Notes under the pieces: model-generated | Databases searched by the model: none | What the model saw: only the letters and a program-made list of their open reading frames with translations | What the model was told of the DNA's origin: nothing | Program-made: the position numbers and the translations under genes | Assembly (NCBI GenBank): GCA_032718475.1 | Contig: JAUCBJ010007180.1 | Coordinates: 18,159-82,158 of the forward strand | DNA from: Nemertoderma westbladi | Taxonomy: Eukaryota > Animalia > Xenacoelomorpha | DNA length: 64,000 bases | Reading direction: 5' to 3' | Shown: positions 1-64,000 of the stretch, in pieces | Numbering within the stretch: the stretch's first letter is position 1 | Layout: every line of letters starts with the position of its first letter

Positions 1-3000
1 TTTTGTCGCCGTGAAAGGGGTATGACTGAGGCAAAAATAATTAATTTGTGAAAATATGGATGCGTTTCAGTGTCTTGGACCAGTACGCGCTAATCCTCGA
101 CAGTCAGCTGGACAGGGAATTAGCCAAGCCTATCTATAATGCACCAATAACCTAAAATAATCGCACCATCAACTCTGTTACCACCTAGCCCAAAACAGAA
201 GTCAGACCACAGAACACAGGAACACCATAGGCCTATGGTAAGTAAATATGTTACCAATGGGAAACTGGTGGAATGCTAGGGCACACACACAGTACAAAAT
301 TTAAATAAGATTTTATGATTTGCAGTAATGTCGGAATTCTGCTCCACTTTCATAAGATGATAATTGATGTTAACGACATACTGACTAACAGGGGGTTGGT
401 ATGTATATATTAAATTAAATTAAAGGAAGAACAGGAGTCTTACACCCCCAATAAAAATATAGAATCAGTACATTTAGCCCAAAATATTTCTCGACCCCTA
501 GGGTCATCGAAGAACAACAAACACACAAACACAAAACAAATATAAATACATGCTAAACATACAGGTATGTGTCGCAACCCTAACCCTAAGCCTACCCGCC
601 ATGCACTAAATGATACCGTTAATAAACTGCACAATAGCTAAGCCTATATTATATAAGAAAATATATGACAATTTTGTCGCCGTGAAAGGGGTATGACTGA
701 GGCAAAAATAATTAATTTGTGAAAATATGGTTGCGTTTCAGTGTCTTGGACCAGTACGCGCTAATCCTCGACACCTCGACAGCTGGACAGGGAATTAGCC
801 AAGCCTATCTAAATGCACCAATGACCTAAAATAATCGCACCATCAACTCTGTTACCACCTAGCCCAAAACAGAAGTCAGACCACAGAACACAGGAACCCC
901 ATAGGCCTATGGTAAGTAAATATGTTACCAATGGGAAACTGGTGGAATGCTAGGGCACACACACAGTACAAAATTTAAATAAGATTTTATGATTTGCAGT
1001 AATGTCGGAATTCTGCTCCACTTTCATAAGATGATAATTGATGTTAACGACATACTGACTAACAGGGGGTTGGTATGTATATATTAAATTAAATTAAAGG
1101 AAGAACAGGAGTCTTACACCCCCAATAAAAATATAGAATCAGTACATTTAGCCCAAAATATTTCTCGACCCCTAGGGTCATCGAAGAACAACAAACACAC
1201 AAACACAAAACAAATATAAATACATGCTAAACATACAGGTATGTGTCGCAACCCTAACCCTAAGCCTACCCGCCATGCACTAAATGATACCGTTAATAAA
1301 CTGCACAATAGCTAAGCCTATATTATATAAGAAAATATATGACAATTTTGTCGCCGTGAAAGGGGTATGACTGAGGCAAAAATAATTAATTTGTGAAAAT
1401 ATGGATGCGTTTCAGTGTCTTGGACCAGTACGCGCTAATCCTCAACACCTCGTCAGCTGGACAGGGAATTAGCCAAGCCTATCTATAATGCACCAATAAC
1501 CTAAAATAATCGCACCATCAACTCTGTTACCACCTAGCCCAAAACAGAAGTCAGACCACAGAACACAGGAACCCCATAGGCCTATGGTAAGTAAATATGT
1601 TACCAATGGGAAACTGGTGGAATGCTAGGGCACACACACAGTACAAAATTTAAATAAGATTTTATGATTTGCAGTAATGTCGGAATTCTGCTCCACTTTC
1701 ATAAGATGATAATTGATGTTAACGACATACTGACTAACAGGGGGTTGGTATGTATATATTAAATTAAATTAAAGGAAGAACAGGAGTCTTACACCCCCAA
1801 TAAAAATATAGAATCAGGACATTTAGCCCAAAATATTTCTCGACCCCTAGGGTCATTGAAGAACAACAAACACACAAACACAAAACAAATATAAATACAT
1901 GCTAAACATACAGGTATGTGTCGCAACCCTAACCCTAAGCCTACCCGCCATGCACTAAATGATACCGTTAATAAACTGCACAATAGCTAAGCCTATATTA
2001 TATAAGAAAATATATGACAATTTTGTCGCCGTGAAAGGGGTATGACTGAGGCAAAAATAATTAATTTGTGAAAATATGGTTGCGTTTCAGTGTCTTGGAC
2101 CAGTACGCGCTAATCCTCGACACCTCGTCAGCTGGACAGGGAATTAGCCAAGCCTATCTATAATGCACCAATGACCTAAAATAATCGCACCATCAACTCT
2201 GTTACCACCTAGCCCAAAACAGAAGTCAGACCACAGAACACAGGAACCCCATAGGCCTATGGTAAGTAAATATGTTACCAATGGGAAACTGGTGGAATGC
2301 TAGGGCACACACACAGTACAAAATTTAAATAAGATTTTATGATTTGCAGTAATGTCGGAATTCTGCTCCACTTTCATAAGATGATAATTGATGTTAACAA
2401 CATACTGACTAACAGGGGGTTGGTATGTATATATTAAATTAAATTAAAGGAAGAACAGGAGTCTTACACCCCCAATAAAAATATAGAATCAGGACATTTA
2501 GCCCAAAATATTTCTCGACCCCTAGGGTCATCGAAGAACAACAAACACACAAACACAAAACAAATATAAATACATGCTAAACATACAGGTATGTGTCGCA
2601 ACCCTAACCCTAAGCCTACCCGCCATGCACTAAATGATACCGTTAATAAACTGCACAATAGCTAAGCCTATATTATATAAGAAAATATATGACAATTTTG
2701 TCGCCGTGAAAGGGGTATGACTGAGGCAAAAATAATTAATTTGTGAAAATATGGTTGCGTTTCAGTGTCTTGGACCAGTACGCGCTAATCCTTGACACCT
2801 CGTCAGCTGGACAGGGAATTAGCCAAGCCTATCTATAATGCACCAATGACCTAAAATAATCGCACCATCAACTCTGTTACCACCTAGCCCAAAACAGAAG
2901 TCAGACCACAGAACACAGGAACCCCATAGGCCTATGGTAAGTAAATATGTTACCAATGGGAAACTGGTGGAATGCTAGGGCACACACACAGTACAAAATT

Positions 3001-3015
3001 TAAATAAGATTTTAT
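1..3015. repeat. Tandem array of ~675-bp units (~4.5 copies, open at the left edge)
   Basis: Unit start TTTTGTCGCCGTGAAAGGGG recurs at 1, 672, 1346, 2021 and 2696. Copies differ by a few substitutions and indels. The array ends abruptly at ...AAGATTTTAT 3015. Confidence 0.97.
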
Positions 3016-3262
3016 ATACAGCTGTGATTGGCTGCTAAATATTTGACATCACTACGCAGTGCTCCAATAATTTCTTATATTGTTTTCTATGCCATTAATA
3101 TATACATTTAATCTCAATCATTTCACACGCCCGTATATCAATTGAAAGCGGAGAATCTTGCGCGTCTTTTTACACCACAATTAATTAAATTCATGATGAC
3201 GAACATTGATTAAATTAATCAATTCACAATTATAAACTTGCAGATTGCCTGGCCTTGTATGC

Positions 3263-3495
3263 AAGCACTCAACCATTTAGCCCTAGCCACCTATTACATT
3301 GCAGTATCGGATTAGGCCTAATGCTGTATTGTTGCTTAAGTTCATTAAGTTGAGTAAACCTCTGTACCACTCTTACACAACCGGTGACCGGTACACATTT
3401 CAACTTAATTAACTTAAAGCTGCAATACTGTACAGCAATACTCCGATACTAATGCATAATGCAATAGGTTGATAGGGCTAAGTGGTTGAGTGCTT
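3263..3495. repeat. Imperfect fold-back / MITE-like inverted repeat
   Basis: AAGCACTCAACCATTTAGCCCT (3263) pairs with AGGGCTAAGTGGTTGAGTGCTT (ends 3495). Inner arms TTAAGTTCATTAAGTTGA and TCAACTTAATTAACTTAA also pair. Confidence 0.7.
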
Positions 3496-4249
3496 ATTGT
3501 CCAGATTCTCAATAATGTTCGACTATAGAGACCTACCTGGGTTTGGTGTCTAGAAAATGTCTTTGGTCTCGATGTAATGGCGATATTATATTAATCAAGT
3601 AACACGGAAGCAAATAAATTGAATTTAACAGTAGAATATCAAATATTATAACAAATAATTATAATAATATTATTGATAAAGAACAAAATACAAACAAACA
3701 AACGAAGTAATAATTTCCAGTCATTTAAAGTTAACCGGGGTTTTTACTCCTCACATGTGTAAAGTACGATGCTACAAAACAATTAATGTTAAAGAGAATA
3801 GAGTAAGGGCAATGCATTGAGCCTGTAGCTTTATAGTAGTAGTAGTTTTATTGACCTAATATATATAACATTATACATAATTATAATATGATAGCGCAAG
3901 CACAACAATAACATATAGTCACACTGTTGACAATACTGGAAAAAAATCTTCAACCATTAATTAAGTCCATCTAATAGTAGTCGTTTAAAAATTATATAAC
4001 TTCACAAAAAGAAAAAAAAAAAAAATTGAATATTAATAGGTATCGGAGTATGTAAAGCCTGTAATACTTAGTACTGACCTCTGTATAATTGATACAGACA
4101 ACTTTATATTATTGCTAACTGCTAAATATATATCTCTAATACTTCTGTGATAAAACGGCACAAATAAGTATTATTTTTGTTAGAACAAAATAAATTGCTT
4201 AGACTTATACTAGTGGAATTTATTTCCTTATATTTAGCTCGTAATTGAT

Positions 4250-7030
4250 TAGTTAGTGGGCAATGTAGTAGGACGTGGGTTTCGTCTTGGATTGAGTTGT
4301 CGCACTGGCAAACTCAGAGCTCGCGTGGTTTGTGACTCCACCTTCCCGTTTCGACAGCTAGCCTGTGGGACATTAGTCTTATGCGACTAAAGCTAATTCT
4401 GAGGTTGTCTGGAACATATTGGGTACGATTCCTATAAATATCGTGACACTTCAGGTCCGGGTTCAATGTGTTGCGATATGTCAGGTACTTCGTTGCCACA
4501 GTGGGTTTTTCCAGGATTCTAGAACGAACTGTCGCCCAGGGGTCTGTATCGTCAAATCCCAATCATTCTGAATAAAGTGAAATCCAGGCGATTGACACAT
4601 TTCAATCCACATTTCAATGGCGCCTTGCACCTTTCAATAATTCAACAATTAAACGGGATTTCCATATCCGGGTTCTTAAGAATCGTTGTTATAAATGTCT
4701 TCCTAGCGTGCAATATTCGATATGACAATGGGGCAATGCCAGCTTCCATAAGGCACAGGTCAATTTGGTGTTTGAATACGAACTGATAGTAAGCATTTTA
4801 CCATTATATCGAAATACGTCTGTGTTACTCCAGTGCTGTCTGTAAACCATGATTCTGCACTATACAATAGCAAGGCCATCACGCAGGCTTCAAAGACTTG
4901 TCACTTGAATACAAACGGGACCCTATAATTTTTTGCACAAAAAATCGCAAATTTGTTCGCTGTTTCCTCCAACTTTGGTTCCAACAATTTAAACAGTGAT
5001 TGGTATCGGCCATCTCCTGTGAACATTGCGCCCAAATAAATATAATGTGTACACAGCTTAATAGTACAGTAGTGCCGTCGTAAGTTATCGGCTTACAAAC
5101 TTATTCGTTCCCATTAATGACGAAGAATTTTGTCTTTTTATCGTTTATTGACATGCCGTACAACTCACAATATTTGAATAAGTGAATATGTGAATAATTG
5201 AATATTTGACTTTCGTTCTAAGGATTTTAGGGTACAGGCAACGGGGTACTCGATCATAAGCCTTACTGAAATCCACAAATAAGACAAATAATCTATACTT
5301 TTTAGAGATAGCTAAATCAATTAACAATCGACATATAATAGAGACATAGAGATAGAGACATATAATGTGCTCTAAGCAACCTCTTCCTTTCTGTGCACCT
5401 GCCTGACACTTGTCTAGAAAAGCCCATAACAGAAACCATTTAGCTATAATAATATCAATGCATTTAGCCACGCTGGTCATTATTGAGATTCCGCGAAAGT
5501 TTCCACATATACTTCTAACTCCACTCTTAAAGACTGTAAAGAATTTACTCGTGTTCCACAATGGTGGTGCCCAACTGTAGTCAAATATTGCGTTGAATAT
5601 GGATAAGAGTAGCAGTAGCCATGAGCCCGGTAGAGATCCTATTAAGCCAGGGCAAATTCCAACATACCCCTTATTTGTGTTCAAATCGACTATTGCTTCT
5701 CCCAACTCTTGTTTAGACACGGATCATCTAAAACTGGAACATAAGGCGATTCTTTGAGGTCTTCCAGAGCAAGCGGACTTGGAGTCGAAGGGTTTAGAAG
5801 CAATTCGAAATGGGCTTTGAACTCGATATCAGTTGGGATATCATCACCCCTGTTACCATCATCTCCGGTCAATGTTTCGTTCCAGTCGAGTGATTTCCAG
5901 ATAGTGTGACTGTCTTTCGCTAACACCAATCTTTCCCAGCGACTTGCCGTTTCCCCAAGTTCATCTCGTTCTTTAATAGGATGGTTAACGTACAGGTTCG
6001 CACTTGAGCTCACTGCATGTGACATTGTATCCAATGCATCCTGGATGCCGACTACGGAATCAAATCTTATCTCAGGTGGGTATAAGCTTTACCTCTGAAA
6101 TTGATATAAGATAATTGGTATCATATTGGTATATTAGCATATTGTCATATTATTAGCATATTATCATATCGGCATAATTGGTATAAGATTACCTCTGACA
6201 ACTTAGTACAGTCTACCATTTTATGCGAACGGGTTTTCCGATCCACTTTGAGAATCTCATATGTTGCAGATGAAAAAGACTGCTCTGCACGCTGTAGAAG
6301 GAAATCGATATCAGGGTGAAACCAAGTCGATGAGTCGAGAGAAACACAAACTGGTGCATGATCTGATCCACTAAAAGTCTTGTCAACATGAACATTAGAA
6401 ACGAATGGTAGGCAGGGCCAGTTTGTGATACAAAGATCCAATTCAGAAACCCATCTCCTCCCTTTCTGGTATGACAATCCTCCACCTAACTGTGTTTCCT
6501 CTGTCTGTAGGTGATTATAAACAAGCGAATCTGTAGCGGCACATAAACCGAGTAAGTTTCGCCCGCTGGTATTTACAACTGTATCAACAATATTTACATA
6601 TTTCAGTTTCGCTAAGTTATTGTTTGGCAGCGACGGAGTCCCCTCCCAAGCATTAAAGTCTCCCACCACAATGCAAAATTTTTCTGTATTACATGTTAAT
6701 TTCCCATGTAATGATGCGAAAACGGCAGGGTTATAGTACGGCGAGTCGGATGGATCTAGCACCCACCGAGCAAAAGTTCAGGGAAACAAGTCAATCAAAA
6801 ACAGCCATATCTGCCCTTCCCTATCACAGTCGATCAATTTAACAAATGGTAGAAGATTTCTCTTCAGTAGTAGCAGTGCCCCTCCACGATGAGCCGCAGG
6901 TTTTGAACGGCTCATAAAGCACTCATAACCCGCAACCACAACTTTTCCAACAGTTTTAGTTTCGAACAAAAAAACGATATCAAAATCAGAGATCCTATTA
7001 ATAATTGTAGTCCTTTAGTCCTGCAATATT
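4250..7030 (-). pseudogene. LINE ORF2 remnant (APE endonuclease + RT + C-terminal Cys/His motif)
   Basis: Endonuclease motifs: FETK, GGALLL, VGDFNA, ELDLCI, SDHAPV. RT motifs: NFRGISI, QAGAQKGRG, FVDFSKAYDRV. C-terminal SHRLAVETGRW...C.C...DETHVLLHC. Many stops and frameshifts. The RT core (QG/YADD region) is missing, replaced by unrelated sequence at ~5145-5240. Confidence 0.85.
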
Positions 7031-7099
7031 CCAGCTACATATTGAAACAGATTCTAAATTGCTCTGCTGCGCTGCACAATCCTAGCGGAGCTACACATT

Positions 7100-7808
7100 A
7101 AACTTATCGATAACAATGCCATCCCTTAACACCACTCGTCACCTATAATCATAGTGGATTTCCGAGCCTTCATTTCCAGCTTTCAATCGCTCATCGTGAA
7201 CACAATAATGTAACCGAGCTTCTTCCTTCCTTATTAGGGGGTGCTCATCCTTCCGAATATAAACTTTCGCATAGGACTGAGAGTCCTTTAGATTCTTTGC
7301 AGATTTTAAAACATCTGTTCGCGTTTTCAGATTGCGGAAGCACACCAACAGGGGCCTGCACCTCGCACTGCCTGTAACATTGCTGGGGTGGGTATGGTTC
7401 CTGTTGCCTAGCCTTGACACTTCCAATTCATCTGCCGCGGTAGGACAATTTATAGCTTGAAGAATAGATTTCACTCGATCTTTGTTTCCCGTGTCAGTTT
7501 CGGATTCATGTTCTGAAACCCCGGAAAAAAACGAGATTATGACTACGCTCCTTGGAATCAGCATCATCCAGGTATGTCTGCTGGGCATTGATGATCTTAT
7601 AAGCTTGGTCGAGGTCTTTTGATAGTATATTGACAGTCTCTTTAAGTGCGGAGATTTGCCGGACCTCCTTGCGAAGAACCTTGATCTCGCGCAGGATAGT
7701 TTCAAGTCCACAATTAATTCCACCATCATGATTATGGGATGAGGCGATGGTACCACCGTTGCTTGGTCCTGCACTCCGTATAAACCTAACGCCAATTCTA
7801 TTGCACAT
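7100..7808 (-). pseudogene. LINE ORF1 remnant (coiled coil + RRM-type ORF1p), frameshifted
   Basis: Coiled-coil segment LREIKVLRKEVRQISALKE, then RSHNLVFF/SGVSE...RLG...RPLLVCF...KVYIRKD, the pattern of CR1/L2-type ORF1. Split across ORFs 7506-7808 and 7139-7795. Confidence 0.7.
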
Positions 7809-10800
7809 TAGTCAGTTTGTTTATTTGAGAGTCAGATAACACTCGAACATCATTTAGAGTATTGATTGTTACGGAGACCGACTTTTTAGATTTTTCTTGT
7901 GCCATTTACAATAATTAATTATATTTATTGTAGTCCTGCAGTCCACAGTCAGGCTTGATGAAGACCCTATATAATACATTGCCGAGACCATACAATGGGT
8001 AATAGCAACCAATAGCCAGCCTATGGAGCTGCAGAAACTGAACTGGTAGTCACGCGATGAGCATATAGCATATACACCCATACTAATGTGCAGTAACGCC
8101 GCCTAGACTTACAAATCCGGTATTTAAGTCAAGTTGACTGTATATATATATAACAAAGCTAGGTGGCATCAGGCCACAATCAACCTATATCAGGCCACAA
8201 TCAACCTTAACAATGTAAATGGAACCTTAAACTTAAATCGAGCGAAATAAGTAAACGAAAACCGCAAAGAACACTTTTGCATTAACACCCCGGAATGGCA
8301 CATTACGGTAGATGCTATCTTCCAACTGGGAAGATAGCATGGGGGGGAGTGTTAGCGGATCCAATTCAATATGCATTTCCGACCCACAAAATGGGAGGGG
8401 GAGCCAATTTACCAAGTTGGCCATTAAGGTATCCAATAGGGCATATCAGAAAGAAGATGATGCAATAGGGCCAGCTGAGCAGTGGATTAACAATCCACCT
8501 TTGTGGCTAGAGGCTAACAAAGGGCCTAAGGGAGGTAGATTCAGGGCGTACGTGGTGAGCTGACCAATGGGAGGCCAGGACATGTCGGGTTTTAAGAAGT
8601 GTATCAGTTGGATGCCAATAATGTGTAAGCCTAAAAGCAATGTATTTCCCGTTTGTGTATGTATATATTAACGGTTATGAGGTTTGGTTTATTGTCCAGT
8701 TGGCCTTTATTCCATGTAAAGGTAAAATAGTTTTCCACCGCTACGCTATGCTGTTGTAAGAGGATTCAATTCTGCCGCATTACCCTCATAAAATGGAAAG
8801 TGGCGTTTTCAGTAATATATTGGAGATACGAGATTAGCAGTAACTAATCTTGTATCACAACCAACATCGGGGACTACACAAACCCCAAAGCCACACAAAA
8901 GGAGGTCAGAGGTCAAACCACCTCGGAAGGGGTGACAGCTAGCAGGGGCCAGTGACAGGGGGGAAACACTCCCAGAGAGTGGAGAGGCGTGAAGTAGGTT
9001 GTTAGCCAATAGGGGCGAGGGAGAACATCCACTAGGTGAAAGGCCACAGTAGTATAGAAGTAATTATACATATATTATGCCGTTACCGGTCTGGTTATTC
9101 AGTTACTTAGTTATTGGTTTCTAGTGCAGACCGGTGACATCCTTCACCATCACCAATACTGCTATACCGCATACCATACCGGTTTGATTATTCACTACTC
9201 TATTGTGCTATTATTATTAGGCTACTATTATTGTGCTACTATTATTACTACTATTATTACATCAAGAGACAACATCGAACTCCCATTGTTTTTCCCACAT
9301 CGGCCTCGGCCAAGCTGCCAGCACCACCCCTAGGACAAAACGGTGACGCGTAATTACTTTATCCGGTCGGGATCCCTTGATCCTGTCACAGTGAAGGATT
9401 CCCAACTGTACTGAACTGTGACTGCCAGATGCCAGCAAAGATGAGCACAGGAGAACCCCGATTATTAGAGGGAGAGAGAACGCCGCCGCGGACCCTGGAC
9501 GACACCAACCAAACGATCCAGCCCCGACGAGACGGTATCGGCCAGCGACGCCGGATTCGCCAACGAGGGACGATCCGGTAGCCCAAGCGGAGGGCGGCCG
9601 TCTACCACGAGGAAGGGACGAGTTGACGCACGATGGCGGTCGGAGTACCGAAGTCGCCGGCCAGCCACAGGCCAAGGGCGACGGACGGCCCACCGGAACG
9701 GCGATGGTGGGGCCGCCGGTACGACGCCGGACCAGGAGAGGAGGAGGAGATGTCGGCGAAGAGGACGTCGGGACCAGCGATCGGCTACGACGGGCCTACA
9801 ATGACACCAAGAAACTATTACAGGAGGCCAGAGAGGGAGGAAAGGTAAACCAGAGAAAGTTAAACCAATGGCTAGGTGAGTCGAATAAACACTTTTGGTA
9901 TCTAGTTCGTTTTGGGCAGGGAGAACTGGCGAGTGAGAGAGCAAGGGGGGTCGCCACCGAACTATTCGAACTGTGGCGATCCGGGGTTATGGAGCCTGAA
10001 ATAGTGTACATAGGGCCGTATTTAGCAGATGCCAGGGGAATTAAGCTAGTGGGCTGGGCAGATCCGCACGAGGGCGAACCCGAGGTTAACCCCGAGGATT
10101 CGGTCTCGTCCCAGAAAGCGGGGGAAAGTTAGTAGGACAGAGAGGCGACGGGAGTCCGTCGCGACCGATAAGTCCGCTACATCCTCCGCAAAAGAAAGAA
10201 GGGTGTTAGAAATAGATCTGGCGTGTCAATTAGACATGGTGGCGCTAGACCAGAAAGAATTAGAGAGGCAGTCGGGTGAGGGAACTGCGTTGTTAGAGAA
10301 AGAGAGGGAGTTGGCGAGGGAGTGTAGAGAGAGGGCCGAGAGGGTGGCGAGAAATTGTAGAGAGCAAGAAGAGAGAGAGGCAGAGGAACGTAAAGAGCGA
10401 GAGACGAGAGTAGAGAACGAGCGTAGAGAGTGGGTGGTGAGAGAAACAGAATTAGCGAACCAGAGTTTACGAGAGGATAGAGAGAGAGAGCGGGAAAGCG
10501 CATGCGGGATGATATGCATGCCCGGTTAAGGGGGCTTATGCAATATCAGGCCAAGCAGAAGTGCCGACTAGAACTGGCGCAATTGGGATTATTTGAGTGT
10601 GAGGCTGGCTCGGGTAGTATTTATGAGGAGCCATAAGTAATGGAAACGTTTGTTAATACCCCACTTACAGGCACCGGACGACAGAACCAGAACTCTTCCA
10701 GGCAATCAGAATATCCAGCTTTAGGAGTGCAACCTCAGCGAATTCACTGAGGAATTAACTCCAGGAGCCAAGGTCGAAGTCCATGAACAGAGAGCTCGAG

Positions 10801-11189
10801 TTCTGAAGGTGTGAATGGATAACGAGTTTGCACAACTACAACTTGACAGACTATAACTTAACAAACCCGATGGACAAAAGCATCAAGAAATGGAGACAAA
10901 AAGGGAAGTGCAAGTGTGAAAAGGAGAGGCCGAAAACGGAAAAGAGAAGCAGAAATGAAAGTGGATATGCAAAAGAGAGGCCGAAATGGAAGATCGAGAC
11001 GCAAAAAGAAGAGCGGAGATGATAGTGCATCATAGGGTCCAGAATTCTAAGCAATCTGCTTCAGGTAGGTGGCACTCTGATAGCCAAGACTGGTAGCCAA
11101 CCTCTTATCCTGCTGCACCTGCAAAAGGACAGTTGATTGGATACTGGCAACAGGCAGGGACATACTTGGACTGCCCAAACAATCCTGTT

Positions 11190-11640
11190 GTATGCACAAC
11201 TCTTTGTAACCACTTTGCATTCCTGATGACCGATCCTGAAAAGGATTGCGAAAGGCGAGTGGACATGCGGAGGGTCAAAAGTCTTGACAGGGTTAGACTT
11301 GGACTTCCCAAGTAGTCTGCTGTCTGGCGTTATTACGACCCTGGAAAGGACTCAGAATGAGCTGGTAGCAGTGGATCCGCAAAGAAACAACAGACACTGA
11401 GCCAAGCCACTCTGCATTCCTGATGACCAATCCTGAAAGGGATTGCAAGGGGCAAGCAGACACACAGAGGGTCAAAAAGCTCAAACTACTAGACTAGGAC
11501 TGCCCAAGCAGTCTGCCTTTCTGGTGTTATTACGGGTATTATTATCTGGTGTTACGTGATGTTAAGTGTTAGCAGTGGATCTGTGGAGGAATGACAGACA
11601 CTGAGCCAATCCGCTTTGATTTCCTGATGACCGATATACG
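11190..11640. repeat. ~200-bp degenerate direct repeats inside the LTR relic
   Basis: TTCCTGATGACC recurs at ~11220, ~11417 and ~11620, with matching flanks (GACAGACACTGAGCCAA-like; TAGACT.GGACT.CCCAAG). Confidence 0.7.
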
Positions 11641-12037
11641 ACCACATAGTGATTACATACATATAGTGATACATGTCCGAGTTCGCTCGACCTAGTAGTA
11701 GTGATTACATAATCAATCACTTGCCAGATGACGAAGTGCACCTGTAGAGAGATACAAATTCCAGGGAAACTTTAAATGTTGTATTAGGGGGGAATGTTAC
11801 GAGATTATCCATATATGCATTTCACCACCCCAGAAACCAATATGTAACCCTACAAAGCCATCAGCCATTTAACGGCAGTAATAATCACCCACCAATAAGA
11901 GGATTACTACCTAACAAAGTCCAGATAGCAATAGTGCCTTGTAGCCAAACCAGGCAAGATCATTGTGTTGTGCAAACTATAATATTGCCATTCAGTAAAC
12001 GTATTATATGTATTGTTTATCAATTGCGCATAGATTG

Positions 12038-12105
12038 TAATAATAATAATAATAATAATTTATAGAGCGCCTATCTGGACATTATTTCATGGCGCTATTG
12101 TACAG
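12038..12105 (-). mobile_element. Very short 3' end of an L2-type LINE/SINE inserted in the LTR
   Basis: Minus strand reads TGTACAATAGCGCC...GGCGCTCTATAAAT(TAT)n, i.e. a 3' stem-loop plus short-repeat tail as in L2-clade ends. Confidence 0.6.
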
Positions 12106-12414
12106 GGGTTAGTCACTATTGGTGAACCCGTAATATTGTGCCACTGTCTTGTTAAGGCAAAACTAACTACATTGATTAGTCAAACATCGATTTGTCACAC
12201 ATTACTGCTGCTAATTAATGAGATCTGTAGTCAGGCAATAGCCATCATCAGAAGCCTGTAATAAGTTGGCATGTGCATCACCCAGAGTTAGTTCTCTTGA
12301 TGGAAATCACATAGAATATGTGAAACATATAAAAAATAGATATGGTTCAGTTGTATCAGTTGTGTTCAGTATGGATATTTGGTTCAGTTGTTGATTTCAT
12401 TGCTACAGTAAGCG

Positions 12415-12532
12415 CTACTAGTACTAGGATCGGCATGCTGCATTGCAGCTGCATTTTTAAGAATGCTGTGCCGGCTTATCGACAAAATTGCACCGCCACA
12501 ACTCCCTATCACCCATGACAATTGCTAGATCA
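12415..12532 (-). mobile_element. 5'-truncated RTE LINE 3' end (same family as 60204-60501)
   Basis: Near-identical to 60204-60321 (CTAGGATCGGCATGCTGCATTG...TTGCTAGATCA), with a (TAG)n-like tail on the minus strand. Confidence 0.85.
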
Positions 12533-12539
12533 CAAGGCA

Positions 12540-13347
12540 ACAACCACAAGGTTTTCATATCAACCCATTTTTATAGGTTATCTGGACCGCAGAGTCGATT
12601 GAAAGTAATATTGAAGTTTCCAATCTTAGTATAGTGGTACGTCATTATTGGTACACCACAATTAGGACGACAATTAAAACGCCGAAATACTAAGTCTTCT
12701 ATAATACTTTCAATTGATCCCGCGGTCCAGAAAACCTATAATTATGCGTTGAAATCTCAACTTTGATTTATTTTACGAATCTCATATTTTTCAATATTTG
12801 AAGTGCCGCACCCTAATTTTGGTGCTCCAAAAAGGACGATCAACTAAGTCCTCAGGCTTCGATAATATTTTCAATCGATTCAGCGGTCCAGAAAACCTAT
12901 AAAAACGCGTTGAAATCAAAAGATGGGGATATTTTCCGAATATCGTATTTTTAAAAATTTGAAGTGCCTCGCCCACTTATTAGTTGCACGAAAAATAGCA
13001 TCCAGTTCGATTTTCGGAAATGCAATATAATCACATTCGATTCAGCGTAGTGAAAAACCTACTAATGCTAGCCAACAATGCCACACTATCAGTTTTTAGA
13101 ATATCAAAAAAATGTATATTTTGTCCTGGGACTACTTCTATTTTTCATGAAAATTATTATACCCACCTTATCAAATTTTCATTTTTTTGGATTTGATAAT
13201 GTTCTTCGATAATTTTTTCACCTACAGCCCAAATTTGGTAGGATTTTATTGGATGATTACAAAAATACAGTGGGGGGGGGGGGGGGGCCGAATCGAGCCC
13301 CGCCAGTGCTGCTAATGGTCTAAACACCCCAGTGGTAATAGGGTTAA
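12540..13347. mobile_element. Non-autonomous DNA transposon fragment with piggyBac-like right end
   Basis: Ends ...GGGGCCGAATCGAGCCCCG...AATAGGG|TTAA. Internal repeated modules CGGTCCAGAAAACCTATAA occur in both orientations. Left end not found. Confidence 0.5.
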
Positions 13348-13452
13348 TATTCCGATAACCTAAAACAAATCAGTCATAACTAGGGCCTACTTAGTAGGAG
13401 TTGAAAGCATGAGTTGAGACACCGGCAGGTTGAGTTTCGCTGTGAAGTGAGT

Positions 13453-13820
13453 CTAAAGAACCAGAGTGAGGCCAGCTGCAGTCATGACGTGGACCAATGG
13501 GATGACCAGGTTGTTGCCATCATTGTTGCTTGTTGGGTTGACCTTGTTGTCTTCATCATTGATGCTATCTGTAGATGGGTAGTCCGTGTTGTCTTCATCA
13601 TTGATGCTAGCTGTAGATGGGTAGTCCGTGTTGTCTTCATCATTGATGTTAGCTGTAGATGGGTAGTCCGTGTTGTCTTCATCATTGATGCTAGCTGTAG
13701 ATGGGTAGTCCGTGTTGTCTACATCATTTATCGGTGAGTCGACGTTCTGGTTGCATTTATCAGTATCGCAGCAGTGTATGGCGCAGACGGCGTCTTTCTC
13801 TACTTTTTTGATTGTATGTG
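13453..13820 (-). CDS. Terminal exon of a probable GPI-anchored Ly6/uPAR (three-finger) protein, paralog 1
   Basis: Acceptor TTCGTTTCAG (AG at 13822-13821) opens a phase-1 frame: HTIKKVEKDAVCAIHCCDTDKCNQNVDSPIND-(14-aa DNTDYPSTASINDE-type repeat x4)-DNKVNPTSNNDGNNLVIPLVHVMTAAGLTLVL-stop. It has the CCxxDxCN motif, a polar stalk and a hydrophobic C-terminal tail. Not in the ORF track (no start codon). Confidence 0.7.
13545..13730. repeat. 42-bp coding minisatellite (~4 copies)
   Basis: GTTGTCTTCATCATTGATGCTAGCTGTAGATGGGTAGTCCGT repeated in tandem; absent from the paralog at ~54850-54930. Confidence 0.9.
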
Positions 13821-14659
13821 CTGAAACGAATGTAATTTGATGTACAGTAGTTGAGGTTAAACAAAATCATAGTTTTAATATAATTACCCCAATTTAACAC
13901 AAGGATAAGGATTTAACAAGGTGTAGTAAAATAAATTAAGTCTAGTACTGGAGGTATTTAGGTTAATCTTGTATACAATATTGAAGTATTAAAATGGGTA
14001 TAATATGGTGTGAGTAAGAAATTAAGGAGTGGAGGAGTGGAGTCAAGTAAGCAAACAGAGGATGAAAGAACAATAACTACTGTAGTACTGCATGATATAT
14101 GGAATATATGACTGTGTGTTAGTACCGACACGACACGGCCGTGTAATTATCTTGGTGGAAGGTTGTGTACAGTAAAGGGGGGTGGATAATAAACTATTGA
14201 TAAAAGGTCATTCATTACATTGCTCGAGAGATAACGGTTGATATATTATGAGAGGTGTTAGTATAATAGGAGTCAGATGTTATCAATATTGTATTGTACC
14301 ATATAACCAGAGACTTGTTGGTGTAGTGGTTCATTTCTATATATTTATTATTGTGATATTTACTACATGAAATATCACTTCTCTCGGTACCATAAGCCCT
14401 TGATGATTTGAGTTCGAAGCAAATAAGTATAGTTAGTGCGATTTTGAAAAACATCTTAAAGTTTATATACAATCCGGAACGTTTCGTATAATTACTGTAC
14501 TTTATACATCATCAGCCGAAATAACAGTATAAATTAGGCCTAAAGAATTACACATAAGTATATTAATTAGATACTGCAAAAGTGAACGGAATTATAGTAT
14601 CTGTACTGCACAGTTTCTGTATATTATCTTCTTATATTATCTGTATACTATCTTCACTG

Positions 14660-15026
14660 AATATTGAACACGTTCGTGGGGCCTTCGCGCAGCACGAATT
14701 GAGCAAAGCCTTTAGCATATGGGCACCATTAATGAGTTGTCTGCCATTAGTCAGAAGTCTTCAACAAAATACTCGTCATCCTCTTGTTGTGCCTCGTTGC
14801 GTTCGTTTGTTTTTGACCAAACTTCAGATTCGTTCTAAACTTTTGCCGGACTACATATGTACCAAGTTTCGTTTAATTTCATCAAGGAATAACCGAGTTA
14901 TTAGTTAAATTTCCAAAAATCAAAAATTTACGAAGACGACGACAGACGACGACGACTATAACGACAGACAACTCTCCAATGGCACCCATATGCTAAGGCT
15001 TTGCTCACTTCGTGGCACGCCCCACA
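14660..15026 (+). mobile_element. DINE-1/HINE-like non-autonomous Helentron in the putative intron
   Basis: Sub-terminal inverted repeats ACGAATTGAGCAAAGCCTTTAGCATATGGGCACCATT and AATGGCACCCATATGCTAAGGCTTTGCTCACTTCGT, an ACCAAGTTTC core and a (GAC)n microsatellite. A homologous copy lies at ~56020-56232. Confidence 0.6.
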
Positions 15027-15179
15027 ATGTACCGGTTGGTTTGTGTGGGTAAAAGGGATTATTGGATTGGGGGGGTTTGCCAACAGTACTCACAGCTGAG
15101 AGAGAGGTAACTAACTTTTTGGGTGTAAAGGTGGAGGTGTTAATATTATATCGGTCATATATTTATGACAATTATGACA

Positions 15180-15526
15180 AGAGTCCCACAAAAAATGAAA
15201 ACAAATAAGTTGGTGCCAGTTCCCAAGAAGGGCAACCTAACACTATGGTTCTTTTCGGGGAATCTCATTGATCTCGATTGCTGCAAAGCTGTACAATAGA
15301 ATCCTATTAAATCGCACCAGGGATCCCATTGAGAGACTGCTCCGTGGAAATCAGAATGGGTTCCGTAAAGGTCGTGGGACCATGGAGCCCATTTGGGCAC
15401 TTAGAAGGATAATTGAAGAGTTATCAAAAAAGAAAGACAGGCATCTGGCTGTTATCTTAGTTGACTTTTTCAAGGCCTATGATTCAGTCTCTCGCTCACG
15501 TATGTTCAGCATACTTTTATTATATG
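15180..15526 (+). pseudogene. RTE-type LINE RT, 5' part (interrupted by element A)
   Basis: LVPVPKKG...RGISLISIAAKLYNRILLNR...QNGFRKGR...VDFFKAYDSVSR...LLLY; the frame resumes as YGIP at 50961. Confidence 0.9.
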
Positions 15527-16672
15527 TGTAAAGGCTTTTGCGTAATTAGCCGGTTATTTTCCCTGTAAAGTACTCTGTAGTTGGTTTAACAGGCATAAAA
15601 GGCCGTGTCCTTACTGTATTGTTGTTTTAGAGGACATAAAAGTAATTTCTTCTGTATGTGTACTTTAGCGGACATAATCCGCAATTTTATGACGCAATAA
15701 GCCGGATCCTCTTGAAACAGTGTAGCTACCATGACGACGGCTAACAGCTGATATTGCCATGTAGAACATCTCTTTGTTCTTTGTTCTCTCTTTGATCGAT
15801 CGACCAATCAGAGCGTTTTTTGCCTCTGTGTTAGATGGTAGATAAAAACTCTTGGAGTTGAGTCAGTATGTGATTTTTCCACAGCCTACAACACCGGCGT
15901 GGAACCTCCGTGTTTCAGTCTTTAGTTCAACATTAGTAGGCTTAATTATAGAACGTATATCCGTTATCAAACCAACTAACTTACTCACTGATCATATCAA
16001 TTCTTAACATTACTGCTTTGCTGTCGGTTATTCATTATATTTGTTGATGTAACATTATATTTGGAATACTGATAAACAATCAGACACCCCAATCTTCTTG
16101 ATATACTAAAGGTTAGAGAGACCGGATACATATAACGATTGCGACTTACATTAAGTGGTTTGAAGTGAATCTAATGCTATTTTATAGGCCCTACACGTAT
16201 TGTCTGTTGTTCTCCTTATATGTGACTAAAATTAGTGAAGGTCGGCAGATTAGTGTGCAGCATTGTGCAGTATTGTGTATGATTGTGATTGATAACGAAG
16301 CATCTCCTAAAGAATGCGCCATATACGTGAATCTATAGCCATCCCGTTGTGTCTGGTTTAAGTCATAACTCTGTTTATATATTTAAAGCGCCACGTCCTA
16401 AAGGAACTGTTAATATTTCCCGAAAGTGAATAATATTTGTCAGAGATTATATATACTAAGATCAGTCGAATAATACAGTAGGCCTATCCCGCAATACGAT
16501 TAGGCTTCCGAATCCAGTCTCCCGGGTATATCCAGCGGGTGAATGATCGCGCATAGACTGGTTTCGGCTAATGTAGTGTATCAAATATTTGTCGTAGGCT
16601 AAAGACTATCTATTATCTAGAAGACATCCTAATTTGGCAGGTTAAACTGCTAAAGGTCTGAAAGCGCGAACA
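15527..16672 (+). repeat. 5' LTR of element A (1146 bp)
   Basis: TGTAAAGG...GCGCGAACA. By eye it differs from 49815-50959 by 4 substitutions and a 1-bp indel. CCAAT box at ~15803 and TCAGT initiator-like motifs at ~15863 and ~15915. Confidence 0.97.
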
Positions 16673-16685
16673 ATAACAGATATAC
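16673..16685 (+). promoter_or_regulatory. Non-canonical primer-binding position of element A
   Basis: ATAACAGATATAC directly follows the LTR, with no TGG. It is 12/13 complementary to LTR bases 15955-15967 (GTATATCCGTTAT). Confidence 0.55.
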
Positions 16686-17017
16686 CGTCTAATTGCAGGG
16701 TAGGCAATAAATACAGTTTAATATTGTTCTGGTAAGAACAATAACAGACAAAGCTTCTGTATTGCACTGGGCAATAAAGCTGAAGTACCGGCAACCGGTA
16801 CCCAGTAGGCCTGACTACCTAACCACCCGGACCGGTACCTACAGCAGTACAGGTACAGCAGTATTATTCGATTTTGATAATTATATACCAGTAGGCCTTA
16901 ATATTTAATCAGGGACTGCAGCCCTGGTTTTTTATTGAGATTTTACTTATTTCTGTCAGATTTATTTACTTGTAGGTTAATATTGAGCAGAAGGCGTGTA
17001 AGCCTGCTCAGATTGTA

Positions 17018-17598
17018 CAGATAATTTGTAGGCTTGACTGTTGTCTAACTGTTGTTAAGTCTGAACGGATTGCAGTGTGTGTAGAGCATCTGTCCGATAA
17101 AGTGCTAGTTAGGAACGTAGGGGCTTCAAGTGCTGTGAGGTAAACCCCCTTTGAAAGAATAAGTCGTACTACTAGGTTAGAACGCATACTAACTAATCAT
17201 TTCGGAGTCTGCATATACTGTAGTTTATTTAGGCTTGATAGTAGTCTGCCATCGTTTGGTCTGTACTTTGTTTGTGTAGTCTGTACAGGTAGCGTATAAT
17301 TCTTATTTAGATAATTTGTAGGCTGGATAGTTGTCTGGCTGTTGTTAGGTCTGAGGAAATTTCGGTGTGTGTAGAGTGTATGTCCGATAAAGTGCCAGTT
17401 GGGAACGTAGGGGCTTCCAGTGCTGTGAGGTAAACCCCCTCTGAAAGAATAAGTCGTACTACTAGGTTAGAACGCATACTAACTAACCATTTCGGAGTCT
17501 GCATATACCGTAGTTTGTTTGGGCTTGATAGTAGTCTGTCAGTGTTTGGTCTGCATTTTGTTTGAGTAGTCTGTACGCGTAGCGTAATATTTATTATT
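17018..17598. repeat. ~290-bp tandem duplication in the 5' leader of A
   Basis: AGATAATTTGTAGGCT... begins at ~17019 and ~17309. The same duplication is present in B at ~34630-35210. Confidence 0.9.
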
Positions 17599-18529
17599 CA
17601 GAGTTTATGCGATTATTCGCAACATTCATTCCCCAAGTTTATTCCTACAGTAATTGTGCTTGTTATATATACCGTTACAGTTAAACTAACCCCGGTACTA
17701 CATCAGGGCTGCTTGGCGTAGGTAAAGACTGGAGATTTTATGCTTTGGTCACTCCGGCAGATACCGTGGTTCTTTTAGCTGTTCAAGTATTTTTAACTAC
17801 TGATTATTTGTTGTACAAGTACTTGTACCTAATTTAGGGTTTAGTGTACAGTGCTTTCCGAAGGTAATTAGCGTGTAGGCAGTATATTTGTGTTGTTAAT
17901 AGGCACATTGGTTCTGGTAGACCGCAGTAATTAACTTCTGGGTAGGAACACTCCGTGATACATAACGTAGTACTTATAGCGATACGGCTATAAGTCGTCA
18001 GACGGTGGTATTTTCCTATCTGGACAACGCAATATATTTACTACTGCTTGTTATTTTCAAATACCGTAGTACCCTGTCCGTTGTAATAACCAGATATTCT
18101 AACCCTTTGTTAGGCTGGTTTGTAGACTTCTTGTAAAATTACCCTAAAAAATTCGTACTTGTAAATTTTGTGTTTATTTAGAGATTGTAATTTCACCCGA
18201 ATTGTACGTAATTTGTAGTATTAAGTAACTTAGGTAAATTAGAATTATTTGTTTTAGTGTCCAACAAGTAGCACTCCACTGAGAGCGCACAGCTTCTGTG
18301 TAGTGACTCCCCCCAGAAATAATAACATTTATTTCAAATATTGACAAAACCCATTTTAACGGGTATATATATATTATAAATCAACTCAAACGATTTATAA
18401 ATAGTAGGCCTGCCATACATCAATTAGGTCTAAATATCAGTTGGACTACTGCTTAAATAGCGGTAATAAAGTAAGTTAAAGTAACCAAGTAACCCCTGAA
18501 ATTTCAGAAATTCAATTATTCTAAAATAA

Positions 18530-18790
18530 TTGACATACCGGTATTTACAATAGGCTTATTATATTTATTTCTATAAATTTAGGCTGAAATTATACCGGTA
18601 TTCTGTAATTAATTCTAGTTAATAATTATACTTATATATACTATAAGTGTAAACTGCATACCGGTATCCACGATAGGCCTATTATATATTTATATATATT
18701 TGTGCTGGAATTATACCGGTATTCTGTGACAAACCTAGTCTGTAATAATACTTATATATATACTATAAGCATACCGGTATTCTAATATAT
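18530..18790. repeat. ~123-bp degenerate repeats built on the ATACCGGTAT palindrome, just upstream of gag
   Basis: ATACCGGTAT occurs five times at ~55-65-bp spacing; homologous region in B at ~33420-33700. Confidence 0.75.
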
Positions 18791-18916
18791 TATATATATA
18801 TCACGCTACACTGAGTAGCAGTATCGGTAATTAATTATTAGGCTAACAGTGATACTGAATTACTAGACTTGCTTAAACTGTAATATAGCAGTAGGCATTC
18901 AACTGTACAAACCAAC

Positions 18917-21451
18917 ATGTCTGACACAAAGCAAAACCTGTCAGACAGTCTCCTAGATACAACCATATGTGACCCAGACAGGAGTGTGGAACGAGTAGGA
19001 CCGAAGTTCAAATCACCTCCTACTGTAAGAAAGATCATCCCTCCCGTAGTAATATCAGACCCTAGGCTAGTCCAACATCGTAGGTCTATCATAGGCACTC
19101 GAGCTCAGGTCAAGCGGGACCAAGAAGCAGCAGAACAGCAACAACCCGTGAGCCAAGAACTTATTTCTCAGCGGCCCGACAGCTCCAGTAGTGAGGATAC
19201 TGTAGAGCTGACACCCGAGCGCGGAGCAAAGATGATGATGCGGTTTATTCGGATCCCCTTCTCATTCTTCCTGCATCCGTACTCACTAGTTTATTGACTG
19301 CGGTGGAAGAACACCAGATTGATTGGGCGAGAAATAAGCGATCGACTAAAGATAGTTATGCGGGATATACAAGGGAAGAACTGAAGTCTATTGTCGAGTC
19401 GCAATGGAACTTCCCCGGACCCGGACTCCCGTTTGATTTATCAGAAGCTGCCTGGGAAGACATACACAGGATGGGAGTAACCAAAGAAACCATCGATCCA
19501 GCTGTGTGGAAGAGGTCCGCAGCAGGATACGTACAGGGATTCTTCAGCTCCATGGAACGATTAAAAGAACAACTGTTTCAACAACCCCAAGGACCTCAAG
19601 AGCAGGGACAACTGCTTTATCAAGTTAGAGAAAGAATTCTACGAATCAGGCTAATCTTATCGGCCTTTGAGGAAGCTTCTAAAAGAAGACAAGACACGTC
19701 GTTGCAAGTTGCCGTAAAGACTTGGTTTCAACAGGTGAGTCTCCAGGTTCAAGGAACAGCTCAGTGGAAAGCTCAGCTAGATGAGCGCTCAACCCATGGA
19801 GAATCAACAGACGCTACTTTTTCCCAAGTGGAAAGTGAAGCGACGGCAGAGAAACCGCATAAGAGGGATGCCATTGACATCTATCTGTCAGACTATCAAC
19901 GTTTTTTAGGTGATGAAGAGTTGAGGAGAAGGTTAGATGGACTTAGCCCTAATAGTGAAGGAGCCCAGCGTGTGTTGGACGCCATCGATGTGGATATGAG
20001 AGCTGCGAACCAAGCTAGATTTGATGAACGCCTCCGCATCACTAGAGTCCAAGAGGAACAAGTAAAGAAAAAACGTATAGAAGACAGAAAGACAGCAGCA
20101 GTGGCAGCAGCAGTAGCAGCGGCAGAAGCGGAAAGAAAAGCGGCAGCGGCAGCAGCAGCGGCAGAGGTAGAAGCGGAAAGAAAGGCGATAGAAGTGGAAA
20201 GAAAGGCGGTAGAAGTGGAAAGAAAGGCGGCAGTGGCAGCGGCAGAGGCAGTGGCAGAAACAGAAGGGAGAGCGGCTGAAGAAACCACCCAATTAGAATT
20301 GGAAAACATTCAGGAGAATCAAGACTGCATAAATAAACAGTTAACAGCTAGTAATATGCAGATGATGAATCGATCTACTCCCAAAAGACAGGGATATACA
20401 TCATCTGAGGAAGGCGATACCACCGATACTGAAGGCAAAGGAAATAGATCTCGTCTAAGCAGACGTAGAAGAACATCCCACCGTCAGAAATTGCCTGATT
20501 TGCCTCCAGCGGTTAGAAGGCAACTAAATAACACAAACTTAGGTAGTACAGAACCCACAGACCAAATAATTAAAATAGAAAGACTCCCTACTATAGTAGA
20601 TGAGCCTGAAATAATTAGGCCTGTTCCCGAAGCCACCCTTTCGGTGGTAGAGACACCTGTACTCCCTGAACCTACCCCTAAATTCCCTCTGCACAGCACT
20701 AAGCTACCTGTGCCCAGCAGAACAGCCCATGAGACAATCCATGTTCTGGACTCCGAGCGAAATATTAATGATTTGTCGCCCGTTGTCCCTCGTCCGCCCG
20801 CTACAACGTTGGCGGCTCCCGCTTCGGCGGTCGAGTGGGTGGATGAGAGATGACGGGGGATGGATCTCCTGCTCGGGCAGATGCAGGAGACCATTCAGCA
20901 ATTCAAGGGCACAGTAAGGGAAAGTAGGTTAGAGTTGCAAGAAGTGCAGCAAAGTATCGCGTTAGAACGCGATAAATTAGTAAATACACAAAAGGGTATA
21001 CCACCACCCCCGGTAACAATGTGTCAACCTGTTAGGTCTGAAGTATCTCATGCGCAAGGTGTGGAGCCTACACGCATATATACTGCTAGCGAAGTAGAAA
21101 CTCCTATAGTGAACCCTATTAAAGGTAATTATAGACCTGTTGATAATGATATTCCCTATAGACCTGATCATAATCCGAGAAATTTATATACCGATAACTC
21201 GATATTAAATAACACGATGGCCCAAGAAAGTTTTACGCGTCAAATGGCTAGAACCGAAGCCCGGCAAGCGGTAAAGGTGGGAGAGATAGTCAAGTTCAAT
21301 GGAGATGAGATGAAATGGTTACCTTTTAATGAATATTACAAAGATAACATACAGAACTCTGTGCTATCTAATGGAGAGAAACTTAGATTCCTCATCGAGT
21401 GCTTGGAAGGATCTCCCAAGCTAATGGCGTTAAAGTTTATTGGACATCCAG
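18917..21451 (+). pseudogene. gag: Element A gag-pol, N-terminal part
   Basis: ATG 18917 (MSDTKQNLSD, same as B). Frameshift at ~19235, TGA at 20851. Coiled-coil Ala/Glu region, then BEL gag DUF1759-like KFNGDEMKWLPF. Cut by B at ...FIGHP. Confidence 0.93.
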
Positions 21452-22663
21452 TGTACGCGCTTTTGAAGACCTTTAGCAGTTTAACCTGCCAAAATTTATA
21501 TGTCTTTTGGTTTATAAATAGACTTTAGCATATGACAAGTATTTAATACCAATAAACACAACATTAGCCGAAGCCAGCCTAGTGCGCGTCCATTCACCCG
21601 CTGGATATACCCGGGAGACTGGATTCGGAGGGCTTAGATTGTTATTGCAGTGTAAGCTTACTGTATTATTCGATTGATCGTTAATAAATAATTTCTGACG
21701 AGTATTATTCACTTTCGGGAAATATTAACAGTTCCTTTAGGACGTGGCGCTCTATCTAGGTAAACAGAGATATGACTTATACTAAACACAACTGTAAGAC
21801 TGTAAGGCTTATGATTCACGTATGAGGCGCATTCTTTAGGAAATGCTTAGTTATCAGCCACAATCATGCACACTACCGGTAACGCACGATACTGCACACT
21901 AATCTGCCGACCGTCAATGAATTTTATCATATATAAAGAGAACAGCAATTGACTCATGTAGTGCCTATCAAATAGCATTAAACTCACTACAAACCACGAT
22001 AATATAAGTCGCAATCGCTATATGTAACCTGTCTCTCTAACCTGTAGTGTATCAAGAAAATTGGAAAATTTGGGTTATTTATCGATGTTCTCCAAGTAAT
22101 AATATTCAACCAAACAACAGTAAAACCATTAAGACGGTAGGTTAAGATATGATATGACAATGTACCGATAATGTAACAATGATACGATCTGCCGATCCGA
22201 TTGGGTTGATTGAGTTGTTAAGGTTGATAACAGTTATACGTTCTATAATCTAAGCCTACTAATGTTTCTTCTAAAGTCTGAAACGAATTGACTCCAGAGC
22301 CGGTGTTCTTGGCCTAGATAGAAACAACAAAACTATAACACAGAAAACTATAAGACTGAACACTCCTAGCACGATCTGTAGAATATCTCCACATCGACAG
22401 TAAAAATCGCCCTGATTGGCTGTTAAGCTAAACAAAGAACCATGTGTCCAATGGCCGTTTCCATGCCAGCAACCAGCTGTTAGATGTCGTAATCTGAATC
22501 ATCAAGGCTACACTGTGCTAGAGTATTTGACGCATTCCGGGTTTTGTGCCTTGCCATGTCCGACAAAGCACACATATAGAAGAATGACTTTTATGTCCGT
22601 TAAAACACCTACAACGGTACTTTGCGGGCAATGGAACTGATTATATCCGCAAAAGCTTTTACA
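21452..22663 (-). repeat. 3' LTR of element B (1212 bp)
   Basis: Matches 35575-36765 except ~9 substitutions and a 21-bp indel. Preceded on the minus strand by PPT-like TGGGAGCGG (22664-22672). Confidence 0.97.
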
Positions 22664-22741
22664 CCGCTCCCAGAAAATGGGATTCAAGTCTATAATTATA
22701 CAAAAATCACAGTTTCTAATATACGTAAATACTCTAAACAG

Positions 22742-23723
22742 TTAGTCTTTCTTGCGCGGACGGCGTTTACGCAGTTTTTTAAAGCTGACCAGAGTCTTTT
22801 TCTCTTTGGGGCGAGCCACTTTACAAGGAGGGCTATAACTCCTGGGTGAAGGGTGCAATATGATTGCATCAGAGGGTGTAGGATTATGGTCGGTGTATCC
22901 GCCAGTCGAAGTGCCGGGTTGATTGACATCAACGTCGGGGGAGAGTGGTCTAACGGTCTTGAGAGCGCGTTTTAGGACGGCCGCTCTTACGGGTCCTTTA
23001 CGAGTGGTCTGAACGAGAGCCGTGGGTGGACCATAGGCAGTCAGAAACTTCCTGGGTTTAATGGTTCTTTCCAACTCGCGCTCACGGGCTCGGTATTCGT
23101 AAGGCCGTCGATATACTTCCTGTAACTCGGGGTGTGAGTCAACAAATAAGTCTCCATAGTCCGGATCCTGACGGATATAATTGATTAAGTTATAGGAATG
23201 AAGGTCGCTAGGATTAACACTCCTGAGAAATTTGCGTACGAACTTGGTTGAAATACATTCTCCGACGCGCTTCAGTAGTTCGTAACTCGATATGCGGGAT
23301 TTCTGTTTGACAGAAGCGAATAGATAAGGATGGAACGCATAAACTCCTTCGTAAGCGTGTCCAGGATAATATATTTTTCGTGTTCTATTCTCAGTTTATC
23401 GTTACGACTCCGCTGGGTATGATATTTAAATAGAACCATTTCCCTTTCGGTGTCTACATCGTCAGTATCATGCAAGTCGATAGGATGGCCGGTAGTTAAG
23501 AAGTCCATATACGTACCATTACGATGCGTATAGCGAGTGGTGAATTTTCGATAGTCCAATTCACGCGTAAGTTGCTCTTGGGACATCGGCGGTTCGATAT
23601 AACGACCATCGTCCTCCGTAATGGTTGGATCGGCTTCACTGCGTATCAAGCTATCCACAAATGCTTGTAAAGGTAAGTATATCGCTCCCTGATACCAAGA
23701 TCATCTTCTATCAACTCCGTCAT
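22742..23723 (-). pseudogene. Element B accessory ORF region, internally deleted (~2 kb): ORF3a joined to the ORF3b C-terminus
   Basis: ATG 23723 (MTELIEDDLGIRE, then a 1-bp frameshift) is homologous to 46768-47115. At ~23375 it jumps to sequence homologous to A ~49100-49727, ending KKLRKRRPRKKD. Confidence 0.88.
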
Positions 23724-25345
23724 ATCTGCTATTTGGATTTATTAATATTATAAGGAGTTTATGTTTAGGCGAGCGGGCGTCGCTGCCTACCTTTCTTTGC
23801 CCCCGGACAGTGGGATTCTCAGCGCCGATGTACCGTCGTCGCGGTGTTTACGCCAACATGTAGCAACAGCACGACAACGATAACCGGCACAAGTCACTCC
23901 ACTGTCCGTCCCAAAGGCTTGAATCCACTTTAGGTTCTTTCTATAGGAGAGTTGGGCTACTTTCACAATTGCGACTAGCTACTGTAAACATACTTTAGCA
24001 GTAACATTCACCTATAAACGCACAAATTCCACACAACTGTCACCAATTGTACACATACAGGCCATTTGTCTGTTAGTCAGTGCCTTCCAGAATGTCACGT
24101 TATTACTGTGTATCCTTGGATACTAACAGTGTGCTATGCATTCTCTATGCTAGGCAATCGGACAAGCTTTCTATTGTTCTTTTAACTTGCTTCTAATTCT
24201 AGCGTGGGTGTTGCTATGGTGACATTATGGAAAGCTAGCGATAGAATTAGGGTAATTCTCATACATACAGATCTGGAATGCTATTTAATAGTAATTCTTT
24301 AATTGTCAATATCCTCCTTATGTATGATTTTATTAATTTTATCGGCTATTGACTATATGTTGGAGGTTCTCGCACTCTAATACACTCAATAGGAAGAATC
24401 TCCGCTCCCATGATCTATTAATTAATGGAATTTTGGGAATGTTATAAATTGCACAAATGACAATTTATGAAATTCATTTAAGATATGAATTTAAATTTAT
24501 TCCCGTGAATTTTATTATTTGATGGTAAAATTGACACAATTTTATTCCAGAGCATGTCTGGGGACCTAGGATCCTTAATTCTGTAAAATTGTCTTTTAAG
24601 AGTATCGGTAAGTGCTGCGATATCTTAATTGACTAGAAATTTTAAAGGATCTGAATTTTACAGATTTTAATAAATATTAAATTAATATTTAAGATGGGCA
24701 CCGATTTATTCCAGAACTTGTCTGGGGACGTTAACCACTGATTCTAGAATTTGTCTTTCAAGTATATCGGTGGGTGCCGCGATATCTTAATCGACTAGAA
24801 TTACAGATGGTCAAAAGGTTTAACAGATTTATTTGCGTTTTACGCTACTGTTATAGGGACATCACGCTACTATATGTATTATTTAATATAAAGTAGAAGA
24901 GCAATATCGCACGAAGCAATGTCAGTGTGAAGAGGCAAGTCGTTTCCAAGGTCTACCCAGAGCTTGGTTTAGCCGAGACACGAGGATCTGAACTTTGCAT
25001 TCCTAATACTCTGCCTACCAATAATACTTGAATATAGTAGTGGCTTTATTGTACTTTAATAAGTACGGACATTTCATCTTACTGTAGTCACGTATTTATA
25101 ATATGATACGGACAGTAAGGAAAAAGAAAAAATTATTTCTCGCCGTCACACTAAATATATATTATATATATGTAATTATGTAATAAACACTAATATATTG
25201 CACTAACCTACTAAATAATCTAAAATAACATTCTACTAAATAAAATTAAATAAAACGATTATAATAAAGTACATAATAAAGTTCGCATATAAAAATATAA
25301 TAAAAATAAATAGAATAATATAGTCATACACCCACTCCAGACGTA

Positions 25346-28300
25346 TCACGTTGGGGAGTCCCTAGATGTTTGAGGAATTAGGGAGGTGGTCGTGGGAAGA
25401 GTGTCTTGCCTTCCATAGTTTCCGGAGAGTTCTCTGTCTCTTTCCAGTAAACATAAACGACCAACTGGGCGGTTGAGTTGTTGCGTCTCAAAGATTATGC
25501 CTGGCTTCTTGAAGTTACGCCGCATGACGACGAGTTCTACCGAGCGTACTAAACCATCATCCGAGATGTGAGTCTCGATGATACGACCTGTCTGCCACCG
25601 TTTACGTGGAAGGTCTGAATCTACAATAAGCACCATATCTCCGGCGCTGACGTTTTCTTGCTGCGCAAACCACTTAGTTCGAAGTTGTAGCGTGGTCAGA
25701 TAATGTTTCTCGAAATGGTCAGCGAAACGACGGGATAGCAACTGCATAAGTTGCCAAGTTCGACGGCAGTATTCGTCTCCGTCGGTAATCTCCGATCGTG
25801 GGAGCATGGCTACAGGTTTCTTAAGTAGGAAGTGCGCGGGTGTTAGCGCTTCCAGGGAATCGGGACTCGATGAGACTGGCATAAGCGGTCTCTCGTTGAG
25901 ATAGGCAGCTATTTCCTCCATTAATGTCCGCAAAAGTTCGTCGGTGAGATACGCGCGGCATGGCACTATAAAGTGAAATGCGGTCTTGACACTTCTAATT
26001 AATCTCTCCCAACTTCCTCCCCACCAAGGGGCGTCGGCGGCGTTGAAGGTCCAGCTAGACGCTGTTATCCTTAGCTGATCGTCCACCTGTCTTTGGTTCC
26101 AGTCCTTCACATAAGCCTGGATTTCGTTGTTGGCACCAATGAAGTTCGTTCCCTTATCCGATCTCATGGTATTACTAGTCCCGAAGCGAGCAATCTGTCG
26201 GCGTAAACTTAATACGAAGCTGTTGGTAGATAGATCGTTCACCATATCGAGATGGATGGCTCTACAAGTCATGCATACGAAGATGACACACCATCTCTGG
26301 ACTATAGTCCTAGCACGATATACTTCAATAGGGCCAAATAAATCTACACCAGTATTAGTAAAAGGTGGTTCATAGAAGCTTACTCGTTCCCTAGGTAATT
26401 CTGCCTCTCGCTGTGTTAAAGGCCTACTGAATGCTTTCCTACAGGGTATGCAGTTCCTAAGAACTTGGTTCAGAGCTCTACGGGGTTTATCAAAATAATA
26501 GCGAGTTCGAATTTCGCTAAGAACTCGTTCTCTACCAGCATGATAAAGTTTACTGTGAACATCTACAATCATCTTGATTTGTACTTAAAGATTTCTAATG
26601 AGTATGGGGAATTTAGTGTCAAATGATAATGGCGCATTGGTGAGCCTTCCTCCAACACGTATTAACCCATCTATCATTGTGCTAGAGAAGCGATCCCTTA
26701 AGCGCATCTGCGGATTTCTCAACAACAGGAAATACTTATCGGATTCCTCATAGCATTGCAGGAGTCTCAGTATCTGCTTATTGGTTTCTTCATGCTCCTG
26801 GTAACTGATTTTTTCCTTTAGAAACTGGTCGGATGTCTTATATTTGGGTAAATTTTTAATAACATGAACTTGCGCAGATGTCAATGGAGCGGTATCACTA
26901 ATGGTCTTCGTCCTGGAGTAGTGATGATGAAAACATCGCCTTAAATATGTGACGGCTTTACAGAGCCGATTCCAGGAACTGTAGTGATGCATTGCTCTCT
27001 GCAGCAGGGGTGAGATTCCTTGCGAGACGTCTGGTGTTCCAGATTTCCAATCTCTATCTCTAATTTCCACAACAGACTTATTTGTGGCGAGGGATTGTGG
27101 ATCCGAAGCATCGTTTCCGGAAGTATGCAATACAGATAGATCGATCGTCGGTTTAAATAACTTCGATTTACTCGCCCGGGTTTTAGGTTTGACTTTCTCC
27201 GCTCCCTTGGCTTGTCTAATCTCCGCCGTAGTAAGGTGAGGAGGCCATTCATCCTCTTCCTTACTCAGGAAGTCGGGTCCACCCAACCAGTCTGGAGTAT
27301 CTATCAGCTCCTGTGGAGTCGCTCCCCTGGAGGCAATATCGGCTGGATTAATCGTACCAGGGCAATGTCTCCATTGATCTATCTTTGTGCGACTAAGAAT
27401 AATAGCTACTCTGTTAGTAACAAAAACGCTGAACTGACAGACTTCATTGGTTATATACTCCAACACGAGTAAAGCGTCGGTCCAATAAACAGTTTTCTCC
27501 AGTGGATAGTCGATTTGTTCTGTTACGTTCTGGCCGATGGCTGTAGCGTATAAAGCCGCTTTTAACTCCGCTCGAGGAACCTTTAACTTGTTGTTAACTC
27601 GCAGATATGCTACTATACCTATTCCCATGTCGCTGGCGTCTCCAAACACATGGAGTTGATAGGAATAAGTAGGGAGAACATGACCAAAATATGCACGGGA
27701 AATTATAAAGCTCTCAATGGCAGGTAGAGAATCTTCCCATTTCATCCACTTCTTTAACAGTTCTCCCTTAAGTGGATCGTCCCATGAGTGGTTTTCAAGC
27801 CGCATTTGTTGTACTAAACTCCGAGCAATCAATATAACTGGGCTAATAAATCCCAATGGGTCGAAATAAGTGCTCAGGATACTTAAACAAATCCGCTTGG
27901 TCTGAACTGGATTATCTCGCTGCTTTAGCTGAAAAAACAGGATATCTCTTTCTGTGTCCCACTTCAAGCCAAGCGTCTTGGTTTCTGGAAGATTGTCCTT
28001 TATTAAGTCTAGGTCTTTCGTTCCTCGGTCTTCTACCGGTATCGCTTCCAGAAACTCACGGGAGTTGCTGGTGAATTTCGTCAGTCGAAATCCACCTCTT
28101 TTCAAACACTCTACCGTTCCTTTCGCGACATCAATGGCTTCTTCTACTGATGGAAGGGACTTTAAATTGTCGTCCATGTATATATCGCGCTTGATGTTGT
28201 CTATCACCTCTTTGGAGAATGCGTCTCGGTTGTCATTCGCAGTGGTCCGCACCACGGAGCAGGCATTGGAAGGGCTTGATATGATCCCAAAAGCCTGGAT

Positions 28301-31300
28301 GGTCATCCAGTACTCTACCGGTTTCTGGTTGAGATCTCCTTCAGGCCACCACAGAAATCTCAGGCTGTCTCTATCTCTATCCAGCGCCTTGACTTGTAAG
28401 AACATTCCTTCTATATCGGAGGCGAACGCGATGGAATATTGTCTTAATCTTAAAAGTATTCCCAACAAAGATTGGAGTAAGTTGGGTCCTGGTAACAACT
28501 CGGAATTGAGGGATTGGCCCATATATAGAGCGGAGCCATCGAATACGACTCGTACTTCATGGGGTTTACCGGGTTTGGGAACGTAATGATGTGTTAAGTA
28601 ATACGTTCTCTCAGTCACTGGTGTTCCTTCCGGTACTCGCTCCGCGTATCCCTTTGTAATAAATTTCTTCAACTGAGTTTGGTACATTTCTTTAGCTGAA
28701 GCATTAGCCGTAAGGCGTCGATGTAATTGAGTGATTCTTTTCTCTGCCAAGGGTCTGTTATTTATAAATCTAGGTTCTCGTTTTCGAAATGGTAGGCCGA
28801 TTTCATATCTACCTTGATCTTTTAAAAAACGTGTAGTTGTTTCCTGGATTTGCTTGGCTCTTTCTTCTTCTATCGATAGGGCCTTATCGTATGAATTGGG
28901 CTCTACCAATTCTTTAGTAAAGAATCGTACGGCGAGTTCGTCCCGAGTTCTAGCGTTGTAGCGCTCTATCTCATCATTTAGTTCGTCATTGTAATCAATG
29001 GGTCCCGATGGGCGAATCAGTTGACATAGGTTCACCTGGTTTTTCCAAGTTTTGTTTTCTGTAAGTAGGTCGATTGTGTTCTCTTCATCGAAGAGTTGGT
29101 AGATGTCGTCATTATCTGAGGAGTATGGTGTTCCCTCAGTTAGTTCGTCCACCTCACTGCTCTCCACTTCCCAATCGTTTACTTGGTATATTCGTTCTTG
29201 TGGCATTCTCTCTTCGAGAGTTCTGCGGGAAGGGCCAGTAAAGTACCAACCTACTCTAGTTCTTACCGCATAGGTTTGCAGTGGCTGCGGTTGAGCAGGC
29301 CGTTTCTCCAATGTCTCGAGCGCCTCATGCGCGTTTTGGCCGATGAGTATTTGCACTCCAGGATAATCTGTCTGGAATCGAGGTATCTTAAGCTGTTGGA
29401 TGCTCTCATCCTCGTCCCAATTATAAAGTTCTGCTTGGGTAGTAGCGAAGTTCTTTATAGCCACCATTTTTACCGACCTTATACCTTGTGCTCCTAATTT
29501 ATCCTGGGGGGTGGACAACACACCTACATAGTAATCTGCCATTAGGGTAGATTTCCAAACCTGCATAATTCCTGACATATTCAATTTAGTCTGGAATTTG
29601 GGTTGTCCAGCAAAGATATCTTCGGCTAGTTCTTGATCGATGAATGTTCCTGTGCTGCCGGAGTCAAGGAGGGCATTCACTATGTAACTTTTGTTAGGAC
29701 CATGAACTCTTACCTGCACTACAGGAAATTCTCTGATTCCTACGTTGGAAGTTGGAGCTTTCCAAGATGGTTGTCTGGCAAAAGTAGTTGGGGGGAACTC
29801 AGTGTCGGTGTCCTTTTCATAAGTAAGTGCTCGATACACTGCGGTATTTATTAGGTAACAGGATTCGTTGGCGTCGGAGAATTCGTCAGTATAGAATCCT
29901 TCCATCTCAGACTCTTGATCAGTGTCATTTACATCACTGAATTGGACATGTAGTTCGGGCTCACTTACCTGACTCGGGTTGTCTCGTTCGAACTCACTGT
30001 GTAACAAGATGTGATGTTTCGCGCCACACTTTGCACACTTTACGTCGGAGTAACAGGTTCGCCGTTGGTGTCCTGATCTGAGGCAATTATAGCATAACCG
30101 CTTATCCCACATGACTGCACGTCTGTCTACAAGGGATTTCTTTAGAAATTCAGCACACGCACTCAAACGGTGGGGCCCGTCGCACAGCGCACAGTTTGGT
30201 TTGATGTTACTCACTTTACCTTGGGTAACGTGATGCACTCTCGTTCTTTCTTCGGGCTTTCTTCCGTGCATTCTGTTAGGAGACTGAGGAGGAGTCTTAG
30301 CAACCTGTTCTCTCCTATCTTTGGTTCGAGCCTTGTATTTACTTACGTCCTTTGAGGTTTTGTTAACGTAGTAAAATCGGTCAGTGTCTTTCCCGCTGTC
30401 CTCTTCTTGAGAAGCTTGGCTTTCGCCGTCGTCAGTGTAACATACTGGTGTTACTCTTCTCCTAGAAACGGGTTTCTCACTTACCTTATTTTCCGATGTT
30501 TTCTCTCTGGACTGCTTGATGAGTTATAGTTTTACTTCACCATCTAAGAAGGACATGAGATCAGCCATGGTAGGGCTTCGTTGTTGCTGCTCATTCATAT
30601 ACAACACTTTCTTGTCCCAACGCGTACATACTCCACCCTTTGGTAAAGTAGAGACTACTGCTCCAATAACCATGGAACTCTGATATTCATGAGACTTACC
30701 TAACCAGTCCAATTGTCTACAGATCTCCTGAATCTCATCGGAAAACTCTATAATCCCGCTACTAAGGAAGTTTCTGGGGGCTACTAATTTTGCATACAAA
30801 TACTTAGCTATGTTATCCTTGTTACCATACCTGATGTTTAATGTATCCCAAACTTGTCTTAATCCATCTGGATGTCCAATAAACTTTAACGCCATTAACT
30901 TGGGAGGTCCTTCCAAGCATTTGATGAGGAATCTAAGTTTCTCTCCGTTAGATAGTACAGAGTTCTGTATGCTATCTTTGTAATATTCATTAAAAGGTAA
31001 CCATTTCATCTCATCTCCATTGAATTTGACGATTTCTCCCACTTTGACCGCTTGGCGGGCTTCTGTTCTAGCCATCTGACGCGTAAAGCTTTCTTGGGCC
31101 ATCGTGTTATTTAATATCGAATTATCGGTATATAAATTTCCCGGATTATTATCAGGTCTATAGGGAATATCATTAACAACAGGTTTATAATCACCCTTAA
31201 TAGGGTTTGCTATAGGAGTTTCTACTTCACTAGCAGTATAGATGCGTGTAGGCTCCACACCTTGCGCATGTAATACTTCAGACCTAACAGGTTGACACAA

Positions 31301-33343
31301 TGTGACAGGGGGTATTGGTATACCCTTTTGTTTATTGACTAATTTGTCGCGTTCCAGCGCGATACTTTGCTGCACTTCTTGCAATTCTAACCTACTTTCC
31401 CTTACTGTTCCCTTAAATTGGTGGACAGTCTCCTGCATCTGTCCGAGCAGGAGATTCATCCCCCGCCGTCCCTCCTCTACCCACTCGACCGCCGAAGCGG
31501 GAGTCGCCAACATTGTAGCGGGCCGACGCGGGACGACGGGAGACAAATCTTTGATTTCTCTCTCAGTGTCCAGGACAGGGATATTCGCATGGACTGTTCT
31601 ACCGGGTACAGGCAGTGTAGTACTGTATAGAGGGAATTTAGAGTTAAGCTTTGGAAGTACAGGGGTCTCTAGCACAGGAGTGGCTTTGGGAACGACAGGC
31701 CTAATTATTTCAGGCTCATCAACTATAGTAGGGAGTCTTTTGACCTTAATAATTTGGTCTGTGGGTTCTGTACTACCTAAGTCTGTGCTAGCTAGTTGTC
31801 TTCTAACCGCTGGGGGCAAATCAGGCAATTTGTGACGGTGAGATGTTTTTCTACGCCTGCTTAGACGAGATCTATTTCCTCCGCCTTCAGGATTGGTGTT
31901 CTCGCCTTCCTCCGATGATGTGTATCCTTGGCGCTTGGGAGTAGATCGACTCATCATCTGCATTTGACTAGCAGTTAACTGTTTATTTATGCAGTCTTGC
32001 GTCTCTTGAAGATTTTCCAACTCCAGTTGGGTGGTCTCTTCCGACGCTCTCTGTTCTGCTTCTGCCAATGCCATTGCTGCTGCTGCTTTTGCTGCTTCTA
32101 CTGCCACTGCCGCTGCCGCTTTTGCCTCTTCCACTGCCGCTGCCGCCTTTGCTGCTGCTATTGCCTTTCTGTCCTCTATACGTTTTTTCTTTACTTGTTC
32201 TTCTTGGACTCTAGCGAGGCGGAGTTTTTCATCAAATTTAGCTTTGTTGGCAGCTAACATTTCCACATCGATTGAGTCCAACACAAGCTTGGCTCCTTCA
32301 CTATTGGGGCGAAGTCCAGCCTGTCGTCTCCTCAACTCTTCATCACCTAGGAAGCGTTGATAGTCTGACAGATAGATGTCTATGGCGTCTCTCGTCCGTG
32401 GTCTCTCTGCGGTCACTTCGCTTTCCACTTGAGAAAAGGTGGCATCGGTTGATTCTTCATAGGTTGGTCGCTCAGCCAGCTGGGATTTCCACTGGGCCGT
32501 TTCTTGTACTTTGAGACCTACCCGCTGGAACCAAGTCTTGACGGCAACTTGCAGCGACGTGTCCTGTCTTCTTTTGGAAGTTTCCTCAAAGGCTGATAGG
32601 ATTAGTCTAATGCGTAGGGTTCTTTCGCGTACTTGATATAGCAGCTCTTCCTGCTCTTGAGGTCATTGGGGTTGTCGAAACAGTTGTTCTTCTAATCGCT
32701 CTAAGGAGCCGAAGAATCCCTGCACATATCCTGCTGCCGACCTCTTCCAAACAGCTGGATCCATCGTATCTTTAGCCACTCCCATCCTGTGTATGTCTTC
32801 CCAAGTAGCTTCGGACAAATCTAACGGGAGTCCGGGTCCGGGAAAGTTCCATTGTGACTCGACAATAGACATCAATTCTTCCCTGGCGTATCCCGCATAA
32901 CTATCTTGGGTCGCTCGCTTACTTCTCGCCCAATCGACTTGGTGTTCCTCCACCGCAATGAATATAGTTGTTAATACTGCGGCAGGAAGGGTGAGAAGGG
33001 GATCCGAGTAGGCTGTAGCCGCCATCTGTACTCCGCGTTCGGGGGTCAGCTCTACAGTATCCGAACTACTGGAGCTATCGGGTCGCTGGGAACAAGTTTC
33101 TTGACTAGGATGTTGCTGCTGTTGGACAGCTGCTTCCTGGTTCTGTTTGACTTGGGCCCGAGTGCCGATGATTGACCTACGGTGTTGGATTAGCCTAGGG
33201 TCTGATACTACTACTGGAGGGATGACCTTTCTTTCAGTAGGAGGTGAGCTGAACCCCTTTCTTAATCGCTCCACACTCCTATCTGTGTCACAGATGGTTG
33301 TATCGATTAGACTGTCTGACAGGTTTTGCTTAGTGTCAGACAT
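25346..33343 (-). pseudogene. gag-pol: Element B single-frame gag-pol (~2660 codons) with 3 premature stops
   Basis: Gag knuckles CALCDGPHRLSAC, CYNCLRSGHQRRTC, CAKCGAKHHILLH. Protease LLDSGS; RT YMDD; RNase H FGDAS, RAEL, WTDA, NPADIASRG; integrase HHCC, GVDLFGP, SDKGTNF, GSWERL. Stops at 32663, 30524 and 26585. A 17-aa in-frame deletion in RNase H relative to A. Confidence 0.96.
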
Positions 33344-35384
33344 GCTTAGCTATACAGTTGAATGCTTACTGCTATAGTTACAGTTAAAGCAAGTCTAGTA
33401 ATTCAGTATGACCGTTGGCCTAGTACCGGTAATTTATTACAGTATATTAGAATACCGGTATACACTTATAATATATATAAGTATTGTAAACTAGGTTTGT
33501 CTCAGAATAACGGTATATAATTTTAACACAAATATATATAAATATATAATAGGCCTATCGTGAATACTGGTATACAGCCTACACTTATAGTATATAAGTA
33601 TAATTCTGGACTAGAATTAATTACAGAATACCGGTATAATTTCAGCCTAAATTTATAGAAATAAAGATAATAGGTCTATCGTAAATACCGATATATCAAT
33701 TATTTAAATAATTGAATTTCTGAATTTTAAAGGTTACTTAGTTACTTTAACTTACTTTACTACCGTTATTTAAGCAGTAGTCCAACTGATATTGAGACCT
33801 AGTTGTTGTATGGCAGGCCTACTATTTATAAATCGTTTGAGTTGATTTATAATATATATATACCCGTTTAAAATGGGTTTTGTCAATATTTGAAATAAAT
33901 GTTACTATTTCTGGGGGAGTCACTACACAGAAGCGGTGCGCTCTCAGTGAAGTGCTACTTATTGGACACTAAAACAGATAATTCTAATTTACCTAAGTTA
34001 CTTAATACTACAAATTACTTACGATACGGGTGAGATTAATTCTCTAATTAAACACAACAAAAATATTACGTACGAAATTTTAGGGTAATTTTACAGGAAG
34101 TCTACAAACCAGCCTAACAAAGGGTTAGAATTCTGGTTATTACAACGGACAGGGTACTACGGTATTTGAAAATAATAAGTAGTAGTAAATATATTGCGCT
34201 GTCCAGATAGGAAAATACCACCGTCTGACGACCTATAGCCGTATCGCTATAGGTACTACGTTATGTATCACGGAGTGTTCCTACCTGGAAGTTAATTACC
34301 GCGGACTACCAGATCCAACGTGCCTATTAACCACTTTACAACACAATACACTGCCTACACACTAATTACTTTCGGAAAGCACTGTACACTAAACCCTAAA
34401 TTAGGTACAAGTACTTATTAAAACAGATAACCAGCAGTTAAATATACTTGAACAATTAAAAGAACCACGGCATCTGCTGGAGTGACCGGAGCACAAAGTC
34501 ACCAGTCTTTACCTACGCCAAGCAGCCCGTGTAGTACCGGGGTTAATTTAACTATAACGGTATGTGTAACAAGCACAATTACTGTAGGAATAAACTTGGG
34601 GACATGAATGTTGCGAATAATCGTATAAACTCTGAATAATAAATATTACGCTACCCATACAGAATACTCAAACAAAATACAAAACAAACGCTGGCAGACT
34701 ACCACTAAGCCTAAATAAACTACAGTATGTGCAGATCCCAAAATGGTTAGTTAGTATGCGTTCTAACACGGTAGTACGACTTATTCTTTAGGAGGGGGTT
34801 GACCTTACAGCTCTGGATGCCCCAACTTACTAACTGGCACTTTATCAGACAAACTCTACACACGCAGCAATCTCTTCAGACCTAATAATAGCTAGACAAC
34901 AATCCAGCCTACAAAATATCTGAGTAATAACTATTACGGTACCTGAACAGACCACACAAACAAACACAGGCTAAAACGCTGGCAGACTACCACCAAGCCT
35001 AAATAAACTACAGTATGTGCAGATTCCAAAATGGTTAGTTAGTATGCGTTCTAACACGGTAGTACGACTTATTCTTTAAGAGGGGATTGACCTTACAACT
35101 CAAGATGCCCCAACTTACTAACTGGCACTTTATCGGACAGACTCTACACACGCCGCAATCTCTCCAGACCCAACAACAGTCAGACAACAGTCCAGCCTAC
35201 AATTATCTGAACAATCTGAGCAGACTTACACGTCTTCAGCTCAATATTAACTTACATGTAAATAAAACCGACAGAAATAAGTAAAATCTCAATAAAAAAC
35301 CAGGGCTGCAGTCCCTGATTAAATACTAAGACCTACCGGTATACAATAATCAAAATCGAACAATACTAATGTACTTATACTGGA

Positions 35385-35510
35385 AGTACCGGTTCAGGCA
35401 GTTAGGCCTACGGACCTACAGCAGTACCGGTTCTGGCAGTTGGGCCTACGGACCTACAGCAGTACCGGTTCTGGCAGTTGGGCCTACGGACCTACAGCAG
35501 TACTGGTTCA
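35385..35510. repeat. 38-bp minisatellite (~3 copies) in the leader of B
   Basis: CAGTACCGGTTCTGGCAGTTGGGCCTACGGACCTACAG in tandem; only a single degenerate equivalent in A. Confidence 0.88.
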
Positions 35511-35563
35511 GGTTTACCGGTCGACCGGTACTTTCAACTTTATTGCTTACTGCAATAAAGACA

Positions 35564-35574
35564 ATAACTGTTAT
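35564..35574 (-). promoter_or_regulatory. Non-canonical primer-binding position of element B
   Basis: Element-strand ATAACAGTTAT follows the LTR directly and is 11/11 complementary to element-strand ATAACTGTTAT at 36329-36339 in the LTR. Confidence 0.55.
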
Positions 35575-36765
35575 TGTACGCGCTTTTGAAGACCTTTAGC
35601 AGTTTAACCTGCCAAAATTTATATGTCTTTTGGTTTATAAATAGACTTTAGCATATGACAAGTATTTAATACCAATAAACACAACATTAGCCGAAGCCAG
35701 CCTAGTGCGCGTCCATTCACCCGCTGGATATACCCGGGAGACTGGATTCGGAGGGCTTAGATTGTTATTGCAGTGTAAGCTTACTGTATTATTCGATTGA
35801 TCGTTAATAAATAATTTCTGACGAGTATTATTCACTTTCGGGAAATATTAACAGTTCCTTTAGGACGTGGCGCTCTATCTAGGTAAACAGAGATATGTCT
35901 TATACTAAACACAACTGTAAGACTGTAAGGCTTATGATTCACGTATGAGGCGTATTCTTTAGGAAATGCTTAGTTATCAGCCACAATCATGCACACTACC
36001 GGTAACGCACGATACTGCACACTAATCTGCCGACCGTCAATGAATTTTATCATATATAAAGAGAACAGCAATTGACTCATGTAGTGCCTATCAAACCACG
36101 ATAATATAAGTCGCAATCGCTATATGTAACCTGTCTCTCTAACCTGTAGTGTATCAAGAAAATTGGAAAATTTGGGTTATTTATCGATGTTCTCCAAGTA
36201 ATAATATTCAACCAAACAACAGTAAAACCATTAAGACGGTAGGTTAAGATATGATATGACAATGTACCGATAATGTAACAATGATACGATCTGACGATCC
36301 GATTGGGTTGATTGAGTTGTTAAGGTTGATAACAGTTATACGTTCTATAATCTAAGCCTACTAATGTTTCTTCTAAAGTCTGAAATGAATTGACTCCAGA
36401 GCCTGTGTTCTTGGCCTAGATAGAAACAACAAAACTATAACACAGAAAACTATAAGACTGAACACTCCTAGCACGATCTGTAGAATATCTCCACATCGAC
36501 AGTAAAAATCGCCCTGATTGGCTGTTAAGCTAAACAAAGAACCATGTGTCCAATGGCCGTTTCCATGCCAGCAACCAGCTGTTAGATGTTGTAATCTGAA
36601 TCATCAAGGCTACACTGTGCTAGAGTATTTGACGCATTGCGGGTTTTGTGCCTGGCCATGTCCGCCAAAGCACACATATAGAAGAATGACTTTTATGTCC
36701 GTTAAAACACCTACAACGGTACTTTGCGGGCAATGGAACTGATTATATCCGCAAAAGCTTTTACA
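35575..36765 (-). repeat. 5' LTR of element B (1191 bp)
   Basis: TGTAAAAGC...GCGCGTACA on the minus strand; a diverged homolog of the A LTR. Confidence 0.97.
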
Positions 36766-39700
36766 TCCAGACGGATTAAGACAAGTTTGGGATACACTAA
36801 ACATCAGGTATGGTAATAGGAATAACATAGCTGGGTATTTGTATGCAAAGTTGGTAGCGCCCCGAAAGTTTATTAGCAGCGGGATTATAGAGTTTTCCGA
36901 TGAGATTCAGGAGATCTGCAGACAATTAGATTGGCTAGGTAAGTCTCATGAGTATCAGAGTGCTATGGTTATTAGAGCAGTGGCTTCTACTTTACCGAAG
37001 GGTGGAGTAGGTACATGCTGGGACAAGAAAGTGTTATATATGATGGAACAACAACAACGAGACCCTACCATGGCTGATCTCATGTCATTCTTGGATGGCG
37101 AAGTGAAATTACAGCTCATAAAGCAGTCCAGAGAGAAGACCCCGGAAAACAAGGTAAGTGAGAAACCCGTCTCTAGGAGAAAGGTAACACCAGTGTGTTA
37201 TACAGACGACGGCGAAAGCCAGACTTCTCAAGGAGAGGATAGCGGGAAAGACACTGAAAGATCTTATTATGTCAATAAAACGCCTAAAGACCAGGTAAGT
37301 AAATTCAAGTCTCGAACCAATGACAGGAGAGAACAGGTAAGAAAAACTCCTACGTCTCCCAAGAGAATTCAGGTGAGAAAGCCCGAAGAAAGAACGAGTG
37401 TGCACAATGTTACTCAAAATAAGGTAAGTAACATCAAACCGAAATGTGCACCGCCGTTTGAATACGTGTGATGAATTCCTGAAGAAATCATTAGCGGAGA
37501 GACGAGAAGTCATGTGGGATAAGCGGTTGTGTTATAATTGCCTCAGACAAGGACACCAACGGCGAACCTGTTACTCCGACACAAGGTGTGCAAAGTGCGG
37601 TGCGAAACATCATATCTTGTTGCACACTGAATTTGAGCGAAACAGCCAGAGTCAGGTAAGTGATTCCGAACTACATGTCCAATTCAGTGATGTGAACGAC
37701 ACTGACCAAAGTTCTGAGATGGAAGGATTCTATACAGATGAATTCTCCGACGAAGGTGAATCCTGTTACATGATAAATACCGCAGTGTATCGAGCACTTA
37801 CGTATGAAAAAGACCCAGACAACGACCTCACCCTAACTACTTCTGATCGACAACCATCTTGGAAAGCACCACCTTCCAATGTAGGAATCCGAGAATTTCC
37901 TGTAGTACAGGTAAGGGTCCACGGACCTAAAAGGAGTTATGTAGTGAATGCCCTCCTTGACTCCGGTAGTACAGGAACATTCATCGACAAAGAACTAGCC
38001 GAAGACATTTTTGCTGGACAACCCAAGCTCCGAACTAAGCTAAACATGTCAGGAATTATGCAGGTTTGGAAATCTACAGTAATCGCGGATTATTATGTAG
38101 GTGCGTTGTCCACCCCCCAGGATGAACTAGGAGAACATAGTATAAGGTCAGTAAAAATGGTGGCGATAAAGAACTTCGCTACCACTCAAGTGGAACCTTA
38201 TAACTGGGATGAGGACGATTTCACCCAGCAGCTGGAAATACCTAGATTCGACACCGATTACCCTGGAGTGCAAATACTCATCGGTCAAAACGCGCATGAA
38301 GCGCTCGAGACATTGGAGAAACGGCCCGCTCAACTGCAACCACTACAAGCTTATGCGGGAAGAACTAGAGTGGGTTGGTACTTTACTGGGCCTTCCCGTA
38401 GAACTCTCATGGAAAGATTACCGAAAGACCAGGTATGTCAAGTGAGAGAATGGGAAGTCGAGAGCAGTGAGTTAGACGATCCAACTGAGGGAACACCATA
38501 CTCCTCAGATAATGACGATGTCCACCAACTTTTCGACGAGGAGAATGCCTTCGATCTCCTTAAGGAAAACGAGACTTGGCAAAACCAAGTGAATTTATGT
38601 CAACTCCTTCTTCCAACCAAGTGAATTTATGTCAACTCCTTCTTCCATCAGAGCGAGACGACTATAATGACGAGCTTAATGACGTCATTGAACGTTATAA
38701 TGCCAAGACTCGGGACGAACACGCCGTACAATTCTTTACTCAAGAGGCTGTAGAGCCCAATTCCTATGATAAGGCCCTATCGGTAGAGGAAGAAAGAGCC
38801 AAGCAAATCCAAGAGACAACTACACGTTTTCTTAAAGATCAAGGTAGATATGAGATCGGTCTACCTTTCCGAAAGCGAGAACCAAAGTTCGTAAACAACA
38901 GACCCTTGTCGGAGAAAAGAATTGCTCAACTACATCGACGCCTTACGGCAAATTCTTCAGCTAAAGAAATGTATCAAACGCAGTTGAAGAAGTTTATTAG
39001 CAAGGGATATGCGGAGCTAGTACCGGAAGAAACACCTATAACTGAGAGAACGTATTATTTAACTCACCATTACGTTCCCAAACCCGGTAAACCACATGAG
39101 GTACGAGTGGTGTTTGACGGCTCCGCCCTCTATATGGGCCAATCCCTTAATTCTGAATTGCTACCCGGACCCAACTTACTCCAATCATTGTTGGGAATAC
39201 TTTTAAGATTAAGACAATATTCCATTGCTTTCGCCTCAGATATAGAAGGCATGTTCTTACAAGTCAAAGCGCTGGATAGGGATCGAGATAGCTTACGATT
39301 TCTGTGGTGGCCTGAAGGAGACCTCAACCAGAAACTGGTGGAGTACTGGATGACCATCCAAGCTTTTGGGATAATCTCGAGCCCTTCAAACGCCTGTTCC
39401 GTGGTGCGCACCACTGCGGATGACAACCGAGACGCCTTCTCTAAAGAGGTGATTGACAACATTAAGCGGGATATATACATGGACGACAATCTAAAGTCCC
39501 TTCCATCAGTCGAAGAAGCCATCGATGTCGCTAAAGGAACGGTAGAGTGCTTAAAAAGAGGTGGATTTCGATTAACTAAATTCACCAGCAACTCCCGTGA
39601 GTTTCTGGAGTCGATCCCGGTAGAAGATCGAGGAGCAAAAGACCTGGATCTAATAAAAGATTATCTCCCAGAAACTAAGACCCTTGGTTTGAAATGGGAC

Positions 39701-42342
39701 ACCGAAAGAGATATCCTGTTTTTCCAACTAAAACAGCGAGATAATCCAGTTCGGACTAAACGGATTTGTTTAAGTATCCTGAGCACTTATTTCGATCCAT
39801 TGGGATTTATTAGCCCAGTTATATTGATTGCTCAGAGTTTAGTACAACAAATGTGGCTTGAAAACCACTCATGGGACGATCCACTTAAGGGAGAGTTGTT
39901 AAAGAAGTGGATGAAATGGGAAGATTCTCTACCAGCCATCGAGAACTTTATAATTTCCCGTTCATATTTTGGTCATGTTCTCCCTACGTATTCCTATCAA
40001 CTCCATGTGTTTGGAGACGCCAGCGATATGGGAATAGGTATAGTAGCCTACCTAAGGGTGGAAACTCCGGACGGAATCAAAGTCGCCTTGGTTACTTCTA
40101 AGGCATTGATAAACAATCAGTTGAAAGTTCCTCGAGCGGAGTTAAAAGCGGCTCTATACGCTACAGCCATCGGCCGGAATGTAACAGAACAGATCGACTA
40201 TCCACTGGAGAAAACTGTCTATTGGACCGACGCTTTACTCGTGTTGGAGTATATAACCAAAGAAGTCTGTCAGTTCAGCGTCTTCGTTACCAACAGAGTA
40301 GCCATTATACTCAGTCGCACAACGATGGATCAATGGAGACATTGCTCCGGAACGATTAATCCAGCAGACATCGCCTCCAGGGGAGCAACTCCACAAGAAC
40401 TGGTAGACACTCCAGACTGGTTAGGTGGACCCGACTTCCTCTACAAAGAAGAAGAAGAATGGCCTCCTCATCTTACTACAGCAGAGATTAGACAGGCCAA
40501 GGGAGCGGAGAAAGTCAAACCTAAAACTCGGGCGAGTAAATCGAAGTTATTCAAACCCATGGTAGATCTGTCTGTACTACATATTTCCGGAGACAACGCT
40601 TTGGATCAGAAACCCACAGCCACAAATAAACTTGTTGTGGAAATCCGTGAGAAGGATTGGAAATCTGGAATACCAGACGTCTCGCAAGGACTCTCACCTC
40701 TTCTGCAGAGAGCGATACATCACTACAGTTCCTGGAATCGGCTCTGTAAGGCCGTTACATATTTAAAGAGATGTTTTCACCATCACTACTCCGGGATGAA
40801 GGCCAAAGGTGATACCGCTCCAATAACATCAGTGCAGGTCCATGTTATTAAAGATCTTCCCAAATATAAGATACCCGACAGGTTTCTGAAGGAGAAGATC
40901 AGTTATCAGGAGCATGAAGAAACCAACAAGCAGATGCTGAGACTCCTGCAATGCTATGAAGATTCCGATAAGTATTTCCTGTTGTTGAGAAATCCACAGA
41001 TGCGCTTAAGGGATCGTTTCTCTAGCACAATGATAGATGGGTTGATACGTGTTGGAGGAAGATTAACGAATGCTCCATTATCCTTTGACACTAAGTTCCC
41101 CATACTCATTAGAAATCTTGAAATACAAGTCAAGATGATTGTAGATGTTCACAGCAAACTTTATCATGCTGGTAGGGAATGAGTTCTTAGCGAAATTCGA
41201 ACTCGCTATTATTTTTATAAACCCCGTAGAGCTCTGAACCAAGTTCTTAGGAACTGTATACCCTGTAGGAAAGCATTCAGTAGGCCTTTAACACAGCGAG
41301 AGGCAGAATTACCTAGGGAACGAGTAAGCTTCTATGAACCACCCTTTACTAATACCGGTGTGGATTTATTTGGCCCTATTGAAGTATATCGTGCTAGGAC
41401 TATAGTCAAGAGATGGTGTGTAATCTTTGTTTGTATGACTTGTAGAGCTATCCATCTCGATATGGTGAACGATTTATCGACCAACAGCTTCCTATTAAGC
41501 TTACGACGACAGATCGCTCGCTTTGGCACTAGTAACACGATGAGATCTGATAAGGGAACTAACTTCATTGGTGCCAACAATGAAATCAAAGCTTACGTCA
41601 AAGATTGGAACCAAAGACAGGTGGACGATCAGCTACGAGTAACAGCGTCTAGCTGGACCTTCAATGCCGCCGACGCCCCTTGGTGGGGAGGAAGTTGGGA
41701 GAGATTAATAAGAAGTGTGAAGACAGCATTTCACTTTATAGTGCCTTGCCGCGCTTATCTCACCGACGAACTTTTGCGGACGTTAATGGAGGAAATCGCC
41801 GCCTATCTCAACGAGAGACCGCTTATGCCAGTCTCATCGAGTCCCGATTCCCTGGAAGCGCTAACACCCGCGCACTTCCTACTGAAGAAACCTGTAGCCA
41901 TGCTACCACAATCGGAAATCACAGACGGAGACGAATACTGCCGGCAAACTTGGCAACTCATGCAGTTGTTATCCCGTCGTTTCGCTGACCATTTCGAAAA
42001 ACATTATCTGCCCACGCTACAACTTCGAACTAAGTGGTTTGCTTAGCAAGAAAACGTCAGCGCTGGAGACATGGTTCTTATTGTGGATGTAGATCTTCCA
42101 CGTAAGCGGTGGCAGACAGGTCGTATCATCGAGACTCACATCTCGGATGACGGTTTGGTGTGATCGGTAGAACTCGTCGTCATGCGACGTAACTTCAAGA
42201 AACCGGGAATTGTCTTCGAGACGCAGCAGCTCAATCGCCCAGTTGGTCGCTTATGTTTACTGGAAAGAGACAGAGAACTCTCCGGAAACTATGGGAGGCA
42301 AGATACTCTTCCCACGACCACCTCCCTAATCCAACAAACATC
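36766..42342 (+). pseudogene. gag-pol: Element A gag-pol, remainder (Gag knuckles, PR, RT, RNase H, IN)
   Basis: Same motifs as B. Frameshift at ~37450, a 32-bp tandem duplication at ~38583-38646, and stops at 41180, 42044 and 42161. Confidence 0.96.
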
Positions 42343-45124
42343 CAGTAAGCAACCGAGGGTGGACTCTCTATAGCCGAGGGGCACTTGTATAATAACTAAT
42401 AATCACGAACCCCGTCCTCTTATAATATATAACTCTGTAGTAGTCAGTAGTAGTAGTAGTAATAGTAGTAGTAGTAGTAGTATAAGTAGTAAGTAATAGT
42501 AAAGGAGATCGGTTTAAACCAAAGTGATAAAGTAACATTATTATATAACATAATCATATAGACAAAGTAGAATAAGATACAGATTCATAATTATTTTATC
42601 AAACTCATGTACTACTTACTTCAATGTGCCAATTGTAACAATAATTAAACATATTATTCCGATTAATCTGCGTTTGGCCCTATAAGATATTATACTGAAG
42701 TGTTTTATATCAATATATCCATGCGAGTAAACAAGAAGTGAAGTAAATGTTTATTATTATAGTTTTAGAAATTGAATGATATACCCAAGATAGTGAAATA
42801 GATAATATACAAGAAATTGCCATTTGATCAGATATATCAAAGCGGCGTCTTTAGTATAATACCGTAATAGTGTCAATTAACTCTGTTATACAATGTAAAT
42901 ATACTAAATCTATTTATAAATATATTATGAGCCCTACATTGTATATTTCTCCTACAGGTAGACAATGTAGTATGTTAAAACTTGATATAATTTGGTATAA
43001 TGTATAACATATTACAAATAAGACTGAGGCAGCTAAACTATATTGCAAAGAAATCAAATATCCTAGACCCTCCCTCCACCCTATAAATAGTGTTCACCAC
43101 CTACCCCACCCACTGCCCTTATTACTTCATAATAATGAAAGATAGTACTGGTGCTCCGGTCACTCCGTTCCCTCCGCTGGGGGGGTTAAGTTGTAGGTTT
43201 TGACACTATGCAAAATCCGAGCAGAGTTAGAAGCGCATTGGATAGGCGAACATTTCTTGCAGTGAAAGTATTTCCATACCTATTATAGTTTTCGAGATAG
43301 TCAGACATGAGTAGCTAAAATTTGAATTTTTTTTGGTAAAGTCTGATTTCACCGGTACCTATCATCCGAAATATGGATTGTGATATATCGTTAGATGCGG
43401 GTCCACTAAGTGTACATTCACATATTTTCAAGGAAAAAATTCGATCAAGGATTTTCGAAATATTTTCGAATTACCGGAAGCAGACTTTGGACGACCATAT
43501 CTCCGGTACCGATAGGCCTATTGAGTCGAAATTTTTTTTAATCTACTTAGAACACTCCAGTGAATGTTTTTTAGTTTGAAAGTTTTGCCCCAAAATGCTC
43601 AGAAGTAATTTCGAAATAACTGATCATTTCGCGATCATGATCTTTTGACCTCCTAGAATTGAACTTTTTTATGGTCAAATTTTGGCTACCCCCCTAATAC
43701 GATGGTGAGGAATCTTTTTGTAATGTTAAGTTTTTTCATACGGTGAACTCACAGGACTTGGTCTTCGAAATAAAACCGAAAACATGATCTTTCCTGATCA
43801 TGGCCTGATCAAATCGCTTTTTAAAAATTTTGAAATGCTCAAAAGTTGCCCCTTCTTAATAGAAGTCGATTAGTAAAAAAAAATCGGGGGTCTCAAACAA
43901 AGTTTTAGAGAAAATCGGGAAAGACTGAAAAACACGATCTTTTATGATCAGGAAGCTGATCTCGAGAACTGGTTGCCCGATCGAGCCAATTTTTTTTTTA
44001 ATCAACTCAGAATAGACCATTGCACATTTCTTACAATGAATGTTTATTAGAAAAATGCTTAGATTCGATTTTAAATATACTGATCTTTTCGCGATCATGA
44101 TCTTGAGTTTTGACCCACTAGACTTGTACTTTTTTATGCCCAAATTTTGGCTACCCCCCATAATTTGAGGGCGAGGAATCTTTTTGTGATGTTAAGTTTT
44201 TCCATACGGTGAACTCCCAGGCCTTGCTTGGTCTTCAAAATAAAACCGAAAACACGATCTTTTCTGATCGCGGCCTGATCAAATCGCTTTTTGAAAATTT
44301 CGAAATGCTCAAAAGTTGCCCCTTCATCATAGAAGTCGATTCGTAAAAAAAAAATCGGGGGTCTCAAACAAAGTTTTCGAGAAAATTTGAAAAAACCGAA
44401 AAATATCATCTTTAATGATCAGGTATCAGATCTCGAGAACCGGTTGTCCGATCGGGCCAATTTTTTTTTTTAATCGACTCAGGGCGGTGTTCTGAACGTT
44501 TCCTACAGTAATTGTTTATATCCAAAATGCTTAGTTACGATTTTACGAAGTCCGATCTTTGCGCGATCATGATCTTGCGTTTTGACCGGGAAGAATTCAC
44601 TTTTTTTAAAATCTTTTAACGGGAATCATGACTAATGTGGGGTCGCTGAATCTTTTTGTAATGTTAAGTTTTTCGATTGGAGCAAGCATTGAGTGTCCGA
44701 TTGCTGATCAAAACTGATCTTTGCTGATCATGGTCAAGATCATGATCTGATCGCTCCAAAAAAAATCTCTTGAAGGTAAACCCATATGCTGCCTATCGAT
44801 TGGCGCCGGTCCGTAGCATTAGCGGTTCTGGACTTATCTCCATAGCAACATGGTTGCTAGGGAAGCGGACTTTTTGACTCAAATTGGCCCTAGCTGGAGA
44901 ACCGTAGACTTTTTTAACACATTATGTATGGCGAAAAGTCTTCTGGATAAATTTTGGGGGGGGCCTAGGAACATCCTCTTGTTCGTTTTCGCTTAGTTGC
45001 TGAGATCCTCTCGTCCCACAAATTCCAGGATTCTATAAAGGCATTCTGCTGGACTAGTTCCGTGGCCGGAATAGTGTTCGGTGTTCTGCGAACAGAGAAC
45101 CTAATCGGTTTAGGGCCCTGACCG
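42343..45124. mobile_element. 2.78-kb non-coding DNA-element insertion at the end of A's integrase
   Basis: B reads AAACATCTAGGGACTCC uninterrupted; A reads AAACATC[insert]TCTAGGGACTCC, an apparent 2-bp TSD TC. Contains (TAG)n at ~42437-42500 and ~465-480-bp tandem modules at ~43490-44760. Confidence 0.8.
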
Positions 45125-45683
45125 TCTAGGGACTCCCCAACTTAACAATGGCTGGAGTGGGTGTATGACTGTTTTATTCTTTTATATTTATGTATATATT
45201 ATTATGTAATTTTATTATAATCGTTTTCTTTAATTTTACTTAGTAGAATGTTATTTTAGCGATTATTTAGTAGATTAGTGCAATATATATTCGCGTTTAT
45301 TACTTAATTACTTATAAATTATATATTTAAGGCGACGGCGAGAAATAATTCTTTTTCTCCTTCCTTACTGTCCGTATTACATTACGAATACGTAGCTACA
45401 GTAAGATGAAATGTCCGTACTTATTAAAGTACAATAAAGCCACTACTATACTCAAGTATTATTGGTAGGCAGAGTATTAGGAATGCAAAGTTCAGATCCT
45501 CGTGTCTCGGCTAAACCAAGCTCTGGGTAGACCTTGGAAACGACTTGCCTCTTCACACTGACATTGCTTCGTGCGATATTGCTCTCATACCGTATATTAA
45601 ATAATACATATAGTAGCGTGATGTCCCTTTAACAGTAGCATATAACGCAAAATAAATCTGTTAAACCCTTTGACCATCTGCAA

Positions 45684-45948
45684 TTCTAGTCGATTAAGAT
45701 ATCGCGGCACCCACCGATATACTTGAAAGACAAAATTCTAGAATCAGTGGTTAACGTCCCCAGGCAATTTCTGGAATAAACTGGTGCCCATCCTAAATAT
45801 TAATTATTAATATTTATAAAATCTGTCGAAATTTTAGATCCTTTAAAATTCTAGTCGATTAAGATATCATAGCACTTATCGATACTCTTAAAAGGTCAAA
45901 ATTCCTAGAATCAAGGATCCCAGTCCCCAGACACGTTCTGGAATAAAA
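45684..45948. repeat. ~165-bp-period duplication in the post-pol non-coding region
   Basis: TTCTAGTCGATTAAGATATC...TCTGGAATAAA at 45684 and 45849; also duplicated in B (~24540-24800). Confidence 0.85.
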
Positions 45949-46579
45949 TTGTGTCTATTTAACATTAAATAATAAAATTTACGGGAATAAATTTAAATTC
46001 AGATATTTCAATGAATTCAATAAATTGTCATTTTATACAATTTATACCATTCCCAAAATTCCATTAATTAATAGATCATGGGAGCGGAGATTCACTCTAT
46101 TAAGTGTATTTGTATGCGAGAATCTCCAATATATAGTCAATAGCCGATAAAATTCATAAAATCATATATAGAGAGGATATTGACAATTAAATAATTACTA
46201 TTAAATAGCATCCCAGATATGTATGCATGAGAATTACCCTAATTCTACCGCTAGCTTTCCATAATGTCACCATGGCAACAACCACACTAGAATTAGAAGT
46301 GAGTTAAAAGAACAATAGAAGGCTTGCCCCATTGAATAGCATAGTGAAAAAATAGCGCACTGCTAGTATCCAAGGATACATAATAAATACAGTGACATTC
46401 TGGAAGGTACTGACTAACGGACAAATGGCCCGAATGTGTGCAGTTTATGGCAGTTGTGTTGAATTTGTGCGTTTGTAGGTGAATGTTACTACTAAGGTGT
46501 GTTTACAGTAGCGAGTCGCAATTGTGAAAGTAGCCCTAACTCTCCAGAAAGAACCTGCAGTACATCTAAGCCTTTGGGA

Positions 46580-46687
46580 CGGACAGTGGAGTGACTTGTG
46601 CCGGTTATCGTTGTCGTTGTGTAGCTACATCGTTGGCGAAAGCACAGCGACGACGGTACATCGGCGCTGAGGATCTTACACTGTCCG
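46580..46687 (+). ncRNA. Conserved long RNA stem-loop upstream of the accessory ORFs (function unknown)
   Basis: Nested stems CGGACAGTG/CACTGTCCG, GTGCCGG/TCGGCGC and TATCGTTGTCGTTGTG/CACAGCGACGACGGTA. Retained in B (23804-23907) with a U-A to G-C compensatory pair. Confidence 0.6.
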
Positions 46688-46767
46688 GGGGCAAAAGAGG
46701 GGTAGGCAGCGACGCCCGCTAGCCTAATATATAAACTCATTATAATATTGATAAACTCATAGCAGAT

Positions 46768-47166
46768 ATGACTGAGTTGATAGAAGATGATCTCGGTATT
46801 AGGGAGCGATATACTCTACCTTTACAAGCGTTTGTCGATAGCTTGATACGCAGAGACGCTGGTCCAACTACTACGGAGGATGATGGTCGTTATATCGAAC
46901 CGCCAATGTCCCAGGAGCAACTTACGCGTGAATTGGATTATAGAAAGTTCACCGCTCGCTATACGCATCGTAATGGTACGTATATGGACTTCTTAACTAC
47001 TGGCCATCCTATCGATTTACACGATACGGACGATGTAGACACCGAAAGGGAAATGGTTTTATTTAAATATCATACCCAGCGGAGTCGGAACGATAAACCG
47101 AGAATAGAACACGAGAATTCTATTCGAAATCAGCTCGAAAGAAAGAACGTGGAAGAAGGCTTGTAA
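46768..47166 (+). CDS. Element A accessory ORF3a, 132 aa, unknown function
   Basis: Clean ATG. Amino-acid conservation with B (DDGRYIEPPMSQEQLTRELDYRKF...HPIDLHDTDDVDTEREMVLFKYHTQRSRND) with mostly third-position differences. Confidence 0.75.
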   Translation: MTELIEDDLGIRERYTLPLQAFVDSLIRRDAGPTTTEDDGRYIEPPMSQEQLTRELDYRKFTARYTHRNGTYMDFLTTGHPIDLHDTDDVDTEREMVLFKYHTQRSRNDKPRIEHENSIRNQLERKNVEEGL

Positions 47167-47951
47167 AGACAAATAGAGGAGAACCACTGGAGAAGAGACG
47201 TGGGTTAATGTCCAGGGTCCATAATGTGAATAGTTTTCCCCGGGGCACGGGTGCTCGCGGGCGGTCTCCTTCGGGAGGCTGTAAATTTCTCTTCCTTCAT
47301 CGTTTTCCTGTAATTATTGTGATCAGTGTCACAATTAAAAGGCAAGAATGAATGATGACGTGACGGAAAACTTGTCCATTGTGGTATTTTATGGATACTA
47401 CCCTATATCCTCCCTCCTCTTTACTCCCTTTATCCCTCTATACATCGCTATTGAAAATACAACATACTTCGTCCCACCTTCTCTTCCCAACGCGCTCGGA
47501 GCTTTGGGAGACGATCGACCGATCATTGCCGTATCGTGGTATTGATCATACCGCCTCTTAATAAACCTCCCATCCCTTACTATTAATCTGGATGCTCATA
47601 TTGGTGTCCGCACCTCCTGTCCATGTCACACTCTGTTGATATTTATGATATCAACTTCCACCCTCTCGTTGTTGATTAGAAAATCAACCATCTATAATTT
47701 CCTTAAGTCCACAACCGTGATACAAGGACTGAAAGGACACGCGGATAGTTTGTGAACAACTGGTACCATTGTGTGTCATAAATCTGGTTGTTCACCTCCC
47801 TAATCACTAGGGATAAATTCATTTGGAGATAGTCTTCGAACGTTTGTATCCTCTTACTGAGATCGTATTTCTGAATATTTCAGAATGCGAAATAGTTTTT
47901 CCTCTGCTCTACCATCGCTGTCGGAGAACATACTAGGCATACAACGGGAAC

Positions 47952-49727
47952 ATGGAGAACATTCCATACCCTTTCGTTGATACTCAGCTGATTGCTCCCT
48001 GGGCAGAAGGCCGAGGTTTCTTCCGCACTATGTATGCCAATACACCCAGCGGCATTACCAAAGTACAACAAACCTCCATCGGACATCTTGCCTTTCAAGA
48101 ATACGGATGGAATTTCAAGGTTGGAAATCCTATAAATTACCAACAAGTATATGGAGATCATTATTCTCGTTTATACTTTGATGGACCATTGACCGCACCT
48201 GGCGCTGTGTATAGCTTTATGAGTGTTCCACTTCGTCCCTCCTTAGCTATATACACGATCTTTGAAAACGCAGCACTTGCCGGTTGGCATGCCGATGTGT
48301 GCAGTCGTACCATACGCGCCCATCCATTAATACTTGGAACCAAGCTCGCCAAGTTAGATGAACACAATAAATTCATCCGCTTCGAATGTTTCAGGCGCTT
48401 TCTGACTCCGTTCCGTAACGTTGATAGTCAGTTCAAGGACCGCGCTCTGACCAAACTCAGCCTAAGGGACTCAGCTGCGGAGAAGCTAAACAGCGCGGGA
48501 TTTGCTCTCTTTCAGGACGTTTGTATACAGAACTTACATTCATCTGTTATACAAAGACCCCGAATACCCACAGGTTATTCTGTCGTGGAAGTTCAGACAG
48601 TGGGTCCGCTTGCGGAGACAGCCGCACCTACCTCAGCTATGCAATTGGAAGACGAACCAATATGCTTAGAACCTGAAGCGATCCAGCCTACAGCGCCCCG
48701 GAGCAGCGATAACGACTACGTCTTAGAGTGGTATCAAGGTCCACAATGTCTTACCGCATACGATTATCGACACGCTAACTATGTTTCTCGAAAACGTTGT
48801 CGATTATGCGCATCGAGAGACCATTTCACCCCTATGGACTCAGACGTACCCTGCTCCTATTTCCACGAACAACCGATGATGGAGATATATTGTGCGTATT
48901 GCAGACTTAATAACTCTCATATTTTTGCAGTCTGCCCCCAATTTATGACTCAATGCCACCACTGTCAACTTAAAGGACATGCCAGTTATAATTGCCCCTT
49001 TAATCGCGATTTAGAGAGCGTAGATGAGATGATTACCCTGTGCTACATCCGAGCTTGGGAAGCGAACGCGCATTTGCATTGTGAGTCCCGCCATCGCTAC
49101 TACCCTGGACGCTCTTACGAGGGAGTTTACGCGTTCCATCCTTATTTATTCGCGTCTGTGGAACAAAAAACACGCACACCGAGTTACGAACTAATGAAGC
49201 GTGTTGGTGAGTGTATTTCCACCAAATTTGTTCGAAAATACCTTAGGAACGTCAATCCTAACGATATTACTTCATACCATTTGATCAATTACATCCGTCA
49301 AGACCCTGAGTATGGCGATTTATTTATCAACTCGCACCCTGAGTTACAGGAAGTATCTCGACGGCCCTACGAATATCGAGCCCGAGAACGCGAGCTGGAA
49401 AGAACCATTAAACCAAGGAAGTTTCTCACCACTCACGGTCCGCCTACCGCCGTTGTCCAGACGACCCGTCAAGGACCCGTAGGAGCTGCTGTCCTAAGAC
49501 GCGCCCTAAAGGCCGTTAGACCTCGCTCCACTGAAGTTGATATCGATCAACCAGGTACCTCAACCGGTGGATACACCGATCGTAATCCTAAACCTTCTGA
49601 TGCAATTGTATTGCACCCTTCACCCAGGAGTTACAGCCCTCCTAGTAAAGTGGCTCGCCCCAAAGAGAAAAGGACTCTTGCTAGCCTCAAAAAACTGCGT
49701 AAACGCCGTCCGCGTAAGAAAGACTAA
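47952..49727 (+). CDS. Element A accessory ORF3b, 591 aa, zinc-knuckle protein with basic C-terminus
   Basis: Uninterrupted ORF with CRLCASRDH(x9)C, CAYCRLNNSHIFAVC and CHHCQLKGHASYNC (CX2CX4HX4C), ending KKLRKRRPRKKD. The C-terminal ~200 aa are conserved in B with many synonymous changes. No signal peptide or TM segment. Confidence 0.88.
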   Translation: MENIPYPFVDTQLIAPWAEGRGFFRTMYANTPSGITKVQQTSIGHLAFQEYGWNFKVGNPINYQQVYGDHYSRLYFDGPLTAPGAVYSFMSVPLRPSLAIYTIFENAALAGWHADVCSRTIRAHPLILGTKLAKLDEHNKFIRFECFRRFLTPFRNVDSQFKDRALTKLSLRDSAAEKLNSAGFALFQDVCIQNLHSSVIQRPRIPTGYSVVEVQTVGPLAETAAPTSAMQLEDEPICLEPEAIQPTAPRSSDNDYVLEWYQGPQCLTAYDYRHANYVSRKRCRLCASRDHFTPMDSDVPCSYFHEQPMMEIYCAYCRLNNSHIFAVCPQFMTQCHHCQLKGHASYNCPFNRDLESVDEMITLCYIRAWEANAHLHCESRHRYYPGRSYEGVYAFHPYLFASVEQKTRTPSYELMKRVGECISTKFVRKYLRNVNPNDITSYHLINYIRQDPEYGDLFINSHPELQEVSRRPYEYRARERELERTIKPRKFLTTHGPPTAVVQTTRQGPVGAAVLRRALKAVRPRSTEVDIDQPGTSTGGYTDRNPKPSDAIVLHPSPRSYSPPSKVARPKEKRTLASLKKLRKRRPRKKD

Positions 49728-49805
49728 CTGTTTAGAGTATTTTTATAAATTTTTATTTTTAGAAACTGTGATTTGTTATATTTTATAGACTAAAATCCCA
49801 TTTTC

Positions 49806-49814
49806 TGGGAGCGG
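49806..49814 (+). promoter_or_regulatory. Short polypurine tract of A
   Basis: TGGGAGCGG immediately before the 3' LTR, identical in B; overlaps a small TCCCA/TGGGA hairpin. Confidence 0.7.
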
Positions 49815-50959
49815 TGTAAAGGCTTTTGCGTAATTAGCCGGTTATTTTCCCCGTAAAGTACTCTGTAGTTGGTTTAACAGGCATAAAAGGCCGTGTCCTT
49901 ACTGTATTGTTGTTTTAGAGGACATAAAAGTAATTTCTTCTGTATGTGTACTTTAGCGGACATAATCCGCAATTTTATGACGCAATAAGCCGGATCCTCT
50001 TGAAACAGTGTAGCTACCATGACGACGGCTAACAGCTGATATTGCCACGTAGAACATCTCTTTGTTCTTTGTTCTCTCTTTGATCGGTCGACCAATCAGA
50101 GCGTTTTTTGCCTCTGTGTTAGATGGTAGATAGAAACTCTTGGAGTTGAGTCAGTATGTGATTTTTCCACAGCCTACAACACCGGCGTGGAACCTCCGTG
50201 TTTCAGTCTTTAGTTCAACATTAGTAGGCTTAATTATAGAACGTATATCCGTTATCAAACCAACTAACTTACTCACTGATCATATCAATTCTTAACATTA
50301 CTGCTTTGCTGTCGGTTATTCATTATATTTGTTGATGTAACATTATATTTGGAATACTGATAAACAATCAGACACCCCAATCTTCTTGATATACTAAAGG
50401 TTAGAGAGACCGGATACATATAACGATTGCGACTTACATTAAGTGGTTTGAAGTGAATCTAATGCTATTTTATAGGCCCTACACGTATTGTCTGTTGTTC
50501 TCCTTATATGTGACTAAAATTAGTGAAGGTCGGCAGATTAGTGTGCACATTGTGCAGTATTGTGTATGATTGTGATTGATAACGAAGCATCTCCTAAAGA
50601 ATGCGCCATATACGTGAATCTATAGCCATCCCGTTGTGTCTGGTTTAAGTCATAACTCTGTTTATATATTTAAAGCGCCACGTCCTAAAGGAACTGTTAA
50701 TATTTCCCGAAAGTGAATAATATTTGTCAGAGATTATATATACTAAGATCAGTCGAATAATACAGTAGGCCTATCCCGCAATACGATTAGGCTTCCGAAT
50801 CCAGTCTCCCGGGTATATCCAGCGGGTGAATGATCGCGCATAGACTGGTTTCGGCTAATGTAGTGTATCAAATATTTGTCGTAGGCTAAAGACTATCTAT
50901 TATCTAGAAGACATCCTAATTTGGCAGGTTAAACTGCTAAAGGTCTGAAAGCGCGAACA
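49815..50959 (+). repeat. 3' LTR of element A (1145 bp)
   Basis: Near-identical to 15527-16672. Confidence 0.97.
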
Positions 50960-51352
50960 ATATGGGATTCCTGATGAAATCATTGCAGCAATCATATCAG
51001 TATACGATGGTTCGACAACATTTGTGTCTACTGTTGACGGTGACACAGAACCATTTGAAGTGTTATGGGGCGTCCTCCAGAAAGACACACTTGCACCATT
51101 CTTGTTCATAATTGTTGTTGACTATGTTCTACGCATGTCCTTAGATCATCATAATGATGATGGGGTGATGATAACTCCACCTACTGGCTCCAGAAGTCGA
51201 GGAAATCCTGCCAAGTACCTAACTGATCTAGACTTTGCTGATGACTTAGGAGTACTCTCACAATCACTAGAGGGAGCCCAACGGCTCCTCAGCTCATTAG
51301 AACATGCTGCTTCTAGTGTGTTCTAGTGTTCTAGAACTGCCGATCCTAGTAG
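50960..51352 (+). pseudogene. RTE-type LINE RT, 3' part, internally deleted, with family 3' tail
   Basis: YGIPDEII...GVLQKDTLAPFLF...LDFADDL. After a TTCTAGTGTG stutter it jumps to TGCCGATCCTAGTAGT, the same 3' end as the RTE copies at 12415 and 60204. Confidence 0.88.
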
Positions 51353-52559
51353 TGTGGTTACACAGTGAAAACAAGCTGGATGAGTCTGCCTGAACATGAG
51401 TAGGGTATCAAGTTTTGCCGTACAGCTGTAGGTACCTGAGGTAGATAGCGAGTCTGTAGGTAGCGGCTTCCGAGATTTCAGAAATGGCTAAGTTGACAGT
51501 CTGAGTGTCAGACTGTGCTGGATGTGAGTTCTAAGATATCCCACCGCTGCCACCACGCCAATGTAGAAGGAAGCTAAGAATGATATATGTATCAGTATAT
51601 GATAATATAATAACAGAGAAGCTATATGGTAGGGATCGGTAAAAGTGTGTTATGCACATGCAGACTAAGAGTGCCGGTTGGACAGGCATGGCCTACAGTC
51701 AATCCCAAGAGGGTAGGTAGCGCAATAGTGCTGCGCGGACTGGCGCAGGCAGAACCCCGCGGCAACCCTTCATACTCCTACAGGCACGTCATTGGTACGG
51801 TACTCCAGGTACGTTATTGGTTCATTTGGATAATAAATACATAATAGGAGAGGAGCCCTACCATTTATAAGTATTAGACCTACCTACAGACAGCGACTGA
51901 ATTTATTCAGCACGTGATTCATATTTGTAAAATGTACACCAATCGTAGTAAAATAGTATAAAATTTAGGGTCAGCCTGATTATTTTACCGTATATTTTGA
52001 TCAACACACACGCCTTTTTGAAATTATTCATACCTCACAAAAAACATTATTTGTCTTATATCCGCGACCTTTGTACCTTGTACGCTAGTAGGAATTTAGC
52101 TAGCAACCCCACCCCATATAAATCACACCGCGGCAAGGTATACGAGCGCATATAGTCCGTCAACCTGTCAGCACCATTAGTTAGGATTCGCTGCGCGGGG
52201 TTTTGTTTTGACTAGTTCCTCTTCCTGTACGTTCGTAGACAACCAGTATAATTATTTAGAGTTTACTGTTTTTACCAAAGGTAATAGTACGTTGGACTTG
52301 TTCTCACTAATAAACTATTTGTTTGCAAGAATAAAGTAACAAATTTATTCTTAATTTTTACCTTCTCGCTCGAATATACCTCAAAATCGGTAGAAAAATT
52401 TGTAGGGTACTTTTTCCCTTTGGAAAAAAGTAGGATTGCATGAACACAGTGTGTTTAAAAAATACCCACCCGAAATGTTTTTTCAGAACAACCACATGCA
52501 CTAGTTATTTAAAAAAAAAAATTTAAAATATTTGACCGGGCTATTGTCTTTTAATTAAC

Positions 52560-53340
52560 AATTATAAATTATTAAATTATTATAATTATATTAATTATAT
52601 TAATTATATTATAAAACTTTAAAAAAATTACCAATTCAAAATTGCGATTTATTTGCAGTCTGCATGTTTTAGTTTAAATTTAGCTTGAACTAACATATTT
52701 CATCGGGCTATTGGCCATTAATACACAATAATTTAATGGCTCATATTGAAATATGTAGTCGCAAATAGAATAATTTGAAATTTCGCCGAAAATATTACTT
52801 CCATTGATACCACAGACTCAAATGTAGTACCATTGAACAGCAATCATCGATTTAGTTTTGGGCGAAACCTCCAAAAAAAGAGTAGAGCGGTTAGTTATCG
52901 AGATATTTCACAAAAGGTGCACATATAGAGTTATGTGTACAAAAGGCGCATAGTGAGCCTAAAGTAGGCCCCCCTACACCTTTTATACAATATCTCGAGA
53001 AATAAGCGCTCTAGTCTTATTCTGATGGTTTCTACCCCAACTAAATCGATGATTGTGGTTCGAATGGTTCTATGTTTGAGTCTGTGGGATCAATAGAAAT
53101 ACTATTTTCGGCGAAATTTCAAATTATTCTGTTTGCGGCTCTACATGTTTCAATATGAGCCATTAAATTATTGTGTATTAATGGCCAATATCCCGATGAA
53201 ATATGTTAGATCAAGCTAAATTTAAACTAAAATATCGTGCATACTGCAAGTAAATCGAAATTTTGAACGTGTAATTTTTTTAACGTTTTATAATATTATC
53301 AATATAATTGTAATAATTTAATTTATTTATTTATTTTGTT
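52560..53340. repeat. Large fold-back inverted repeat (~350-bp arms, ~80-bp spacer)
   Basis: TATTGGCCATTAATACACAATAATTTAATGGCTCATATTGAAA (~52709) pairs with TTTCAATATGAGCCATTAAATTATTGTGTATTAATGGCCAATA (~53148). The arms align from ~52560-52908 to ~52988-53340. Confidence 0.9.
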
Positions 53341-53634
53341 TATTTTTAATTTATTTAATTTATTTAATATATTATTTAATTTATTAAAAAGTAAAATATA
53401 TGTATTTACTGTACGGTAAATAAAATATGATTAATTTACTGTTCATCCGATATTGCACCAATGTCTAGTTAAATAATACTTACCTACAGTACTTAGGGGT
53501 GCATTAATGTATGCCAAAATTAAGAATTTTAAAAAATTATTGTCTGTTCGAGAATGGATTATATATGGATTGGATGGAGATAATATGCCTACATGAAGTA
53601 GCCTGCATTAATCTGTGTATCTACTGTGGCCGTG

Positions 53635-53728
53635 TAGGCCTAAGTACGGCTGAAGTACAGCAGAAGTACGCCCGAATTATGGCCGAAGTACGCATGAAGT
53701 ACGGCCGACGTACGCCCGAAGTACGGTA
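53635..53728. repeat. Degenerate 11-bp minisatellite (GAAGTACGGCC-like)
   Basis: About 8 tandem variants of GAAGTACG(G/C)C. Confidence 0.75.
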
Positions 53729-54766
53729 TTAGTTTACATAAAATTTTCCCGTGACAGTTGTTTGACTCCGTACCATGGGCTCGAATGTCGCCGTTTCATT
53801 GGGCCCCTCGCCTCCCTCGACCTGCCGCAGGCTGGCGGTGTTGGTACGTATGTTGGAGACTAGTTGGTGTTTTGGCCCGATATCGTTCTGTGACTGCCTC
53901 GCAAACTGTGATATCTTGGGTCCCTGTCTGACTGTTTCTACCAACCGTCCCGTGTGATGATCTTCAACTCCTGGGTTGCTTTGGCATATTCATCTTTAGT
54001 TATTGAGTTTGTGGTTTATATTTTGTATCTATAATACAAAATGTATCACCCACTGTGGGTTGAGATGTCAACTTGCTGCCCTGCTGGGTTGGGTTCGGAC
54101 TACTAACTATACGTCTCAAATTCAAGCAATATAATAAAAGATATGTACAACAATTTGGGAGGGGGTTGTCCGTATCATGAGAAAGTTACACTATAGAACG
54201 ACTCATGGTGTAGGTAAATTATATATTATAATTTTTAATATAGGGTGAGTGAGGGAGACTTGACTTTAGGGGAGACATGATTTTTTGATATAACTCACAC
54301 ACGACCTATTACGCCTATAACTTATTTTATTTTACAAAACATTCAAATAGTGTTTAAGATAAGCCTACATGTAGAAAACACCCGAAAAACGTTAATTTTT
54401 GTTATCTATTGTTTATTTTCCGTTTTATTGTCAATAAACATTTTGAGGATGCAAAAGTAAATTTGTCCCCTTTGCAACAAACCCATGAATTTTTTCGTAA
54501 AAACTTTTTCCATTGAGATTGAAAATTGTGAAATCTCGTAGCTAAATAAAAATGGAAAATTTTATATTTTCCGTAGATTTTAAGTGGGTTGGAGTGAGGG
54601 CTGGCATACAACTATACCAGGGGTATTCTTTTAGACAACAGATTACTGTCCAGTATAAATAGGGTTAATATTCCGATAATCTAAAACAAATCAGTCATAA
54701 CTACGCAGTATGAGTTGAAAGCATGAGTTGAGACACCGGCAGGTTGAGTTTCGCTGGGAAGTCAGT

Positions 54767-54993
54767 CTAAAGAACCAGAGTGAGGCCAGCTGCAGTCATT
54801 ATGACGACAAAGGGGATGACCAGGTTGTTGCCATCATTGTTGCTTGTTGGGTTGACCGGGTTGTCATTGTTGCTAGTTGGTTTGTCAAGGTTCTTGTCAT
54901 CTATGATGCTAGTTATCGAAGCGACGTCCGGGTTGCATTTAGCAGCATCGCAGCAGTATCTGACGCAGTCGGCGTTTTCCTCTACTTCTTTGA
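54767..54993 (-). CDS. Terminal exon of a probable GPI-anchored Ly6/three-finger protein, paralog 2
   Basis: Acceptor CATTTACAG (AG at 54995-54994), phase 1: KEVEENADCVRYCCDAAKCNPDVASITSIIDDKNLDKPTSNNDNPVNPTSNNDGNNLVIPFVVIMTAAGLTLVL-stop. Frame, cysteines and stop are conserved with 13453-13820. Confidence 0.7.
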
Positions 54994-55661
54994 CTGTAAA
55001 TGATGAAACGAATGTAATTTGATGTACAGTAGTTGAGGTTTAACAAAATAATAGTTTTTATTATAATTACCCCAATTTAACATACGGATATGGATTTAAC
55101 AAGGTGTAGTAAAATAAATTAAGTCTATAGTACTGGAGGTATTTAGGTTAATCTTGTATATAATATTATTGGAGTATTAAGAGGGGTATAATATTGTGTG
55201 AGTAAGTAATTAAGGAGGGCAGGGGTTTCAAGTAAGCAAACAGAGGATGAAAGAACTAAACCTACTGTAGTACTGTATGATATATGGAATATGACTGTGT
55301 GTTAGTATCAACACGGCAAGGCCGTGAAATTATCTTGGTGGAAGGTTGTGTACAGTAAATCCCCGTTCACGTCCAACGGTGCGTGAGCGGTAAAGTAGTC
55401 TGGCGGTATTGAAGCGGTAAGCCAGCGGTACACTACCCGGAGCCCGTTCACACCAACGGTACCGTTGCGGTAACTGATTGTCTATCTATTGGACTGTGAA
55501 TTCAACAGGAAATTACATTAATTGTTTTAACATTGTTTAAATGGGCTGCGGTATACTGCGCGGTTCAGCGCACAACTACCTGTTGGGTCGTTCACAGTCA
55601 CCAGTGTACCGCGTAACCGGACTACTACGGCTAAACGGAGACTAACGACCTTTATAACTTA

Positions 55662-55957
55662 AGGCCATGATACACCACAGGAGCGGCGAGCGGCAGCGGC
55701 GAGCGGCAGCGGCGAGCGGCAGCGGCGAGCGGCAGCGGCGAGCGGCAGCGGCGAGCGGCAGCGGCGAGCGGCCGCAGCAAGCGGCCACTTTTTAAAAATA
55801 GAACACATTATTTTCTATGGGTGATGATACATCACAAATGGGTGCTGCCACTCACCGCTCCTATAGTTTATCATACTAAAAGTCGCCGCTCACATCGGCC
55901 GCTCGCTGCGGCCGCCTGCCGCTGCCGCTCGCCGCTCCTGTGGTGTAATCATGGCCT
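55662..55957. mobile_element. PIF/Harbinger (Tourist-like) MITE with internal 13-bp minisatellite
   Basis: TIRs AGGCCATGATACACCACAGGAGCGGCGAGCGGCAGCGGC and GCCGCTGCCGCTCGCCGCTCCTGTGGTGTAATCATGGCCT, TTA on both sides, and (GAGCGGCAGCGGC)n at ~55688-55772. Confidence 0.88.
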
Positions 55958-56934
55958 TTAGCAAAGTCTCCAAACTGTGAGAGTAATTGCTGATTTATGT
56001 CAGATGGATACTCGTATCCACTGTAAACTCGTTGCGTTCGTTCGTTTTTTACCAAAATTCCATTTCTTTCTAAACTTTAGCCGGACTAAATACGTACCAA
56101 GTTTCGTTTAATTTCATCAAGGAATAACCGAGTTGTTAGCGATAAAAAATTTGCGACAACGACGACGACGACAGGCAACTCGTTAATGGCACCCATATGC
56201 TAAGGCTTCGCTCACTTCGTGGCTCGCCCAACAATGTACCCGGTTGGTTTGTGTGGGTAAAAGGGATTATTGGATTGAGGGGGGGGGGGGGGGTTGCCAA
56301 CAGCACTCACAGCTTAGAGTGAGGTAACTGACATTTTGGATGTAAAGGTGAAGGTGTTAATATTAGATCAGTCATGTGTAGTGACGATTATTGCCAATAT
56401 CATGGCGTATTTTATGTTGTGGTTTTGATATAGAATTTATTCACCTCTTCCTAATAATTATTAGTACTTTATTATTGTATATTATTGGATTTACGTTATT
56501 CGCACCATGGCATGCGTACGTACGTGCAGTAACTTCCATTGGTGAGAAATAGTAGTTATTGTTCTAGTAGTTATCAATATATTGCAAGTCAAACTGAACC
56601 TTCTTATTTATGACACTGATTCCGGGTCTACTACATATCCTCGACCGGCCACAGGTTGACCGACAGCAGGTTCCCTGAACGAAACCAGATAGGATATGTA
56701 TAACGTAACTTAAATTAGTGAACCAGGGAAAATCTCAGCTGTGAGGAAGTATATTTTGGGTAAGATAAAGGGAGGTGAACTCGACCTAAAATTTACAGTA
56801 TGAGGTCTGGTGTAGTAGGTGTAGGAGGTGGGGTGGGGGAGGGGGGAAGTAAAAAAGTACTGTATCTTTTTAATTTTGTATTGTATGTTATCTTTGTACA
56901 AATTTAAACTAGCTAGTTTTTGTTTCATTTTTAA

Positions 56935-58358
56935 CCTTCTATCTCCCAGTGTTCCCAATTGGGAGCATTTTTTAAAATTCAACTGGAGAAAATATAATAT
57001 AAGCTTCTATTACTTTTTTTAATGTTAATACGTTTAGGAAGAGTGGAATATTGTATTTTATTATCAACTTCAGCTATCAGTGTTTACTATCAATGTTTAC
57101 GTTGATCAACTATCAGTGTTTACAAACTACAAGTTGGTCTTTTGGCATGCCAAATTATGCCAGAGATTATGCCATTAGACTTTTAAATAATATGACATTA
57201 TTATTTGAAAAAAAACAATTCGGAAAAACGACCATCTTGTGCCAAATTACTCCCTTTAAAAATTAATGTTCCCATTTGGGAACACTGGTAAGAAAATAGA
57301 ATATCAAAAATTAGAAAATAATTGTACTCGATTTATTACTCTAAAAAATTGTTTAAAATTACATAACATATTTGTATGTATGTATTTGTGTCCTGCTGTA
57401 TCAAAAAAGACCAACTATTGTCCCATTTGGGAACACTATATGGGAACGTATTTCTGCTGTAAAGTAATATAGTAAAATTGAAACAAATACTGTTGGACTA
57501 TTGATGTAGGTAGGACGAATACAATTTGTATAGCCGAAATAAAACGTATTAAGCAATTTTTTGTCCCATTTGGAAACATTGGTAAAATACCATTTCGCAC
57601 AAAGTGTTACTTTATTAGGCTAACACTTTACTAGAACTTCAGTTTATCAGTAGGGTGTATAGGCTCAGTTCAGGACTCGAAAAAAGACCTAATGGAGCGC
57701 AGTAGGGCGTGTTGGCTGGCTCAGGACGCGAGAATATATCTAATCCAGCGCAGTAGAGGGTGTGTTGGTTCGGCTCAGGACGTGAGAACAGATCTAATGC
57801 GGCGCAGTAGGGCGTGTTGGCTTCGGCTCAGGACGCGAGAATATATCTAATCCAGCGCAGTAGGGCGTGTTGGCTCGGCAGGGTGTGTTGGTTCGGCTCA
57901 GGACGTGAGAATAGATCTAATTCAGCGCAGTATGGCGTGTTGCTTCGGCTCAGGACGCGAGAATATATCTAATGCAGCGCAGTAGGACGTGTTGGCTCGG
58001 CTCAGGACCGCGAAAATAGATCTAATGGAGCGCAGCAGGGCGTTTTGGCTCGGCTCAGGACGCGAGAATAGATCTAATGCAGCGCAGTAGGACGTGTTGG
58101 CTCGGCTCAGGACGCGAAAATAGATCTAAGGGAGCACAGTGTTCCCAAATGGGACTGACCTGATTTTATTAGTTAAATATAATTTCGACCAATGCATCTC
58201 CCTAAATTGTTTACTAAATCAATTCAAACAAAATTTGAGAAAACTAACAAGCGCAATGGAATAATTTTTTTTACAAAGTTTAAGTTAACTCGATTTGAAA
58301 CTGTTTCGAAAATTTTATCAAATTTTCTCAGATTTAAAGAGGGTTGGGAAATAGAAGG
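56935..58358. mobile_element. Non-autonomous piggyBac-like element
   Basis: TTAA|CCTTCTATCTCCCA ... TGGGAAATAGAAGG|TTAA, with repeated internal palindromic motif TGTTCCCA(A/T)(A/T)TGGGA. Confidence 0.8.
57662..58138. repeat. ~50-bp minisatellite (~9 copies) inside the piggyBac-like element
   Basis: GGCTCAGGACGCGAGAATAGATCTAATGCAGCGCAGTAGGGCGTGTTGGCTC repeated head-to-tail with variants. Confidence 0.93.
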
Positions 58359-59113
58359 TTAAAAAAATGTTCTAGAGCATATCATCTATTCATTTAATAT
58401 AAAATTTTGTTCTAGAACAAATATTATAGAACAAATATCATTTTTTTTCTAGAATTTTGTGTAAGAAAGGGTGACAAATTTTCAGATTTGATTTTGTTTA
58501 AAATACTAGCTATATCGTAATTAATTGTTGCCACAAAATTACGATTTATAATAATAAACTTAATTTCTGAATTTCTTATACTGTACTGCAGAAAAATTTT
58601 AGCTACTTAACTCAGTAATAAAGGAATTAAAAAGAATAAACTTATTAATTTATTTTATTTTATTTCATAGTAAAAAAACGTCACTTAACAAACAAAAACA
58701 ATAAAACACTGTACGAATGAGTTAGACATGAGTTTAAAATGCTCGATTAAATTGATAAACAATACTACAATACTGCCATACTATATATGATCTGCATGCT
58801 GACTGAAGATTAGGCCTACATTATAGTTCAGCTTTCGACAACGAATTCCTAATCGGCGAATTTGGTAGAATTTAATACATAATAGAATAGTAAGTAGCAA
58901 GCTTTCGACACTCATCAACGTGAAGTAGTCCTGCGGACTAACGGGTGCTGGCTGCTCATCTACGACTCCCAACTTTGGAGTCCGACAAAGCAATCCGGAC
59001 GAGACCAGAACACCATTCCTCCACTCATCTACTCTTCCACTCTTGTCGTCTATTCAGTTTGGGTTCGTGGCATAGGCCCAAATTGTCTGTCTATATAATT
59101 TTTCAATTTTAAT

Positions 59114-62100
59114 ATGGACGTGAGTTGTATAACACTCTCGGACAGCATCCTTAAGAATGATGTGCCACCCAGTACCGAAGAGTGTTTTTTATTTGCTGGT
59201 AAAGAACTATCCAGCCGTGACATCGAATCTCTTCGATATAATAACTGGCTTAATGACAATGTTATAGATGCTGTCCTACGATACCTTTGCTTAGAATATA
59301 ACGGAGCTACAAATATCTTTAGCTCACACTTTTTGGAAACCTTTAGGTGCAGAGGTTATGACTCTGTTAAAAACTGGTCAAATTCAAATACTTTCAACCT
59401 CGATTTTATATTTTTTCCTATAAACAAGGGTAATATTCACTGGACCCTTGCTGCCTTCTCACCCAAACCCCCTAGGCCTACCCTCTGGCTCGTTGACTCG
59501 CTTGGAAATGTTGACCACCAGGCATTATATGACATTAAGAGATGGATCGATCTCGAAGCACAGAGGCTAGGAGTGCAACCCCAAGATGTTAGAGTGCCCC
59601 CCCCCCCCCCCCCCCCCCCCCACTACCACGCAAACAGTTTAACTCATACCAGTGTGGCGTATACATTTGTCGCTTTGCCAAAATGTGCCTACACCAAGAG
59701 TCAGCCAACAAAATCAATGACGAAACAATTGCAGAATTTCGTAAGTCACTGTTACAGACAATTGAAAAAAAATTCCACCTTAGTAAGACCCGCAACTAGA
59801 GAAATATGGACCATCAATGACAATGAACAGGATCCTCAGTCTAGTCATATTCCAACAGAACAGCCATCCCAGACCCCACAACCATCATCATCCACGAAGC
59901 ATACATTTGGGTCCCAAAGCAGACGTGCAAACTGCACATCATGTAAGAAACCTTACACACTTACCAATAGCAGGCAGCTCCGTAGGCACAGGTCAGCAAA
60001 CGGTGACGAGTGCCCTGGCTCTGGTCGTTCAGTACAGGTGGATCAAAGTAATTTGCTCTGTTCTCAACCCCAGGATAGACCCTCAATGATAGATGTCCCG
60101 TCACCACTAGGACCACATCTCATCGAGGAATCAGCTACTCAGCTTTTGAAACTCGTCAGAGATGCCAGAGTGAGACTACTTAAATTTATCCCCCGGGGAT
60201 CTACTACTACTACTAGGATCGGCATGCTGCATTGTAGCTGCATTTTTAAGAATGCTGTGCCGGCTTATCGACAAAATTGCACCGTCACAACTCCCTATCA
60301 CCCATGACATTTGCTAGATCATCCGCATCTTCAAGGCCAGTGTCTTTTAAGATGCGTCTCAAGAAAGTCATGGGCTGTCCACCATGCTTATTCACTCCAT
60401 GAGGCTGCCAAAGTACAAGATTATGCACTGGCTGGTCCTCACGGCGAAAGCAATGTCCTGCAAAGCGGAGGCGATTTTGTTCTAGTGTCCAGGATGGATT
60501 TGGATCTAGGATCCAGGTGGCCAAGACACTGAGTAACTGCATACATTCAGTGCTCAAGAATAACGATCATTCCTCATGGTCCAGACTGCTCCTTATGCCA
60601 TACATTTGCCTGAAGCGCCCTGAGCGAGGGGGACAGAAACAACGCAAGTCACTATCTTCACTTGTTAACAACAATTGTGCCATTTTTAACTCTACGACTG
60701 ACTTAATGACACTTTTTAAACCAAAAAAGTATAATAACAAAGCTGAGAATAAGGGTACCCCAATTGATAGAGATGATGCGAATAGACTCCTGGCTTCGGC
60801 AGTATCACAGAAGCTAGATGCAGACGATGTAAAGGGAGCTATCCGCATACACGCGAAGACTCTATAGCTGCATTTGATAAGTTGACTCTAGAAAAACTCA
60901 AAGAGAAACATCCACCAACTCCCCCAGACCGACGCCCCTTTCCAGACCAACCAGCTGATGTCAACCCGGTAACTGTTACATCGAAGTCTGTGAAAGCATC
61001 AATCAATAATTTCAAACCCGGTTCTTCAGGTGGGTTCTCAGGCTTAAGCCCACAGCATTTGCAGGATGCTATATCACAGCGCTCTGGTGAAGCAGGCCTC
61101 TCACTCCTTGCGGACTTAACATCCTTGGTTAATCTAGTGCTCTCAGGTGATGTCCCAGATTCGGCTTCCCCTGTTATTATTGGTGCTTCAGTAACTGCCT
61201 TTAACAAAAAGGATGGTGGCATCCGCCCTATAGCAGTAGGGGAAACCATACGGCGACTGCCCGCAAAGTGTGCCACCCAGGCAGTCTCAGATAAGTTCAG
61301 CGGCGTATTTGCACCATCACAACTTGGATTTGGAACCCCTGGGGGTTGCGAGGCAGCTGTGCATGCGCTGCGAAGCTTTGTGCAATCAGCTGAGGAACAA
61401 GATGTCATCCTAATGCTTGATTTTAAGAACGCTTTTAATACTTTGAGAAGGGATCACGTTGCAGATTGTATTGCAGATAAAGCCCCAGAGCTTCTCCCAT
61501 TTTATAGGTTATGTTATGGTAGAACGACCCTCCTCTCATTTGGTCAAGATCTGCTGCTTTCTGAGGAGGGTTTCCAACAGGGGGACCCTTTAGCTGTCTT
61601 TGGATTTTGTCTAGGACTCCACCCGAATCTTGACAAATTACAGACAATATTCAAAGCAGGGTATATTGATGACGTTACAGTTGGAGGCAACTGGGAAAAG
61701 GTACACTCCAATCTTTCATCTTTCAGAACAGCATGTAGCGATATAGGGCTATCTCTTAATGAGTCAAAATGTGAACTAACCATCATTGGGGACAAGTCAG
61801 GTGAGGAAAACCCAATCTTAACTTCATTCCAGAGAAAGATCTGTCCAGGAATCAAGTTGACTAGATCAGAGGATTTAGAGCTACTTGGTGCCCCCATTGG
61901 CCCCGAAGCCCTCTCTAATGTCATCTGTAAGAAGTTGGACAACCTCAGTCTGTTTCACAATCGTCTCCTTCTCCTTGACAACCATGATGCCTTTTTCCTA
62001 CTCAAAAACTGTCTAGCCATACCCAAACTTACATACATGATCCGTTCATCACCAACTTTCAACGAACCCCATCTACTTAGCAAGATCGATAACAATATAA

Positions 62101-62690
62101 GGGAGTCTCTAGAAGAGATAACGAACGTTAAACTGGAAACTGAAACCTTGGAGCAAGCAATCCTTCCTTGTCGACACGGTGGCCTCGGAATCCCTTCTGT
62201 GACAGAAATTGCGCCTTGTGCATACCTCTCATCATTGCATAAGAATGAATCATTAATTAAAGAGATTTATCACTCTCCTAGTGAGAACAAAGACCATGGA
62301 GAAGCCATAGACTGTTGGAAAAGCATGATCCCAGAGGCGAATACTCCAGAAGATCCAAAGAGACAGAGAAACTGGTCGGAACCAATAACAGTTTCACGGT
62401 TTACCTCGCTCCTGGAAGTATCAGACAAAACATCAGCTGCACGCCTGAGAGGTTGCAAGGTCCAAGGATCTGGGGACTGGCTCAACACCTTGCCATCTTC
62501 CTCCCTTGGCCTGAAATTATCTAATGAAGATTTTGGAATCGCTGTTGCTCTTCGGCTGGGCGCACAAGTTTGTATCCCACACCCTTGCGTGTGTGGCGCT
62601 GCCGTAGACTCATCAGCTCTACATGCTTTCACCTGCAACCACATCAACAGCCGCCATCAAAATCACAGGCTCGGGAATGATGCAATTCAT
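59114..62690 (+). pseudogene. CRE-like (RLE-group) non-LTR retrotransposon ORF: Ulp1/C48 protease + zinc finger + RT + CCHC, 3'-truncated
   Basis: Ulp1 motifs WLNDNVID, FFPIN..IHWTL and VDSL, plus QFNSYQCGV in the shifted frame after the poly-C (59597-59621). Finger CTSC..H..CPGS. RT GGIRPIAVGETIRRL, LDFKNAFN, QQGDPL, YIDD, LLGAPIG. Then CVCG...H...C. Homology stops before the PD-D endonuclease. Confidence 0.88.
60204..60501 (-). mobile_element. 5'-truncated RTE LINE inserted in the CRE-like element
   Basis: TSD GGATCTA (60197-60203 and 60502-60508). Removal restores FIPRGS|RIQVAK. Minus strand encodes RLRFAGHCFRR...LVLWQP and ends in (TAG)n. Confidence 0.92.
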
Positions 62691-63014
62691 ACACTTACTA
62701 ATCAAATATAAAAAACCACAAAATAACATTTTTTTTTCAAGTTTTAGAAGTAAAAATATTTGTTCTAGAACATTACTTTGTACAAAAATAAATAGACGAT
62801 ATATTCTAGAACATTTGAAAAAGGTAAAAAAAACTAGCTTTGATAGTTCAAAAATACCTAATTAATTAATTCTGTTCTAGAACAACAATTATTTGTTCTA
62901 GATCAAGATTAATATAAAAATGAATAAACAATATGTTGCAGAAAATTTTTTTTAAAAAAGTAACAAATACTAGCTAGTATAAAAAATTTGGGGGGGTCCA
63001 CAAAACACACTAGT

Positions 63015-63546
63015 ACCGCCAATTGCATCAATGAGCCGGTTATCAGTTCCGTTGCCAAGTTCGTTGTCATAGCCGCAAAGCTTTGCAATGTCCCGAATGG
63101 CCAATAAAAAATTCCAGAAGGGTTCTCCTTGCTGTTTACGGTGAAGCAGTTCGTAACAATAAACTCTTATATTGGTAGCTCCACGAATATGTTGTTCAAG
63201 GCCTGTGATTAATAAGTCGACATCCCCTTTATCATTCCTTTCCGAGTTGTGCATTCAGTTGCATTAACAGTTTCACTGTTTCATCACAGCCAATCGAGAG
63301 TATAAGAGTATCATGCCCAATTTGTTTTGTTGCTACAAGCAGTTCTGGGCTATCAGTGATTGCATTAGCATTGTCGCGCCGCTTATACTTGTTCAATCCG
63401 GCAGTACGTTCAAAGGCGAGATACTTAGGCCTCCATGTATCAAAGTCGTCCGAACTAACATCAACACTTGGCCCAGCCTGTTTTAAAATAAATGTTCTTG
63501 GGTCGAGTCCTTGTGCCATTAGTCGATAATCGCATCCAGACTTCAA
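63015..63546 (-). pseudogene. Ty3/Gypsy-like gag fragment, frameshifted
   Basis: FDTWRPKY...LILSIG...NIRVYCYELLHRKQQGEPFWNFLLAIRDIAKLCGY matches the RxQxxGExxxxFxxxLRxLAxxCxY pattern of metazoan Ty3/Gypsy capsids. Confidence 0.65.
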
Positions 63547-64000
63547 TTAATATCCGTATCAGCTTTCCACTACCATAGATAGGTACTAATGTTCTAGAGC
63601 ATATCTTTGACTTCTGCACTTAATATAATTACAGTTTACAGTGTAACTAATTAGGCCAAAATTTCTTTAAAATGCAATCCTTATCAGCTTTCTACTAGAT
63701 AGGTAGGTACTTTGACTTCTGCAAAAAATATAATTATAACTAATTAGGTCAAAATTTGTTTAAAATGCAGCAGGTACATGGAAATATTCTGTCTAGAGAC
63801 TTGCAATTAATTGACATATATGCGATATTGAGTAAAGGGAAAAGAGTGCTATTGATGACTTGCCTATCGTCATTAGTGATAAATATCAGTGGCTGTATTT
63901 GTGATTGTGGAGTGGGATGGTTGGCCTGGTTTTCTGTTCGTCTACTATTTTTTTTCCATTTTCGCACCCTTCCCCCTACACTACAGTCGCTTCTGGTTTC

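Follow-up and report, generated by a model that had tools for sequence, protein, structure and literature searches.

Self-primed reverse transcription has been shown for the long terminal repeat (LTR) retrotransposon Tf1 and proposed for Tj1, Tcn1, sushi elements, and the TAR lineage of copia elements, according to the accessible text of four papers (PMC4600332, PMC5341516, PMC7175516, PMC6317226). In Tf1, the RNA's first 11 bases pair with its primer-binding site (PBS); the cut by RNase H falls between bases 11 and 12 (accessible parts of PMC7175516, PMC4600332, and PMC5341516). For the TAR (Houba, Osr-1) Ty1/copia and Tcn1 lineages of plants, self-priming was predicted from complementarity between LTR and PBS, which suggests that the mechanism arose more than once (accessible part of PMC6317226). 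Elements of the Belpaoviridae/Semotivirus group (BEL/Pao) are described by the ICTV as tRNA-primed, with an 18-nt PBS for tRNA-Arg or tRNA-Gly and a length of 4.2 to 10 kb (PMC8742986).

We found no report of self-priming in BEL/Pao elements in full-text literature searches. Subscription journals, Repbase Reports, GyDB pages, and supplements lay outside the search and may contain an earlier mention. The accessible text of PMC3286476, PMC3601003, PMC5443660, PMC8220671, PMC11042837, and PMC6317226 held no BEL/Pao case. A look-up of the terms “PBS” and “tRNA” found neither in the main text of a BEL/Pao survey (PMC3118150) or of the Sinbad paper (PMC554778).

The DNA analyzed here is a 64,000-nt window of contig JAUCBJ010007180.1 from the Nemertoderma westbladi assembly GCA_032718475.1, and all positions are given in window numbering. 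Self-comparison and mapping of open reading frames (ORFs) revealed two related LTR elements, one of which (B; 15,314 nt, minus strand) is nested within the gag region of the other (A; 20,114 nt without B, plus strand). The 5′ LTR of A (15527-16672, +; 1146 nt, TG...CA) is 99.6% identical to the 3′ LTR (49815-50959, +), and the target duplication is the 5-bp sequence ATATG. The 5′ part of A gag (19195-21451, +) is interrupted by the B insertion, the 3′ gag-pol part (36771-42046, +) carries frameshifts and one stop, and a purine-rich tract (49807-49814, +) adjoins the 3′ LTR. Element B has a 5′ LTR of 1191 nt (36765-35575, −), a 3′ LTR of 1212 nt (22663-21452, −) adjoined by a purine-rich tract (22664-22671, −), a 5-bp target duplication (TCCAG), and a gag-pol frame (25346-33349, −) with three in-frame stops. 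Thus, the coding copies of both elements are disrupted by stops or frameshifts. The two LTRs of A differ by 4 substitutions and one 1-nt gap, whereas those of B differ by 9 substitutions and one 21-nt gap. Although B is nested in A, its LTRs are the more divergent, a difference that is within chance for such counts.

As judged by their proteins, A and B are BEL/Pao elements (Belpaoviridae). Both encode DUF1759, a YMDD reverse transcriptase (RT), PF05380, an H2C2 integrase domain, and DUF5641, and their pol frames include an RNase H region with acidic motifs. The Pfam order is PF03564, PF05380, PF17921, PF18701, with the integrase after RT-RNase H, and the same domain set is present in 444 homologues, the best of which share 38-43% identity. 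The elements resemble the ICTV description in their DUF1759 Gag, PR-RT-RH-IN order, PF05380, DUF5641, TG...CA LTRs (1.15-1.2 kb), 5-bp target duplications, and polypurine tracts; LTRs of the group measure 0.2-1.2 kb. They differ from it by the absence of a tRNA-type PBS, by their lengths of 15.3 and 20.1 kb, and by an extra 3′ ORF.

This additional sense ORF of 596 codons lies before the 3′ LTR of A (47937-49727, +), is partly retained in B (22742-23395, −), and holds Cys/His clusters. It matched no Pfam family and no homologue; Atlas matches scored below 0.9, and only weak zinc-knuckle look-alikes were seen. Both leaders exceed 2 kb (16673-19200 in A, 33350-35574 in B), contain a 290-nt tandem duplication, and carry AATAAA within a predicted hairpin about 25-35 nt past the LTR. 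The leader of A also holds a degenerate second copy of the LTR end, PBS start, and hairpin (16736-16780, +), which is skipped by the contigs described below. A segment of about 2.8 kb in A (42345-45125), including a tandem pair of 460-470 nt (43499-44677), is missing from B. Elsewhere in the window, positions 1-3136 form a 675-nt tandem repeat. Its minus strand carries a CTGACGA...GAAA word that resembles a hammerhead core, at positions 2806, 2131, and 1456; Rfam gave no match at the gathering score. Adjacent ORFs at 59099-62711 encode a protease domain of the Ulp1 type and an RT of the non-LTR type.

Neither 5′ LTR is followed by TGG at offsets 0-5 (the first 40 post-LTR bases were examined), and so the 18-nt PBS of the ICTV description, complementary to a tRNA-Arg or tRNA-Gly 3′ end, is absent from both elements. 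The original prediction had noted this absence and had proposed that the post-LTR bases pair instead with a homologous position inside the LTR. When re-derived, both the coordinates and the extent of this pairing were the same. The putative PBS of A (16673-16683, +) directly follows the terminal CA and faces an 11-nt predicted self-primer at 15957-15967 (+), with pairing extendable to 15955. Over 13 nt (16673-16685 versus 15955-15967), 12 positions are paired (10 of the first 11), with an A:C mismatch at 15962. The putative PBS of B, likewise composed of the first post-LTR bases (35574-35564, −), pairs at all 11 positions with its predicted self-primer (36339-36329, −). The A and B sites occupy the same LTR alignment columns and are identical in both LTRs of each element (3′ copies at 50245-50255 in A and 22227-22237 in B). 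In both elements, pairing begins at the base next to the terminal CA, as had been claimed.

The chance of such pairing was estimated from 2000 dinucleotide shuffles of the LTR, with pairing anchored at the first post-LTR base. The exact 11-mer of B was reached in 1 of the 2000 shuffles, or in 59 if one mismatch was allowed. The 13-nt match of A with one mismatch was reached in 7, but its exact pairing spans only 5 nt, a length attained in 1872 shuffles. Among 359 alternative anchors in the leader, none matched the value for B and two matched that for A. Less stringent scoring weighted to include G-U pairs is weaker evidence (5/500 shuffles for A, 21/500 for B). If only Watson–Crick pairs are counted while free offsets and splicing are allowed, 125 of 300 shuffles equal A and 5 of 300 equal B.

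Claimed covariation of the two sites was upheld only in part by the window. One pair between site and PBS is indeed changed on both sides between A and B, but covariation is limited to this single position, and the LTR of B fits the PBS of A equally well by count (12/13; −6.2 kcal/mol versus −5.8 for A’s own LTR). The LTR of A pairs poorly with the PBS of B (−2.4 kcal/mol versus −10.1 for B’s own). Moreover, CpG decay could produce each side of the middle-position C/T-G/A change independently. Because A and B share ancestry, they do not constitute two independent events, and the window by itself amounts to roughly one event plus one compensatory change, with modest statistics. The caveats attached to the prediction, namely a short AT-rich match, a near-palindrome in B, and a mismatch in A, still stand.

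Several other candidates were considered for these LTRs. A splice-built primer within A or B was rejected: spliced matches reach at best 8 and 10 nt, use poor donors, and do not outperform the contiguous site. Words resembling group I or hammerhead motifs in the LTR, judged by eye, are not kept between A and B. Rfam yielded nothing at the gathering score in the window and one chance match within 15400-19200, and no tRNA was found in the 64 kb.

The predicted primer of A lies within a conserved LTR island (15929-15968, +) that stops one base past the primer. Identity between A and B is 38/40 in the island, versus 25-29/40 in four flanking windows. We surveyed the wider family in contigs from four sequencing runs (X1, X3, X4, X5), which are uninformative on RNA start, end, or strand; X4 carries a different organism label and is RNA by guess only. 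The family is very abundant, with 10,244 contigs aligned in X1. In that run, depth in the bin containing the site reaches 265,389, versus 45,000 and 8,096 in the adjacent bins, and the same profile is seen in X3 and X5. Depth in X1 drops from 118,892 to 829 inside nine bases past 15968, and loose contig ends at 15968-15975 diverge into G-poor sequence (X1, X3, X5). This conservation boundary supports a priming role for the site.

Some sequence variation is visible among the family contigs. Loose ends carry the B type of site in X3 and the A type in X4, and a variant that pairs at the mismatched position of A occurs in X1 and X5, all unphased with the PBS. Three X1 contigs depart from the leader of A after PBS position 11 or 12, giving the break point and the letters of one variant. 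One X1 contig has two PBS changes that keep pairing with the window sites via G-U, and it also spells TGG at offset 4. The exact LTR motif had no match in viral or metagenome contigs, and an RT profile search of viral contigs also returned none. Conservation between A and B is 80-90% across the long 3′ half of the LTR (16090-16672 and its B counterpart), which includes several predicted helices along with invariant stretches of roughly 38 and 49 nt.

Distant relatives at 38-45% RT identity provide a broader view. An RT alignment led to 80 metagenome loci. A direct repeat flanks the RT in 26 of them, and the LTR end could be fixed from two copies in 13 (for L045 via its family member L063); repeat contigs from metagenomes may be mosaics of copies. 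Another 17 loci were scanned with a free LTR end, and the rest were left unscored. Plain complementarity searches gave weak results. When both contiguous and GT-AG-spliced LTR matches were sought at PBS offsets 0-5, 12 of the 13 relatives proved to carry a 10-13 nt complement between their own LTR and PBS, in different letters, each equaled by only 0-5 of 300 shuffled PBSs. The complement is contiguous in three (L032, L037, L040) and appears only after removal of a GT-AG LTR intron in nine (L004, L006, L019, L033, L039, L045, L049, L063, L080). The remaining relative, L034, is of the tRNA type with TGG. With related loci counted once, 9 of 10 PBS types are complementary to their own LTR.

The introns themselves add to this pattern. 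All nine winning introns have GTAAG or GTACG donors though the search required just GT, while 28 of 475 GT sites are donor-like. Predicted LTR introns of the relatives measure 66-426 nt, with GTAAG, GTGAG, GTACG, or GTATG donors and pyrimidine-rich YAG acceptors. Among the 17 loci with a free LTR end, 10 give matches of 10-15 nt, one contiguous and nine with canonical donors (L002, L018, L021, L028, L031, L041, L053, L067, L076; the L021 match is its second best). Nothing convincing emerged from the other seven, several of which have no upstream LTR part. Unrelated LTR/PBS pairs reached 10 nt in 8 of 198 cases. Antisense LTRs gave 10-11 nt in 4 of 15, reversed LTRs in 0 of 15, and a downstream segment in 1 of 15; the antisense result indicates that any single match of 10-11 nt can be due to chance.

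The relatives also differ from A and B. Their primers end in AC facing GT in 11 of 12 cases, versus AT facing AT in A and B, and the distance from site to LTR end is 86-216 nt, versus 705-754 nt in A and B. A FastTree analysis of the RT (79 of the 80 loci plus 23 proteins, midpoint root, no outgroup, no named superfamily references) places A and B on a long branch among metagenome loci and proteins from marine invertebrates and one fish, with weak deep supports. In this tree, L034 and L052, whose TGG-type PBS begins five bases past the LTR, are nested among self-complementary loci, a position that reflects either reversion or poor resolution of the tree.

Folding predictions agree in part with pairing in cis. 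For a B RNA that begins at the site, a single-sequence fold closes the whole R-U5 domain with the 11-bp duplex at a probability of about 0.8, whereas starts located 40 nt or more upstream, and likewise a start at LTR position 300, lose the duplex. The PBS of B can also form a local 7-bp hairpin. In A alone, the duplex never forms in a single-sequence fold (probability 0.00). An RNAalifold consensus of A and B from the site closes R-U5 with a site-PBS helix of 10 pairs, one of which is changed on both sides; overall, 5 of 167 predicted pairs are so changed, with two sequences only. The consensus also includes a predicted 6-bp U5 helix (16547-16552 with 16664-16669, +; alignment columns 649-654 with 778-783) that ends three bases before the PBS and has one compensatory pair between A and B. 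Downstream of the PBS, a 5-bp hairpin is predicted in A (16692-16708, +) and a 9-bp hairpin in B (35538-35560, −), with different loops. Judging by the title of one paper, Tf1 reportedly requires helices in U5 and in the leader beside its PBS.

Signals for RNA ends near the site point in two directions. The first hexamer past the site of A that resembles a poly(A) signal is GATAAA (16071-16076, +), a weak and noncanonical word that is aligned in B and is the only such hexamer in the two elements, at +104 and +144. A poly(A)-like hexamer follows the site by 12-98 nt in 11 of 12 relatives, and none occurs within the 60 nt upstream of the site in A, B, or the 12 relatives. We therefore rejected the primer end as a poly(A) site, and the downstream position of the hexamers makes it likely that the site is in R. 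On the other hand, the site is preceded, at a distance of 6 nt, by a word similar to TATAGAA and is followed immediately by TCA, which resembles an initiator. Hence the RNA start could be downstream of the site, contrary to a model of priming in cis.

Given these findings, we consider it likely that A and B prime reverse transcription with their own transcript in the manner of Tf1, rather than with a tRNA. This reading is based on the lack of TGG, pairing from the first post-LTR base, the compensatory pair, the conservation edge, and the same design in relatives. Contrary to it, A alone gives no signal in the strict test (125/300), and A and B differ from the relatives in primer end, site distance, and a long-branch RT of weak placement. 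If all modes of LTR-derived priming are taken together, as the original prediction also allowed, an origin of the primer in the LTR is highly probable, and both the family-wide conservation edge and the relatives favor it.

A likely series of events is as follows. Transcription would start at or upstream of the site, placing it in R, and folding of R-U5 (about 700-750 nt) would bring the site to the PBS. The element’s RNase H could then cleave where the duplex ends on its 3′ side, before a conserved C, as in Tf1, and the freed 3′-OH would be extended into the terminal CA of the LTR. The 3′ copy of R would serve to restore what lies upstream of the cut, and such restoration might allow relatives to retain an LTR intron while using a spliced primer, from which an intron-less form could arise. 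A primer located at the RNA start would leave spliced relatives with a first exon of 4-7 nt, which makes an unpaired 5′ tail plausible. In Tf1, the primer is said, in a paper title, to stay on the cDNA and be copied. If this also holds for A and B, changes in the site would be written into the PBS, yielding covariation without separate selection.

The comparison with Tf1/Tf2 of Schizosaccharomyces pombe, Tj1, and other Tf1/sushi chromoviruses (Ty3/gypsy, Metaviridae) is one of shared design. A and B have in common with them a PBS that adjoins the LTR and is complementary to about 11 nt of it, but their proteins are Pao-type rather than chromovirus Pol, and the elements are not members of that group. 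The site-to-PBS distance exceeds 700 nt, unlike in Tf1, and the first 11 RNA bases pair in Tf1, whereas the predicted primer of A and B is an LTR site that would lie at or downstream of the RNA start. In addition, the primer is intron-split in most relatives of A and B, a feature unmentioned for Tf1 in the accessible text of the papers. The TAR and Tcn1 cases involve the same reasoning from LTR-PBS complementarity, but in other superfamilies and other hosts.

A less probable arrangement, which we rate as unlikely, is that the primer, though LTR-derived, works in trans or originates at some other RNA end instead of being cut from the same genomic RNA. Candidate sources are LTR transcripts that are short or spliced, small RNAs made from solo LTRs, and R in its 3′ copy. 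The same complementarity would suffice, the copy number of the family is very high (10,244 contigs in X1), the primer of relatives is internal to the spliced RNA, and the AATAAA just past the PBS in both leaders could yield short RNAs. However, the duplex is predicted to close a folded R-U5 domain in cis, and the site end is not a poly(A) cut, given that the poly(A)-like signal follows the site. We give distinctly less credence to a primer supplied by the host, either a tRNA fragment or some other small RNA, with the LTR match serving as a structural helix or as a switch that hides the PBS. Half-tRNA priming does occur in copia lineages (accessible part of PMC6317226), the X1 contig described above has TGG at PBS offset 4, and TGG lies 5 nt past the LTR in L034 and L052, two loci of the same tree. 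A host primer would be expected to keep the PBS fixed, as expected for the half-tRNA type (copia Osser, Bianca), with a PBS for a host tRNA half that is constant across the family. Instead, A and B have different PBSs, and so do the relatives, with 10 PBS types that track their own LTR in 9 of 10, which counts against a host primer. Furthermore, the end of the helix, 0-4 nt from CA, coincides with the position required of a primer 3′ end.

It is very improbable, by a hair more so than a host primer, that the match in A and B is due to chance or is a DNA-level feature with no priming role, such as an AT-rich near-palindrome or an LTR-end duplicate of a promoter or factor site. The match is short and AT-rich, near-palindromic in B, mismatched in A, and of one shared origin, and the island could be a core promoter. 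In A, however, the inverted match (10/11) exceeds the direct match (7/11). Chance at the anchored position in B is 1/2000, the island stops one base past the site, and the same geometry recurs in 12 of 13 relatives. This explanation would also leave the elements without a primer.

Within the self-priming interpretation, A and B would represent an intron-less form of a wider group whose primer is often joined by splicing of an LTR intron. We lean slightly toward the broader proposal that a large BEL/Pao group, kin of marine-invertebrate elements, mainly self-primes, that in most members the spliceosome joins two LTR exons into the primer, and that A and B belong to a giant intron-less lineage whose primer and PBS underwent a joint change at the priming base. 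If true, BEL/Pao would be the third LTR superfamily in which self-priming arose, here using an unrelated RNase H and possibly in a splicing-dependent form. It would account for BEL/Pao elements that have no recognizable PBS, and it would correct annotation tools that demand a tRNA match. The same model would also specify the exact bases at which an RNA start, a cut, and a primer are to be sought.

Follow-up and report, generated by a model that had tools for sequence, protein, structure and literature searches.

We analysed a window of 64,000 nt from Nemertoderma westbladi and, by comparing the window with itself, found a retroelement, A, at 15527-50959 on the + strand. Its 5' LTR (15527..16672, + strand, TG...CA ends) and 3' LTR (49815..50959, + strand) are 1146 and 1145 bp long and differ by 4 mismatches and 1 one-base gap, and a 5-bp target duplication lies at 15522-15526 and 50960-50964. 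The 5' leader (16673..18916, + strand; 2.2 kb) contains a 290-bp tandem pair and is ~90% identical to that of a second copy, B. The gag-pol of A (18917..45145, + strand) carries stops and frameshifts and is split by B and by a 2.78-kb insertion; the original prediction counted at least 7 lesions here, and we found 7 clear stops or frameshifting indels, plus the two insertions.

Element B (21452..36765, - strand) is of the same family as A, is nested inside A's gag and has its own 5-bp target duplication. Its LTRs (35575-36765 and 21452-22663, - strand) differ by 9 mismatches and one 21-bp gap. The gag-pol of B forms a single frame, 2666 codons long and interrupted by three stops, and its frames, which match those of A, gave Pfam matches to DUF1759, Peptidase_A17, Integrase_H2C2 and DUF5641. 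The domain order is PR-RT-RH-IN with Pao-specific domains, and the integrase reads D(61)D(49)E compared with D(62)D(49)E in Sinbad. For the RT-RNase H region, the best database matches are BEL/Pao polyproteins at ~41% identity, with echinoderm, cnidarian, amphioxus and fish records among them. In addition, the Gag of B carries the full Pao triple Cys-His box, whose pattern is given in the available portion of PMC554778 as CX2CX3-4HX4C, CX2CX2-4HX4-5C and CX2-4CX3HX4H. Hence, by the LTR ends and target duplications of both, and by the Gag Cys-His box and the pol domains and order read in B, A and B are BEL/Pao elements (Belpaoviridae). Neither element has a TGG-type primer-binding site in the 12 nt next to the LTR. 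Used as bait for related loci, the integrase returned 0/4 and 0/57.

The 2.78-kb insertion (42343..45126, no strand assigned) sits in the last codons of A's pol, contains three ~470-bp repeats and is missing from B. A joint of 42340 to 45125 is present in X1, a single public run (share 0.12) that is possibly DNA, possibly from the same or a related species, and RNA only by a guess, and the depth of X1 is 0-1 inside the insertion versus 20-100 in the flanks. X1 covers the LTR and the spacer more deeply than ORF3, the gene described below, and served here purely to provide related copies; none of the public runs recorded as RNA contains the stretch. Without its two inserts, A is ~17.3 kb long. 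This length and two extra non-Env ORFs fall outside the ICTV description of Belpaoviridae, which gives 4.2-10 kb, one to three genes and an 18-nt tRNA primer site (PMC8742986); for BEL/Pao lengths, the accessible part of PMC3118150 (supplement 9) gives a median of 7.4 kb and a maximum of 22.8 kb.

Between pol and the first extra ORF lies a conserved non-coding spacer of 1.6 kb (45146..46767, + strand). This spacer and the 5' leader differ from those of B by 9-10%, far less than the coding dS of 0.33-0.80. A PPT-like stretch (49806-49814, + strand) abuts the 3' LTR, and a second copy of this 9-mer lies inside the spacer (46079-46087, + strand), recurs at the matching place in B and is found nowhere else in the window. 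The second 9-mer and the low divergence of spacer and leader were absent from the original prediction, as were ORF-X and the hairpin described next.

ORF3, ORF-X and a predicted RNA hairpin

ORF3, the non-Env accessory ORF, runs on the + strand from the ATG at 47952 to the TAA at 49727 (47952..49727; 591 codons), and its protein ends in KKLRKRRPRKKD. Its stop lies 87 nt upstream of the 3' LTR. It had been described as an intact sense-strand ORF just before the PPT; the frame is indeed open over its whole length and the PPT-like stretch follows it, and the part of that description left uncertain is the 5' end. In 300 shuffles of 42400-49800, the longest stop-free run was 191 codons. Hence, the length of ORF3 is not due to chance.

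We confirmed three Cys/His clusters, predicted to be zinc knuckles, at residues 283-348 (48798..48995, + strand). Cluster 1 (residues 283-301) reads CX2CX4HX9C, cluster 2 (314-328) reads CX2CX5HX4C, and cluster 3 (335-348) is the one canonical CX2CX4HX4C. The N-terminal part of the protein is predicted to be helical, an acidic, Pro-rich segment with 4 K+R and 11 D+E (residues 201-275) precedes the clusters, and the region after them is likewise predicted to be helical. Within this region, an Arg/Glu-rich predicted helix (residues 470-490; 49359..49421, + strand) is identical to B at 21/21 positions and is the sole ORF3 segment with pLDDT above 70. By our estimate, an identical run of this length is expected by chance at 83% identity. 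The Arg/Lys tail that had been noted is also present: residues 580-591 (49689..49724, + strand) are NLS-like and are identical in A and B. NES-like and NLS-like patterns, which are short and common, have 4 and 3 matches in ORF3.

No signal peptide or transmembrane helix had been seen in ORF3, and hydropathy, the sole basis of this judgement, agrees; its maxima are 1.1 in 19-residue windows and 0.79 in 11-residue windows over the first 30 residues. A single N-glycosylation sequon is present, and the one furin-like site falls inside the tail.

At the 5' end, A has an in-frame stop six codons upstream of the ORF3 ATG. Two X1 contigs diverge from A right at the ORF3 start. Read by eye in the ORF3 frame, their ends run upstream without a stop over 6 and 11 codons; in the four codons that they share they agree, with two silent third-position differences. 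These open ends may fit a longer gene or a 3' exon, and may equally be two related copies sharing a UTR; that ORF3 is the 3' part of a longer gene is possible, and we lean moderately against it. In A, the upstream frame from 47348 is mildly hydrophobic and has 4 stops in ~200 codons. A decayed upstream ORF from this point is not established, as the stop deficit has P 0.06 post hoc and 0.40 over the whole spacer.

Upstream of ORF3 lies a second accessory ORF, ORF-X (46768..47166, + strand), which encodes an acidic, soluble protein of 132 aa. Its maximum hydropathy is 0.46, with no signal-like or membrane segment. Its length is reached in 21% of shuffles and is unremarkable alone. The B copy (23378..23723, - strand) has a one-base gap near its start and has lost its last codons. 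Between A and B, the dN/dS of ORF-X is 0.065 (0.02-0.16) with 20 of the 26 differences at third positions, and off-frame controls gave 1.1-1.6; at the codon level, this shows purifying selection on ORF-X between the two copies. Searches for ORF-X homologues returned 0/4 candidates, and there were none in Pfam or PHROGs.

A rod-like RNA hairpin of 123 nt is predicted 75 nt upstream of ORF-X (46570..46692, + strand) and is a candidate cis-acting element. It has 49 pairs, 11 of them G-U, and in A its z-score is -5.64, with 0 of 200 shuffles as stable. It is the strongest of 78 windows (39 on each strand) and is sense-only (antisense z -0.8); in B, z is -4.56. Covariation support for the hairpin between A and B is thin, with one compensatory pair and one one-sided change; in A's register, one pair is broken and two are gapped. 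Rfam gave no match at E 1 in 42300-51000 and none at gathering score in the window. Given its position, the hairpin may serve ORF-X translation instead. A TATA-like word lies ~40 nt before ORF-X in A; we rejected it as an internal TATA box, as the word is not kept in B.

Selection on ORF3

Element B retains a remnant of ORF3 (22742..23371, - strand) that corresponds to residues 383-591 and stays open as far as the shared stop; all other residues have been lost by deletion. Over these 209 codons, A and B align in frame and are 83% identical, and 74 of the 111 differences fall at third codon positions. We found dS 0.80, dN 0.08 and dN/dS 0.10 (95% bootstrap 0.06-0.16), and the controls in two shifted frames and the antisense frame gave 1.5-1.7. 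Hence, the claim that the C-terminal third is conserved in B with many synonymous differences held up, and the ratio is about 0.1 rather than near 1. Elsewhere, dN/dS between A and B is 0.04-0.19 for pol and 0.24-0.26 for gag, so both ORF3 and ORF-X are within the pol range and below gag.

Residues 1-382 are gone from B, so contigs of X1 were compared with residues 1-383. Over this part, X1 has 21 contigs, 3 at 90-95% identity and 18 under 90%. Coverage of ORF3 begins at the start codon, and the spacer upstream of ORF3 is almost uncovered. Among the best-supported 40 of 207 differing places, 29/40 are silent, compared with the 25-30% expected (p below 1e-7), and 28/40 are third-position. Three of these 40 fall in the ligand codons C301, H343 and C348, and all three are silent. 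Among the X1 differences listed, the only indels are a compensating pair in one contig. Because silent changes are in excess in the X1 contigs (best-supported 40 of 207) and the B ratio is low, the whole ORF3 frame is, by these codon comparisons, under purifying selection in several copies.

The openness of ORF3 amid the decay of gag-pol had been offered as evidence in its own right. However, if lesions fall at 6-8 per 8.1 kb, a frame of 1776 nt would escape them by chance with P 0.17-0.27. Hence, this argument carries little weight.

Two deletion types remove most of ORF3, one in B and one at an X1 joint. Hence, ORF3 is dispensable in cis. We rejected these deletions as splice products, as their joints, inspected by eye, are without GT-AG ends; also by eye, they do not fuse ORF-X to ORF3 in frame.

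Homology and structure of the ORF3 protein

We found no homologue of ORF3 by word-index search (0 of 6267 candidates) or by full phmmer over 1.84 billion representatives, no usable match to the whole protein in the ESM Atlas, none in PHROGs, and 0/4 and 0/54 pattern matches in viral and metagenome contigs. AlphaFold models of ORF3 had no family alignment behind them and reached mean pLDDT values of 35 and 41, and Foldseek was uninformative.

The knuckle region gave matches with three tools, all of them weak and below significance or curated cut-offs. Pfam zf-CCHC_3 matched with E 1.7e-4 and 21.9 bits (cut-off 27 bits), an 81-residue query matched the yeast Air2 NMR structure with E 0.13, which is not significant, and the ESM Atlas gave CCHC/Air2/HEXBP clusters at 0.76-0.88, with an AIR2-like cluster at 0.79. 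Matches to nitrite reductase (PDB sequences, E 0.6-0.8), to MsrB on the knuckle region (E 0.062) and to Pfam EAD2 (E 0.08) were rejected as chance.

Three protein classes were rejected for ORF3. Members of the Air1/Air2/ZCCHC7 family have five knuckles; ORF3 has three clusters, a best E of 0.13 and no AIR2 family match in Pfam. It is not a copy of the Pao Gag, as its knuckle spacing fails the Pao pattern (from the part of PMC554778 available) and 0/120 BEL/Pao polyproteins match it at E 10. Nor is it an Env, as it is without a signal-like start or membrane helix and has no viral fusion glycoprotein homology in Pfam, the 1.84 billion representatives or PDB sequences. With no Env features and the same place and stop in A and B, ORF3 is, as had been proposed, a non-Env gene in the env position that is part of the element family.

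Proposed functions and comparison with known systems

The original prediction was of a nuclear nucleic-acid-binding factor acting in RNA export or packaging, in transactivation or against silencing; we take the nuclear location, the binding and the choice among these roles from motifs and from the likeness to CERV of Cer1. ORF3 is very probably a functional nucleic-acid-binding accessory protein, which is the core common to the first four readings given here. Beyond this core, we tentatively propose, by analogy with CERV of Cer1 and with somewhat less than even confidence, that ORF3 is a nuclear RNA-binding regulator that licenses the export or survival of the element's own genomic RNA. A 14-15 kb transcript would be both the unspliced genome and the message source for two downstream genes, and would thus face nuclear retention. 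From general retroelement biology, ORF3 and ORF-X would be expressed from spliced or subgenomic RNA, and because genes so far downstream need such messages, the full-length RNA would have to escape retention. Complex retroviruses and Cer1 use a dedicated protein against nuclear retention of unspliced RNA. Judged from its motifs, the ORF3 protein would enter the nucleus through its basic tail, and its three predicted zinc knuckles and Arg-rich helix would bind the element's full-length RNA, with the 46570-46692 hairpin as the candidate response element. The bound RNA would then be licensed for export or survival, in the manner of CERV in Cer1. Action of the protein would be in trans, in line with the two independent deletions that remove most of ORF3. 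The precedent is Cer1, whose env-position ORF is non-Env and, in the accessible text of PMC10309623, is needed for genomic RNA export. Against this, ORF3 has no homologue among the 1.84 billion representatives and no usable structure, so nothing ties its protein to an export pathway.

ORF3 might instead shield the RNA without exporting it, with Air2/ZCCHC7-like knuckles serving as a decoy or competitor of TRAMP/exosome surveillance or of small-RNA silencing. Yeast Air2 is a TRAMP subunit, knuckles 2-3 align to it in the same order (CX2CX5HX4C, then CX2CX4HX4C), and the AIR2-like cluster of the ESM Atlas points the same way. Such a protein, too, would work in trans, consistent with deletion copies having still moved. 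However, the Air2 similarity is not significant, tandem CCHC knuckles match one another easily, and there is no sign of fast amino-acid change (dN/dS 0.07-0.16); we rate this reading as unlikely. Counter-defense proteins encoded by animal transposons are rare, and ORF3 would be one of them if it does block small-RNA silencing or RNA surveillance.

A Tat- or Tas-like transactivator, acting on the LTR or on a promoter within the element and using the hairpin as a TAR-like structure at the start of a subgenomic RNA, would account for the Cys-rich region, the basic tail, the acidic, Pro-rich segment and the TATA-like word before ORF-X in A. We consider it improbable, as that word is not kept in B and CCHC knuckles usually bind single-stranded nucleic acid.

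A shade less probable still is an extra nucleocapsid or chaperone that aids packaging or reverse transcription of an unusually long genome. Its CCHC knuckles and its basic segments resemble those of an NC, the element is well above the median BEL/Pao length (in the available part of PMC3118150, supplement 9), and it has a second PPT-like word and is without a TGG-type primer site. However, the Gag, as seen in B, already holds the full Pao triple Cys-His box, and ORF3, at 591 aa, has further domains and an end resembling an NLS.

ORF3 could also be a passenger, that is, a captured piece of a host gene or the Gag or ORF1 of a different element, no longer of use to this one. Helices in the N-terminal part with knuckles after them are ordered as in a Gag, the models do not settle the fold, and the 5' end of ORF3 may be incomplete. 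However, the place and stop are the same in A and B, where dS is 0.8 and dN 0.08, silent changes recur across several further X1 copies, no repeat flanks ORF3, and neither a host nor a Gag homologue was found by word-index search or phmmer; the failed Pao spacing and the BEL/Pao polyproteins that did not match count against it as well. Judged from the codon changes, this very improbable reading is already largely refuted by selection.

Least probable, ORF3 would belong to a longer membrane or Env-like protein, as its cytoplasmic or 3' portion, with the 5' portion decayed in A. The few stops and mild hydrophobicity of the frame from 47348 and the two contig ends open past A's upstream stop might suggest this, but the stop deficit is not significant, hydropathy in that frame peaks at 1.6 in one window, and at 80% no related contigs cover the spacer.

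BEL/Pao replication is poorly understood, and these elements are described as simple gag-pol(-env) genomes, with only gag, pol and env listed by ICTV (PMC8742986). The original prediction held that described BEL/Pao third ORFs are envelope glycoproteins; this agrees with the ICTV profile and needs one qualification, as C. elegans elements with overlapping ORFs are mentioned in the part of PMC9094657 available, and nematode BEL elements may thus include an earlier case of an accessory ORF. No existing description of the family turned up in our literature searches. We found no BEL/Pao family with a non-Env zinc-knuckle gene in full-text literature (Repbase and subscription papers lie outside this scope), nor such a gene in the accessible parts of PMC3118150, PMC2774666, PMC8556966, PMC6238403, PMC12440569 and PMC554778. 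Non-Env genes in the env position are known from Gypsy elements, and we found none described for BEL/Pao.

Belpaoviridae with an Env (Tas, Cer7 and Atlas) share with A and B the gag-pol domains, their order, the LTR structure and the position of the third gene; by PMC8742986 and the available portions of PMC9094657 and PMC554778, their third gene is an envelope glycoprotein, whereas ORF3 and ORF-X are without a signal-like or membrane segment. [quoted passage not shown] Giant planarian Burro elements carry accessory domains (PMC6431247, in part), and Drosophila MDG1 elements have small ORFs before gag (bioRxiv 2025.03.14.642691, in part).

The Air2 likeness (PDB 2LLI, 3NYB) is confined to knuckles 2-3, which share the spacing and the linking CP..QC; nothing else matches.

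Cer1 is a Gypsy element of C. elegans. According to the available text of PMC10309623 (Sun et al. 2023), the ORF in its env position is not an Env; it has a candidate NLS and a Cys finger, and genomic RNA export requires it. ORF3 likewise is a non-Env element gene under selection with Cys fingers and an NLS-like motif, and the uncertain 5' end of ORF3 has a parallel in Cer1, where the ORF encodes the C-terminal half of a protein made by splicing. CERV differs in having one C4-type loop and a G-protein-like domain, compared with three CCHC-type clusters and no recognised fold in ORF3, and its export role was shown by experiment, whereas that of ORF3 is proposed from its motifs. Cer1 is also a Gypsy element, whereas A and B are BEL/Pao elements that have a hairpin and ORF-X as well. 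Should ORF3 export genomic RNA, the nuclear retention of unspliced retroelement RNA would have been solved independently once more, and here the candidate protein lies next to a candidate RNA element.

Rev and its RRE resemble the proposed logic, in which an element protein with an Arg-rich helix would meet a structured RNA located in the genome's 3' part. Rev has about 116 aa and no zinc knuckles, and the searches of Pfam, the 1.84 billion representatives and PDB sequences gave no match of ORF3 to CERV or Rev. It is conceivable, and rather doubtful, that A and B represent a 'complex' belpaovirus with an independently evolved Rev/RRE-like system, in which the triple zinc-knuckle protein binds the rod-shaped 3' RNA and exports the unspliced genome, and a second small acidic protein comes from the same cassette. 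ORF3 and ORF-X are two orphan protein families even without a mechanism. With two selected non-Env genes and the hairpin in both copies, regulation in the style of complex retroviruses may have arisen in BEL/Pao elements, too.

Non-coding sequence and the second accessory ORF

We compared A, the plus-strand BEL/Pao element (15527-50959), with B, the same-family copy nested on the minus strand in its gag (21452-36765). ORF-X, the accessory ORF of 132 aa at 46768-47166, is under strong purifying selection between the two copies, and we found no homologues of it in searches of candidate sequences, Pfam and PHROGs. Tandem AG, an acceptor-like motif, lies 2 bases upstream of the ORF-X ATG in A and B alike.

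Between A and B, divergence is only 9-10% in the non-coding spacer that separates A's pol from ORF-X (45146-46767) and in the leader following the 5' LTR (16673-18916), as against 0.3-1.1 at synonymous sites; within the spacer, 195 of 200 positions are identical at 45427-45626. This low divergence may reflect constraint, mutation bias or inter-lineage recombination. Just before ORF-X, at 46570-46726, a 123-nt hairpin (sense strand only) and a second small hairpin are predicted, and B keeps both. These predicted structures could be an export element, an ORF-X translation signal or a small-RNA precursor.

Putative priming sites

The PPT-like 9-mer abutting A's 3' LTR (49806-49814) has a second exact copy at 46079-46087, which B keeps; this copy is a possible second plus-strand priming site for the long genome. 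A TGG-type tRNA primer site was not found within 12 nt 3' of the 5' LTR in either A (16673-16712) or B (35535-35574), and the first 7 bases after this LTR are identical in the two.

Deletions, insertion and neighboring repeats

Two independent deletions, one in B and one in a contig from the public sequencing run X1, start at most about 12 nt apart (47115-47126), near the end of ORF-X, and each removes most of the 591-aa accessory ORF (47952-49727). At the end of A's pol lies a 2.78-kb insertion (42343-45126) with three ~470-bp repeats; we found no clear target duplication around it, and a short palindrome is close to its 3' end.

Elsewhere in the window, ~675-bp units that share 98-100% identity are repeated in tandem over 1-3140, and this array continues beyond the window start. 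Imperfect palindromes of about 790 bp (52553-53344) and 300 bp (55658-55961) are followed by 52-53-bp tandem repeats (57648-58140) and a broken non-LTR element (59114-62711) carrying an Ulp1 (Peptidase_C48) domain and then RT, which by resemblance may be akin to CRE/NeSL-type elements.
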